Shown here: one piece after another, positions 1 through 64,000 of the stretch
Position numbering within the stretch: position 1 is the stretch's first letter
How the letters are laid out: the number at the start of each line of letters is the position of its first letter
From: Eledone cirrhosa
Lineage: Eukaryota
Assembly (NCBI GenBank): GCA_964016885.1
Contig: OZ024740.1
Coordinates: 206,708,001-206,772,000, forward strand
Direction of reading: 5' to 3'
Length of the DNA: 64,000 nt
The notes under the pieces: model-generated
The model's input: the letters and a program-made list of their open reading frames with translations, nothing else
Told to the model about the DNA's origin: nothing
Databases searched by the model: none
Translations under genes and position numbers: made by a program

Positions 1-568
1 TTATGTCTAACTCATTCTAAACAAGCTTTACTACTGTATAAAGGTAAACTAGATGTAGTTTTATGTCTAACTCATTCTAAACAAGCTTTACTACTGTATA
101 AAGGTAAACTAGATGTAGTTTTATGTCTAACTCATCCTAAACAAGCTTTACTACTGTATAAAGGTAAACTAGATGTAGTTTTATGTCTAACTCATCCTAA
201 ACAAGCTTTACTACTGTATAAAGGTAAACTAGATGTAGTTTTATGTCTAACTCATTCTAAACAAGCTTTACTACTGTATAAAGGTAAACTAGATGTAGTT
301 TTATGTCTAACTCATTCTAAACAAGCTTTACTACTATATAAAGGTAAACTAGATGTAGTTTTATGTTGAACTCATCCTAAACAAGCTTTACTACTGTATA
401 AAGGTAAACTAGATGTAGTTTTATGTCTAACTCATTCTAAACAAGCTTTACTACTGTATAAAGGTAAACTAGATGTAGTTTTATGTCTAACTCATTCTAA
501 ACAAGCTTTACTACTGTATAAAGGTAAACTAGATGTAGTTTTATGTCTAACTCATTCTAAACAAGCTT
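1..568. repeat. 60-bp tandem repeat (minisatellite), ~9.5 copies, truncated by window start
   Basis: Near-identical 60-nt unit ttatgtctaactcattctaaacaagctttactactgtataaaggtaaactagatgtagtt repeated line after line. Confidence 0.97.
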
Positions 569-700
569 GGACTAAACACATGGATTGCATTTTAAAGATG
601 AGATATTCAATCCTTTACCAAAGGGATATGATGCAGTTTTGGCAAAGGGATCTATGTGAGGTTTTATAGTAATTTCGAAAGTTTTAACTGAGCTGATGTA

Positions 701-898
701 TGAGGGGCGGCTGAAAAGTTCGTAGGTTGACTATGAAGGAGTAATGCTAGAGCTGCGAAGTCCTGCATGCATTGATTTCAACTTTTCTTATTAATAACTA
801 CATTGTTTCTTTCCAGGGACTATGTTGAAAAATAAACCACATTTGGTCATTCCATGAGAGTATCTTGGTCAACCTATGAACATTTCAGCTGACCCTCG
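701..898. mobile_element. Tc1/mariner-type MITE
   Basis: Imperfect TIRs tgaggggcggctgaaaagttcgtaggttgac / gtcaacctatgaacatttcagctgaccctcg flanked by TA (699-700, 899-900). Confidence 0.75.
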
Positions 899-1148
899 TA
901 GTGTAAAATTGTTCTTTATATCCTGAAATATGTCTTGTCATTTCCTCAGTAAACGAGAATTGAGATAGATTGAAGTGTGAGTATGGAAGATGCTTGTGTG
1001 TAATGTTACGGAGGTGTGAAGGGTAGATTAGCGGTAGAGACGAAGCAAAATAGCTTCAATGTGGATTAGAAAGTACACGAAAGACTTCTTTTCCCGGGAG
1101 CTTACCTTTTTGCACTTTGGTGTTCCGCATAATATCTTATTAATATTT

Positions 1149-1450
1149 AGCGGTTGATTGGCAGTATCAGTAGAACGTCGGACAGTATGCTTTGTAGATT
1201 AGAGTTACGGCGCTTTACGTTCTGAGTTCAAATCCCGCCGAGATTAGCTTTGCCTTTTAACCTTACAGGGTCGATAAAATAAAGTACCATTCACAAACGG
1301 GCCGATTTAATCGATTTCCCCCGCTCCCCAAATTGCTGGCCTTGTCTAAATCAGAAACCAATATTTAAGGAAAATAAAGTATTGGGGTCGATTTAATCGA
1401 ATTTCGCCTCCTCACAAATCGTTGCCTTGTGCCTAAATTAGAAACCATTA
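1149..1450 (+). mobile_element. tRNA-derived SINE (dominant family of this window; resembles octopus SINEs), 3' part duplicated
   Basis: B-box-like gagttcaaatcc plus shared core ctttgcc...gggtcgataaaataaagtacca present in >12 copies in the window. Confidence 0.8.
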
Positions 1451-2439
1451 GTAATATTGAAAGGGGAAACGGAAGGTAATGGCTAACGAATGTCGGAATA
1501 AATGTATAGTGTTATTGAATTAGTCTTCTTACATTCTAATTTAAAAAAAACGCTGAGGTCCACTTGGTTTCTTATCCTCCATGAGATTATGAAAGGAATA
1601 TAAGCGAAGTACTTATGTCGAGTTAATAGACTCATAACCAGGGTTGGATTTAGCCCTTGGAGGGACCGGGGCACTTCAGGTGGGGTGGGGGTTTGGGGCT
1701 CATACACAAAAATTAGAATACACAGCAAAACCCCAATTTACATATCAAAGTTAGCTTGGCACAAGTAAATGGAATTGAAAAGTTATACATACAGGTATTA
1801 AATTCAAAAATTCCAACCATCCTAAAACTAAAAAGCCCAACTGAGGACACAAATAAATTGCTACTGCCCCACACACACTGCAGGAAGCCCAGGGCAATTG
1901 TCACCTTTGCCTCACCCCCATTAAATCCGACCATGTCCATAACTATATTTCGTTTGAATAAACAGTTCTAACCCAGAAAATAAATAGAGAAAAGTCAAAA
2001 TGTGATAATCATAAGAAACAGAAATCACAGGAAATCGAAATTGAAATTGAATCTAAAAAATTAAATTGAATAGAATTGATATAGGTATCAATAATTAATT
2101 TATTGATTTCAGTCATCGAACTGCAGCCATACAGGGAGGTAGACTATGCTGTGTATTATGTAATCTTATAGCCACCAGATCGTTCTGAACAATAATAAAC
2201 AAACAATCAAAATAAACGTCTCGTGAAAAAAGTGGATGTTTTGAAAAGTATTTTATCATGTTTCCTGCTTGTTCAAACTCAGCAGGGTATTGTTTGAGTG
2301 AAATTTAGTTCCTGTTTGCAACAAATCTAGTGACCACATAGAGGCACACTCGTTAGATTATATGCGCATGTGTATGTGTGTATGTGCGTATGCATATGTG
2401 TATGTGTGTATGTGTGTATATGTGTATGTATGTTGGTCA

Positions 2440-3410
2440 AAGCCAACTCGATCCGCCCGACTCGATCCGCCCGAAGGAAGATCTGAATTTAATGTCGTCC
2501 CAATTGCATTCGATATTTGTATACTGGAGGACAGAGAGGCCTTCGCCTGTCTAGTTGGCCAGAGTCTGCTCGAGCTCTGTAGCCACGTCTTGCTGAGGAC
2601 CTCGCTGACGAGTGCGCAACTGGAAGAGATAGAGGAAAGGTAGGCCAATAGATCCAGATCTGAAGCGGATCGGAGGCCTAGGCCGCCAAACCTCACCGAG
2701 AGCTTCGCCTGTCGCTAGCCATCGCTGTCGAAACTGTCATTGCAGATGAGTTCTGCACTGCGTCGGAAGGTAACATCGAGTTCACCGAGAAGATCTGCGT
2801 GGGGGTGACAAAGTGCAGCGCGCAGCGTGAGCAACAATTTGAGGAGAGCCAAGCAGTTCCTCAAGAGGAAGAGCGCCGAGTGAGCGTCAATGAGACGCAG
2901 GTCTCCAGACACACTTTATGGCTTTCGTGAGATTTGGAGAGCTGAGAAGTCAGACGGCGTCTTTGGCCGTTAACCGAGCCTCGGACAAGACGGGATGGAT
3001 GCGTCGTCCAGGTACCATACGTTGAGGGGCGAGCGGACTGAGCGGGCAACGTCGTCGATTGCCAGCGCAAAGAGGAGTGGACCGAGTGGTTCTCCTTGCT
3101 GGACTCCCGTAGCGGAAGTAACCCTGTTGTCAGCGGCTATGAGTAAGCTGGGTCTTCCGTACGAGAGGTGAGCGAAAGGGTAAAAGTCGTCGGAAGACGT
3201 TGGCCACTGCGATGGGGTGGATGCTTCCGTCATTCTTCCTCAAGGCGGTCAGACTGGCTGAGAAGAAAAGATCGCGGGCATGGCAGGGCAAGTTGGCGCG
3301 GAGGAGACAGTTGGTGAGGTCTGTGATCGACTGGAACCATCGGGCTCCTGCCTCTGCAGCATGAGGTGGCCGGGGCGTAGGGTGTCCACTCCGCCATTGG
3401 GTTCCCATTT
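2440..3410 (-). pseudogene. CRE-clade non-LTR retrotransposon RT fragment, degenerate
   Basis: Frameshifted peptides SLTALRKNDGSIHPIAV, GVQQGEPLGPLLFALA, WYLDD, LLRNCLAL, RFGGLGLRSA. Confidence 0.8.
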
Positions 3411-4716
3411 GCATATAATAGTGAGAGATGGGGAGAGTGAGAGTGACGGAAGCAGTGAGTGAAAGAGAGAGAAAATCAACACACACACTTGATAAGACAA
3501 ATAAAGTTGAGAAGAGTGAAAATTCTATTCATTGTTGATATCACTAATATTGTTGTTTGCTTTTTCGTCACCTCTCTTGCAGTCTCCTCGAACAGCTTCT
3601 ATCATGATAATCTATCAACCATTTTCGCAGCCATATTTTCGTAGACAGGCAATTGAGATATTTACAAAGTACAAAGGTTTTTTTTACTCAGCTTGTCAAT
3701 ACTTTTCATTTGATTCCTTTTATCAGTTTCTGTTTATACTATTTATTATTTTAATTTAAAAAAAAAAGTACTCAATCTCCTACCTCCCTATCTCCTCCCC
3801 TGTCTGTCTGTCTGTCTGTCTGTTTGTTTGTCTGATTGCCTGTCTGCCTGCCTGTCTGTCTGCCTATCTATCTATTCATCTGTCTACTTGTCTAGCTATC
3901 TGTCAGCCCGTTTGTCTTTCTCTCTCTCCCCTCTTTCCCCTCTGTCAGTCGGTCTCTCTGACTCCCCCCTCTGCCAGTCGGTCTCTCTGACTCCCCCCTC
4001 TGTCTCTTTTTCTCCCTCTATATAACTATCTATCTCCCCTCAGGTAGGTATGCTTGTGTGGCCAAAACGTCTGTTTTGCAACTGTGTTGTTTCAGGTTCA
4101 ATTCCAATGTACGGTACATTATGTGAGTTCATTAAACAGAATACACTTGGTTGCAAGTATTTCAGTTATGTCCCTTGACTGAGAGGATTTGTTTCTTTCC
4201 TCCCTCCAGCCTATCATGCAGGTCTTGAAATGGTGTCATGGGTACTGTTATTTTTCTCATGACCAAGACATTAAACCTCTCTCTATCTCTCCCTCCCCGT
4301 TACTCCCATCCGTTTATACGTTTCAGAATACATTAGTTACCCTAAATTCTACCCCTGAAATGTCAAAACCTGAAACATTTAGAAAATGGCGACCTTCCTG
4401 TAGAGATTATACATTAATTGTTTTAATACCATTAAGTGCAGTTTAGTAAGCGGGTGGTAAGACGTATGTAATAATTTAATGTAGTTTAGTAAGATGGTGG
4501 CAAGATGGTGGCAAGACGTAAGTAATCATTCAATACGGGTTAAGCTACTTTAATCCGGAAATAATCAACTCATAAATATATAGAGTAATCACAGATATTT
4601 AAGTGGTTAGCCGATTAACTAACCGACCAACTGGCCTACCGAATAACCGACCAACCAGCTAACCAGCCAATATATATAAAAGTGTGTAATAATTGCTTAT
4701 ATATATATATATTTAT

Positions 4717-5027
4717 TTAGTTATGTAATAAACAACATAAGATAATTATGTCATTGACCAGCGGTTTCTTGAAAGCAAACAAATCTGCTTTCAGTCATCA
4801 GAATGAAAAAATCCTGGTGTTTTTATTGAATGTGGATTTGAAACCCACATTCAATAAAAACACCACGATTTTTTCATTCTGACGACTGAAAGCAGATTTG
4901 TTTGCTTTCAAGAAACCGCTGGTAAATGAAATAATTATCTTATGTTGTTTATTACATAACTAATAAGCTCTGTAACCTACATAAGGTACTCTTTTTTCCT
5001 GGACCTTTCCGACAGAATTACTTCATT
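4717..5027 (+). mobile_element. Hairpin-shaped Penelope pLTR remnant (inverted arm + arm + unique tail)
   Basis: ~120-bp inverted arms 4717-4837/4843-4963, then a 64-nt tail; same family at 25617-25864; contains hammerhead motif. Confidence 0.75.
4872..4931 (+). ncRNA. Type I hammerhead ribozyme motif (mirror copy on - strand ~4749-4808)
   Basis: Stem I tttcatt/aatgaaa; CTGACGA; stem II tgaaagcaga..tttgctttca; GAAA-CC-gct-GG-TA (GUA site; GUC in the mirror copy). Confidence 0.8.
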
Positions 5028-5061
<34 letters not shown>

Positions 5062-5062
5062 A

Positions 5063-8000
5063 AAAAGTGTGTAATAACTGTAGTTATATATATATAACAG
5101 TGTAATAACTGTAGTTATATATATATAACAGTGTAATAACTGTAGTTATATATATAACATTACACTGTTATATAACTGTAGTTATATATATATAACAGTT
5201 ATATAACTGTAGTTATATATATAACAGTGTAATAACTGTAGTTATATATATATAAGTGTGTAATAACTGTAGTAATATATACAACAGTGTGCAATAACTG
5301 TAGTTATATATATAACAGTGTGTAATAACTGTAGTTATACATATAACAGTGTAATAACTGTAGTTATATATATAACAGTGTAATAACTGTAGTTATATAT
5401 ATAACAGTGTGTAATAACTGTAGTTATATATATAACAGTGTAATAACTGTAGTTATATACATAACAGTGTGTAATAACTGTAGTTATATATATAACAGTG
5501 TAATAACTGTAGTTATATATATAACAGTGTAATAACCGTAGTTATATATATAACAGTGTAATAACCGTAGTTATATTTATAACATTGTGTAATAACAGTA
5601 GTTATATATATAACAGTGTAATAACTGTAGTTATATATATAACAGTGTAATAACTGTAGTTATATACATAACAGTGTGTAATAACTGTAGTTATATATAT
5701 CACAGTGTAATAACTGTAGTTATATTTATAACAGTGTGTAATAACTGTAGTTATATATATAACAGTTTAATAACTGTAGTTATATATATAACAGTGTAAT
5801 AATCGTAGTTATATTTATAACAGTGTGTAATAACTGTAGTTATATAAATAACAGTGTAATAATTGTAGTTATATATATAACAGTGTAATAACTGTAGTTA
5901 TATACATAACAGTGTGTAATAACTGTAGTTATATATATATAACAGTGTAATAACTAGTTATATATATAACAGTGTAATAACTGTAGTTATCTATATAAAA
6001 GTGTGTAATAACTGTAGTTATATATATAAAACAGTGTAATAACCGTAGTTATATATATAAAAGTGTAATAACTGTAGTTATATATATAAAAGTATGTAAT
6101 AACTGTAGTTATATATATAACAGTGTAATAACTGTAGTTATATATATAACAGTGTGTAATAACTGTAGTTATATATATAACAGTGTAATAACTGTAGTTA
6201 TATACATAACAGTGTGTAATAACTGTAGTTATATATATAACAGTTTAATAACCGTAGTTATATATATAACAGTGTAATAACCGTAGTTATATTTATAACA
6301 GTGTAATAACTGTAGTTATATATATAACAGTGTGTAATAACTGTAGTTATATATATAACAGTGTAATAACTGTAGTTATATAATAACTGTAGTTATATAT
6401 ATAACAGTGTAATAACTGTAGTTATATATATATAACAGTGTAATAACTGTAGTTATATATATAACAGTGTAATAACTGTAGTTATATAACAGTGTAATAA
6501 CTGTAGTTATAAATATAACAGTGTAATAATTGTAGTTATACAACAGTGTAATAACTGTAGTTATATAACAGTGTAATAACTGTAGTTATATATATAACAG
6601 CGTAATAACTGTAGTTATATATATAACATTGTGTAATAACTGTAGTTATATATATAACAGTGTAATAACTGTAGTTATATATATAAAAGTGTAATAACTG
6701 TAGTTATATATATAAACGTATGTAATAACTGTAGTTATATATATAAAAGTGTAATAACTGTAGTTATATATATAACAGTGTGTAATAATTGTAGTTATAT
6801 ATATAACAGTGTTATAACTGTAGTTATATATATAAAAGTGTGTAATAACTGTGGTTATATATATAACAGTGTAATAACTGTAGTTATATATATAACAGTG
6901 TGTAATAACTGTAGTTATATATATATAACAGTGTAATAACTAGTTATATATATAACAGTGTGTAATAACTGTAGTTATATATATAAAAGTGTGTAATAAC
7001 TAGTTATATATATAACAGTGTAATAACTGTAGTTATATATATATAACAGTGTAATAACTAGTTATATATATAACAGTGTGTAATAACTGTAGTTATATAT
7101 ATAAAAGTGTAATAACTGTAGTTATATATATAAAAGTATGTAATAACTGTAGTTATATATATAAAAGTCTAATAACTGTAGTTATATATATAAAAGTATG
7201 TAATAACTGTAGTTATATATATAACAGTGTAATAAGTGTAGTTATATATATAACAGTGTAATAACTGTAGTTATATATATAACAGTGTAATAAGTGTAGT
7301 TATATATATAACATTACACTGTTATATAACTGTTATCTAACTGTATTTATATATATATAACTGTTATATAACTGTAGTTATATATAACTGTTATATAACT
7401 GTAGTTATATATATAAAAGTGTTTAATAACTGTAGTCATATATATAACAGTGTAATAACTGTAGTTATATATATAACAGTGTAATAACTGTAGTTATATA
7501 TATAACAGTGTAATAACTGTAGTTATATATATAACAGTGTGTAATAACTGTAGTTATATATATAACAGTGTAATAACTGTAGTTATATATATAACAGTGT
7601 AATAACTGTAGTTATATACATAACAGTGTGTAATAACTGTAGTTATATATATAACAGTGTAATAACTGTAGTTATATATATAACAGTGTAATAACTGTAG
7701 TTATATATATAACAGTGTAATAACTGTAGTTATATATATAACAGTGTAATAACTGTAGTTATATATATAACTGTTTCTACTTTAGGCACAAGGCCAGCAA
7801 CTACCCAGTTCATTACTGGTACTTTATTTTATCAACCCCGTAAGGATGAAAGGCAAAGTCAACCTCGGCGGGATTTGAACTCGGATCGTAAAGGGACGTA
7901 ACTATGCTGTAGTTATATATATAACAGTGTTTAATAACTGTAGTTATATATAACAGTGTAATAACTGTAGTTATATATATATAACAGTGTAATAACTGTA

Positions 8001-8452
8001 GTTATATAACAGTGTCATAACTGTAGTTATCTATATATAACAGTGTAATAACTGTAGTTATATATATAACAGTGTAATAACTGTAGTAATATATATAACA
8101 GTGTAATAACTGCATTTATATATGTAAAAGTGTGTAATAACTGCAGTTATATATATAACAATGTAATAACTGTAGTTATATATATAACAGTGTAATAACT
8201 GCATTTATATATATAAAAGTGTGTAATAACTGCAGTTATATATATAACAGTGTAATAACTGTAGTTATATATATAACAGTGTAATAACTGTAGTTATATA
8301 TATAACAGTGTAATAACTGTAGCTATATATATATATATAAAAGTGTGTAATAACTGCAGTTATATATATAACAGTGTAATAACTGCATTTATATATATAA
8401 CAGTGTAATAACTGCATTTATATATATAAAAGTGTGTAATAACTGTAGTTAT
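5063..8452. repeat. AT-rich ~27-31 bp minisatellite, ~3.4 kb
   Basis: Unit gtgtaataactgtagttatatatataaca with variable (TA)n; interrupted by a SINE fragment at 7771-7907. Confidence 0.95.
7771..7907 (-). mobile_element. SINE fragment inside the minisatellite
   Basis: Family core aaggatgaaaggcaaagtcaacctcggcgggatttgaactc. Confidence 0.8.
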
Positions 8453-8567
8453 AAGTATAAAATCAATCAAAGTGTTAAAAAAACTTTCCTAAGTGGTTCA
8501 AAATTATCCCAACGAATACAAGGCCATCTACAAACACGTGAAAACGACCAAAACTTTCAAATCACCC

Positions 8568-8752
8568 TGGATTGGCAGTATCGGGAGAGGGTGGGACACC
8601 ATGCTTTGACGCGTAGAGTTACGTCCCTTTATGATCTGACTTCAAATCCCGCCGAGGTTAACTTTGCCTTTCATCCTTACGTGGTCGATAACATAAAGTA
8701 CCAGTAATGCATTGGGATAATTGCTGCCCTTCTACCAAAAGTAGAAACAATT
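8568..8752 (+). mobile_element. tRNA-derived SINE
   Basis: Family core; tail-to-tail with the next copy. Confidence 0.8.
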
Positions 8753-8772
8753 ATTACTTTTCTATGAATATA

Positions 8773-8962
8773 ATTGTTTCTATTTTTGGCCCAAGGCCAG
8801 CAAATTACCCAGTACATTACTGGTACTTTATGTTATCGTCCCCGTAAGGATGAAAGGCAAAGTTAACCTCGGCGGGATTTGAACTCAGATCATAAAGGGA
8901 TGTAACTCTATGCTTCAAAGCATGGTGTCCGACTCTCTACCGATACTGCCAATCCACCGCCC
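8773..8962 (-). mobile_element. tRNA-derived SINE with TSD
   Basis: Family core; flanking direct repeat ttttctatgaatata on both sides. Confidence 0.85.
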
Positions 8963-9094
8963 TTTTCTATGAATATAATACTATGCTTACAGAATGAAAA
9001 TATAAACACAATATATACAATAATCAATGCGAGAGAAAACCCCATCAATTCACCACTAAATGCGTCAATCGGTCACACATCACAAGGGTCATCG

Positions 9095-9265
9095 GAAATT
9101 TTTGAGGCAAGCCAACATTACTGCTGGTGATGGCGAGGCTAAGGCGCCAAACAACTAGGCACCCTCACCCTCACGGGCATCACTTGACTCCTCGGTAAGG
9201 CGAGCCGCTAACAACGACAAAAATTTCGCTAGCAGCGGTTCTGCTCCATCAAATCGCTCGAATGT
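9095..9265 (-). pseudogene. CRE-clade LINE 3'-end fragment
   Basis: Nucleotide similarity to 58895-59070 of this window. Confidence 0.6.
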
Positions 9266-9749
9266 CAAATAACTATTCAGGCTGAATAGTTATTTGATAG
9301 TTCGTGGTATTTTAGGATTCTTCTAAAAATTCCGGAAATATAGAATCCACCCCTAAAAGACCAACAATAGCACAAAATGAACTAAAATCTCCTTAAATTA
9401 TCAGAAACACCCGACACCAATGAAATACTAAAAAAACAACAAAACAAACAAACAAACAAACAAACTAACAAACAAAAAAATAGGGAAAAATCTTGGCCCG
9501 ATTATAGTTGACCTAAGTGCTACGCTTTAGAATTGAATACAAAATATATGAAGCAAACTTCTTAACCACAAAATCATGCCTACACCAATGAAACATCTGA
9601 AAATTAATCAACAACACGTCAACATTTTAATGTCGTGACTTGTTTAACAAGGAAGTATTTATTTGTAGCTAGGAGAACTGGTTTATTCGATAATGTAGTA
9701 TTATGTTCAAGGAGGAAAGCAAGCTGTTCAGATTTTCACAATTTGCCTC

Positions 9750-9890
9750 AATACATATAATATCCCTCAATACATATAAAATCCCTCAATAACTATGAAA
9801 TCCCTCAATATATATGAAATCCCTCAATATATATGAAATCCCTCAATATATATGAAATCTCTCAAATCATACGAAATCCCTCAATAACTA
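9750..9890. repeat. 19-bp minisatellite (atatatgaaatccctcaat), continues at 10680-10732
   Basis: Visible tandem units split by the RTE insertion. Confidence 0.8.
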
Positions 9891-9891
9891 T

Positions 9892-10678
9892 GACTCAGAC
9901 TCAGACTCAGAAGATACCGCGTCTTGCGACGCATGAGGCAATCATAGTGTTCCATCGCGTTCGGTCAGCTGCCAGTTGCACAGCGTCCCGCCATTGTCTG
10001 TTTGTCGCTCGCAGGTTCCTCTCAACTGTCTGGCGCCAGTTCATTTTGGGCCGCCCTCTCCGTCTGCTTCCCTGCGGGCTCCATTTAAGTACTTGGTTCG
10101 CCAGTCTCTCCGGGGGAAGTCTCAAAGCGTGTCCAAACCAGACCAGGCGTCGTTTACAGATGGTAGAAGAGACTAGCTGCTGGTTGGTGCGGTTCCTGAC
10201 TTCCTGGTTTGTTACATGGTCACTCCATTTAATCCCCAGGATCTTTCGCAGACATCTGGAATCGAATGCGTCCAACTTCTTCTCTTGTCTGGTCTTAAGG
10301 TGCCATGTTTCACTTCCGTACAAGAGTGTGGACAGCACGTTGCTGTTGTAGAATCTCATCTTTGTTTTGAGGGTGAACTTCCTGCTCTTCCAGATCTTGT
10401 CAAGCTGGTTAAATGCTTCTGAAGACTTTCCCATTCTACATTGCAGTTCACTGTCCATGGTGCCCTCATTGTTAATGGAGCTTCATATGTAGGTGAAGTT
10501 GTCCACTATCTCCACCTCCCCTGTTCAATGAAGACACTGGTTGGTGGTGGGTGTGTCCCAGATAACATGCTTTTGGTCTTCTTGGCACTGATATTGAGAC
10601 CTAAGCTTCCTGCTTCGACATTGATATTGTTCACAATGATTTGCAGGTCAGCTGTGCTCTCTGCAAGTGCAGCAATAA
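9892..10678 (-). mobile_element. RTE-clade LINE, 5'-truncated, with (GTCTGA)n tail
   Basis: ORFs 10506-10697 (GLNISAKKTKSM) and 9907-10458 (LLYGSETW, WFGHALR, RRRGRPKMNW); tandem tail after the stop. Confidence 0.88.
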
Positions 10679-10881
10679 TATATATGAAATCCCTCAATAT
10701 ATATGAAATCCCTTAGTACATATAAAATCCCCCAAAATAGTATAAAAGGCTCCATAACATACTGAAAATGCAACAAGTCGTCTGCAACAATGGGGAAAAA
10801 AATAAGAACAAAATTTGAACAGATTTATAATACTTTACATGCATGGCCCCGCAACACTCGAGGGAGTCGTAAGGCCGCCGT

Positions 10882-10947
10882 ATTGACATACGGCGTTTCT
10901 AGGGCATTTTAAAACCCTGCAGAGCCCAATCCTCTTCAGGTCTGAAT
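10882..10947 (-). ncRNA. Possible degenerate type I hammerhead
   Basis: Minus strand CTGAAGA ... gggc/gccc ... GAAAC-gcc-GTA; stem I weak. Confidence 0.35.
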
Positions 10948-11027
10948 ACAGTAGATTTCTTACAAAGAAGGATAGAGTAAGTAAGAGAATGAAAGAGAGA
11001 AAGAGTTATAGAGGAAGAATCGACCCT

Positions 11028-11178
11028 ATTACTTAACTGGTACTTTTTTGTATCAACCTCGAATGGATGAAAGACAAAGTTGACTTCGGCAGGATTTGAA
11101 CTCAGAGAGTAGAGAGCCGGAACGAATGCCGTATAGAATGCTATCCGACGTTCTAACGACCCAGCCAATTCGCCACCT
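11028..11178 (-). mobile_element. tRNA-derived SINE, diverged
   Basis: Family core ggatgaaagacaaagttgacttcggcaggatttgaactcag. Confidence 0.7.
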
Positions 11179-11512
11179 TTAAAACACTTTAAAGTACCCC
11201 AAATATAATGAAAAACCTCTGAAAACAAGTAAAAGTACGAAAGTGTAGCGTCTTTGATTAGATATGAACTACAGGATTAAATCCAATGAAAATGTCTGAA
11301 CATCTACAATAAAAGTTGTAAGGAGCTTTTCATAGCTGTTGGGATACATGTGCATTCGTAAAAATAAAAAGCCCAAAATATAGAAATTGCTCAGAATGAG
11401 TCCAAAAAGTCAAAAATATATTAAAGTTCAAAATATTTAAAAGTCAAAAATATTTTAAAGTTCTTTAAACGTCTAAAATGTCAGCAGCAATTTATATAAA
11501 AAAGCTTCTAAA

Positions 11513-11732
11513 TAATGGCTTCTGATTTAGGCACAAGGCCAGCAATTTTGGGGAAGGGGCAAGTCGACAAAATCGACACCATTGCGTTACTGGTACTTTA
11601 TTTTATCGACCCCGTAAGGATGCAAGGTAAAGCTAACTTCGGCGGGATTTGAACGCAGAACGCGAAGGGACGCAACTATATGCCACAAAGCATGTTGCCC
11701 GCCGCTCCACCGATTACTGCCAACCCACCGCC
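11513..11732 (-). mobile_element. tRNA-derived SINE with TSD
   Basis: Family core; aagcttctaaat repeated on both sides. Confidence 0.82.
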
Positions 11733-11819
11733 GTAAGCTTCTAAATCAGAAAGTGGAGTCACGAAGTCTCCAAAGTAGCACTATAAATTTGTTATAATGC
11801 CCAAAATAAGATAAAGTTG

Positions 11820-12099
11820 TTGTTGTTGTTGTCGTCGTCGTCGTCGTCGTCGTCGTCGTTGTTGTTGTTGTTGTTCTTCTTCTTCTTCTTGAGTGGATCA
11901 GAGAAGCAGCGTCTGCAAACACTCCTTCCAGGGGATCCTGTCAGAACCAACTGATCTGGCTGGATCCCCAAGTGAGACCAGCCAAGCTCATGGATGTTAT
12001 TCAAATAACTTGCTCGGGGTACCCCTGGGTCTCTTTCCAGTTGGTTTTGCCTGTAAAATCTATCCAGCGATTCTTTCCTGAGACATTCTAACCACATGC
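11820..12099 (-). mobile_element. 5'-truncated LINE 3' end (RTE-like) with trinucleotide tail
   Basis: 13-bp TSD taagataaagttg (11807-11819, 12100-12112); (AAG)n(AAC)n(GAC)n tail; related fragment at 12527-12620. Confidence 0.7.
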
Positions 12100-12886
12100 T
12101 AAGATAAAGTTGAATAAAAAAAACATCAATTTTTAATGTCTATGAAATAATCAGGACTGACACTAAGGTTTTACAGATTTTTCCCCATTTGACTCTCAAG
12201 AAAACCCCAGATCACAAAGAAGAAAATCTAGATTATGAAAATACTAAGTTTAGATAGAAATATAACTACTTTATTTACTTTTATACGTAAATCACAATAA
12301 TTACTCCTCTTGTTGAAAAAGCAATAGATTTGTTATTTTCTATTTCTGCCATCAATTGAATAATATCAACACTAGATTTAGCCACATCAAAGCATTACAG
12401 AACTGTTGTGTTTTATTAGCATGGATTATTGCATTTCTCAGAAAATCGTTGCAGCATTTACAATACCTGGTTTCTTTATAGTTTTTTTAATTTTATCCCT
12501 GAAGGGGTCATGGGGACAGAGTCCTAAAACACTTCTTCCAGCGGGTCCTGTCAGAAGCAACTGTTTCCAACTGATCCAGCTGGATCCCCAAGCGAGACCA
12601 GCCAAGCTCATGGATTTATTTATTATTAAGCTCTACAAAATTCAAGGAGCCGTATTTATCAAAAGCTATTTTAATTGTAAGGGACTATTCTGAGTTTCCA
12701 ACTCAATATATACTTTTGATAAATACGGCTCCTTGAAATCTGTTGAGCTTAATAATTGTCGAGTGAACCAGGCTGCTATTTTTAGCAGCATGTGTTTTGC
12801 GAGACACGCTAGGCTCTGAGTGCCACGTGCTTTATTCTAAATACGCGCTTCATTTAGTCTTCTAAGAAACCTAGAAGTTAAGGGTC

Positions 12887-15210
12887 TTTAGCAGCATGGA
12901 TTATAAATGTTATTGAGACACGAGTAAATTAATAATGATGTCAACAGCAGAAATTAGAGATGAAATATATGTTTATTTTTGTTGTAGCACAAATAATGTT
13001 GGTTAACTTGTATGGTTGAAGTTACACATAAAAATGAGGTTACAAAAGGGAATGTGCCATTGCGCCGGAAAGCCGGCAAGCTAGGGTGCAATATCTCACC
13101 GTCACATGTACGTGTTGCTGGTTCGAAGTTCCTGGTGCTAGAGAGAGATTCTTCAAATCTTCGTGGGTAATCTCTCCCTCAGGACGCGTAGGGATACATC
13201 CTCTTCTACTGGCGCTGATTGGCTGAGCTGAGCCAAATCACGCACAGAGAATGTATGTGAGCCCGCGGAATGTAGGTCACTACAATACTCGCCTCCTAGA
13301 CGGCAGTCGATACAGATTATTGAATCAGCAAGAACAAATGCTGAAAGAGCACATCAGTGAAAAAATAATTGAGCAGAAGGATGCATGCAAGAAAAAAAAA
13401 ATGAGGCGCTAAGGGCCGTGTTGAGCCGCTGTGTCAAATGACTAGCTGTTTTGTAGTTTATACGTGACCACCAAAGGTCTAACAGAAAACGGATAAAGTC
13501 TGACATGGTCGAAGTTGCTGTTCTTGCATTAAATGTTAATGGTAAGTGTTGTACCAGTAGCTGTGGATGAAGTTATTATGGTAGTTTACCAGTGCTGGCA
13601 AGAAGATGATGGGTAGGCGAGAAAATGTTGGCCTCCCAGATGTATTGCCGAATGTGCTAGGGAGCCAGGAAAAAATGACTGGTTGCTTTGAAAAGAAAAA
13701 AAGCAAGTTGAATCTGTAGGTGGGTTGCAGTTCCATAATTCGGGCGAATCCACAGAAGTGGTGGAAATGCTGACAAGTCCAGCTTTATTTGTTGTTTTCC
13801 CAGTGAGTCGGGTAAGATAACAAGAAGGAGGTTGTTAAGGATGATGAGTGTGCAACGAGATGCGAAACTGTTTGAGTTCAGCTGCAATTAGCATTCTCGT
13901 GTTGCGGTGCCTGTCTGAATCCAGGTGAATTAAGCTCTATGAGTCGCTAGCATGTGACGGCACCTCAACCAGGTAGGGATCTCGCAGAATATTACGTTTG
14001 AAGAACATATACTAAGAACAACATGTTGGTAGGTGACAAAGAAATGTGTGCATATGCAGGCATGTAAAACAACAAAGAATGTGAATGAATAAAAACCATG
14101 AGCAAGCAAATAGCAAAAGAGCACAAAACAAGTAAATGCATTTTACAAAGAAATATGTGAATGTAACAAACTGATAATTCAAAGTCAATATAAGGGAGCA
14201 GAGAAATTAATGCTCAATGATAAGTTTTTCAAAGTCAAATAGTTCACACATCACCAGTGTACAGACTTTCTGACACTATTTCTATCTGAAAACTGAAAAA
14301 GAAGTTTGTTAATGCCACTAGGGGTTAGATGTATATTGTTTTTGAGAGTTTTCGTGGCCATTTTACCGTCCTGCCACCTTGTGTGACATAAGGTTGTGTT
14401 GCTTGTTTGTATTGCAGGAAGCCGTATCGAAAGAAGGAAAAAAAAAAAAAAAAAAATGTATCCGGGCTATAATTTTGAAAATACATGTGAAAGCATAGAA
14501 GTAAACAATATGATGTGTGGTGGTTGCGTCGGTAAGGCTATGAAGCTGCCATATCACTATTCCCTGTTGTTGGTTAGTGGTTAAACAATGTTGTCGCTGC
14601 TGCTGTTGTTGTTGTTGATTGTAGACAGGACTTGTCGGTAGCCATTTTGAAATTTCCTCGTGGTGAAAAGTTTTTGAAATACTGCTAATTTTTTAAAAAT
14701 TTTAAAAGGAATATTTTGTATTTTCGTAAGTTGCGAAAAGGTTGGCAACGTGGTAATAACAGTGAAGTTCAACTGAATAAAAAGGCTGCGTAAAATTCTT
14801 ACATCGGTCACCAGTTTAGCAGCATGGTGTATAAATATTATTGAGACACGAGTAACATAATAATGATGTCAACAGCAGAAATTAGAGATGAAATGTATGT
14901 TTATTTTGGTGTAGCACAAATAATGTTTGTTAACTCATATGGTTGAAGTTACACATAAAATGAGGTTACAAAAGGGAATGTGCCATTGCGCCGGAAAGCC
15001 GCCAGGCTAAGGTGCAAAATCTCACCGTCACATGTACGTGTTGCTGGTTCGAAGTTCCTGGTGCGAGAGAGAGATTCTTCAAATCTTCGCGGGTAATTTC
15101 TCCCTCAGGACGCGTAGGGATACATCCTCTTCTACTGGCGCTAATTGGCTGAGCTGAGCCAAATCACGCACAGAGAATGTATGTGAGCCCGCTGAATGTA
15201 GGTCACTACA
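12887..15210 (-). mobile_element. Non-autonomous LTR retrotransposon (Gypsy-like)
   Basis: ~397-bp LTRs 12887-13284 and 14815-15210; GGTC TSD; PBS tggtgaccgatgt next to the 5' LTR; PPT-like aggaggcgag before the 3' LTR; no pol. Confidence 0.9.
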
Positions 15211-15542
15211 GGTCTATTAATTTTTTACATCCACTGGAGAGCAATAGCATTGGTAATTCCCTCACTTGATGCGAAACAGCCTTGCCAAAGACTGTCTGGA
15301 TGTTTGTACCTTTTCTTAATTTATTCCTTTAATTGAGTCTCGCAAACTCGCAAACCGTATTGTTTATAGTTAGTATACTATTCGAATTAGGTCCCTTATA
15401 ATTTGAACACAGATATGTATATATCTGTGTTTATCTCTCTTTATTATATTAAATTATATTACACGGCTCGGAAAATTTTTTCCTTGAGCTATTTTAATTG
15501 TAAGGGACTATATTCTGAGTTTCTATCTCAATATATACTTTT

Positions 15543-15644
<102 letters not shown>

Positions 15645-16339
15645 GGGCCGATGAGAGGAATTTTGAAAGCAGTTTCTCCTGAGGTCGAAGTTTTGCTAGA
15701 CCCTGCAAAAATTCCTTTAGAGCACCTCCCTGCCCCCCCCCCTGCCCCCTCTCTCTATATATAATTTTTGTTTGTTCTATTGTTCAACCACAGTGTTATA
15801 TGTATTACTAGTATTAAAGTATAAACTAGTATTATAATCGTGTAAAGTCAAAGTCTGATATATATATATGAATATGTGGTAACCAAAATTACCTACATAT
15901 TTACAGGTGTATGATTGTGTAACTCTGGTTACAACCCACACAATATCCACATTTGAAGGTATGGGATTGTAACGTTGTTAGAATACACACATCTTTCCGT
16001 GTGCTTTTATCCCCCCCCCCCCCCAGTATTCAAATAAACACTTATCTCTCTCTTTATTTATATTCTACTTACTCTGTTCTCACAAAAAACGTAATCAGTG
16101 AGGCAATACACGATTGCTCTTATCTCTCTCTCTCTTTCTCTCTCTGTTTCTACATTTTAACCCCCACACCTTTAGACACTTATCTACCATACATGGGTGT
16201 GCGTGCACACATACAAAGAAATAAACTCGAAGAATATATACATCAACTTCAAATGAATACATTTTTCTGTAACTGTACATACAAATATGTGTGTGTGTAT
16301 GTATGTATGTATATATATATGTATGTATATATATTACGT

Positions 16340-16945
16340 CAGGTCACCAGTTGGTGCTACTGGTAACATGTATCCCAGTACAACCTGTCTCATGGTCGGG
16401 TCGTTGGCGACTAAACTGTCAACCCCACCAAGGTTTCTTGGTGAGGAGGGTGACTTTGGACATCCTGCAGGACTAAAAACAAAACCTATCAAAGGGCAAA
16501 GGAGCTCTTAAGAGTCAATGGCCATCCAAAATCACCGGGTAGAGATGACCCCTTAGTCTTTGTCAAGGCAGAATTCTAGGAGAAGGAAAACTCTGATATA
16601 ACACCTGCAACCCTGATGGTATCCAATGATGTTGACTTGTTCTTCTTTTTGGTAAATATCATCTTGGTTAAGAGAGTGGGACTGGCTTTGTGCAGTGCCT
16701 TTGCTCACTATAAAAGCGTCACGGCACAGGCATTGCTTTATATCTGGAGATCTCTCTGCACTTGTCGTCACATGGTACCATGGGCCCAGCACTATGTGTC
16801 AATAATTGTCACAAGTGTAGTGTTTGTGCCAGAGTTTTCAAGTCGCTGGCTGGACTAAAAAGCCACTCGTTCAGCGCATCGGTAGGGGTTCTCCTACATG
16901 GATATAAAGTAGTGGCCGTACTCGAAAACGAGTTGGCAGCCACCA
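16340..16945 (+). mobile_element. Internally deleted RTE-like element
   Basis: C-terminal C2H2-like motif HKCSVCARVFKSLAGLKSH near the 3' end; structured 5' part; flanked by (TA)n. Confidence 0.5.
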
Positions 16946-17075
16946 TATATACATATATATATATGTAAATATCTTTAAGTCGTTTGGAAGACTCGACAAT
17001 GCAAATGGGTAAATCTCCGGGTAACAAGATAAGTGGGTGTACGTTGAGATGCGTGGTGTGTATAAGATGTGTAAA

Positions 17076-17140
<65 letters not shown>

Positions 17141-17168
17141 TCTCTCTCCCTCCCTCTCTCTCTCTCTC

Positions 17169-17206
<38 letters not shown>

Positions 17207-18042
17207 CTTTCTCTCTCTATATATATATATATTTATATATCTATATATTTATATATATATTTACACACACACATACACATATATATATACACACATATAT
17301 ATATATATAAACTGGATAGCAGAGATAGAAGGTGGTTAGTTTATAAGATTGATCAGTGTAATACCTGCTGGAAAATACGTGATAATATATCATTGATCCT
17401 CAATAATCCGCTGAATTATTTGTCACCATATTGTTTTAAATCAGAAAATAACACAAACATATTTCAATGATTTCATTGGTTCGTCAGACGGATTAGAAAT
17501 AATCCTTTCTAAGTTTGTTTGTAGTTCTATGTTTCTCAAGCTGAACTAATTAGTAGTGTGCTATTTAAACATCAACAAGGACGACAACAAATTTTAGATG
17601 TCATTGTTCAGCGTTACGTCAAACCTGATTTATGATGAAAGGTATTCCAGTGGTGACCATCCCATCTGTACCCAACACTACAGTATCTAATGAATCCTAC
17701 ATTTTTTTAAAGACAGTAAGGAGAGTTTTAACTGATAGTTCTAGCATCTTGTGCGATCATGTAGAGGTTTCTTAGTTGGCTTGCAGTCACTAAATTAGGT
17801 TTTTCGAATGTGATGTATGATATAAAGAGTGCTGGGACTCATCATCATCATCATCGTCAAAACACCACAATCCCCACTCCTCCCCATCCACCGCCAGTAC
17901 ATTCAACACCGCTATCATCAGCACCACAACCACTTGCCAAACTGCAAGTTTAAATATTATTTTAATCGGAGCGCATTACTTCGAGAAGGGAGAGCACACC
18001 AGGGGACTAGTATAGGGCGTTAAATATCCAGACGCCGTCCCA

Positions 18043-18109
<67 letters not shown>

Positions 18110-18117
18110 AAAATAAT

Positions 18118-18302
18118 AATTGTTTCTACTTTTGGCACAAGGCCATCAATTATCCCAGTACATTACTGGTACTTTATTTTATCGACCACGTAAGGATGAA
18201 AGGCAAAGTTAACCTCGGCGGGATTTGAACTCAGTTCGTAAAGGGGCGTAACTATGCTGGAAAGCATGTCGTCGAACCCCCTACCGATACTGCCAATCCA
18301 CA
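18118..18302 (-). mobile_element. tRNA-derived SINE
   Basis: Family core. Confidence 0.82.
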
Positions 18303-18304
18303 AT

Positions 18305-19180
18305 GAAAATTATTGTGTATACACAACTCCTCAAAAGTGCATGTATAGTACATAGAATAATGTACAAATCTCAGGAAAGTGAACAGTGTATAAGTCATGA
18401 TATACACACAGACACACACACATGCGTGCGCATTTATGGAGGCGGAATATCAGGTGTAGTGTTGGTGAGTTTCAGGGAGCATGGGAGATTTGAAGGATGC
18501 AGTGTCTCGACAGCTAACAACTGGTGCAGGTAGTTTGTTCCATGCTTCAGTAACTCTGAGCGGGAAAAAATGTTTCATGGGAGCTATACTGTTTTTTGAG
18601 CATATCCACTGTTGTTAGACATATGGAATTTAAAAAGATGCTCAGGGTTATTGTTGGAAAGATGGTTACTAATCAAGTCAGTTGCCAGACGTTGGAGCTT
18701 TAATGTATCCATGCCCAGGGAAGCAAGGCGTTCAGAGTATGGTAGATGCTTGATGGAGAGTATTCGTTTGGTAGCACGTCTCTGAACAGTTTCCTGGAGA
18801 TCAATATTCTGAGCAAGATAGGGGATCCAGACTGGTGATGTAAATTCTAAGTGTGGACGCACCATAGCTATATACTGCTTTAAATAGATAGCTGGAGAGC
18901 GGCTGACAAAGGTCTTACTGGGTGATACTAAGACTCTATCGGGCTTCTTGATCATTTTAGAGATGTGTTTTGTCTAACGCAAATCTCTGCTGACAATATG
19001 CCCAGGTCATGTTCACAGGAAGACTTCTTGAAATTGGTGCTGTGGAAGGAGTATGTGAACGCTGGGTTTTTCCTCCCAAAATGCTTGGTGATACACTTGT
19101 CCACAGCCAGCTTGAGTTGCCAGTCCGTGATCCATTGCTGCATTGTGTCCACTTGCTTGTTAATTTCACGAGTAGGCTAT
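18305..19180 (-). pseudogene. CR1-group LINE 3' fragment
   Basis: WITDWQLKLAVDKC, DLGI, YIAMVRPHLEFTSPVW, VQRRATK, YSERLASLG; homologous to 21805-22380. Confidence 0.85.
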
Positions 19181-19268
19181 TCTGTTGATAGTATCAACTG
19201 GAACACTTATCCTCGTAACCAATGGACTAATTCCATTTATATGTGTGTGTATGTGTGTCCATGTATCT

Positions 19269-19332
<64 letters not shown>

Positions 19333-19348
19333 GGTGTCCCAAAGAAAT

Positions 19349-19391
<43 letters not shown>

Positions 19392-19392
19392 A

Positions 19393-19953
19393 CATAGAAA
19401 GTGTGGTAAGAAACCAGGTGGACCATAACGCACCAGAGTACTCGATACTTAGTGTAGTAAAGTGGGTAATAGGAAAAGAGTCAGGACCCCGACGGCTCAG
19501 CTCCGGCCATTTCGACAGCTAGATCCTATAGCGAGTGTACTGGGTTGTATGAATGTAACAAGGAATACATGGTTTGTGTGTATAATATTTAATTAACAAT
19601 GGTAGATAGTATAGTTGACATGTCAAAGAAATAGATGATAGAATGAAACAAAGTTAGTCGTTACCGTTTTGATTGCCAGGCAAACGCGGCTGGCAGTGGA
19701 CGCCTGGCTAAGGCCAGGCGCCGGAAGGCAAATGAGAGGCTCTTGGCCTGGTGCCGAAAGGGCAATGAGAGAGTGAGAACTTAAAGTTGTTAGTTTTATA
19801 GGGTTCTGACCAGAAGTTACAGAAAGGGTTCTACTTCACGTCTAGATGTTAATCCAAACAAGGGAGACAACCGCTACAATCCCAACGGATCAGTTCGGAT
19901 CTTGCTGTCGAAACGGCCGGAGCTCAGCCGTCGGGGCCCTGACTCTTTTCCTA
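19393..19953 (-). mobile_element. Hairpin-shaped Penelope pLTR remnant interrupted by a solo LTR
   Basis: Arms 19470-19526/19896-19953 plus tail 19393-19469; homologous to 20670-20860. Confidence 0.7.
19527..19878 (-). mobile_element. Solo LTR
   Basis: Termini TGTAGCG...CGCTATA on the minus strand; ATCC TSD (19523-19526, 19879-19882); similar to LTR 52594-53005. Confidence 0.85.
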
Positions 19954-19977
19954 TATATATATATATATATATAGATG

Positions 19978-20028
19978 AGATTCTACAGGACTAGAACTGT
20001 TTCATTCTTTAGAAATCATCAGGAATCT
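19978..20028 (-). ncRNA. Candidate type I hammerhead
   Basis: Minus strand agattc-CTGATGA-tttctaaagaat-GAAAC-agttcta-GTC-ctgta-gaatct. Confidence 0.5.
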
Positions 20029-20064
20029 GGGTATCAAAAAATAAATATGGTATTTATAGGCCTC

Positions 20065-20114
<50 letters not shown>

Positions 20115-20543
20115 GAGGCCTATAAATACCATATTTATTTATCTCCATATTTATTTATCTCCTTATTTATTTATTTATTTATTTATTTACTTCTTTCTTT
20201 CTTTCTTTATTTTATTCTCGCCTAACAATAGCCTGACACCTAGGTCGTAGAATTTAATTTTTTCTTTACACTTATTTGCTTTTCTTCACTCTCAGTATTT
20301 TTTCTTTCCTATTTCTACCCCCATTGTTCTACCTACCGTTCCGACTTCCTCCCCCTCCCCCTCCCCTGTATCTTCTTTGACCTCATGCCCAGCTGTAGCT
20401 GGCACTACCAACGCTTGATTGGGTCTACTCCACCCCCTCCCCTCTTTCTCCTACTGGCAGGTTTAGCCACCATCTCCCCTACTAATTTGCAACCACAGAA
20501 TTACTACTGATTTTTGACAATCACTTTGACCATATATGGAATT

Positions 20544-20637
20544 ACCCCTTGAGAAGATCGGCTATTTAAATACCAGGATAAATGTTCATTTAGTCCAGAA
20601 TTAGCCGTCGAAACGGCTTGAGCTCAGCTGTCGGGGT
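20544..20637 (+). ncRNA. Type I hammerhead, U3-A8 core variant
   Basis: Stem I acccc/ggggt; TTGAGAA; stem II gatcggcta...tagccgtc; GAAA; stem III cggcttgagctcagctg; GUC site at 20630-20632. Confidence 0.78.
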
Positions 20638-20669
20638 CTTACTGGTTCCTATATATATATATATATATA

Positions 20670-20857
20670 TAGGAACAAGTAAGACCCCGACGGCTGAGCT
20701 CAAGCCGTTTCGACGGCTAATTCACAGAATCAGCCGTCGAAACGGCTTGAGCTCAGCCGTCGGGGTCTTACTTGTTCCTATTACCCACTCTACTACCCTA
20801 AGTATTGAGTACTTTGGTGCGTTATGGTCCACCTGGTTCCTTACCACATTTCCTTCG

Positions 20858-20860
<3 letters not shown>
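20670..20860 (+). mobile_element. Hairpin-shaped Penelope pLTR remnant in (TA)n
   Basis: Arms 20670-20722/20726-20780 plus 80-nt tail; carries the 3' half of the hammerhead. Confidence 0.75.
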
Positions 20861-20896
<36 letters not shown>

Positions 20897-21090
20897 CACA
20901 CACATATACGCACTTAGAAACCCTACCTATTTAGAGCAGGAAATATTCGCTACACTCATTTTGTCCTAATGCAAGTTATATGATTCATATGACTTAATAT
21001 TCAGTCACCATATTCGAGTTAGATACAGTAATGCTATCTTTGAAGTCACCTGTTATAATTTCATTCAACAAAACCATCAGCTCTCTCTCC

Positions 21091-21142
<52 letters not shown>

Positions 21143-21392
21143 GTCTCTCTTCACTCTACTCTCTCACAACCACTATCTCTTTCTTTCTATCTTTCTCTTT
21201 CTCTTTCTCTTTCTCTATCTATGAAGGTGCCTGGAAAAAACCCGTATCTCCGGAACCCGTGTTCCGATTTACGTGAAGCTTGTTTTTTATTCCATTTGTA
21301 TTGCCATTTCAGAGACAACTTCCTTTCAAAGCATTTTCCCATTATGCGCCGTTTTGGCTGTATCAAATTATAGACAAGCACGCAACCACATA

Positions 21393-21450
<58 letters not shown>

Positions 21451-21752
21451 CCACATTTTTAAAGGCAAATACAATAAGAACTTTGTAACGCGAACTGGCA
21501 CGAAATTCATTATACTTATTCGCGTGACAGTCATCAACCAACCAAATTATTAAAAAAAAACAAAAAATCCTAGCAATTCGAGCCACTTTTTCCACATAAA
21601 ACAGAAATAACTTTCGAACACCAACCAGATGCGAGAAAAACCACAAACACTCCATCTCAATTCTACTTTGAAAAGCATAAGAACTGTGAAACCGGTAAAG
21701 GAAACAAATGAACATTCTTAAAAAGACTCTAGTTGCATTTTCGATTTCTTTT

Positions 21753-21804
<52 letters not shown>

Positions 21805-22380
21805 CCGTGCAAGCATGGATATATATCTTGCTCAGAACATTGACCGCCTGGAAACTGTTCAGAGACGAGCAACCAAGCGAATACCCTCCATCAGGCATCT
21901 ACCATACTCTGAACGCCTTGCTTCCCTGGGCACAGATATATTGAAGCTCTGACGTCTGGCAACTGACTTGGTAAACACCCACAAAATTATTAACCATCTT
22001 GCCAACAAGAACCCTGTGTACCTTTTTGATTTCCATGTGTCTAACACACGTGGGCATGCCAAGAAAGTCAGAAAACAGCACAGCTCCCATAACTTTCAGA
22101 AACATTTTTTCACGTGCAGTGTTGCTGAAGCATGGAACAAACTACCTGCATCAGTTATTAGCTGTCGAGGCACTGCATCCTTTAAAACGTCCATACTTTC
22201 TGAGATTCGCCAACACTACACCTAATATTCCCCCTCCATATACACGCACACATGTATATCATGACTCATACACTATTCACTTCCCTGACATTTGTATATT
22301 ATTCTATGCACTATACATGCACCTTTGATGAGTTGTAGTGCACCTGGGCACTGTACAAATAATTTCAATATTATTATATT
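21805..22380 (+). pseudogene. CR1-group LINE 3' end
   Basis: SNTRGHAKK, FFTCSVAEAWNKLP; same family as 18305-19180. Confidence 0.85.
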
Positions 22381-22387
22381 ATTTATA

Positions 22388-22446
<59 letters not shown>

Positions 22447-22508
22447 GTATATTATATATATTATATACATATATATATATATTATATATATAATATATAT
22501 ATATATAC

Positions 22509-22610
<102 letters not shown>

Positions 22611-22629
22611 AAATAAGAAAAATCACAAA

Positions 22630-25590
22630 TTTATTCAAATGGACATAGCAAGTTACTACTCATCTATTACACCTAACCTCTTGAATAAGGCTTTGTCTTA
22701 TGCTTACAAACATACAGATCTAACTTGCGAGGAGAATAATATCATATTAAACGGCTAGAAGAACCCTAATTAATTTTAATAGGAATAGAAATTTTGACAT
22801 TACCATGGGATCATCTGACTCTGCACAAATTACCGAGCTTCTGGGAATTTTTATCCTCAATATGGTAAATAGAAAATTGCTGGAGATTACCGGTGGTTTA
22901 TATAGGGATGATATTTTATTTATTGTAGTTAAGCATAGCAATACAGAACTAAATAGGTTAAGAAAACAATAATAGAATTCTTTAAAAATTATGACCTCAA
23001 ATTAGAAGTTGAAAGTAGCACTAAAGTAGTTAACTTCCTTGATGTCATCCTTAATTTAAATACAGGACTATATTACCCCTTCCATAAGCCCAATGAAAAC
23101 CTAAATTATGTTAACTATTACTCAAATAACCCTAAATTCGTGAAAAATGCAATAGTCAATAGTGTTCAAAAACGCTCAACTAGATTATCTGCTAACAAAT
23201 CCATTTTTGATGAAAAAGCTGGATATTATAATGAGGCATTACATAAGGCAGGATATAAAAATAATATTGAACATCTAGATAATAGTAATTCGAATTATAA
23301 ATTAGGTAAAAATACGAATAACATAAATAAAGTGGACTCTAAAAATTATTTAAATAGAAATAAAAATACTAATGTCATGAATAAATCTCGGGAAAAAAAT
23401 CAGAACCAAAGCAGTTATTTGGTATGCACCTCCTGCGTCTTTAGCTATCAAAACACCCCTGGCAAATTTATTTTTTAAGGCTTTAGATAAATGCTTTCCC
23501 AGTACACATAAATACCATTCTATATTCAATAGAATTAAGCTATCTTATTCTACAGCTATGAATATGGCCCAGAACATTGCAAAAATAAATAGTAGAATTC
23601 TTAATCATAACCAACAAACAATTAGGGACAATGGCAATATTAACATTAACAATAATATTGATACTATGAATAACAATAACATTAATTTAAGCACTCACAA
23701 TAGAACACCTCCAAGTATTAGCAGTGATAACGTGTACAGTTTAAATTATAGTAATAACAGTAAATCGAAATGTAACTGCAAAATAATTGTCTTGATAAGA
23801 ACCTAGTTTATAAATGTACCGTTAAAACAAATAACACCACCTACAACTATATAGGTGCAACTTCATCGAGCTTTAAATTAAGATATTCGAATCACAAACA
23901 CTCTTTTTCGAATCCGGATAAGAAATTCTCAACCTCTTTATCACAACTTATATGGTCCTTAAAAGACAAAAATTTAGAGTACTCAATATTTTGGTCAAAA
24001 CTTTGTAATAGCTAAGTCTACGTAAATTCCTCAGTATAACCTAACTGCAATCTTTGCGATGAGGAGACCCTATTAATAATTACTAATTATGATAACTTAA
24101 TTAACAAAAAACGTGAATTATTCTCAAATTGCTTGCACAAAGCTACATCTACATTCCAAGCTTCAGAAAAAATCAGGAAAAAACATTGAATAAATGTGAA
24201 ATGATTTAGACGTTTATTAATAACTCTGAGCGTGAAACAATATTGTCTCAGATTAAAAATTCTTGTAATGCTTTTATTATTTATACTATTATTATTAGAT
24301 TAAGGGTTTCTACCTTAACATCGAAATTGTTAACCTGATCTCTTGTTGAGTACCTATGACCTTTTGATTGTTTAAATACATTTAATTTTGGTTTTTGTAT
24401 TTTCTAAATCTTATATCTTATATATTTCATACCTCGAATGTATTCAGACTTGTAAACCGTTTAATTACTTTGAATGGTTGTTTATGATTCACGAGGATAT
24501 GATTATACATTTATAGTATAAAAGTCTCCTTAGATCCAAGTTGATACATTTCTTTATACTTAAATTGATGTAAAATTTTAAATGCAGTAAAATATAGTTG
24601 AATCAAATTTATAACACTCTTAACAATAATTATACTATATATAAGTGACTAATATCATTTTAAACCTTAAACTTTATAGTCTATATATAAATTATACAAA
24701 TGTGTATATCTAGATAAATCTGGTTTAATAATATCTTATTAAATACATTTATACATCTTAATTTTAATGTTTTTTAACTAATAGATTGATTATATTCTTA
24801 ATTTTAATATACTTTTAAATATACTTGTGATTACCTTTGGAGTTATGATAAACATAAATTTATCTCTTTCGCGTTACATTTGCTTGAACTCTGATATAAT
24901 ACAATAATATAAATCCTTTAAAATTTTATAATCTAAAATCTTATGTAATTTGATTAATTGACTATTTCTATTTAACTTAAGATTTGAAAATAAATGGTCA
25001 CGCATCATGTGCCTAAATACCCCCCCCCCCTATCTAATTATACGCTATTTATATGTTACAATGCATATCTTCCTCCCTTTGTTTATATGATTAAACTTAT
25101 TTTCCTCTCTCTATCATTTGATCATTTCTCCCTTCTCTTGTTCCTACGATCAAATCTCCCTCCTTTTCTCTCTTTCCTCATGATTTGCGATCTCTCACTT
25201 CCACTATCTACAATAATGAGGTATGCATATATTATTATTATTTAAATTTTTAACAGTTATATAAGTTTATTTATTATATATTATTAGTTATTTATATATC
25301 TTTATACACGTTCTCATACGCACCCTCTGTATTATATGTAATTTTTCATGTTTCAACTTAAAGTATATAAATATTGAGTTTTGTCATAACTAATCACTGC
25401 CATGACTAAATTATAACCATCAACATAGTCAAGGTATGTCAGGCATCAGCTTATTTTATCTGATGAGGACGTACTGTTGAAATAGCTCAGTACCTCTGAA
25501 ATATGTATAATAAAATATATTTGATCACATGAATGTCTATATATATATATATATATATATTACTTCATAATTACTAAACGGACTACCGTC
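22630..25590 (+). mobile_element. Penelope-like element (AT-rich), degenerate RT + GIY-YIG with long 3' UTR/pLTR
   Basis: FDITMGSSDSAQ, GLYRDD, FLDV motifs at 22790-23050; NLVYKC...YIGATS...RYSNH endonuclease at 23800-23900; hammerhead at 25452. Confidence 0.85.
25452..25517 (+). ncRNA. Type I hammerhead ribozyme motif
   Basis: Stem I tattttat/ataaaata; CTGATGA; stem II gtactg/cagtac; GAAA-tatgta-TA. Confidence 0.75.
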
Positions 25591-25616
25591 CGTTTAGGAT
25601 ATATATATATATATAT

Positions 25617-25863
25617 TTATGTAATAAACAACATAAGGTAATTATTTCATTTACCAGTGGTTTCTTGAAAGCAAACAAATTTTGCTTTCAATCATCAGAA
25701 TGAAAAAAATCATTCTGATGATTGAAAGCAAAATTTGTTTGCTTTCAAGAAACGACTGGTAAATGAAATAATTACCTTATGTTGTTTATTACATAACTAT
25801 TAAGCTCTGTAACCTACATAGAGCACTCTTTTTTCCTGGACCTTTCCGACGGAATTACTTCAT

Positions 25864-25864
<1 letters not shown>
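25617..25864 (+). mobile_element. Hairpin-shaped PLE remnant (family of 4717-5027) with hammerhead at 25710-25766
   Basis: ~90-bp inverted arms, same tail, CTGATGA-ttgaaagcaaa..tttgctttcaa-GAAAC..GTA. Confidence 0.78.
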
Positions 25865-27384
<1,520 letters not shown>

Positions 27385-28284
27385 TATTAAATATTTACTC
27401 TACGGTTCTTATATATTTGATATATATTTATCCTTATCGAGCCCTCTTTGGATTTTAGTCTTCAAATTTATTATTATTACTATATATATATAATATTGTT
27501 ATCATCCCTAACACTCGCCTGTCTGTCATCCTCCTAACTGCTATCTCCTCTTTCTCTCGCATCCTTCGCCCTGCCTTTTCCACCCCCTGGCTTGACCTTC
27601 TTGACCACTTCCTGTTGCGCGCACACCCCCACAACTCTCTACTTCCTCCGCACTATTCCACGGATTCTACATAACTGGTCACACGCTCCAGACATCCACC
27701 TTCTTATACTCGGATTTTTCACCATCTGTTGATATACTCACCGGGAAAACATTCAGGAACACACACACTTACACTATCTTCGCAACACGCAACCATACGG
27801 TCCCACGTATCCACACCACACAAAACACGCACACACACGTGCGTATCCTCACATACACATACCCGGCCTCCGGACTCCGCACGGCTCCACTTTCCCACCC
27901 CTCCGACCCCTCTCCATCCAAACGCACACACTGACTTACACCCCACCCCATGTACACACTGTTTTCCTATTACCTAAATATGGAACCTCGTTCATCCCCA
28001 AACTCTCACACTCACATCCACACATCCACACACACACGTACATATACACACACACACCACCTTCCGCCCTTCCCGTTCGAACCCCCTGTCTCCTTCTCCC
28101 CTCCCCTCCATCCACCCACCACCACCCCCTACACGCCTCACACCATTTCACCACTTGCTTCATTTGAATTTTTTTTACCCTCTTTTTAACTTTTTTTCCT
28201 TCTTTTAAATTCCCCCTCCCCTTTTACTGTCTTTCCACCACTCCCCCTCACACCCTCGGAACTGTTTTCCTCCCCACTTTTCTC

Positions 28285-28312
28285 CTGATAAAGGGCTTAT
28301 GCTCGAAACGTC
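28285..28312 (+). ncRNA. Minimal PLE-type hammerhead, probably inactive (CTGATAA)
   Basis: ctgataa-a-gggc-ttat-gctc-gaaacgtc at the end of a pyrimidine-rich PLE-like UTR; relative at 38100. Confidence 0.5.
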
Positions 28313-28578
28313 GTCCCCCACCCCTACTCTCAAGCGTGAACCTAATACTAACACTGTTTTTACTGTACTCTTCGTTATTGTTTTTGTTTTTTGTTTTAAC
28401 TTATACATCTATATATATATATAAATACCCCCTCCGCCTCCGTGGTATTTTCTTTGGGGTTATAAGAGGCTTAGCTCTGTTTCTCGACCGTTATATCGCG
28501 TGACTATCTCCCCCTCCGCCTTTTGGGATTCTTTCTCACGTCGTGTAGACGCGTTCTTGAGACTAGTAAAATGAGGAA

Positions 28579-28668
28579 TCCTCTTGATAAGTCGGCAGAC
28601 CTCGCAAGGACTCTATATCTTTATGATGTATTATTTTTGTTTATGCCACGAAACTACGTAGTCGAGGA
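28579..28668 (+). ncRNA. Type I hammerhead, U3-A8 variant (copy 1)
   Basis: Stem I tcctc/gagga; TTGATAA; stem II gtcggca...tgccac; GAAA-ctacgtag-TC. Confidence 0.78.
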
Positions 28669-29171
28669 ATCTAGGAGCAGTTTAGGTATGATACATTTTA
28701 TTACTAATTATATCTAAATGTTTCTTCTCTCTTCATAATGTATTTTTAACTCTGATACTGGTTCAGTCTAGTTCAACCGGATTGGTCTGTCCCAGTCATT
28801 CATTGAGCAACATCGGTGAAGTTGGCACCCTTAACTCACGGTTGGGTGCGGATGCATTCATGTATATGTGTGTGTCCGCATGTATCTGTGTGTTTCTAAA
28901 TATATTGTTAATAACTCCCTCTGGTCGAGCAATCTTTGAAGTGTGGGGACTGCTGGAAAGCTTCCATTACTCATACTTCTCGCCTCCTTCACCACCTCTT
29001 CTACGGCTTCGATATACATACCCCCTCCGCCTCCGTGGTATTTTCTTCGGGGTTATAAGAGGCTTAGCTCTGTTTCTCGACCGTTATATCGCGTGACTAT
29101 CTCCCCCTCCGCCTTTTGGGATTCTTTCTCACGTCGTATAGACGCGTTCTTGAGACTAGTAAAATGAGGTA

Positions 29172-29261
29172 TCCTCTTGATAAGTCGGCAGACCTCGCAA
29201 GGACTCTATATCTTTATGATGTATTGTTTTTGTTTATGCCACGAAACTACGTAGTCGAGGA
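29172..29261 (+). ncRNA. Type I hammerhead, U3-A8 variant (copy 2)
   Basis: Same core and stems as 28579-28668. Confidence 0.78.
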
Positions 29262-29330
29262 ATCTAGGAGCAGTTTAGGTATGATACATTTTATTACTAA
29301 TTATATCTAAATGTTTCTTCTCTCTTCCTA

Positions 29331-29444
<114 letters not shown>

Positions 29445-29769
29445 GGTTGGGATGCTTAGAGCGTCCGTATACGGTAGGCCATTTGAGCACTCGATGCTTT
29501 TACAGAGCAGAGTATAATATCACATATATCATTATACAATACTTTGCTCCCCATAGTTACCTCCCTTTACATTCTGATTTTAAATTGTGTCAAATACCGT
29601 GCAAGCATGGCTGTGTTAAATTGAGTCAATATCCGTGCAAGCATGGCTGTGTGGTTAAAGAGTTCTTAGCAATCATATGTTTCCAGGTCGATTCCTATCG
29701 CGTGGATCCTTGGCCAAGTGAACTCTATAATCCTCAGTATATTTTTTACAAATCTGACTGTCGCCTTTC

Positions 29770-30120
29770 TTATTTTACGGAGGAAATCAGCAGTGCGGGG
29801 CCCAAGGGCGCCATGATGTCAGCGGAGACCGGTTCAAAGAGAAAGCGGTCGGTCAGGCACTGGTATTTAACTATCTTCCTGTCCTCTGCTTTGAGGGCAG
29901 CGGAGTCCGGATTTGTGGCCGAAGCGACAAGGCTGGAGGCGGAGAGAAGCGACGCCGCGTCTCACAGGGATTTACCTCCTTCGAAAGGAAAGAGGGTTAA
30001 TCCGTCGGAACTATTACTATCGTCACGGTCGAGGCCAGCTGACTCCAGTTGGGAGGGGAAGCTGGCTGCGTCGAGGCTCCTCTTGATGCTGCCATTTATA
30101 GCGGCGTGTCGGGGGGATAC
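29770..30120 (-). pseudogene. CRE-clade restriction-like endonuclease fragment; duplicated at 30947-31200
   Basis: Minus-strand translation RHAAINGSIKRSLDAA..DGLTLFPFEGGKSL..AEDRKIVKY. Confidence 0.7.
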
Positions 30121-30584
30121 GGCCTGCAACTAAGGCAGCAAGATAACGGAACTCAACAACATTGATCGGATCAACTGGAACAATCATCGTCGTAACCGAC
30201 GGAGTGTCTCAGTATGTATGTATGTATGTATGTATGTATGTATGTATGTATGTATGTATGTATGTATGTATGTATGCATTGTTGTATGTGTGTATGTTAG
30301 TGTTTGATGAATCACACACATGCATGTATATAGCTTACTTATATGGAGTTTATCATGCACACACATACGCGAGATTGCGTGTGTGTTTACATATTGGTTA
30401 CATGTCTGATGATGATTTCAAACAGGTAGAATGTTACAAATAATGGGAGAATGTCAGAATGAGTTAATTGACATCAGTAAGTAACTGATAATTATTTATT
30501 TAACCGACTGTAATCATGTTAACGTTAGCCTTGACAGACTTTAAAATCAGAATGTAAAGGGAGGTAACTACGGGGAGCAAAGTA

Positions 30585-30713
30585 TTCTTTCTAAAACTGG
30601 GACAAGGCCGACAAATTAGGGCCAGAAGAAAGTTGATTATATCGAACCCAGCACTTATTTTATCGACCCCGGAAGTATAAACTGCAAAGTTGACCTCGGT
30701 GGGATTTGAACTT
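30585..30713 (-). mobile_element. SINE fragment
   Basis: Family core, diverged. Confidence 0.65.
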
Positions 30714-32385
30714 AAAGAACCAAGTAGAACTAATAGAACTAAAAGATGTAGTAACCAATAGTAATAAATAAGCGAGTATAATATATATGGCTATCTACCT
30801 AATTATCTTAAAATCACTTGACCTTTAACTCTACAAAATACTTCAGCAATGTTGGTATAGTCACTGCCTCCTCCTCTCTCGCTCTCCCCATCTCTCACTA
30901 TGTGCGTAATATGTGTTCCTGTAATATATTCATATACAACAGATCCTAACTATCTTCCTGTCCTCTGCTTTGAGGGCAGCGGAGTCCGGATTTGTGGCCG
31001 AAGCGACAAGGCTGGAGGCGGAGAGAAGCGACGCCGCGTCTCACAGGGATTTACCTCCTTCGAAAGGAAAGAGGGTTAATCCGTCGGAACTATTACTATC
31101 GTCACGGTCGAGGCCAGCTGACTCCAGTTGGGAGGGGAAGCTGGCTGCGTCGAGGCTCCTCTTGATGCTGCCATTTATAGCGGCGTGTCGGGGGGATACG
31201 AACACAAGAGAGCCAAACTCCCACCATCACTACCTCCGCCTCTCCCGCTCTCCCCATCTCTCACTTTTGTGAGCAAATGGGGGCCCACGCGCTGGCAGCC
31301 CTGTGGCCCCGGCGGACAGAATAGAGAAAGTGTTTCCTCAGAGGATGATGAGAGAGACGCGTTGGAAGAGCTATTCCAGCTCGCGAGGCTCACACCTGCA
31401 GGTAGCCAACTCTGTGCCAATGGTGGTGAGCAGTGAGGTGGCCCTAGGGCCAAGGACACCAGAAGTCTCCACAGCCACGGGCTCGACCAAAAACCCGTCG
31501 GAGAGTGACCTATATTTGGAGCTATTATAAGCAAATGGTGGGCCCACAAGCTGGCCGCCCCGTGGCCCCGGCAGACAGAATAGAGAACTTCCTAGCTGCT
31601 TTATAACTTCCCATTTTTCTTTATCTTATTTATTTTTTAGCATTTTTATTTAATTAAACATTTTTTTTTAATTTAAAAAACTTAATTCTTATTTTTATAT
31701 TTACTTATTTCTGTATATCTTGGTTTTTGTCTCTCAACTGCAAGAAGTACTTGATACTTCCCCTAGTCTGTCATGGCTTACTAGCTTTATACGGACGTTT
31801 AGATTAAATAAATAGATAAATAAATAAATAAAAACACTACTGAGCATTTGTCCGCTATTCTAATCACTCAGCCAAGCTCCTGTCCTTATTATATAAATAA
31901 TTGCTTCTTCTTTGGCACAAGGCCAGCAATTTAAAGGGGCGTTACTGGTATTTTATGTTACACGGATGATAATGGTTTCTGCGTTTGGAATCCGGCCTTC
32001 TGTTGTCTTTTATATATAGTGAACCTCCGGCATTCGCGGTCCCAGTTATTCACAGAATTTTCCTTAGAACCTAACTAATAATTGTTCATGGAAACCACCG
32101 CATATTTGCGGAATCGTAAATATCTTCCGCGACTTTTTTTAATGGGTTTTTTCGTGGCAATATATATATATTTTTAACGCTAAACTATTAATAACAATAT
32201 ACCGTATTTGCCGGCCCATTGGACGCCCCTTCGCATAAGACGCTCTCTCTTTTTTAATTATATTTTGCGTAATATTTTGACGTTTATAGTCATTTTTATG
32301 GATCACGTCCAATATTCGCGGTTTTTCACTCTTTGTGGGTGCTCTAGGAACGTAACTCCTCCGAATACCGGGGGATAAAACTCTC

Positions 32386-32466
<81 letters not shown>

Positions 32467-32501
32467 CTCTCGCTCTGTATATATATATAAATAAATATAT
32501 A

Positions 32502-32808
32502 TATAAGTATGTATACGTACATACATATATGTATACAGACGTACAGTAGTATGTATATATATATATATACATGCACACAGATATATATATGTACGTATGG
32601 ATTCACCGAACATTTATTATAATGCTCGGTGTGTTTGTAAACAAACATCCCGAATTAAGCCGTACAGTGTCTAGCAACCATCCGAGCATTATAATAAATG
32701 TTCGGTGAATCCATACGTACATATATATATGTGTGCATGTATGTATATATATATACATACTACTGTACGTCTGTATACATATATGTATGTACGTGTACAT
32801 ACTTATAT
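32502..32808. repeat. Inverted repeat, ~125-bp arms, ~50-bp spacer
   Basis: gtacgtatggattcaccgaacatttattataatgctcgg ... ccgagcattataataaatgttcggtgaatccatacgtac. Confidence 0.85.
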
Positions 32809-32862
32809 TTAAGTAACAGCCGTACTAAGAGTGAGAAATGAAATTTCGTTTCATTTTTTCCG

Positions 32863-32911
<49 letters not shown>

Positions 32912-33272
32912 AGAAGGTAGTACAGCATAATCGAAGCTCTGGTTGCAGACAAGCTAACGAATGCTGTCGGGAAGTGCAGCCAAAAGCACTCAATAAGGAA
33001 TTTTACCTTAGAGTTATAACATTACGTTTAGACAGCTATGCAAATTGAAGACAGCGACCGAAATGCGAGCCGCTAGGACCAGAACAACGAAAAAAACCGA
33101 CTCAGGAAAATCTTATAGTGTAAATAAAGTTTCATACACTTAACATGTTAAGTGTATAAAAATTTGTTTGCACTAAACAAGCTATCTTCCAACAGATCGA
33201 GCACTGTTTTCCTTGATTTTTCATCTCCGGATATATATATATATCCGTGTTAAGTGTATGAAACTTTGTTTG

Positions 33273-33379
<107 letters not shown>

Positions 33380-33784
33380 TGGTTACACAACAGTTAGTTC
33401 ACCATACCGAGAACAATTGTTTCACCTTAGCGGATCCTCAGCTTGTAATGGACATGGTTATACGGAACAGGAAGGACAACCGTACGAACGCGCATGCGTA
33501 GAAACGATCACTTCACACAGGCAATACTAAAATGCGTGCGAGAGGTGTAAGGGAGATAACTGTGAAAGTCCGAAAAGTTTCTAGTTGATAAGAACATTAG
33601 GATGTTGTTGTAATTCAATCCGGAGCTTTGTAGTTACGTAAGAGGTGTTTCGAGACGTGTGGACAACGTGTGAAGAATTCATTTTTCGTGTTTAGGCAAT
33701 CGCTATTGCCGGAAAACCCGCCTCTTCAACGACGGAGTAGCCTGGGCAAAGAAGTCAACAACTTCAGACCTATTCGACGTCTCC

Positions 33785-34950
33785 ATGGGATCGTTTGACA
33801 GTGCTGACGTATGCGACTTGGTTGGTCTATTTATTTTAGACATATTACGTGTTAGATTCCCGGACTTCCACACGGGAATATACCGTGACGATGGACTGAT
33901 TTTATCGAGCCATAAAAGTGGTCACGACCTTGACTGGTTTAAAAAAGACTTAGCTTCTACCTTCAATGAGTTAGGACTTAGGATAACAGTAGCTACCAAC
34001 CTCTCTAGCGTATATTTCTTAGACATTAATTTAGACCTTCGCACACACACCTACAGACCCTTCCATAAGCTAAACGAAAAACTCAATTACATTCACAAGG
34101 ACTCATGCCACCCTCCCACTGTATTTAGAAACTTCGTAAATAATATAAGTACTAGAATCTCAAACATCTCCTCTAATAAGGCTATCTTTGACAGGGCGGC
34201 ACCCTCCTATAACACGGCGTTAGCTAACAGCGGCTTCTCGCAACCTATCAGTTACTCTCCCACTATCAACAACAGCAATAAGAAAAGAAAACGTAACAAT
34301 AAACAAACTATCTGGTTCTCTCCTCCCTTCTCACTCAACGTTAAAACCAATGTAGGCAAAACATTTCTAGCCCTCTTAGATAGACACTTTCCCATACGTC
34401 ATAAATACCGCTCCATCTTTAACCGACACAAAGTTAAACTAGGATACTCCTGCGCTAAGAACATGAAGGCCCACATCACCAACAGCCCTAAGAGCAACAC
34501 TCCACCAGGGTGCTCTTGCCGTAAGCCCGAAGCTTGTCCCCTTCAACAGCAATGTAACACACCCGCTGTAGTTTATGAAGCTGTGGTCACTTCCAACCGA
34601 CCAAATCAGCCACAAGAGGTCAAATCCTATGTGGGTATGGGGAGGGCCGATTTAAGGAACGCTTCCTGAACCACCAGTCTACCTTCAGATACCCGGAAGA
34701 CATTCATCCACGAAACTCGCGAGCCAAGCCACGTATGGTCCTTCAAGGACTCAAGTATAGACTACTCCATTCAATGGAAAGCCATCACTAAGTCCAAGCC
34801 ATACGCAAGAGGAAATCCGTCGTGTGGACTATGTATTGATGAACGAATAAATATTCTAAAGAGATTATGCAATAGCGATTGCCTAAACACGAAAAATGAA
34901 TTCTTCACACGTTGTCCACACGTCTCGAAACACCTCTTACGTAACTACAA
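33785..34950 (+). pseudogene. PLE reverse transcriptase C-terminal part + GIY-YIG endonuclease (frameshift near 34650)
   Basis: MGSFDSADVCDLVG, GIYRDDGL, FLDI, CSCRKPEACPL, VVYEA..SYVG. Confidence 0.9.
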
Positions 34951-35126
34951 AGCTCCGGATTGAATTACAACAACATCCTAATTTTCTTATCAACTAGAAA
35001 CTTTTCAGACTTTCGCAGTTATCGCCCTTACACCTCTCGCACGCATTTTAGTATTGCCTGTGTGAAATGATCGTTTCTACGCATGCGCGTTCGTACGGTT
35101 GTCCTTCCTGTTCCGTATAACCATGT

Positions 35127-35176
35127 CCATTACGAGCTGAGGATCCGCTAAGGTGAAACAATTGTTCTCGGTATGG
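35127..35176 (+). ncRNA. Minimal type I hammerhead in pLTR (mirror copy ~33402-33451, minus)
   Basis: ccat-ta-cgag CTGAGGA t-cc-gctaa-gg-t GAAA caattg TT ctcg-gt-atgg; palindromic stem III. Confidence 0.7.
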
Positions 35177-35265
35177 TGAACTAATTATTGTGTAACCACT
35201 TCTACCTAACTCGTCCCATGGACTGAGTGCTCTACCACTACGGATATTACCTTCCAGTGTTCTAC

Positions 35266-35299
<34 letters not shown>

Positions 35300-35613
35300 T
35301 AAACAAAGTTAAGTTTCATACACTTAACACGGATATCGCCAAAGAGTGACTTTCAGAAGTATCTTTAATCTATAGAATATATTTCACTTGTTTACATTTT
35401 ATATGTCTTCACCATGTTTTTGTCGAGATTTTGTGGTGATTTTTAAATGATATTTTTCTTTTTATCTAATATTTTTCAAATGATATTCTTTTTCAAATGA
35501 TATTCTTTTTAATATATATCTTTTTTGTGATAATTTTGATAATGTTTCTAAATATACTTATGATGTAAGTAATAATATTTTTATATAGAATTTAACACAT
35601 GCATTGATGTAGA

Positions 35614-35800
35614 TAATTGTTTCTACTTTTGGCACAAGGCCATCAATTATCCCAGTGCATTACTGGTACTTTATTTTATCGACCTCGTAAGGATGAAAGG
35701 CAAAGTCAACCTCGGCGGGATTTGAACTCAGATCGTAAAGGGACGTAACTATGCTGGAAAGCATGGTGTCTGACCCTCTACCGATACTGCCAATCCACCG
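35614..35800 (-). mobile_element. tRNA-derived SINE with TSD
   Basis: Family core; gatgtagataat duplicated at both ends. Confidence 0.85.
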
Positions 35801-36397
35801 GATGTAGATAATACTATCTAAATGCATATATAAAAGAATTCTCATCTTTGAAAACATCTAATATACCTTATAATCATATACAAAATAATATATTAAATTT
35901 TTCTACTTATATTCCGCATATATCTTAATTGTATATTTCTTTAAAAGTAAATTCTAGAATTAAATGACAAATGTAACATATTATTTTAACCAAGAAAAAT
36001 TGGAGTTATCTTTCCCTTTATAATCTAACACGCTTAAACATTGCTTCTACGTAAAAACTTTACATAAATATTTATTTTCGTTGACTTAATACATTTTTTG
36101 TGAATGTTTCCTATCTTGATTGAACTATCTAAATGTACAAAACAATCTTCTCAAATAAAATTTATAACTACGTCCTTTTCTTAACTATATATTGAAAATG
36201 TAAACACAAAATTCTTCGTAACCCTTAACATATATAAAAATATTTCATTTAAATTATCTATCTAGTGGAAATAACAACATATATACTCACCAAAAATATT
36301 TATATAAATACATATATAAATAAACCGTTGTAATATAATAAACTAATATATATACTTGCAGCCTTAAAATATACTTATAAATATTATCTGTATAATA

Positions 36398-36584
36398 TAA
36401 TTGTTTCTACGTTTAGCACAAGGCCAGCAATTACCCAGTGCATTACTGGTACTTTATTTTATCGACCCCGTAAGGATGAAAGGTAAAGTTAACCTCGGCG
36501 GGATTTGAATTCAGAATGGCAAGGGCCGTAACTCTATACGTCAAAGCATGACGTCCGACCCTCTACCGATACTGCCAATCCACC
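36398..36584 (-). mobile_element. tRNA-derived SINE
   Basis: Family core. Confidence 0.82.
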
Positions 36585-36798
36585 AATAACTCATGATTTG
36601 AATAGATCCAATAATTTGTTGTATATCTCAATTATTTAAAAAATTTTAATTGGTATTCTACCACTTCAACACATTCTTAACTCTCATATTATTTTATAGA
36701 TACTACCAAAATATATGATTATATAATTAAATAATTAAATATAATTATATCACACTCTTTACACCATCACTGATATGATCCATACAATTTTATCCTAA

Positions 36799-36980
36799 TA
36801 ATTGTTTCTACTTTTGGAACAAGGCCATCAATTACCCAGTACATTACTGGTACTTTATTTTATCGACCCCGCAAGGATGAAAGGCAAAGTTAACCTCGGT
36901 GGGATTTGAACTCAGACCGTAAAGGGACGTAACTATGCTGGAAAGCATGGCGTCTGACCCTCTATCGATACTGCCAATCC
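36799..36980 (-). mobile_element. tRNA-derived SINE
   Basis: Family core; tcctaataat at both ends. Confidence 0.82.
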
Positions 36981-37196
36981 TAATAATAATAGTGTATTTC
37001 TAACTATAATTTTTTCTTATAAAAATTCCTTAAATTTTCTTACACCATAATATTAATATTAGCCTCTCTTTTTTTCTTTCTTCTTCCATTTATAAATTAT
37101 CCTAATAATTATTTAAATTTACCTAGCGTCTAAATATAACGATCTTTTTTCAGCCTTATGTTTCAACCCTATTTACATATTCATCCTAAAGATTTA

Positions 37197-38026
<830 letters not shown>

Positions 38027-38099
38027 TATTAATTTTTCTTTTCACGTTACTTCTTACTTTTTATCTCTCTATTTTAACTTTTATTCTTAATTCTATTTT

Positions 38100-38127
38100 C
38101 TGATGAAGGACTAGCGTTCGAAACGTT
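38100..38127 (+). ncRNA. Minimal PLE-type hammerhead core
   Basis: CTGATGA-a-ggac-tagc-gttc-GAAACGTT; stem I not evident. Confidence 0.5.
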
Positions 38128-38309
38128 AACACTCTTTTCCTGTTATTTCAAGCGTTAAACCAATATATTTCTTCAATGTACTGTATCGTTTGCTTTGTTA
38201 TTTGTTTACTTTTTACACACACATACACACACACACTTACGCACACACACACGCACACACACACACACATGCACACACACACACACACACACAGAAATGC
38301 TAATCAATC

Positions 38310-38680
38310 ACAGTTGATTGGAGTTCGATTCAGAGACCGGGTGGTGCCTTGAGTCCTTGATCAAGGCACTTCATTTCCCATTACTCCAATTCACTCAGTT
38401 GAAAACGAGAGCTAGCATCGGCTGGGGATTAAACTTGCAATGAAATGGTAGCCAGCCCAGGGAGTGGATCTTGTACTTTTAATCGTTTAATGCCACATGA
38501 AATGGCAGCCAACCCAGGGAGAGATCTTGCACTCTCAATCGTTTAATGCCACATGAAATGGCAGCCAACCCAGAGGGGAATCTTGCACTCTCAATCTTTA
38601 ATGCCGCATATAATGGCGGCCACCCTAGGGGAAAATTCTTGTACTCTCAGTTGTTTAATGCCATATGAAACCAGGTTAAG
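38310..38680 (+). mobile_element. Diverged SINE (second family) with ~58-bp tandem 3' repeats
   Basis: gagttcgatt, gtccttgatcaaggcactt; four units tgaaatggcagccaacccaggg...tttaatgccaca. Confidence 0.6.
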
Positions 38681-39769
38681 TCCCACTCCGATGAGACTCT
38701 ATGGTTGAAAATAATTTTACGGTGTGGTATTTATTTACATCCAGGGAGACCTGGCTATTTGAGTTGTGGTGGGAAGCGAATGGACCTACCTTTCGTCTCT
38801 GCTTGGATTCCGACTGAATGTCCACAATTACAGAGCCTCTCTCGCACACAATCATATCACGTCTACACCAGGCTACGATCTGACGAAAAAGAGACAATGA
38901 TAGGCACCCGAACCCTGATATGACGTCACTGGTCCCTCGCATCCGACAAGACCTCCCCACACTTCCGGCACTTTTTTTTCGGCAGCCCCGTAGTGTAAAA
39001 GTGTATCAGGCTTTGGTGCTTTGTGGGTAGAATGGGGGATTCAGAAAATTCTGCGCGGACACCTCTAATCCGCAGTAATACTAAGGCGGATTTTTGGAAT
39101 AAGTTATCACAGTAACATTTCTAAATTTGAAGGTGCACCATTGAAAAGTAGGGGGTATTGTCAAACAGTGCTCACTTTTGGTTATAGGTCCGTATAAACA
39201 TAAGACTATTGCTAGGAGATAATCTTTTGTCAAGCTCTAAATTTGTAATCTGAAATCCTGTTCTCTGACACGTTCGTTCCCTAAGAAATATCGATAATTG
39301 AGATTAAAGAAGAAGAAAAAATAAAGATATATATTAATTCATGGCAATATAATGAATGAAAAAGCAGAGAAATAACAAAATACCATAATACTAAGATGGC
39401 GGTTGTTACGTGAAGAATATTAACTGAACTAATGACGTCAAACAAATGTTTTGCAGAATGTTTTCATGAAGGTGGAAATAGGAGAAATACTCGGAATGTT
39501 GTTCCTCGTTATACGTAGAATCATTCAGCTTTATAATAAACACTGACAGCCTGTTAGTAAACACTGGTCGTTGTCACTGAATATTTGGGAAGTTGGCCAA
39601 CAACATACAACTAAGGTTTCTCACATAATCAAGAAGCCTGAACTTTTGTTTCGTATTAGACGAACCGAAATTGGAATTTGTTTTCTTCATGCTTTCCCCA
39701 TAACCACCCACGCCTCTCTCTCACACGTCTCAGAAGTTATAAAAGAAAAGTCACGGGCGTGTATGTCTG

Positions 39770-39812
<43 letters not shown>

Positions 39813-40030
39813 CTGGGATGGACACACGCGTATAACTTGCTGAGTAAGTTCTGTTTAAATTTCTATAGAAATTCTTGTCTGATAACTTTAATTTTTGTAC
39901 CATTTTGTAGAGGGACTGCCAGGTCAAACTTTGATCTGGTCAGTCTCTCAAAATATTCTACGCCTTTAGGCGAAATAGTTAAACAAAAAAAAAAAAGTTT
40001 TTTCTTGTTGAAAAGTCAATATTTTTTTAA

Positions 40031-41825
40031 ATGGCCGAAGCTTCTTCACCAAAATTCGAAGGAGGAAAGGGGAAGATGAACTTACAGCTTCCCCCTGCCA
40101 CTGTCACAGTAGCAGAGGTCAAGAAGAAAGGTCAGCCAGAGGAAGAATTCTCTCCACCTGTTAACCGACAACTTGACGTTGCCATGGCAACAACCCAAAG
40201 AATCAGCAGCAACAGCAACAACAACAACAATGCGACGGACGAAAACAACACCAATAACAATAACAATAACAACAACAACAAGACCAATAACGGTGACAAC
40301 AACAACAATGATAACAACAACACCACCAACGACAACAACAACAACACAAACAAACAAAATTTCTCCTTCGCCGAGACGACAAGGAAAACCCTCGACTATC
40401 TGCCAGTAGATATAACAAAAGCGAAGGAGCTACTGGCGGATGCGAAAAAATATATAGTGTACGGGGAAAATGGTTCATTCACAATCCATTCCCCCCCGGA
40501 ACTAAAAAGCCAGAGACTCCTAAACACGGTCATGTTTAGGACAATCTCGAACAAAAGTAAAAAACCAGCTCAACCATCACAGAGCGAGATAGAGCTGGTT
40601 TTAAAAGACGTCATGAAGGACATCACCTTCATTCAGAAGGATAGACTCTACGGGAGTCTATCCATTCTCATGAAGGACAGGGACACAGCAGTGAAACTGT
40701 CCATCAAACCAATCACATCCACCGCATACACCTTCTACCCTACGTACATGGGTAGAAGAACACAAAAAATAAAAATCCACACCATCCTGCCGATTATGGA
40801 CATATGGTGGGTTTTGACAGGTTTTCTGGACCTGGAGGATGACATGCTGGTGTCCATGGGAAAGGCATCGGGTGACGCGTTCAGTGGAACGAGCCTCGAA
40901 CTTGTAGTTCAAATGAGGCCCGAAAGGATCGCCCAGATCCCTGAACGCGTCATACTGGATGATCTAACCTTCATCAACATTACCGTTGAGGGTAGACGGC
41001 CCTCGTGTTACCTCTGCGGAACCAGAGGTCACCTGAGGGCTGTCTGTCCCCAACTTAATAAGAAAACCCCAATCCTGCCTACACCACCAACAACTGCACA
41101 ACCAACACAATCACCACAACTACCACTACAAAAACAACCACCACAGCTCAAACCAAAACAAAACAATGTCCAACCCATCCCCTCCACTCAAAAAACAAAA
41201 ACAATTTCCAAAACACCCGTACCGCAAACACAACCCGAAAATATACCCCTCCCCTCCAACGCGGAAGATGACCCTAGTTCGTCGTCAGACGAGGAGGAGC
41301 ACTTCCACACAATCAAAAGAAAAAAAAAGAAAACACACCTCAGACACACAAATGAAAAAAACCCCTCCCCAAAACATAACACTGACACCAACACAAAAGA
41401 GCTCACAACAGCAAACAAAAAACACCACACAAAAACAAAAACATGCATACACATACATAAATACAAGAAACAAAAAACTGTTAAACATTGTGTACAACAA
41501 CAATCTAATAAAAACACAAGGGCCTAACTTCACCCAGGCAGGGGATTTCCCCCACCTCAAAATGATTAAGGCCCCACAGGACACCTATAAAACTTTAAAA
41601 AACAATTTTAAAGAGGACGTGGGTCCCCCCTGCGTCGGGCCCATTAACCGCGTCCTCCTAAAAAACTATCCCACCCCCTCCCCAAACACCCACACAACTC
41701 CAAGCTCCCCAACCACACAACACACTGATGCCCCCACACTTCCACAAACCACCACCCCACCCAACAACCCATCCCCCACCCTAATGGAAATTGTGCAGCC
41801 CGATACCCGGGACGCAGAGAGGTAA
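40031..41825 (+). CDS. Tx1 ORF1 (zinc-knuckle protein), one frameshift in the A-rich linker
   Basis: CYLCGTRGHLRAVC knuckle; the C-terminus homologous to the second element lies in frame 41166-41825. Confidence 0.82.
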
Positions 41826-41849
41826 GTGCCTTTTCTCTTCACCACCAAC

Positions 41850-44800
41850 ATGGCTATGCTAAGAGTAGGCTGTTTAAATGCGCGTGGCCTGGGCTCAACT
41901 TGGAAGCAAGCAATGCTTCTAAATGACCTCAGGTCACAACGTATAGATGTGATGGTTATTTGCGAGGCCCGGATCAGCAACGTGCGACAGCTGGCCCCCA
42001 CCTTTGATGACTTTGAGATGCACGCATCTCTCTGTCAGCCCGGAGGTGGGGGTGGAGTTGTCGTTCTGCTGCAAAAACATCTGGGTCTCGCAACACAGAT
42101 GGTACATTTGGACCCGGAGGGTCGACTAGTGGTTCTGGACCTTGGCAGTGGTAAAGGCGGAGCGTTTAGGTTGGTAGCCGCCTACGGCCCTTTCGGGTCA
42201 ATGCGGCCGGACTTCTTCCATCGTCTGGAGACTTTTCTGGGGACGTCCCGCTCCTTGCTATTAGTGGGGGACTGGAATGGTATCCTAGATGCACGCTGGG
42301 ACTACGTAGGGGCCTGTCCCGATAGAGAGGGGTGTAATAGCCTCAAAGGGTTAATCGGTCGATTTGACCTGGCCGATAGATATCGACTAGATTTTCCGAC
42401 TGCGCCAACCTGGACTTGGGCAAATCGTAGCGGATCATCTAGGTCGTACCTAGATAGGTTCTTAGTTAGAATTAAGGATAAGGACTTTTTAAGTTGTCCA
42501 AAAATGCGCATGGTTGGCTATTCAGACCACAAATTAGTGACCTGCATGGTCAACCTTGACAGAACTCATAGACAGGGCCCCGGTTACTGGAAGCTCAACT
42601 TGTCCTTGCCGGCAAGTAGAGCCTACAGGAATCGGATTAGTACGTTAGTTAAGGAACGGTTGACTGGAGCGATCGTCAACAGCAGGTGGTGGGTATCTCT
42701 AAAGAGAGAGATTAGAGTAGTCTCGATAGAATTTAGTAAGGTTCTAGCTGCGGATAGGAATAGGAAGGAAAGGGAGCTAATAGATAGAGTAGAAGAGGCA
42801 ATTAGAAGCGGCGACGTGGCCAGAGTGCTAGCGTCGAGAACGGCTTTGAGCCAGTTTTTCGACGCGAAGCACGAAGGCTGCGTTGTCCGAAGTAAAATAC
42901 GTGCTCTAGGGAACGAGGGGACCAAAGCTGTTAGCTGGGCCCGCGTGACAGAGGCCAACAGTGGAACTAAATCCACCATCCGGTCTTTGCAAGACCTGGA
43001 TGGACGGGCGATTCTTGAGCCTAAGCAGATGTGTGAGGCCTTTCAAAGGCACTTTGCCCGACTGTTCGGGAGGGGCGGGGAGCCGGTTGGGAACGTGGAC
43101 TTCGGTCCATACCTCGACGGCCTGCCGCGCCTCTCGGACAGGGAGGCGAAGTCCTGCGAGGAGCCGATTTCGGCCGCTGAGATAGAGGACGTGCTGAGCC
43201 AATGCGGCAAACGCAAATCCCCGGGTCTCGATGGTCTTCCTTACGAATTATATCTAGCTATGCCGGACTTGTTCCCCGATCTCCTCGAGGCGGTCTACTG
43301 CAACTGGCAACAGAACGGGAGAATTCCCTGTACTGTGACCAAGGGCGTAGTCACGCTAGTGAGGAAGGACGAGAACAAGGGGGACGAAATAAGTAACTTC
43401 AGGCCCATAACTCTGCTAAATACAGAGTTACAGATTTTGGCCAAGGTGCTAGCAAAGAGGTTGGCGCTTGTCGTGGGCAACCTGGTGGGAGATGCGCAGA
43501 CATGCGCTATCCCGTCCAGGTCCATCCATGACAACCTCCACCTCATGCGATACATCATAGAGAGGGTTGGGAACGAACCCGGCTTTGGTGGGGCTCTGAT
43601 CAACTTGGATCAATCTAAGGCGTTCGATAGGGTCGACCATGGTTACCTGGATGCGGTGCTAGCGGCGGCAGGCTTCGGACCCGTTTTCAGGGGCTGGATC
43701 ACTGCTATGCACAGCAGCCGCATCTGCTCTAGGGTCAAGGTGAACGGCTACCTCTCGGAGCCGTTCAAAATCGCGCGGTCCATCCGACAGGGGTGCCCTC
43801 TCTCCTCCCTTCTGTATGTGTTGACTCTCGAGCCACTACTGCGGAAGTTGGAGTTGTTGCAGGGCATCCCTTTGGAACCGGGATTGCGGAAAGCGGTGTC
43901 GGCCTACGCCGATGACGTGACAGTAATGGTGTCGACGGCCTCCGAAATCGAGGCGGTCGGCACCTTACTGGAGGAGTACGAAAAGTTCACAGGGGCTAAG
44001 CTGAACCGGGACAAGTCGATCGGTTTGCAACTCGGCACGTGGAGGGGCAGACCGATGCCCTCCGATGGCGTCGTCGGACGCTGGACGGAGGGCCCGGTGA
44101 AGTTGCTCGGGGTCTGGTTCGGACCGGACCTCCAGGTGGAGAAAAACTGGGCGGAGGTTACGAACAGGGTGTTTGCACTGACCCAGAAGTGGGCCAGTTG
44201 CAAACTATCCCTGAAAGGTCGGGCGGAGGTGGCGAACACCTACATAGCGTCCGTCATCTACTACCGCCTGACCGTAGTGCCCTGCCCAAGGGAAACCCTC
44301 ACCAAGATGGAGCGCGCGCTCTTCCAATTCCTTTGGAAGAGGCGGGCTCCTATGGTGAGGAGATCCATCTGCTGTCAACACCCTTCGAAAGGAGGGCTGG
44401 GGATGCCGTGGCTAATGATGCGTAAACACGCATTAAGGCTACGGCACCTCTACGTATTCCTCACCGGACAACCGGTGTGGGCCTCGTTTGTGAGGCGAAC
44501 CTTTCCCAGACTCGTCTCACTCACCGAGCTGCAATCCTGGGTCAAGCAAAGACCGAGAAAACTGGGCGCCTGGCACACTGAGTGTGCCCAGGCGCTCACC
44601 GCCCTCTGGCAGGCGGATCCGGTTATCAGTGGAGACTCCACCGCAACATTCTATAGAGGGCTGGTACGCAGCAGGTGCGACGACGCCCTCGGAGAAGCCC
44701 TAGACATGGAGGAGGACGAACTAGCCAGCCTGTTCGGTAGGACATTCAGCCCGGGACCTATGGACAACTTCCAGAAGTCCCTGGCCTGGCAGTGCTACCG

Positions 44801-45287
44801 AGGGGCTTTACCCGTTCGAGAAAGGCTCTACAGACACGGGCGCCCGGGTAGGGACCCCGCCAAAAAGATCTGTCCCAGATGCGTGTGCGACGAGGAAACC
44901 GTTGCACACGCATTGGTACACTGCTCGGGCGTAGCCGATCTGTGGGGCTATGTCGAACAACTGCTGTCAAGGGTGGGACCGATCCGGTTGACCACCGAGT
45001 CTATTGTAATGATCAAGCCGCCTCCCCCCTTCAAAGATGAAGCAGAGGCGGTGTTTCTGTGCGTAATAGCCATGGCGAAAGAGGTTGTATGGTGGACGCG
45101 TCTGAAAGGACTGAGGTCAGGCACCTTTCTCTCTGGCCAACAACTGGTCCGTTTCTTCCGATATCATTTCGGAAGAAGGATCAGGATGGAGAGAGAGGTG
45201 CTGCACCCCAGCCGTTTCTATGAAAGATGGGTGAAAGTGGCGAGAATGGCCCGTGTGAATGGGCCTTCACTCTACATCAGACTATAG
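41850..45287 (+). CDS. Tx1 ORF2: APE endonuclease, reverse transcriptase, C-terminal zinc finger; intact
   Basis: LNARGL, GDWN, YLDRFL, SDHKLV; KSPGLDG, FRPITLLN, DQSKAFDRVDH, IRQGCPLS, YADD; CPRC..ETVAHALVHC. Confidence 0.96.
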   Translation: MAMLRVGCLNARGLGSTWKQAMLLNDLRSQRIDVMVICEARISNVRQLAPTFDDFEMHASLCQPGGGGGVVVLLQKHLGLATQMVHLDPEGRLVVLDLGSGKGGAFRLVAAYGPFGSMRPDFFHRLETFLGTSRSLLLVGDWNGILDARWDYVGACPDREGCNSLKGLIGRFDLADRYRLDFPTAPTWTWANRSGSSRSYLDRFLVRIKDKDFLSCPKMRMVGYSDHKLVTCMVNLDRTHRQGPGYWKLNLSLPASRAYRNRISTLVKERLTGAIVNSRWWVSLKREIRVVSIEFSKVLAADRNRKERELIDRVEEAIRSGDVARVLASRTALSQFFDAKHEGCVVRSKIRALGNEGTKAVSWARVTEANSGTKSTIRSLQDLDGRAILEPKQMCEAFQRHFARLFGRGGEPVGNVDFGPYLDGLPRLSDREAKSCEEPISAAEIEDVLSQCGKRKSPGLDGLPYELYLAMPDLFPDLLEAVYCNWQQNGRIPCTVTKGVVTLVRKDENKGDEISNFRPITLLNTELQILAKVLAKRLALVVGNLVGDAQTCAIPSRSIHDNLHLMRYIIERVGNEPGFGGALINLDQSKAFDRVDHGYLDAVLAAAGFGPVFRGWITAMHSSRICSRVKVNGYLSEPFKIARSIRQGCPLSSLLYVLTLEPLLRKLELLQGIPLEPGLRKAVSAYADDVTVMVSTASEIEAVGTLLEEYEKFTGAKLNRDKSIGLQLGTWRGRPMPSDGVVGRWTEGPVKLLGVWFGPDLQVEKNWAEVTNRVFALTQKWASCKLSLKGRAEVANTYIASVIYYRLTVVPCPRETLTKMERALFQFLWKRRAPMVRRSICCQHPSKGGLGMPWLMMRKHALRLRHLYVFLTGQPVWASFVRRTFPRLVSLTELQSWVKQRPRKLGAWHTECAQALTALWQADPVISGDSTATFYRGLVRSRCDDALGEALDMEEDELASLFGRTFSPGPMDNFQKSLAWQCYRGALPVRERLYRHGRPGRDPAKKICPRCVCDEETVAHALVHCSGVADLWGYVEQLLSRVGPIRLTTESIVMIKPPPPFKDEAEAVFLCVIAMAKEVVWWTRLKGLRSGTFLSGQQLVRFFRYHFGRRIRMEREVLHPSRFYERWVKVARMARVNGPSLYIRL

Positions 45288-45551
45288 GTGAGGAAGATGA
45301 AAGACCAAGGGAGCACCCCTTCTCTGTGCTCCTGAGGAGAAGGGTTGCACACTTTTTTCGGGGGTGTGTGCGACCCCCCAAGGCGCCTCCTCTCTATTGA
45401 GGATTTTGTTAAAAATTTTATTTTTTGTTATATCTTATTTTATTTTTATATTTTGTTATTGCCTCCTCCTTATTGAGGACGCCTTTTTGTGTAAACTCCC
45501 CCCTTTGTACTTGTCCCACTTTTGATGCCCTAGTGGCAAATAAAAGAAACA

Positions 45552-45614
<63 letters not shown>

Positions 45615-45625
45615 TAAATAAAGAA

Positions 45626-45715
<90 letters not shown>

Positions 45716-45716
<1 letters not shown>

Positions 45717-46910
45717 CTTTGGAAGAGGCGGGCTCCTTTGGTAAGAAGATCCATCTGCTGCCAACACCCTTCTAACGGAGGGCTGGGGATGCCGTGGTTG
45801 ACGATGCGCAAACACGCGCTCAGGCTGCGGCATCTCTACGTATTCCTCACCGGACAACCGGTGTGGGCCCCGTTCGTGAGGCGAGCCTTCCCACGACTCG
45901 TCTCACTGACCGAGCTGCAGTCCTGGGTCAAGCAGAGACCGAGGAAAATGGGCGACTGGCACATCGAATGTGCTCAGGCGCTCACAGCCCTCTGGCAGGC
46001 GGACCCGGCGATCAGTGGAGACTCCACTTCGTCATTCTATAGAGGGTTGGTCCGCAGCAAGTGCGACGACGCGCTCGGTGAAACTCTAGGCGTGGAGGAA
46101 GATGAACTGGCCAGTCTGTTCGGTAGGACCTTCCGCCCGGGACCGATGGACAACTTCCAAAAGTCCCTGGCCTGGCAGTGCTACCGAGGAGCTCTACCAG
46201 TTCGAGACAAGCTCTACAGACATGGGCGCCCGGGCAGGGACCCTGCAAAAAAGATCTGTCCGAGGTGCGTGCGAGACGAAGAAACCGTCGCGCACGCATT
46301 CATACACTGCCCGGGCGTCACTGACCTGTGGGGCTATGTAGAACGACTATTGTCGCGGGTGGGACCAATCCAGTTGACCACCGAGTCCATTGTCATGATC
46401 AAACCGCCACCCTCCTTCAAAAACGAAGGAGAGGCGGTTTTCCTTTGTGTGATAGCTATGGCGAAAGAGGTTGTATGGTGGACAAGGTTGAAAGGGCTGA
46501 GGTCAGACACCTTTCTCTCCGGCCAACAACTGATTCTTTTTTTCAAATACCACTTTGGAAGAAGAATCAGGATGGAGAGAGAGGTGCTGTACCCCAGCAA
46601 GTTTTATGAAAGGTGGGTGAAAGTGGCGAGAATGGCCCGAGTGAATGGGCCTTCTCTCTATATCAGCCTGTAGGTTGAGGAAAAGGAGGAGGAGAGGAAA
46701 GGAGTACAAGCTCTTCGTACTCCTGGAGATGAGGGTTGCACATTTTTTTCGGGGGTCTGTGTTACCCATATAAACTGTCTCCCTCTATTGGGGAAAATCG
46801 ACTAACTTTTAAATTCCATCTGTGATAACATTTTACACGTTTTTATTGTATGTAAACTTCCCCCTTTGTATTTGTCCCCTTCTTTTGTGCCCCTGTGGCT
46901 AATAAAGAAA
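45716..46910 (+). mobile_element. 5'-truncated Tx1 copy
   Basis: ORF 45738-46673 matches the ORF2 C-terminus; ends aataaagaaa + (TCTA)n. Confidence 0.93.
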
Positions 46911-46925
46911 TATATCTATCTATCT

Positions 46926-47825
46926 ATCAGTGGAGACTCCACTTCGTCATTCTATAGAGGGTTGATCCGCAGCAAGTGCGACGACGCGCTCGGAGAAACT
47001 CTAGGCGTGGGGGAAGACGAACAGGCCAGTCTGTTCGGTAGGACCTTCCGCCCGGGACCGATGGACAACTTCCAAAAGTCCCTGGCCTGGCAGTGCTACC
47101 GAGGAGCTCTACCAGTTCGAGACAAGCTCTACAGACATGGGCGCCCGGGCAGGGACCCTTCGAAAAATATCTGTCCGAGATGCGTGCGAGACGAAGAAAC
47201 CGTCGCGCACCCATTCATACACTGACCGGGCGTTACCGACCTGTGGGGCTATGTAGAACGACTATTGTCGCGGGTGGGACCAATCCAGTTGACCACCGAG
47301 TCCATTGTCATGATCAAACCGACACCCTCCTTCAAAAACGAAGGAGAGGCGGTTTTCCTTTGTGTGATAGCTATGGCGAAAGAGGTTGTATGGTGGACAA
47401 GGTTGAAAGGGCTGAGGTCAGACACCTTTCTCTCCGGCCAACAACTGATTCTTTTTTTTCAAATACCACTTTGGAAGAAGAGTCAGGATGGAGAGAGAGG
47501 TACCCCAGCAAGTTTTATGAAAGGTGGGTGAAAGTGGCGAGAATGGCCCCCAGTGAATGGGCCTTCTCTCTATATCAGCCTGTAGGTTGAGGAAAAAGAG
47601 GAAGAGAGGAAAGGGGTACAAACTCTTCGTACTCCTGAAGATGAGGTTTGCACATTTTTTTCGGGGGTATGTGTTACCCATATGAACTGTCTCCCTCTAT
47701 TGGGGAAAATCGATTAACTTTTAATTTACAATTGTGATAACATTTTACACGTTTTTATTGTATGTAAACTCCCCCCACCTTTGTAATTGTCCCCTTCTTT
47801 TGTGTCCCTGTGGCTTATAAAGAAA
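46926..47825 (+). mobile_element. 5'-truncated Tx1 copy (disrupted)
   Basis: Homologous to 46011-46910; (TCTA)n on both sides. Confidence 0.93.
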
Positions 47826-47845
47826 CATATCTATCTATCTATCTA

Positions 47846-48661
47846 GAGGAAGATGAACTGGCCAGTCTGTTCGGTAGGACCTTCCGCCCGGGACCGATGG
47901 ACAACTTCCAAAAGTCCCTGGCCTGGCAGTGCTACCGAGGAGCTCTACCAGTTCGAGACAAGCTCTACAGACATGGGCGCCCGGGCAGGGACCCTGCAAA
48001 AAAAATCTGTCCGAGGTGCGTGCGAGACGAAGAAACCGTCGCGCACGCATTCATACACTGCCCGGGCGTCACTGACCTGTGGGGCTATGTAGAACGACTA
48101 TTGTCGCGGGTGGGACCAGTCCAGTTGACCACCGAGTCCATTGTCATGATCAAACCGCCACCCTCCTTCAAAAACGAAGGAGAGGCGGTTTTCCTTTGTG
48201 TGATAGCTATGGCGAAAGAGGTTGTATGGTGGACAAGGTTGAAAGGGCTGAGGTCAGACACCTTTCTCTCCGGCCAACAACTGATTCTTTTTTTCAAATA
48301 CCACTTTGGAAGAAGAATCAGGATGGAGAGAGAGGTGCTGTACCCCAGCAAGTTTTATGAAAGGTGGGTGAAAGTGGCGAGAATGGCCCGAGTGAATGGG
48401 CCTTCTCTCTATATCAGCCTGTAGGTTGAGGAAAAGGAGGAGGAGAGGAAAGGAGTACAAGCTCTTCGTACTCCTGGAGATGAGGGTTGCACATTTTTTT
48501 TCGGGGGTATGTGTTACCCATATAAACTGTCTCCCTCTATTGGGGAAAATCGACTAACTTTTAAATTCCATCTGTGATAACATTTTACACGTTTTTATTG
48601 TATGTAAACTTCCCCCTTTGTATTTGTCCCCTTCTTTTGTGCCCCTGTGGCTAATAAAGAA

Positions 48662-48662
<1 letters not shown>
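47846..48662 (+). mobile_element. 5'-truncated Tx1 copy
   Basis: Nearly identical to 46095-46910; (TCTA)n on both sides. Confidence 0.93.
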
Positions 48663-48740
<78 letters not shown>

Positions 48741-48794
48741 CATACATACCTGTATATGTATGTATGTGTGTATATATATATATATGTATGTATG

Positions 48795-48829
<35 letters not shown>

Positions 48830-48831
<2 letters not shown>

Positions 48832-50880
48832 AGGGGGGAGGAGGAGAAGAGGGCAGGGAAGGCATGTTAGTATGTTAGTTGGGGAAGGGTGGTCGGATGA
48901 GGGGTGGAGTGGAGGTGTTAGTATTGTTAGTTGTGGGGTGGGCGGTGAAAAGGAGGGGTGTGTTAGTGGTGTTAGTGGGGGATATGTGTGGAGGGAGGGG
49001 GGCGGTCGAAGGCTAAAGGAATAAGGGTGGGGAGTTCAGGCCGGGGGGAGTGTGGGTCTGTAAGATGAAGATGGTTCTTTGTTCGACTCTGAGGAGATTG
49101 GCGGGTGTTCCGTGGCATTGGAGTAGGCCACAGACTGTGAGATGGCGTGCGGAATGTCTAGGGGCACCAAAGTGGCGGGCGATGGGGAAACTACCACCGA
49201 GAAGAATATCCCGGAGGTGCTCAGTGAATCGGTCCGCCAGGCGACGTCCCGTCTGTCCGACGTAAGTCGCGCTGCACTCAGTGCAGCGAAGTCCGTAGAC
49301 TAGGTTGGAGGAGGTGCAGCGGAAGGTATGCCGGACAGAGAGAGAGAGTGGCCGTTGGGACCCTGGAAGGTGGTGGTGGTGGTGATGTGGGGACAGGTGT
49401 TGCAGCGGGGCCTAGAACAGGGAAAGGAACCGGGGGGGGGGAGCGTGGGTTGGGGGGGTAGAGAGCTGTGGACGAGGAGGGTGCGGAGATTGCGTGCGCG
49501 TTTGAAGGAGGGGAGTGGTGGGGTTGGGAAGATGTGGGAGGTGGAGGGGTCGAACTGGAGGCGTCGGAAGAGGCGGCGGATGGTGCGGTGGAGGGGTAAG
49601 GTGGAGGGGTGGTAGGCGATGGGGAAGGGGAGACGGTGGGTGGGTGTGCGGTGGCGTGGGGTGAGGGTGGTGGAGCGGTGGACAGCACGGGTGCGGGTGA
49701 GAGCGGTGTGGACGAGAGAGGGGGTAACCTCTGCGGATGAAATGGCTGACTAGGGAAAGGGCCTGGGACTCGAAGTCAGCATCTCGGCTACAGAGGCGGC
49801 GGATCCTGAGGAGTTGGGAGTAGGGAATAGAGTGTTTAGTGTGTGTGGGGTTGGAAGAGGTGAAGTCGAGGTAAGAGTGGGAGTCGGTGGGTTTGAAGAA
49901 GGCGGAGGTGACGAGGGAGTGGTGGGAGGGGTCGAAGGCGACGGAGATGTCTAAGAAGTGGACGTGGGTGGTGGAGATAGAGGTGGTGAAGTGGAGGGAG
50001 GGGTGGAAGGAGCAGAAGAAGGAGAGAAAGGAGTCGAGCTGTTCTCGGGTGAGGGTCGTGGCTCCGATACAGTCGTCAATGTAACGACCGTACAGTTCGG
50101 GCGTGGGGCCGGTGTACTGGGCAAAGATTTGGGCCTCAACATGGCCAACAAAAAGGTTGGCATAGTTCGGGCCCATTCTTGTACCCATGGCTAACCCCGT
50201 GACCTGTTGGTAAAATTCACCCGAGAAGGAGAAACAATTGAGGGTGAGGACCAGCTCGGCGAGGCGAAGGAGGGTGGGGGTGGAGGGAATGGGGGAGGGG
50301 CGAAGGTCGAGGTAGCGTTTGAGGGCGCGCAGGCCGTCGGCGTGGGGGATGACGGTATAGAGGGACTTGATGTCTAGGGTGAAGAGGAAGGGCTGTGGGC
50401 CGGGTGGGTAGGTGAAGGAGTCGAAAAGGCGCAGGGCGTAGTTGGTGTCGGAGATGTGGGAGGGGAGGGTGGTGACAAGGGGGGCGAGGATGGAGTCGAG
50501 AAAGGCGGAGATGAGTTCGGTGGGGCAGTTGCAAGCGGAGACGATGGGGCGACCGGGGTTGTCGGGTTTGTGGAGTTTGCGGAGGAAGTAGATGGTGGGG
50601 GTGCGGGGGGTGCGGACGATGAGGTGGGAAGCGGTGGGGGAGGGAGGAATGAGGAGGAGACAAGGTGGTGGATGGTGGAGGAAACTTGTTGTTGGTAGAG
50701 GGGTGTGGGATCGGAGGGTAGAGGGCGGTAGAAGAGGGGGTTACAGAGCTGCCTGAGGGCTTCGGCCGTGTAGAGGTCCGCGCGCCACACCACCACGGCG
50801 CCTCCCTTGTCCGCCGGTTTGATGACGATGTCATCTCGGCTACGGAGGGAGCGGAGAGCGAGGAGTTCGCCCCGTGAGAT
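48830..50880 (-). mobile_element. GC-rich Penelope-like element (RT + GIY-YIG), frameshifted
   Basis: KPADKGGAVVVW, GRPIVS, LDIKSLYT, MGTRMGPNYANLF, YGRYIDD; LVYGLRC..YVGQTGRRLADRFTEH near 49220-49310. Confidence 0.9.
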
Positions 50881-51105
50881 ATTATTCCGTTTGGAACGAT
50901 ATATATAAATATAAATTTAGCGAGAATCGCATTTCGGCGGGTAGAAATTAGCGAAACGCAACTTTCGTATTGTGTATTGTGCAGACAAGCGCTCCATGGA
51001 TATGAAGAAGATACCGGAGCTATAAACATAAGTTAAAATGGTCATACACGCTGAGACGATGGTTAAGAAGCCATTAACCACCTTAGCCAAAAAAGCGAAC
51101 AAGCT

Positions 51106-53005
51106 TATAACAGAATACTGGGTTGTAATGAACATGAAAAAAGAGACGATTGTATGTACAATGTTTATTTAACATAGTTGAGTTATGTAGAGCAGAATGG
51201 TTGACATGTCAAGAGAACGACTGGACATCTATCTATCCATCACACAAAGATACAATGTAATCAAAAGAAGGGGTCAAAAGAGCAAGGAAACGCGCTCGAA
51301 CACAGTTATTAAAAAATTTAAATGTTCAAAAATAAAGTTTACAGGTGTGCAATCACATGACAGCAGGAAAGAAAGTGTGTCCTCCTGAGAATGTATGCAG
51401 GTGGTCTCTAGACTGTGGTACAACGTGAAATTCGGTGGGATTTTCTCACAGGAAGAGTGCTGCAAAAATAAATTCTCTGTTTTGTTGTGCTGGTTTTGGT
51501 TGTTGATGTTGATGTTTCGCGGAGTGAGCCTACTCGTTGTTGTTTAAATTCACAGTACAAAGTTTCCCAGAAAAAAAAATGAGTTGCGCAAAGTGCTAGA
51601 AATAACAGCCAAAGTTGATGGTTGATGTTGAGAATGCGTTGACCTGGAGGGGTCAAGAGGCCAGCGACCAAAGAAATAAGCATTCTGAATAAATGCGCAG
51701 TTTTCAACGGCAAATTTACGTGGTAAATTTTTAAATCAGCAAATAGGAGAATATAGCTTAAGGCTGGAGAATCCTTGGCAAGAAACCTTATCTATGGCGT
51801 GTGTTATCTCAGTAAGTCGAGATGTGTGCTCCCCACACGTGCCGAAACAAGGTTAAAGTCAAGTTGAAAAAAAAAAATTTCTATTGCGCGAGAAAATGGC
51901 GCGAAAATGATAGTGCAACAGGTCGTTGGCAGCTATTTTGAAATATTTGTGTGTGAACGTGATAATATGATGAAAAAGAAAGAAAGGCTTCACTTGGTAT
52001 AACAAATATGGCGAGTTCAATTTTTTGTGAACGATGAAAAAAGCTTGGTGGAAAGAATAAGCGATAGTTGAGATTCAGCAAAGAAATGTTGAAATGTGTA
52101 AAAAAAATCAAATTTCTTTTTTTTTTTTTTAAGTGTTCGTTGTAAGAAGAAGCGAAAAACATATATATACATCCAGTGAAATGCGACCCATAGTTGATGT
52201 ACGACACGTGCGTGAAAGGCAAAATTTTCTTTTTATTTTGCTTGCTGAGAAAACATTTCTTTTTTTTTTTTTTTTTTTGATGTGTTCGTTATAAGACAGT
52301 GTATGCGGAGAGAAATCCATATCTAAGGAGGTCGGAGGGATTTCTTAGTCCGAAAAAAAAAATATCACGTTAGGTGAGAGAAAAAGAGTCTGTCTGAACG
52401 AGAATTTCACATGTGCGTGTATTCGTTTCTGTGTCTGCGTATTTTTCCTAGTTTGTTAATAAAGTTTGCTGCGTGTTCGAAATGTTGGTCGACACATTCC
52501 AACGAAAATGGGGTACCGTTAATTAATTTTCTTTTTTCCATACTCACACAACACCAGATCCTATCATTTTTTTCTTTTTTCGGGGTCACCACTTATAACA
52601 GAATACTGGGTTGTAATGAACATGAAAAAGGAGACTCGATTGTATGTACAATGTTTATTTAACATGGTTGAGTTATGTAGAGCAGAATGGTTGACATGTC
52701 AAGAGTAGATGAAAGAAAGAAGTAAAGTTATTTGTTACCGTTTTAAAGTGAGCTCGTAAGAGACCATGTTCAGGGTTGCCAGAGAGTATACCCTCGGCGG
52801 GGCGGAACGCGCCTGGCCGAAGGCCAGCAGCCGAAAGGGCAAATGAGAGGGAGACAGCTTTGAGCTGTCCCTTTTATATGGTCCCCGGACGGAAGCGACA
52901 AAGAAGGCAACCACAACGGGAAGTAACTCCAGCTACCTCCTGTCTAGAGAGCGTTACTCTACTGGTGATGTGATCGTCACAAGAAGGGAGGCAACTCTTG
53001 CTACA
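51106..53005 (-). mobile_element. Internally deleted LTR retrotransposon
   Basis: Full LTR 52594-53005, partial LTR 51106-51214; AGCT TSD (51102-51105, 53006-53009); PBS tggtgaccccg (52581-52591). Confidence 0.88.
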
Positions 53006-53059
53006 AGCTAAACGGGTCAAACAAAATGAGATATGATTGAAATAGTTAGCCGGACCCCC

Positions 53060-53133
<74 letters not shown>

Positions 53134-53689
53134 ACGAAGTGGTGTTAGTAGTAGGTGTTAGATGGATTAACACGGTTATTAGATGTAATAACAAGAATAG
53201 TCGTTTAACTTTGTATATAAAAAGGTTTACTTCACTTCTGTCAAAAAGAACAATAAACAAGTTACCATGAGTTGCGAAGGTTGACAATGTTATTTTGTTG
53301 TTGGTTCATGAGGCTGGTGTAGTCTGCGACCAAGAGAGGGAGAGAGTAATGGTCTGTGGTTGACTGTAGACCACTGTGGCCTGTAGATAGCGGTGATCTT
53401 TACATAGCTTGTTGCTAGTGTAATGCTCCGATCTCTCTGTATGTCTGTAGACCTCTGCGGCCTGAAGGTAGCGGTGAATCTTTCACATAGCTGGTCTGTA
53501 TCGTGGTGCTTCTATCTCTCTGTATAACGTGGGAATATACAGGCTTTATATACCTGTCGCTTTCTGTCCCCTGCCTCGAGAGAGGTGCTGTACCCCAGCT
53601 CACGCATCAACCTGTTTACACCAAAAGGGTGGTGACCTAGAGTTTGACCTTTAGGTGTCATCCAAGGTTCAAGGCGTGGACAGATTTCG

Positions 53690-54046
<357 letters not shown>

Positions 54047-54269
54047 TATATATATCGCGAGTGAGGTTACCAATGTAATTATGTGAGAATTGATATGTGT
54101 CCATTGATCGGTGGTTTATGTTTATCGTGGCGTGGCAGATTTTATAATAGTAATTTGTTGTTGGTTTGATGGGTGGTTATGTATAAGGTAGTCCTGTCCC
54201 ATATAAAGCGCTGTGTGAAATGCCGTTGAATGAACAAATAAAACATGATCGCTACTTAGATACATTTCA

Positions 54270-55197
54270 GTAGAGCGTCTGACAACCTGCTTCGCAACAG
54301 AGAGTTACGGCCCTTTACGTCCTGTGTGCAAATCCCGCCAAGGTTAGCTTTGCCTTTCATCCTTACGGAGTCGATAGAATAAAGCACCAATAATGCACTG
54401 GGGTAATTGCTGGCCTTGTGCCAAAAGTAGAAACAATTATTATTAATTGTACAATTCTACCCAAACTTCTAATATTCAGCGATTAATGATGTTCATATTG
54501 AAATAACAGTTGTTTCTAATTTAGGCCCCAGGAAGGATTTAGGGATGGGAAGGTCGATTAATTGGTACTTTATTTTATCGACCCGAAAGGATGAAATACA
54601 AAGTTGTCCTCGGCAGAATTTGAACTCGAAAAGTAATGACTCGGAACAAATGCTACAAATCATTTGCCCGACGTTTTAACATTTCTTCCACTTCACCAAC
54701 CTTGATGAAGCAATGGTTTCTGATTTAGGCACAAAGCAATGGTTTCTGATCTAGGCACAAAGTAATGGTTTCTGATGTGGACACAAAGCAATGGTTTCTG
54801 ATTTAGGCACAAAGCCAACACATTTGGGGAGGAGAAAGTCAATTAAAACGATCATAGTGTGTTACTGGTACATTATTTTATCGACCCTGTAAGATTGAAA
54901 GACAAAACTACCCTCGATGGGATGATAATGAAATAATAACGAAACAATCGATATCCAGCATTTTTGGTTTCTTATATTGCTACATAGAAACCCACATCAG
55001 CTATGTCGACCTACCAACCTCTAAAACACAACCGGGGAGTACCATGAAAAAAAAAGTGCCCCAAAACGGGGAGAAATGAGGCAAAATGGGGACATTTTAC
55101 ATATTTGTTTCTACTTTTGGCACAAGGCCAGCAATTACCCAGTACATTACTGGTACTTTATTTTATCGACCCCGTAAAGATGACCTCGGCGGGATTT
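54270..55197. mobile_element. Cluster of four SINE copies/fragments plus a 26-bp tandem repeat (54710-54815)
   Basis: Family core at ~54270-54442 (+), 54510-54695, 54790-54925, 55105-55197 (-). Confidence 0.72.
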
Positions 55198-55954
55198 TAC
55201 ATAATGAAAGCTATACTCATTTCCACAAAGTGGGTGGGAGATCTCGCCGTCCGATGGGGAGAGTTGACAGGTCTGGCTATCTGCAGCAACAAAACATACA
55301 AGCCTAAACATTAGTAGTATTTCTTTTGAAGGGAATCGATATCATCGATTAAATTGACATCAGAACCTTAAAATATCCCTATTTTATGATTCCAGAGGAG
55401 CAGATTATGGAAGATGGCACTGAAGATATTGGAACACAAAACAACAAGTATTAACATTTTTCTTCTTTACTGTCTCTGTCATTTTTATGACAGCCTGAGA
55501 ACAACAACAACAACAACAACGACGACGACGGTGGTGACGGCGGCGGCGGCGGCAGCAGCAGCAACAACAACAACTGGGTTTGGCACGTGAAGACATATGA
55601 AAATCCTAAGACTTAACAAAATATTTTCTCACGAAGCTTGGAAAGCCATAAACAAGACCTTGCCACAAAAAAGAATTTCTTGACAACTGAATTCACTATG
55701 AAATAATATGTGGAATTATTGAATTTATTGTAGTTTGTAGTTTTATTTTATTTGGGGTGTGGTTAATAAAAACAATCTATTCTGTAATGTGAAAAGATTT
55801 AAGGGAAAGAAAATCATAATTTTCTGATTTAGAAAGAAGATTGTGGCGTTTAAAGGAGGTGACATGTTAATCAGGAACGCCCATGTTTTCATAGTTTCGT
55901 ATCTTATCTACCTGGTCCCATACATAAAATATTAGCTACTAACAATGATATCTA

Positions 55955-56154
55955 GTATAGGCACAAGGCCAGTAATTGGGGGAGGGGGGTCGATTAAATC
56001 GACCCCAGTACGTTACTGGTACTTTTATTTTATCGACCCCGTAAGGATGAAAGGCAAAGTTAACCTCAGTGGGATTTGAACTCAGACCGCAAAGGACCGT
56101 AACTCGCTACAAAGCATGGTGTCCGACTCTACTGATACTGCCAATCCACTGCCC
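55955..56154 (-). mobile_element. tRNA-derived SINE with TSD
   Basis: Family core; gctactaacaat at both flanks. Confidence 0.8.
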
Positions 56155-57355
56155 TATAATGGCTACTAACAATATCATGAAGCTTGAGATTTTTAGGGCG
56201 CCTGAAGCAGAGAGTTGATATTAACTGCTACAACTACATCAACAATTACAACTACAACAATAAAAATGACTACATAAACAATAAAAAACGACAACAACAA
56301 TTAAAACGATAACAACAATTACTACAACGAGTTGATAATAGGGATGGTGATTAAATGACAGAAATTGGCTATAATCTGGAATCACGTGTTTTTCCACATC
56401 GTACTGAACAGTTGAAAATGTGATATATTCTCCAACCAGTGACTTGGCAGTAAATCAAATCTTGATGCGCTGTAAATCATTCAATCTCGATGAATTTTCA
56501 AATATTTTTGTTTATAATCGAAAACGTGAGTTACAATTCAAGAGGATTCAGCTTCTAATAACAAACGCACACACACACGCGCGCGCACACACACACGCAC
56601 ACATCTAAACTATCATAAAGTAAGGAGTGCGGAACTGCATCCAGAATACATTTTTTTAATCCCGTTTGTAAAATAAGTTGGATTACTTTGAATAAATAAT
56701 GAATGAATATTACATAATTTATGTACTAAATTTCGTATTTATAAATAACTTAAAATTGACTTCTTTTCAAAGTTACAAATTTCTACACTTCCGGTATATC
56801 GTCGCCACCACCACCACTTCGACTACCATATATATAGAAAGAGAGAGTTTGTGATAAGAGAGATAGAGTGATTATAATTTTCTACACGCTGACGCGTATG
56901 ATTGTGCACATACATACATCTATATGTATGAGTATATAACTATAATCGCGCAAACACAAACTTATAAAAATACACCCTCACGGACATACATTCAGATAAA
57001 TACACATACTTTTACACAAACACACATTCACACATACATTTACACAAACACACACATACAGTCATGATAGCGTTCGGTGAATTGGAAATGGGAGGGTAAA
57101 ACAAGTATAACGTTTTATTTATTTATTAACAACACAGTTTAACTCTTTTAAAAAAAAACTCATTTGTATAACAATTTACTATAATGCTTATAGAACGAAA
57201 ACACAAACAAATATAATATATACAAAGGAAAAGGAAAAAAAGAAAGAGAAAAAATACACAAGCACGTAATACACACATCTTAGACCACATAGGCTGGATA
57301 ATGTAGTTAGCTAACAGAACACGGTAGCAAAAGAGTCACTAACTGTGACGTCCCA

Positions 57356-58474
57356 TCTATATATTAATTTGAATAACGTCAGTATTCCGTGTGTCATAAT
57401 TCTCGATTATCATTGGTTCATAGGTTTCAAACGACTCCGCCCACCTCAACGACGCCAAGCTTAAATTAATACGCATAATGCCAATGAGGGAGTGAGAGGG
57501 GAGAGTAAGAAACAGAGGCAAAGTGAAAGCTGTAACTATTACCATTTGTGCGTGTGTATGTACGTGCGCGTATGTTTGTGTGTGTGCGTGCGTGCAGCGT
57601 TCCACAGAAAGTAAAAACTATCAACATGTGTGAGTGTAAGGGCACGGGTGCGTGTGTAAGTTTGCGTGTGTGTGCGCGTTTCCATGCGTGTATGTGTGTG
57701 TACGTGGGGCGTTCCACAATCGCCACGCAGTTTATCTGTCTGTGTGCCTGTCTGTTAGTCTAACATACACAGAGTTGTGAAGGGAGTAAATAGGGACCTT
57801 TTTTTACATTGACAGACATCTTTTATATTTATTATTGTGTCATTTTTTGACAATTGTTCGAAATGAATACTGATAATAAAAGCAATTCGACTTTATCAAA
57901 CAGTGAACTACAGTGGCGACGGCGTGCAGCCAGGAATGAAGAAAAACGGGCCGAACAGCGCCATGGGAACGCCGAACTTCAGAGGCGAAGAAGTGCCGCC
58001 ATGAATGAAGAGGAGCTGGCTGAACAACGCAAACGAAACACTGGAGCCAAGCAGCGACAGCGTGCTGCGATGGTTGAAGACGAACTGGCTGAGCATCATC
58101 TTTTATATTAATTATCTATATCTATATCTACATATAATATAAAAGATTGGAACTTCCATCATCCTTTTGAGAAATGTGCAACAACCACGTCTATGCAATG
58201 ATACACGTTTTACAGTCAGGCAGAAGATGATCCATCTCCTAGAGTTCACTATTCTAGGTGGGAGCACCTTGAATTGTTCATATACTATGCACAAACGGCA
58301 AACGAAGAATCTGGTATACCTGGAAGATTTTTTTTTTACTGTTTTCTGTATCGCACAGACACCACGGACTCGCCTCATACTGTAACCAGACAAACATCCA
58401 ATACAGTCATTTTCTCTTTTACCTGTCTTCTCTTATCATCTGTTTACCCAGGCGAAGCTGGATACGTCAGCTAG
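57356..58474 (+). mobile_element. Non-autonomous Helitron
   Basis: A|TC start, subterminal hairpin ccag-gcgaag-ctgg, CTAG|T end; Pif1-like remnant LRNVQQPRLCNDTR at ~58165-58210. Confidence 0.75.
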
Positions 58475-58888
58475 TTCACACAAATACACATACTTTCACA
58501 CAAACACATACATACATTCACACAAACACACGTTCACACACATATATTTACACAAACACACACATACAGTCATTATAGCGTTCGGTGAATTGGAAATGGA
58601 AGGTTAAAAGTACAACTTTTTATTTATTTATTAACAGCGCAGTTTAACTCTTTTTTAAAAAAAACTCATTTGTATAAAAACTTAATATAATGATTACAGA
58701 ACGAAAACACTAACAATATAATATATACAAAGGAAAGTGAAAGGAAAAAAAGAAAGAGAAAAAAATACACAAGCACGTAATACATACATCTTAGACCCCA
58801 TAGAACAATATGCAGACGAACGAATGAAATAACGAGACGCTACCAGAACAAAAAATAGCAATGTAGCGAGGAGCACTGGGAAACCTCT

Positions 58889-59245
58889 CTAATAATTTTT
58901 GAGGCACGCCAGCACGTTCGCAGTGTTACCTGGGGTAATGGCGAGGCTGAGGTGCTGGAACAACCAAGTGCCCTCACGAGCATCACCAGTTACCTCTGTT
59001 TGGCGAGCCGCCAGTGAAGATAAGAACCTCGCTGTCGGTAGCCCGACTCCCCCAAACGTCTCGAACGCCACAGGCTGGATAATGTAGTTAGCTGACAGAA
59101 CACGGTATTTTAGGATGTTGTTCCGTTCAGCTGCGGATGCTGTAGCTCTCGCCCTTACCGCTGCATCCGGGATGTGGGAAGAAGCAAAAGAGTCACTAAC
59201 TGTGACATCCCAGGTAAGGCACCTGCCTCTTGACCAGGAGCACAG
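58889..59245 (-). pseudogene. CRE-clade LINE C-terminal endonuclease fragment
   Basis: WSRGRCLTWDVTVSD, PVAFETFGGVG, GTWLFQHLSLAI. Confidence 0.82.
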
Positions 59246-59285
59246 AAGGGCGGTTTTTCTGCTAGTATATATAATACACTGGTAT

Positions 59286-59620
59286 GGGGCGCATGGCTTA
59301 GTGGTTAGAGCGTCGGGTCTACAATCGTGAGGTTGTGAGTTCGATTGTCGGACCGGGATTTGCGTTGTGTTCTTGAGCAAGACACTTTATGTCACGTTGC
59401 TCCAGTTCTCTCTGCTGTAGAAATGAGTTGCGATGTCACTTGTGCCAAGCTGTATCAGCCATTGCCTTTCCCTTGGACAACAACGAGACGTGAAGAGGGG
59501 AGACTGGTATGCATGGGTAACTGTTGGTCTTCCACAAACAACCTTTCGCGGACTTGTGCCTCGGAGGGGAAATTTCTAGGTGTAAATACCATGGTCATTC
59601 GTGACCAGAGTAGGTCTTTA
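59286..59620 (+). mobile_element. tRNA-derived SINE, second family
   Basis: A box tggcttagtgg, B box gagttcgatt, gtgttcttgagcaagacactt domain. Confidence 0.82.
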
Positions 59621-59789
59621 CCTAATACACTGGCGTGCACCATGGACGGATTTAGTCAATTTAGTTGTAGTGCTTAGTTTAGCTCTTTGCACTCTAAAAT
59701 GGTCGGAAAACTTCGATATGCGATAAACATAAAATGTACATAAATTGTAGCGATATCCAAATAGATGTGTTTTAATAGTTTGGGGATAA

Positions 59790-62700
59790 ACTAGCAAAAC
59801 ACACACTACTACACGGAACTCTCTTCCAACCTCGCTCTCTATATCAATTACCACTTGATATAGACGTGATTTACTTTGCTCCGGATTTTTGCGGATTGTT
59901 GTAAAAAAGAACTGTGAGTTTATTGATCAATTTAATAACATTGTTTGGTTTAGCCCCTTGCCTTGGCCGTCAGACGTTAAGTTAACAAATTTTCGCCCCT
60001 TTTTGGGGCGAAATTTTCAATTTTCATCTAAAAACTGTAGACTTGGTGGCAATGGATGCCATTTCCACCTCGCACACTGTCGTGAGTGCCACGCCCACTA
60101 AGAAAAGTGGTGGAGGAAAGCTAGGAGTACAAAGCTTGCAGCCGTCCCCCCTCGTATCATCGAAAAACGTGGAAAATATCGAAACCGCGAAACCAAATCC
60201 GGCAAATAATACCAGCACCAACAACAAGAACAATGACAACAACACCACAACCAACAACTGCAACAATAGCAACACCAATATTACCAACAGTGACAGTAAC
60301 ACGAAAGACAACAACACCAAAACAACATTTGCACAGACCGTAAAAAAAACGAACTATACACGCCAATAGACATAACAAATGCTAAACAACTATTACAAGA
60401 CGCAAAACAATTCGTGACTTTTGGCGAAAACGGTGCTTTTAGCATCAATTCTCCACAGGAATTACGTAGAGAGGCTGTCCTGAAAACCACAGTTTTCAGG
60501 ACAATATCGAACGTAACAAGAAAACCAGCTCAATTATCACAAAATGAAATTGAGCTGGTTCTAAAAGACGCAATGAAGGACTTAACCTTCATACAAAAAG
60601 GTAAACTGTTTGGTAGCATTTCGGTGCTGATGAACAACCAGTCAACAGCTCAAAAGTACTCGATAGCACCCATTGTGTCCCCCCACTTCACCTTTTACCC
60701 CACATACAGGGGAAAAAGGACACAAAGAATAAAAATAATGAGTATCACACCAAATGTAAACATTTGGTGGATACTATGTGGAATAATAAACTTTGACGAA
60801 GACAAGATAATTTCAATAGGAAAGTCCTCCGGAGGTGTATTTGGTGGGACCAGCGTAGAAGTTCTGGTGCAAATGAGCCCAGAACGAATAGCGAATATCC
60901 CACAACGCGCGCCTCTGGACGGGCTAACTTATATAAACATTTCAGTGGAGGGAAGGTGGCCGTCATGTTACCACTGCTTAAGCAGGGGTCACCTGAGGGC
61001 TGCCTGTCCTCAATTAACGAGTAAAAAAAAAAAGGCTCTTCTGCCAACCCCGAATACAACAACACAACCACCACCACCACCACCACAACAACACGGAAAA
61101 ATAACAACACAAAACACTGTTCCACCCAACCCCTCCCCACCTAAAACAAATACAAAAGCAACCACAACAAAACCCAAAAATATACCCCTCCCCAACAACA
61201 CGGAAGAGGACTCCGTATCAACGTCACCCAGTGACGACGAGGGAGAATCCTTTCAACAGGCGAAAAGGAAAAAAAAAAGGCACCACATTAACAAAAATGC
61301 CACAAACACACAACCACCAGCACAAACAGAACAAACATCACAAATAAAAAACCCACCCCTCCCCAAAACATAACACGTACTATAAAACGCAAACACCCGC
61401 AAGAACAACAAACAAAAACAGACACAACACAACAAAAAATCTATACATACATTAACAAGAACAATAAAACGTTGATGAAAGCGATAGAAAATAACCCTTC
61501 GGTGGAAACCGAAGGGACCACTTTCACCTACGCAGCGAACAAACCGCACCTAATGATGATTAGGGTCCCAACGGAAACCTATGTAACTTTGAAAAAGAAC
61601 CATCCAATGCATGTGGGGACCAACTGCACCAAACCACATAACAGCGTCCTATTGAGATGTTTCCCCACCCCCACACCAGACACCCACACCCCACCAAACA
61701 CCCTAATCCCACCACACCCTGATGTCCTCACCCCACCACAAACTACCACCCCACCAAACAACCCTTCCAACACCCCCATGGAAATTGTGCAGCCTGGTCC
61801 CCAGGAGACGAAGAGGTAAGTAATTTCCTTTCCTCTTCCTTTTTACCTCTTCAGCACCAACATGGCCAATATAAGAGTTGGATGTGTGAATGCACGCGGC
61901 TTGGGGATGTCCTGGAAACAGGGCAAACTCTTAAATGACCTCAGGTCGCACAGAGTGGATGTAATGGTTATTTGCGAGTCCAGGATCAGCAGCGAGCGCC
62001 AACTGGCCCCCATCTTCGACGACTTTGAGATCTACGCATCTCTCTGTCAGCCGAGGGGTGGGGGTGGGGTTGTCGTTCTGCTGCGAAAATACCTGGGTCT
62101 TGCCACACAGAAGGTACACCTGGACCCGGAGGGTCGACTGGTGGTTTTAGACGTCGGCAGTGGTGAAGGTGGAGCTTTCAGGCTGGTGGCACCGCGACCG
62201 GACTTCTTCCGACGCCTGGAGAATTTCCTGGGAACGTCTCGCTCCTTGCTTTTAGTGGGGGACTGGAATGGTATCCTGGATGCACGTTGGGACTATGTAG
62301 GGGCATGTCCCGATAGAGGGGGTGTAACAGCCTCAAACGATTAATCGGCCGATTTGATCTGGCCGATAGATATCGACTGGATTTTCCGACTGTGCCACGG
62401 TGGACGTGGAGTAATCGCAGCGGAACATCCAGGTCGTACCTAGATAGGTTCCTAGTTAGAAATAAGGATAGGGACATATTAAGCTGTCCACGAATGTTCA
62501 TGGTTGACTATTCGGATCACAAGTTGTTGACCGGAGTGGTCAACCTTGATAGAACTCATAGACAAGGACCCGGTTACTGGAAGCTAAACTTGTCTTTACC
62601 GACAAACAAAGCTTACAGTAAGCGGATTAGCACACTAGTTAAGCAGCGTTTGACGGGGGCAATTGTCAACAACAGGTGGTGGGGCTCTCTCAAGAGAGAA

Positions 62701-64000
62701 ATTAGAATAGAATCGATAGGTCTTAGTCGGGAATTAGCATCAGATAGGAATAGAACTGAAAGGGAATTAACAAATAGAGTAGAAGAGGCGATTAGGAGTG
62801 GCAACGTGGCCGGCGTGCTGGCGTCAAGAACGGCCCTAGACCAGTTCCTTGATGCGAAGCACGAGGGCTGCGTTGTCAGGAGTAAAATACGTGCTCTGGG
62901 AAACAAGGGAGCCAAAGCTGTTAGCTGGGCCCGAGTGACAGAGGCAAAAAGTGGAAACAAGTCCACGATTCGGTCTTTGAAGGACCAGGATGGACGCGTG
63001 ATCCTTGAACCTGAGCGGATGAGCGCAGCCTTTCAACGGCGCTTTGCACGACTGTTCGGGAAGGGCGGCGGGCCGGGCGGGGCCATGGATTTCGGTCCAT
63101 ACCTCGACGGTCTGGCGCGGCTCTCGGACGGTGAGGCGAAGTTCTGCGAGAGGCCGATTTCAGCCGCTGAAATAGGGGAAGCGCTGAGCCAATGCGGCAA
63201 ACGCAAATCTCCGGGTCTCGATGGTCTACCATACGAACTTTATGTAGCGATGCCGGGCTTGTTCTCCGGTCTCCTCGAGGCGGTCTACTGCAACTGGCAA
63301 CAGAACGGGAGAATTCCCAGTTCTGTGACCAAGGGCGTAGTCACGCTGGTGAGGAAGGACGAGAACAAGGGGGATGACATAGATAACTTCAGGCCCATAA
63401 CTCTGCTAAACACAGAGTTAAAGATTTTGGCCAAGGTGTTAGCGAAGAGGTTGGCGCTTGTCGTCGGGAACCTGGTGGGAGAAGCGCAGACATGCGCAAT
63501 CCCGTCCAGGTCCATACACGACAACCTCCACCTCATGCGATACATCGTAGAGAGGGTAGGGAACGAACCCGGCTTTGGTGGGGCCCTGATCAACTTGGAT
63601 CAATCTAAAGCGTTCGATAGGGTTGACCATCGGTACCTGGATGCGGTGCTCGCGGCGGCAGGCTTCGGACCCGTTTTCAGGGGCTGGATTGCTGCAATGC
63701 ATAGCAGCAACACCTGCTCGAGGGTCAAGGTGAACGGCTACCTCTCGGAGCCGTTCCAAATCACGCGATCCATTCGACAGGGATGCCCTCTCTCCTCCCT
63801 CCTGTATGTGCTGGCTCTCGAGCCACTACTGAGGAAGCTGGAGCTGTTGCAGGGCATCCCCTTGGAACCGGGATTGCGGAAAGCGGTGTCAGCCTACGCC
63901 GATGACGTGACAGTAATGGTGTCGTGCGCCTCGGAAATCGGGCAGATCGGCACCTCACTGGAGGAATATGAAAGGTTCACAGGAGCCAAGCTGAACCGGG
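59790..64000 (+). mobile_element. Second, diverged Tx1-clade element, truncated by window end
   Basis: ORF1 pieces 60043-60369, 60414-61373 (CYHCLSRGHLRAAC), 61472-61819; ORF2 from 61862 with a small deletion and a frameshift near 62320, RT YADD near 63895. Confidence 0.92.

Follow-up and report, generated by a model that had tools for sequence, protein, structure and literature searches.

The window analysed here, a stretch of 64,000 nucleotides from Eledone cirrhosa, contains repeat copies that look like hammerhead ribozymes except at two positions of the core. The core of the hammerhead consists of C3 U4 G5 A6 N7 G8 A9, of G12 A13 A14, of the pair A15.1-U16.1 and of H17, a numbering and consensus that agree with the published ones (PMC3088659, PMC4209133). 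In three places on the plus strand the first part reads UUGAGAA (20549) or UUGAUAA (28584 and 29177) instead of CUGANGA, exactly where a first-pass annotation had located these cores and interpreted them as a compensatory exchange of the C3-G8 pair for U3-A8. The locus raises the question whether these motifs are hammerheads at all, to which kind of element they belong, and whether the exchange of both bases is an inherited property of this element or the result of decay.

Anatomy of the two U3-A8 motifs

The motif of the first family (family A) extends from 20544 to 20637 on the plus strand, as delimited by its sequence, by a descriptor scan with shuffled controls and by folding. Stem I is formed by 20544-48 (ACCCC) and 20633-37 (GGGGU), and the core UUGAGAA occupies 20549-55, with U3 at 20549, A8 at 20554 and A9 at 20555. 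Stem II (20556-63 / 20603-09) has 7 bp and one bulged U; it is followed by GAAA at 20610-13, of which 20610-12 represent the GAA of the core, and by a stem III of 6 bp (20613-18 / 20626-31). Cleavage at the GUC site is predicted after C17 at 20632. In the minimum free energy (MFE) fold, stem I is extended to 20538..20649, where 20538-43 pairs with 20644-49 past a 6-nt bulge (20638-43). A bulge in the extended stem I lies at the usual position of the contact between loop I and loop II. Loop II itself (20564..20602, 39 nt) folds into a distal hairpin at 20576-20596 that is weakly above chance, since 37 of 500 shuffles fold as well. Loop III contains an 8-nt palindrome (20619..20626), the central hexamer of which is kept in four of the five family copies, and an intermolecular stem III duplex is calculated at -26.3 kcal/mol vs -4.9 kcal/mol for the hairpin.

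The MFE fold of 20530-20655 is the hammerhead junction of family A (P ~0.47). A rival hairpin at 20603-18 (P ~0.16) pairs the downstream strand of stem II with the upstream strand of stem III, because both stems repeat the same pentamers. The hammerhead is less stable than the MFE fold by 1.9, 4.6 and 4.7 kcal/mol in three longer contexts and by 29.9 kcal/mol once the adjacent inverted copy is partly included. If the locus is transcribed as a whole, the antisense arm would probably block the ribozyme, unless cleavage occurs co-transcriptionally. A pseudoknot between loop II and bases 3' of stem I, noticed by eye, was rejected, since two further A copies have another base at the pairing position.

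The second family (family B) is represented by an element at 28419..29336 (+) that lies between (TA)n tracts and consists of a 325-nt repeat, a 268-nt spacer and a second 325-nt repeat, each repeat with one hammerhead. The first one (28579..28668, +) has the core UUGAUAA at 28584-90, stem II at 28591-97/28644-49, GAAA at 28650, a palindromic stem III at 28653-62 and a GUC site with C17 at 28663. The second one follows 593 nt downstream (29172..29261, +), with the core at 29177-83, GAAA at 29243 and C17 at 29256. Both copies have the layout UCCUC, UUGAUAA, 7 nt, 46 nt, 6 nt, GAAA, CUACGUAG, UC, GAGGA. The distal hairpin within the 46-nt loop II is well supported in family B, as 14 of 500 and 0 of 500 shuffles fold as well. 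As a monomer, stem III of family B has 3 bp; it is a perfect 10-nt palindrome and thus suited to dimers. The monomeric hammerheads have low probabilities (P 0.011 and 0.002). If the two copies are transcribed in tandem, folding as a double hammerhead gains 10.4 kcal/mol over two monomers in cis and remains 4.3 kcal/mol above the MFE.

In both families every conserved core base is canonical except for positions 3 and 8, and G10.1-C11.1, A15.1-U16.1 and the GUC site are all present. Stem II is also built alike, with two pairs, a bulged pyrimidine and then four to five pairs, and the distance from A9 to G12 amounts to 54-59 nt. The annotation had described stems I-III and the GUC site as intact, which applies to the GUC site, to stems I and II and to the 6-bp stem III of family A, but not to the 3-bp monomeric stem III of family B. 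Similarly, the stem II loops are as long as had been estimated (~35-50 nt), but they are not plain loops. Because of the distal hairpin predicted within it, the long loop II would be better called an extended, interrupted stem II.

A search permitting U3-A8 was carried out with a descriptor in which positions 3 and 8 were free. It yielded eight matches in the window, five with C3-G8, three with U3-A8 and none with a mismatched pair. Family A scored 44 and family B 36, and matches with a score of at least 34 occurred in none of 60 shuffled windows (500-nt blocks, dinucleotides preserved), in which U3-A8 matches of any score had a mean of 0.017 per window. A looser scan, run without shuffle control, gave 12 matches (eight C3-G8, three U3-A8 and one U3.C8). 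The U3.C8 candidate at 15403 is AU-rich, has no G10.1-C11.1 pair and was rejected as a false match; three candidates of the first loose scan (36192, 52034 and 33224) failed the scored scans. The fold energies are no better than those of shuffles, with z values from -0.75 to +0.40 for the A and first B stretches and of -0.95 for the second B stretch. A pattern scan of GTDB with the A motif resulted in two matches; both lie within ORFs on one strand and do not fold as hammerheads, and we attribute them to chance.

Rfam searches with the entire window and with the two motifs revealed no hammerhead family, only AT-repeat hairpin noise. That searches for CUGANGA miss these motifs is true of plain strings. 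Rfam, however, also missed every canonical hammerhead of the window, so its failure to report families A and B is not specific to the changed core.

Penelope-like element context and possible kinship of the families

By every testable feature of their sequence, the motifs of families A and B qualify as type I hammerheads at the ends of Penelope-type elements, a setting that the annotation had overlooked. We consider it very probable that they are the hammerheads of pseudo-LTRs of Penelope-like elements (PLEs), from a lineage in which U3-A8 has been fixed instead of C3-G8. PLEs are typically recognised by tandems that are only partial, by copies that are inverted and truncated at the 5' end, by a tail of 30-40 bp that may or may not be present and by a bias for (TA)n (PMC8557442). 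Family A is present in five copies within 19381-20860; four of them start only within loop II and are without the 5' core half. An inverted, 5'-truncated copy (20670..20723, -) reaches from the 3' strand of stem II to the short end and sits tail-to-tail with the full copy across (TA)n at 20650-20669. A direct, 5'-truncated copy (20725..20860, +) carries an optional tail of ~80 nt that ends at (TA)n. The two remaining copies, both truncated and without a core, belong to a subfamily A', one with the long tail (19381..19526, -; 87% identical to A) and one with the short end (19897..19950, +).

Family A thus has two fixed 3' ends at (TA)n, the same two are reused by subfamily A', and the 3' ends of all A, A' and B copies adjoin (TA)n. 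The two fixed ends match the PLE tail (PMC11167929) and the inverted 5'-truncated A copies match the published description of PLEs (PMC8557442), and both therefore support the assignment, with the tail in A and A' being longer (~80 nt) than the 30-40 published. The tail of PLEs has been traced to two start sites of reverse transcription, and extension on both target strands has been shown (PMC11167929); by analogy, such an extension would explain the tail-to-tail arrangement in family A. Family B shows a partial tandem only, without inverted truncated copies. A type I hammerhead near the 3' end with a palindromic helix III is also PLE-like, the palindromes in question being 20619-26 and 28653-62.

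Upstream of the family A hammerhead lies a pyrimidine-rich region without an ORF (20112..20543, +). Its 5' boundary is uncertain, because one arm of a perfect inverted repeat around (AT)n (20039-20140) enters it; the other arm leads to a canonical hammerhead at 20022 (-). When the region upstream of A and the spacer of B were translated in all six frames and inspected by eye, no PLE-like ORF attached to either family was recognisable, and one frame of B had no Pfam match. Such an absence would be expected if the copies are 5'-truncated or non-autonomous.

PLE-type coding sequences are found elsewhere in the window. Matches to RVT_1 and GIY-YIG were obtained in 2 of the 11 proteins covered by the Pfam scan. 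The fragment 49016-50740 (-) matches RVT_1 at 49415-50740 (E 1.8e-5) and GIY-YIG at 49016-49411 (E 0.0025), both below Pfam's cut-off. The reverse transcriptase-type ORF 33674-34666 has no Pfam match and 147 homologues, the three species-named ones being from Hydra, Nematostella and Holothuria. As judged by eye, its element ends in a canonical hammerhead-like motif at 35137; an inverted copy marks the 5' end, and (TA)n tracts flank the element. Altogether, three frameshifted PLE-type coding remnants can be recognised, namely 22700-25540 (+), 33374-35204 (+) and 48830-50920 (-), and the hammerhead of the element starting at 33374 has the 'tgaa' layout tabulated for Hydra-clade PLEs (PMC8557442).

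The number of independent U3-A8 cases is smaller than the three cores suggest. The two B copies differ at 6 of 325 positions and, judging from this, are one tandem duplication rather than independent instances. In family A, differences among the copies amount to 3 of 57 and there is one complete core with U3-A8. Since the B core is duplicated and the complete A core is single, the window contains at most two independent cases of U3-A8, which do not support the retention throughout both families that the annotation implied.

Nor are the two families clearly unrelated, as their description as dissimilar had implied. The A segment 20351-20447 aligns ungapped with the B segment 28428-28524 at 54 of 97 positions, and the same bulged stem II occurs in both. 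This number of identities was reached in none of 300 global and none of 300 block shuffles, and the diagonal is the best of 276 window segments (runner-up: 49 identities). The plain local alignment score of A and B is weaker, with 8 of 1000 and 10 of 1000 shuffles as high, and the aligned segment is C-rich. A distant relationship between A and B is therefore suggestive only. Because of the colinear upstream segment and the shared layout of stem II, a single inherited change to U3-A8 appears at least as likely as two independent ones.

A link to the cephalopod Naiads did not emerge. Two exact 13-mers were absent from the consensus files of Naiad, Chlamys and Hydra in the PMC8557442 supplement, in which line breaks could hide a match, and A and B bear no resemblance by eye to the 3' ends given there for Naiad_Obim, Ovul, Omin, Esco and Adux. 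The cephalopod Naiad ends (Naiad_Obim, Naiad_Ovul and Naiad_Esco) show by eye a GAAA-closed helix with CUGAUGA downstream, i.e. the reversed order, and the nematode consensus preceding Naiad-2_Nbra shows CUGAGGA, a 5-bp helix spanning ~40 nt and GAAA (PMC8557442). These ends could represent hammerheads that are permuted or have a long stem II, in a clade reported to have no canonical hammerheads.

Precedents for the core and for the long stem II

The U3-A8 core is an already described variant, also in PLEs, and cannot be regarded as novel, contrary to what the annotation had implied. As early as 2011, several natural hammerheads were reported in which C3 and G8 have changed together to U3 and A8, and U3-A8 was called compensatory and active in vitro with reference to Przybilski & Hammann 2007 (PMC3088659). 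The variants of Perreault et al. 2011 show the same covariation as A and B, and the available text of that paper does not describe a long stem II or PLE termini for them (PMC3088659). Cervera & De la Pena arrived in 2014 at a U3-A8 variant through the Cercyon PLE of Schistosoma mansoni and obtained ~1,300 matches with a dedicated descriptor (PMC4209133). Together with the anatomy of the motifs, these natural and in vitro data (PMC3088659, PMC4209133) support the compensatory U3-A8 reading well.

The rows Sm3 UUGAUAAA and Sm4 UUGAAAAA in Fig. S3 of PMC4209133 have U3-A8 cores and stand beside an S. japonicum motif in which C3-G8 is combined with a similar stem II. Sm3 even has the same seven core letters as family B (UUGAUAA). 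Like A and B, these minimal hammerheads of Schistosoma are of type I, with a helix I of 4-5 bp and a palindromic helix III region, and Sm4 is marked as PLE-associated, which corresponds to the context of A and B (PMC4209133). In contrast to Sm3 and Sm4, A and B have no extra nucleotide after A9, have a bulged stem II and possess a real stem III (6 bp in A, a 10-nt palindrome in B). The distance from A9 to G12, read by eye, is ~12-21 nt in Sm3 and Sm4 and 54-59 nt in A and B (PMC4209133).

A long loop II also has a precedent in PLEs. In File S2 of Craig et al. 2021 (PMC8557442), the hammerheads of PLE-X1_sMoe and PLE-X1_sTam have a long loop II like A and B; that of PLE-X1_sMoe comprises 35 nt, with ~53 nt across stem II, and both hammerheads are marked there as deviating from the canonical form. 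Unlike A and B, both have a C3-G8 core, and they are spike-moss EN-minus elements that target 28S rDNA (PMC8557442). The closest comparison within the window is given by its canonical hammerheads, for example those at 25460, 25715, 35137 and 37270, which share with A and B the type I topology, (TA)n targets, inverted truncated copies and a palindromic stem III, but differ in having C3-G8, an A9-to-G12 distance of 12-31 nt and an AU-rich stem I.

Each single feature of A and B thus has a precedent; the combination of features and the possible 593-nt retrozyme-like unit are modest additions. The combination of U3-A8 with a stem II of 54-59 nt was not found in the mainly open-access literature, and Lunse et al. 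2017, cited in PMC6765202 on PLE hammerhead variants, may cover such cases. The main text of a paper on Octopus vulgaris repeats, as far as available, does not mention hammerheads or ribozymes (PMC13282606). A recent PLE survey searched for the core string cuganga with a spacer of 7-17 nt (PMC8557442). U3-A8 with a long stem II escapes such a search, and under the more far-reaching reading set out below, some repeat families regarded as ribozyme-less may carry an active ribozyme. If A and B are active, counts of hammerheads in animal repeats that are based on CUGANGA and short spacers would be too low. The core change itself is not new, since it was predicted from the structure, is active in vitro and occurs in nature, including in PLEs. 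If active, A and B would add a natural 3-8 covariation with full stems and a very long stem II, and they would be useful for testing how far the periphery of the hammerhead can be stretched.

Proposed mechanism and competing explanations

According to the reading as PLE hammerheads, the transcript of the element would fold into the three-way junction, U3-A8 would retain the tertiary 3-8 pair, and the RNA would be cut 3' of GUC, i.e. after 20632, 28663 and 29256. It is established for hammerheads that bases 3 and 8 pair in the Watson-Crick manner, that cleavage is lost when either is changed alone, and that it returns with a compensatory pair. Family A should be able to fold as a monomer via its 6-bp stem III, and in family B the 10-nt palindrome most likely joins the two tandem copies into a double hammerhead. 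The core may tolerate the additional 39-46 nt of loop II as a peripheral insertion. A PLE protein with reverse transcriptase and GIY-YIG domains would spread the copies into (TA)n tracts and would begin reverse transcription at one or the other of two fixed positions 3' of the ribozyme. Like other animal PLE hammerheads, for which a dimer mode has been proposed and slow or poor cleavage in vitro has been reported (PMC4209133), those of A and B probably cleave slowly or with the help of a protein.

The strongest competing explanation concerns family B only and is a refinement of the PLE reading that is compatible with it. Family B may be a non-autonomous non-LTR retrozyme, the 593-nt unit of which is released by two cleavages, circularised and reinserted by a PLE reverse transcriptase as a copy longer than the unit; we regard this as a serious possibility, yet one falling somewhat short of an even chance. 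The unit between the predicted cleavage sites extends from 28664 to 29256, has a GC content of 43% and is present in ~1.55 tandem copies with two complete hammerheads and no ORF found. Comparable features are known from metazoan non-LTR retrozymes, whose tandem units are non-coding and carry one type I hammerhead apiece, with a GC content under 45% and a dimer-type stem III (PMC7229834; bioRxiv 10.64898/2026.07.22.740005). Folded as a circle, the B unit reaches -174 kcal/mol (z -5.2, 0 of 60 shuffles as low), and this stability is strand-specific, the reverse strand having a z of -0.4. The signal is modest, however, since z values of -5.2 or below also occur in 4 of the 21 length-matched controls covered (out of 24 listed), and stems I and III of the hammerhead are absent from the circular MFE fold. 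The length of 593 nt lies within the published range of consensus lengths of 51-972 bp (bioRxiv 10.64898/2026.07.22.740005) but exceeds the 170-400 nt of typical retrozyme units, which have canonical cores (PMC7229834), whereas B has U3-A8 and 1.55 units at one locus. Moreover, a partial tandem of two 5'-truncated PLE ends yields the same layout.

It is also possible that the motifs are heritable and were once functional but are now vestigial or dispensable, with transposition proceeding independently of cleavage and with U3-A8 and the long loop II reflecting relaxed selection on speed. Mutants of the Anolis PLE hammerhead left insertion in vitro unaffected, and cleavage required protein (PMC11167929); animal PLE hammerheads cleave poorly in vitro (PMC4209133), and competing folds are predicted for both A and B. 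Nevertheless, a Watson-Crick 3-8 pair has been kept through two transitions, with the rest of the core intact, in two otherwise diverged families. This argues for selection on the fold and makes the vestigial state, in our opinion, rather unlikely. The importance of the 3-8 pair is illustrated by another PLE hammerhead, in which the single mutants C3G and G8C are dead and the C3G/G8C double mutant partly rescues (PMC11167929).

A third explanation, according to which ordinary CUGANGA hammerheads in dead copies decayed at random after their insertion and thereby underwent C3U and G8A, appears very improbable. Both changes are transitions, singly mismatched cores do exist in the window (28285, C3.A8; 25983, C3.C8) and family A has a single complete core. 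The copies differ by only 2-5%, however (6/325 in B, 3/57 in A), and the specific double change, which we estimate at ~1e-4 to 1e-3 per copy, would be required in both families. In addition, both B copies carry U3-A8, and no U3-G8 intermediate passed either scan. Finally, a chance arrangement in low-complexity DNA, to which the unremarkable fold energies, the AU-rich false match at 15403 and the matches of the A pattern in two bacterial coding genes would point, is largely refuted and extremely improbable, since none of the 60 shuffles reaches the scores of A and B and since all five copies of A and A' retain the 3' half of the motif, at the usual position of PLE hammerheads.

A more far-reaching version of the PLE reading would regard A and B as two branches of one undescribed, recently active, (TA)n-targeting PLE lineage, in which U3-A8 and a branched stem II of 54-59 nt are fixed. 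Family B would be a non-autonomous member of it, and cleavage by its double hammerhead would give rise to a circular RNA of 593 nt. The extra arm would serve to bind a protein or act as a folding switch and would not be neutral filler. We put this forward tentatively and consider it doubtful in this complete form.

Other hammerheads and repeats of the window

Canonical CUGANGA hammerheads of type I number at least eight and at most 13 in the window, and several of them have a stem II of 9-11 bp. Eight C3-G8 motifs passed the scans, at 4801 (-), 4879 (+), 25460 (+), 25698 (-), 25715 (+), 37270 (+), 37887 (-) and 20022 (-). Reading by eye covered ten sites, which divide into five C3-G8 cores with weaker helices (27074, 33441, 35137, 38100 and 17487), two cores with a broken pair, two that had already been counted and one without a core. 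The broken-pair cores are the C3.A8 motif at 28285 (+) and the C3.C8 motif at 25983. The former stands at the 3' end of the repeat fragment 27400-28410, directly upstream of family B, and is probably a decayed canonical copy.

Overall, the window is rich in repeats (92 TRF rows). A 60-nt satellite with 9.5 copies occupies 1-568, and an AT-rich array of 29/60/89-nt units extends over 3.4 kb at 5054-8460. The segment 8600-9192, one of the control windows, has a fold z of -18 and probably represents an inverted repeat of considerable length. A sequence labelled by eye as solo-LTR-like (19527-19878, -), with short inverted ends and the same four bases on each side, separates the inverted A' fragments, between which it is inserted; it has relatives at 52604-52744 and 51116-51217, and the relative ending near 52590 is followed by a sequence resembling a primer-binding site. 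A dispersed SINE-like family, which we take to resemble the SINEs of Octopus, occurs at 11025, 11578, 18154, 30655, 35651, 36434, 36835, 54549 and 56005. L1/Tx1-like LINEs with ORF1 are located at 40031-48424 and 60300-64000 (+), and an L1/Tx1-like endonuclease-reverse transcriptase ORF of 1153 aa (41826-45287) is intact and followed by three tandem duplicates of the 3' end.

Follow-up and report, generated by a model that had tools for sequence, protein, structure and literature searches.

Structure of the LINE array

The window analysed here, a stretch of 64 kb, carries at positions 39,766..48,740 an array made up of a full-length LINE of subfamily A, three truncated copies of subfamily B and a 12-bp fragment, with (TCTA)n between all of them. 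Its features are as follows.

39766..39814, + strand: left portion of the host (TCTA)n tract, ending TCTCT
39815..45549, + strand: full-length Tx1-like LINE, subfamily A (self-BLAST, copy comparison)
40031..41825, + strand: gag-like ORF1; CCHC knuckle at aa 326, reading frame broken by a shift near 41320 in the array copy
41850..45287, + strand: ORF2, 1145 aa, open; APE endonuclease, RT and C-terminal zinc motif
45550..45614, + strand: junction tract, CA + TA(TCTA)15 (sequence, tract scan)
45615..45626, + strand: 12-bp insertion, corresponding to the terminal 3' bases of another subfamily (end identical to the upstream copy in locus L067)
45627..45714, + strand: (TCTA)22 tract (tract scan)
45715..46910, + strand: subfamily B copy 1, truncated at its 5' side; 99.7% identical to the full-length B copy at locus L068
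46911..46926, + strand: junction, TATA(TCTA)3 (sequence, tract scan)
46927..47825, + strand: B copy 2, an older one, truncated at its 5' side; 95.0% identical to the full-length B copy
47826..47845, + strand: junction, CATA(TCTA)4 (sequence, tract scan)
47846..48662, + strand: 5'-truncated B copy 3, 99.3% to the full-length B copy
48663..48740, + strand: right portion of the host (TCTA)19 tract (sequence, tract scan)

A preliminary description of this DNA had listed one full-length element and three truncated copies with different 5' starts, in one orientation and with TCTA at both junctions, and the sequence together with self-BLAST bears this out. Element A and the three B copies all lie on the + strand, and B copies 1, 2 and 3 start at 4648, 4945 and 5028, respectively, in the coordinates of a full-length B copy. 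The 12-bp 3'-end fragment between two TCTA tracts had been overlooked in the first reading. Perfect (TCTA)n was located by sequence and by self-BLAST/tract scan at 39770-39809 (10 units), 45554-45613 (15), 45627-45714 (22), 46915-46926 (3), 47830-47845 (4) and 48663-48738 (19). Because these six are the only perfect (TCTA)3+/(TAGA)3+ tracts of the window and each lies at an element junction, the coincidence is not due to chance. As first described, the 3' ends are without poly(A) and read AATAAA(A)GAAA plus 0-2 more bases, followed by TATCTA. The TCTCT ending the left tract probably already belongs to the element, as its 5' start; among the sampled A copies, TCT(CT) precedes most 5' ends, those with imperfect-tract flanks included. 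A further relative lies at about 59.9-64 kb of the window, its 5' side being without a TCTA tract. No Rfam family was found in the window and the element 5' end gave only a chance-level match; therefore no ribozyme is claimed.

The assignment of the full-length and truncated copies to different subfamilies also held, A and B being 83-85% identical. Between truncated B copies 1 and 3 the identity is 99.5%, and copy 2 stands at 95%. The near identity of copies 1 and 3 would suit a tandem duplication or mis-assembly instead of serial insertion, as would the public contigs, which contain the LINE, yielded nothing usable on its target and gave no bridge across the array in a comparison that skipped repeats, and locus L063, a true duplication with an identical 5' start. 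Such an origin is nevertheless very unlikely for the present array, which contains four or five sequence types with differing truncation points and TCTA 5' of each, in an architecture that recurs at many sampled loci. The earlier claim of independent insertions is supported for this array, with its distinct types and truncations; some arrays elsewhere include plain duplication (L063).

The first frame of ORF1 stops at 41527 (498 aa) and a second frame runs to 41825. Compared with most other A copies, the array copy has one additional A in the A-run near 41320, which is either a mutation or a homopolymer error. The knuckle of ORF1 has the pattern CX2CX4HX4C, and a Pfam search with ORF1 gave no match. 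ORF2, stated to be intact from the outset, is indeed open over its entire length. It matches PF03372 (aa 23-227) and PF00078 (aa 512-755), with PF13966 under its cut-off, and contains the catalytic motifs N10, E39, Y112, GDWN, YLD, SDH and YADD; those of the endonuclease are kept in three subfamilies. No close endonuclease for ORF2 was found in PDB, only generic EN/RT clusters were matched in the ESM Atlas, and a metagenome scan (query P0005) for the 39-45% relatives found none.

Abundance and junctions of the family

The GATA-repeat LINE family is young and very abundant. Exact sequence-pattern matches put the genome-wide number of 3' ends of subfamilies A and B at 11,453 or more, with 366 5' motifs and 4,982 3' motifs for subfamily A and 6,471 3' ends for subfamily B. 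The B ends are followed by TATCTATC in 4,442 of 6,471 cases and by TATATATA, i.e. (TA)n, in 122; in random DNA the coverage is 4.5% for (TA)n and 0.28% for (TCTA)n. Of the perfect (TCTA)5+ tracts, about 17% come directly after an A/B-type LINE 3' end, and 3'-end fragments of 10-26 bp with TCTA on both sides, the class to which the 12-bp fragment of the array belongs, gave 365 overlapping matches genome-wide (control, 0).

The tabulation of flanks proposed in the preliminary description was run on 142 copies, a non-random sample that consisted of the first listed matches on one contig (C1) and may include segmental duplicates; the B copies were part of 100 listed B sites, and 23 of the 142, whose 5' end lay beyond the locus, were left out of the 5' counts (n=119). 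A TCTA tract was found 5' of the junction in 89 of 119 copies and at the 3' side in 112 of 142 (A, 27/44, looser; B, 85/98), both above the Kojima threshold for a target-specific non-LTR family, one sequence type in >20% of flanks (excerpts of PMC4494074). The background was 34 of 13,320 windows of 30-mers (0.26%), so that TCTA occurs at 5' junctions about 300 times more often than by chance. It was present 5' of 43 of 47 young copies (>=98% identity), of 28 of 30 full-length A copies (13 of these within arrays) and of all 17 sampled copies extending to the element 5' end. TCTA restricted to the 3' end with random 5' flanks, the pattern named beforehand as contrary to site-specificity, was not seen: 39 of 65 truncated non-array copies (Fisher p about 1e-76 vs background) and 19 of the 22 young ones among them have 5' TCTA. 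The 30 copies without a 5' tract are mostly older, and several represent alignment breaks within divergent ORF1; L092 is young, yet lacks 5' TCTA.

Orientation is fixed, since opposite-strand TAGA occurred at 0 of 119 5' junctions, and TCTA enrichment peaks in the youngest copies. Both observations, together with a base-precise junction phase, make it extremely improbable that insertion is random and that copies survive only near microsatellites, as proposed for Drosophila Waldo-A/B (PMC3812793, in excerpt). At the 3' side, 124 of 142 junctions read NN-TATCT, and (TC)n was seen in scattered copies only (L027, L032). Copies of A were also found in (TA)n and (CCTA)n. The proposed GATA site-specificity is upheld as a strong preference (89/119 vs 0.26%) and not as an absolute one, (TA)n, (CCTA)n and single TAT sites being used at low rates.

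Target-site duplications and a probable insertion mechanism

Target-site duplications (TSDs), a feature of target-specific families, measure 12-25 bp and mostly begin with TAT. Those with repeat-breaking bases, which are informative, were detected in 14 of 119 copies, compared with a mean of 2.45 and a maximum of 7 in shuffled pairs (200 shuffles); three of the 14 matches are weak (L164, L042 and L063, the last being the tandem duplication). L181, a young off-target copy, has a clean 15-bp TSD and no TCTA, and copies within (TA)n have no TCTA tail. Given these duplications and the off-target copies without TCTA, the repeat is a pre-existing target and not an encoded tail.

An encoded (TCTA)n tail would seed microsatellites, and arrays would be insertions into older tails. 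This would fit the frequent 3' TCTA, the 43 of 119 copies lying directly behind another element and the share of tracts that come after an element end, and a snake precedent is CR1-L3, where the microsatellite (ATAG/AATAG) was attributed to seeding by the LINE (excerpts of PMC8303610). The present LINE adjoins the same repeat class; unlike in the snake case, its TSDs and 5' flanks show that the tracts were there before the insertion. The truncated copies with 5' TCTA have host DNA upstream, TSDs duplicate unique bases at tract edges, and off-target copies are tail-less, so that tail seeding is largely refuted and most improbable. A LINE of the CR1-L3 type, with a tail at all 3' ends and random 5' flanks, was likewise rejected on its junctions.

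Taken together, it is probable that the array was built up as members of a young Tx1-like LINE lineage inserted repeatedly and independently into (TCTA)n already present, likely by TPRT following a nick made in the (GATA)n strand by the lineage's own APE endonuclease. The element's own endonuclease would then be the likely agent that picks the (TCTA)n/(GATA)n repeat. The nick would lie no more than about 3 nt from the element end, on the GATA strand, and the L1 endonuclease, taken as an analogue, suggests a TpA step as its predicted position. Pairing of the primer with the RNA end would cover at most 1-3 nt (TAT), reverse transcription would begin at GAAA-NN and end anywhere from 10 bp to 5.8 kb on, and a second nick 12-25 bp off would give the duplication. 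Because each insertion would leave TCTA on both sides, the site would stay open to further insertion, and repeated hits may produce head-to-tail arrays of mixed subfamilies.

Targeting could also be real but set mainly by the RNA, with read-through (UCUA)n transcripts pairing with GATA primers nicked by a loosely TA-preferring endonuclease. The NN-TATCT junctions agree with this, as does AATAAA, which sits only about 6-8 nt before the element end, so that transcript cleavage may fall within the repeat. In L054 and L123 additional repeat units separate the element end from the TSD, a pattern consistent with RNA read-through or slippage, and RNA-primer pairing has been described for RTE, R1Bm and R2Ol (excerpts of PMC6007223). 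We nevertheless consider this unlikely: the off-target copies (L181, L064 and those in (TA)n) are without RNA-derived TCTA, and pairing there would therefore be at most TAT; moreover, TAT is about 16 times commoner via (TA)n, yet about 36 times fewer B ends are found there.

Relationship to known microsatellite-targeting LINEs

The LINE was tentatively placed in the Tx1 clade, as "Tx1-like", on the basis of a quick tree (50 rows with similarity-based names and no animal L1), in which its RT fell within a 98%-supported group including fish TX1-named proteins, apart from plant L1, and ORF2 occupied a separate 99%-supported branch with an Argonauta protein. The scores of ORF2 lean toward Tx1, with 264-324 bits against fish proteins named TX1 or pol-like and, from a different program, 166 bits against human L1. 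The N-terminal APE endonuclease and the RT of ORF2 are those required for Tx1-clade membership, and a gag-like CCHC knuckle in ORF1 is a feature of this clade. Q76IM4 and Q76IM5 are presumably members of the Kibi/Koshi series. Membership of the present LINE in Kibi/Koshi was rejected on its TCTA junctions and on its RT, which in the quick tree lies outside the fish microsatellite group on the separate branch.

An older sister family appears to prefer (TTA)n (6 of 26 copies were left out), and its enzyme is about 70% identical to that of the GATA family in the compared part. A broader scenario, put forward tentatively and with some doubt, is that microsatellite targeting in an octopod Tx1 lineage evolved independently of Kibi/Koshi, that the endonuclease switched between (TTA)n and (TCTA)n, and that young GATA-specific subfamilies were recently active and are found next to about one perfect GATA tract in six. 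If so, the two related enzymes would lend themselves to a paired comparison of how sequence specificity arises in APE endonucleases, and a candidate enzyme for GATA-directed gene insertion would be at hand. The route of APE-type LINE endonucleases to microsatellite targeting has been described as poorly understood (PMC3812793, in excerpt). With its thousands of young insertions, its ORF2s intact in several subfamilies, a target that differs from the pyrimidine runs of known Tx1 families and a sister seemingly preferring (TTA)n, the family makes this question directly testable by domain and loop swaps. The LINE also shapes host GATA repeats, markers on such tracts often having multi-copy LINE flanks, and a GATA-directed retrotransposon protein may serve as a multi-copy gene insertion tool.

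Among other non-LTR elements, Dong (R4) carries a restriction-like endonuclease. Microsatellite specificity is shared with Dong (TAA)n, Waldo (ACAY)n, Mino (AC)n and Togen (TG)n, which belong to other clades and use other repeats; Togen has been reported to belong with the NeSL-related families, whose clade carries a restriction-like endonuclease (excerpts of PMC3812793 and PMC4640811). Table 1 of PMC13282606 gives Dong-R4 as an active element in Octopus vulgaris. No GATA/TCTA-targeting LINE was found in the literature searched, which lay outside Repbase, Dfam and Kojima and Fujiwara 2004; the Fig. 3 labels and supplements of PMC4494074, a source used in excerpt, may list further repeat targets. 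Microsatellite-targeting Tx1 elements are already known for TC, TTC and TTCC/TTTC, and the GATA target appears new within that literature.

The closest parallels are Kibi (TC)n and Koshi (TTC)n of the teleost Tx1 clade (Kojima and Fujiwara 2004, cited in PMC4494074 and PMC3812793, in excerpt), which are likewise APE-type LINEs in microsatellites with a Tx1-like ORF2. Unlike them, the present LINE targets (TCTA)n, a repeat not made up of pyrimidines alone, and its ORF2 is only 26-32% identical. The crocodilian Tx1-1_Crp group, placed near Kibi/Koshi (excerpts of PMC4494074), similarly prefers a tetranucleotide repeat, found in >20% of flanks, but it targets (TTCC)n/(TTTC)n whereas the present LINE uses TCTA.

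Array structure and coding capacity

In sequence, self-BLAST and tract scan, the array comprises (TCTA)10, a full-length element of subfamily A (39815-45549), (TCTA)15, the 12-bp fragment TAAATAAAGAAA at 45615, (TCTA)22, copy 1 (45715-46910), (TCTA)3, copy 2 (46927-47825), (TCTA)4, copy 3 (47846-48662) and (TCTA)19. Only six perfect (TCTA)3+/(TAGA)3+ runs occur in the 64 kb scanned, all of them in the array. Copies 1, 2 and 3 belong to subfamily B, being 99.7, 95.0 and 99.3% identical to a full-length B copy (locus L068) and 83-85% identical to A; they start at three different points. ORF2 of A is open (1145 aa) and encodes an APE endonuclease, a reverse transcriptase (RT) and a C-terminal zinc motif. 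The preliminary description had claimed one full-length and three truncated copies with TCTA junctions, distinct subfamilies, different 5' truncation points and an intact ORF2, and all of this was seen again here.

The ORF2 catalytic motifs align among three subfamilies and fish proteins. An Argonauta hians protein, at 67% across the RT region, is the closest named homolog, which makes an octopod the probable host. A CCHC knuckle is present in ORF1, but in the full-length copy of the array this ORF is frameshifted by one A that most other A copies lack. Full-length A copies (L111-L140) mostly open with (A)TCT(CT)GGGATGG, also where the flank is an imperfect tract, which suggests that the RNA 5' end of A carries target-like bases. 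The window also holds:

1-568: 60-bp tandem repeat, 9.5 copies
5054-8460: 3.4-kb satellite of ~29/60-bp units
9910-10482, minus strand: DUF6451 match (E 4.8e-10), probably a LINE remnant
25889-27167, 33374-35204 and 37187-37970: near-perfect inverted repeats, foldback- or MITE-like (arms 580 nt at 99%, 336 nt at 97% and nested 193-198 nt)
49412-50740, minus strand: ORF with a weak RT match (E 1.8e-5), probably another retroelement, Penelope-like as a guess

Junctions and the pre-existing target

The contig that carries the window measures 443 Mb, and the genome 3.0 Gb. Exact-motif counts gave 6,471 B 3' ends, 4,982 A 3' ends and 366 A 5' ends genome-wide, and reversed patterns, used as controls, gave 0 matches. 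Across many loci the lineage has at least ten 3'-end variants, all ending AATAAA..GAAA-NN-TATCTA, where the two bases NN differ within and between subfamilies. The B ends are followed by TATCTATC in 4,442 of the 6,471 and by TATATATA in 122; (TA)n is ~16 times commoner than (TCTA)n in background DNA, yet few B ends lie there.

The check proposed earlier, a tabulation of TCTA at both junctions, was run on the flanks of most first-listed sites and on 20 evenly spaced background stretches; this sample comes from the first part of one contig (C1), assigns copies to arrays by a heuristic and may still include segmental duplicates. Anchoring at the 3' end gave 142 copies, and the 5' junction was visible in 119 of them. 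TCTA was two-sided: a 5' run of at least 8 bases within 30 nt upstream was present in 89/119 copies (background, 34 of 13,320 30-mer windows) and 3' TCTA in 112/142, with NN-TATCT in 124/142. By class, the 5' run preceded 43/47 copies of at least 98% identity, 46/72 older copies, all 17 copies that reach the 5' end and 39/65 truncated copies with no other element directly in front (19/22 of the young ones). Opposite-orientation 5' junctions numbered 0/119. In the A subset 3' TCTA was found in only 27/44, and a separate set of full-length A starts had 5' TCTA in 28/30, 13 of them in arrays.

Exact duplications containing repeat-breaking bases flanked 14 of the 119 copies (shuffled mean 2.45, maximum 7 in 200); three are weak and the clear ones span 12-25 bp. 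In 12 of the 14 the duplication starts with TAT. L181, a locus from a background stretch, has an A copy at 99.6% in non-repeat DNA, where it lacks TCTA and is flanked by a 15-bp duplication; a TCTA tail is also absent from B copies within (TA)n. This places the end of the element at GAAA-NN, the overlap being no more than TAT. Given these tail-less copies and the target-site duplications, a TCTA tail encoded by the element is very unlikely. The genome contains ~34,223 perfect (TCTA)5+ tracts (207,073 minus 172,850), of which 5,758 (~17%; control 25) directly follow a lineage-type 3' end, two counts that are not independent since insertions split tracts. Fragments of 10-26 bp from the 3' end with TCTA on either side gave 365 overlapping matches (control 0), and the fragment at 45615 is of the same kind.

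Exceptions and a sister family possibly associated with (TTA)n

The 5' TCTA was missing in 30/119 copies. Some A copies lie in (TA)n (L144, L166, L167), others in (CCTA)n (L155, L163, L112), and L152 has one in a (TCTATA/TCTATG)n tract. L063 is simply a tandem duplication. Insertion strongly favours TCTA but is not confined to it, and the GATA-repeat specificity inferred in the preliminary description stands as such a preference. A decayed full-length relative (59880-64000, continuing into L071 to ~6480), 76% identical to A and bearing stops and frameshifts, sits in a CTCTATATC-rich minisatellite, not (TCTA)n.

The background locus L189 carries a more distant element (65-74% DNA identity). A 17-base end motif derived from it had 26 matches (L218-L243), which end in AATAAATGAAAG. 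In this small sample of old copies, (TTA)n lay at the 3' end in 14/26 and at the 5' end in 7/20 visible junctions (background 102/13,320), suggestive of an older sister family associated with (TTA)n. The C-terminal part of its ORF2 is 70% identical to the compared protein P0001 and 81% to P0003. Its copies often adjoin a short interspersed repeat, a putative SINE, whose tail is rich in TTA.

Mechanism, classification and known targets

The insertions have a fixed orientation, two-sided junctions and target-site duplications, and carry no encoded tail. Following established LINE biology, the endonuclease would nick the strand carrying GATA and release a 3' end, which would pair with 1-3 nt of the RNA end and so prime synthesis. 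Synthesis would stop at random points, and a second nick, at a distance of 12-25 bp, would finish the duplication and restore the target on both flanks, so that arrays would grow. PMC4494074 gives the endonuclease as the main determinant of the target; PMC6007223 describes RNA-end pairing as a co-determinant. That such pairing determines the target here is the main rival and is unlikely.

A quick RT tree with 50 rows joins A, B and a further subfamily, D, to the Argonauta protein (100%), adjoining unnamed sequences (99%), within a 98% group in which fish TX1-named proteins are included and plant L1 is not. The Tx1 assignment made earlier is likely rather than proven, because the tree lacks animal L1 rows and bootstrap values; the family falls in that group and lies outside the fish cluster.

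No GATA-targeting LINE was found in the literature searched, and an earlier note in figure labels, supplements, Repbase or Dfam is possible. An Octopus vulgaris repeat paper (PMC13282606) reports 13 active L1-Tx1 families, and its main text, as far as available, contains neither 'GATA' nor 'target'. Other microsatellite targets of LINEs include ACAY, AC, TAA and TG, according to the accessible parts of PMC3812793 and PMC4640811. Kibi and Koshi target TC and TTC (PMC4494074, PMC3812793, in part) and crocodilian Tx1 elements TTCC/TTTC (PMC4494074, in part), whereas the Eledone family prefers (TCTA)n. Taken together, the targeting is well supported as real, and GATA/TCTA represents a new target for a type of element already known to use microsatellites.
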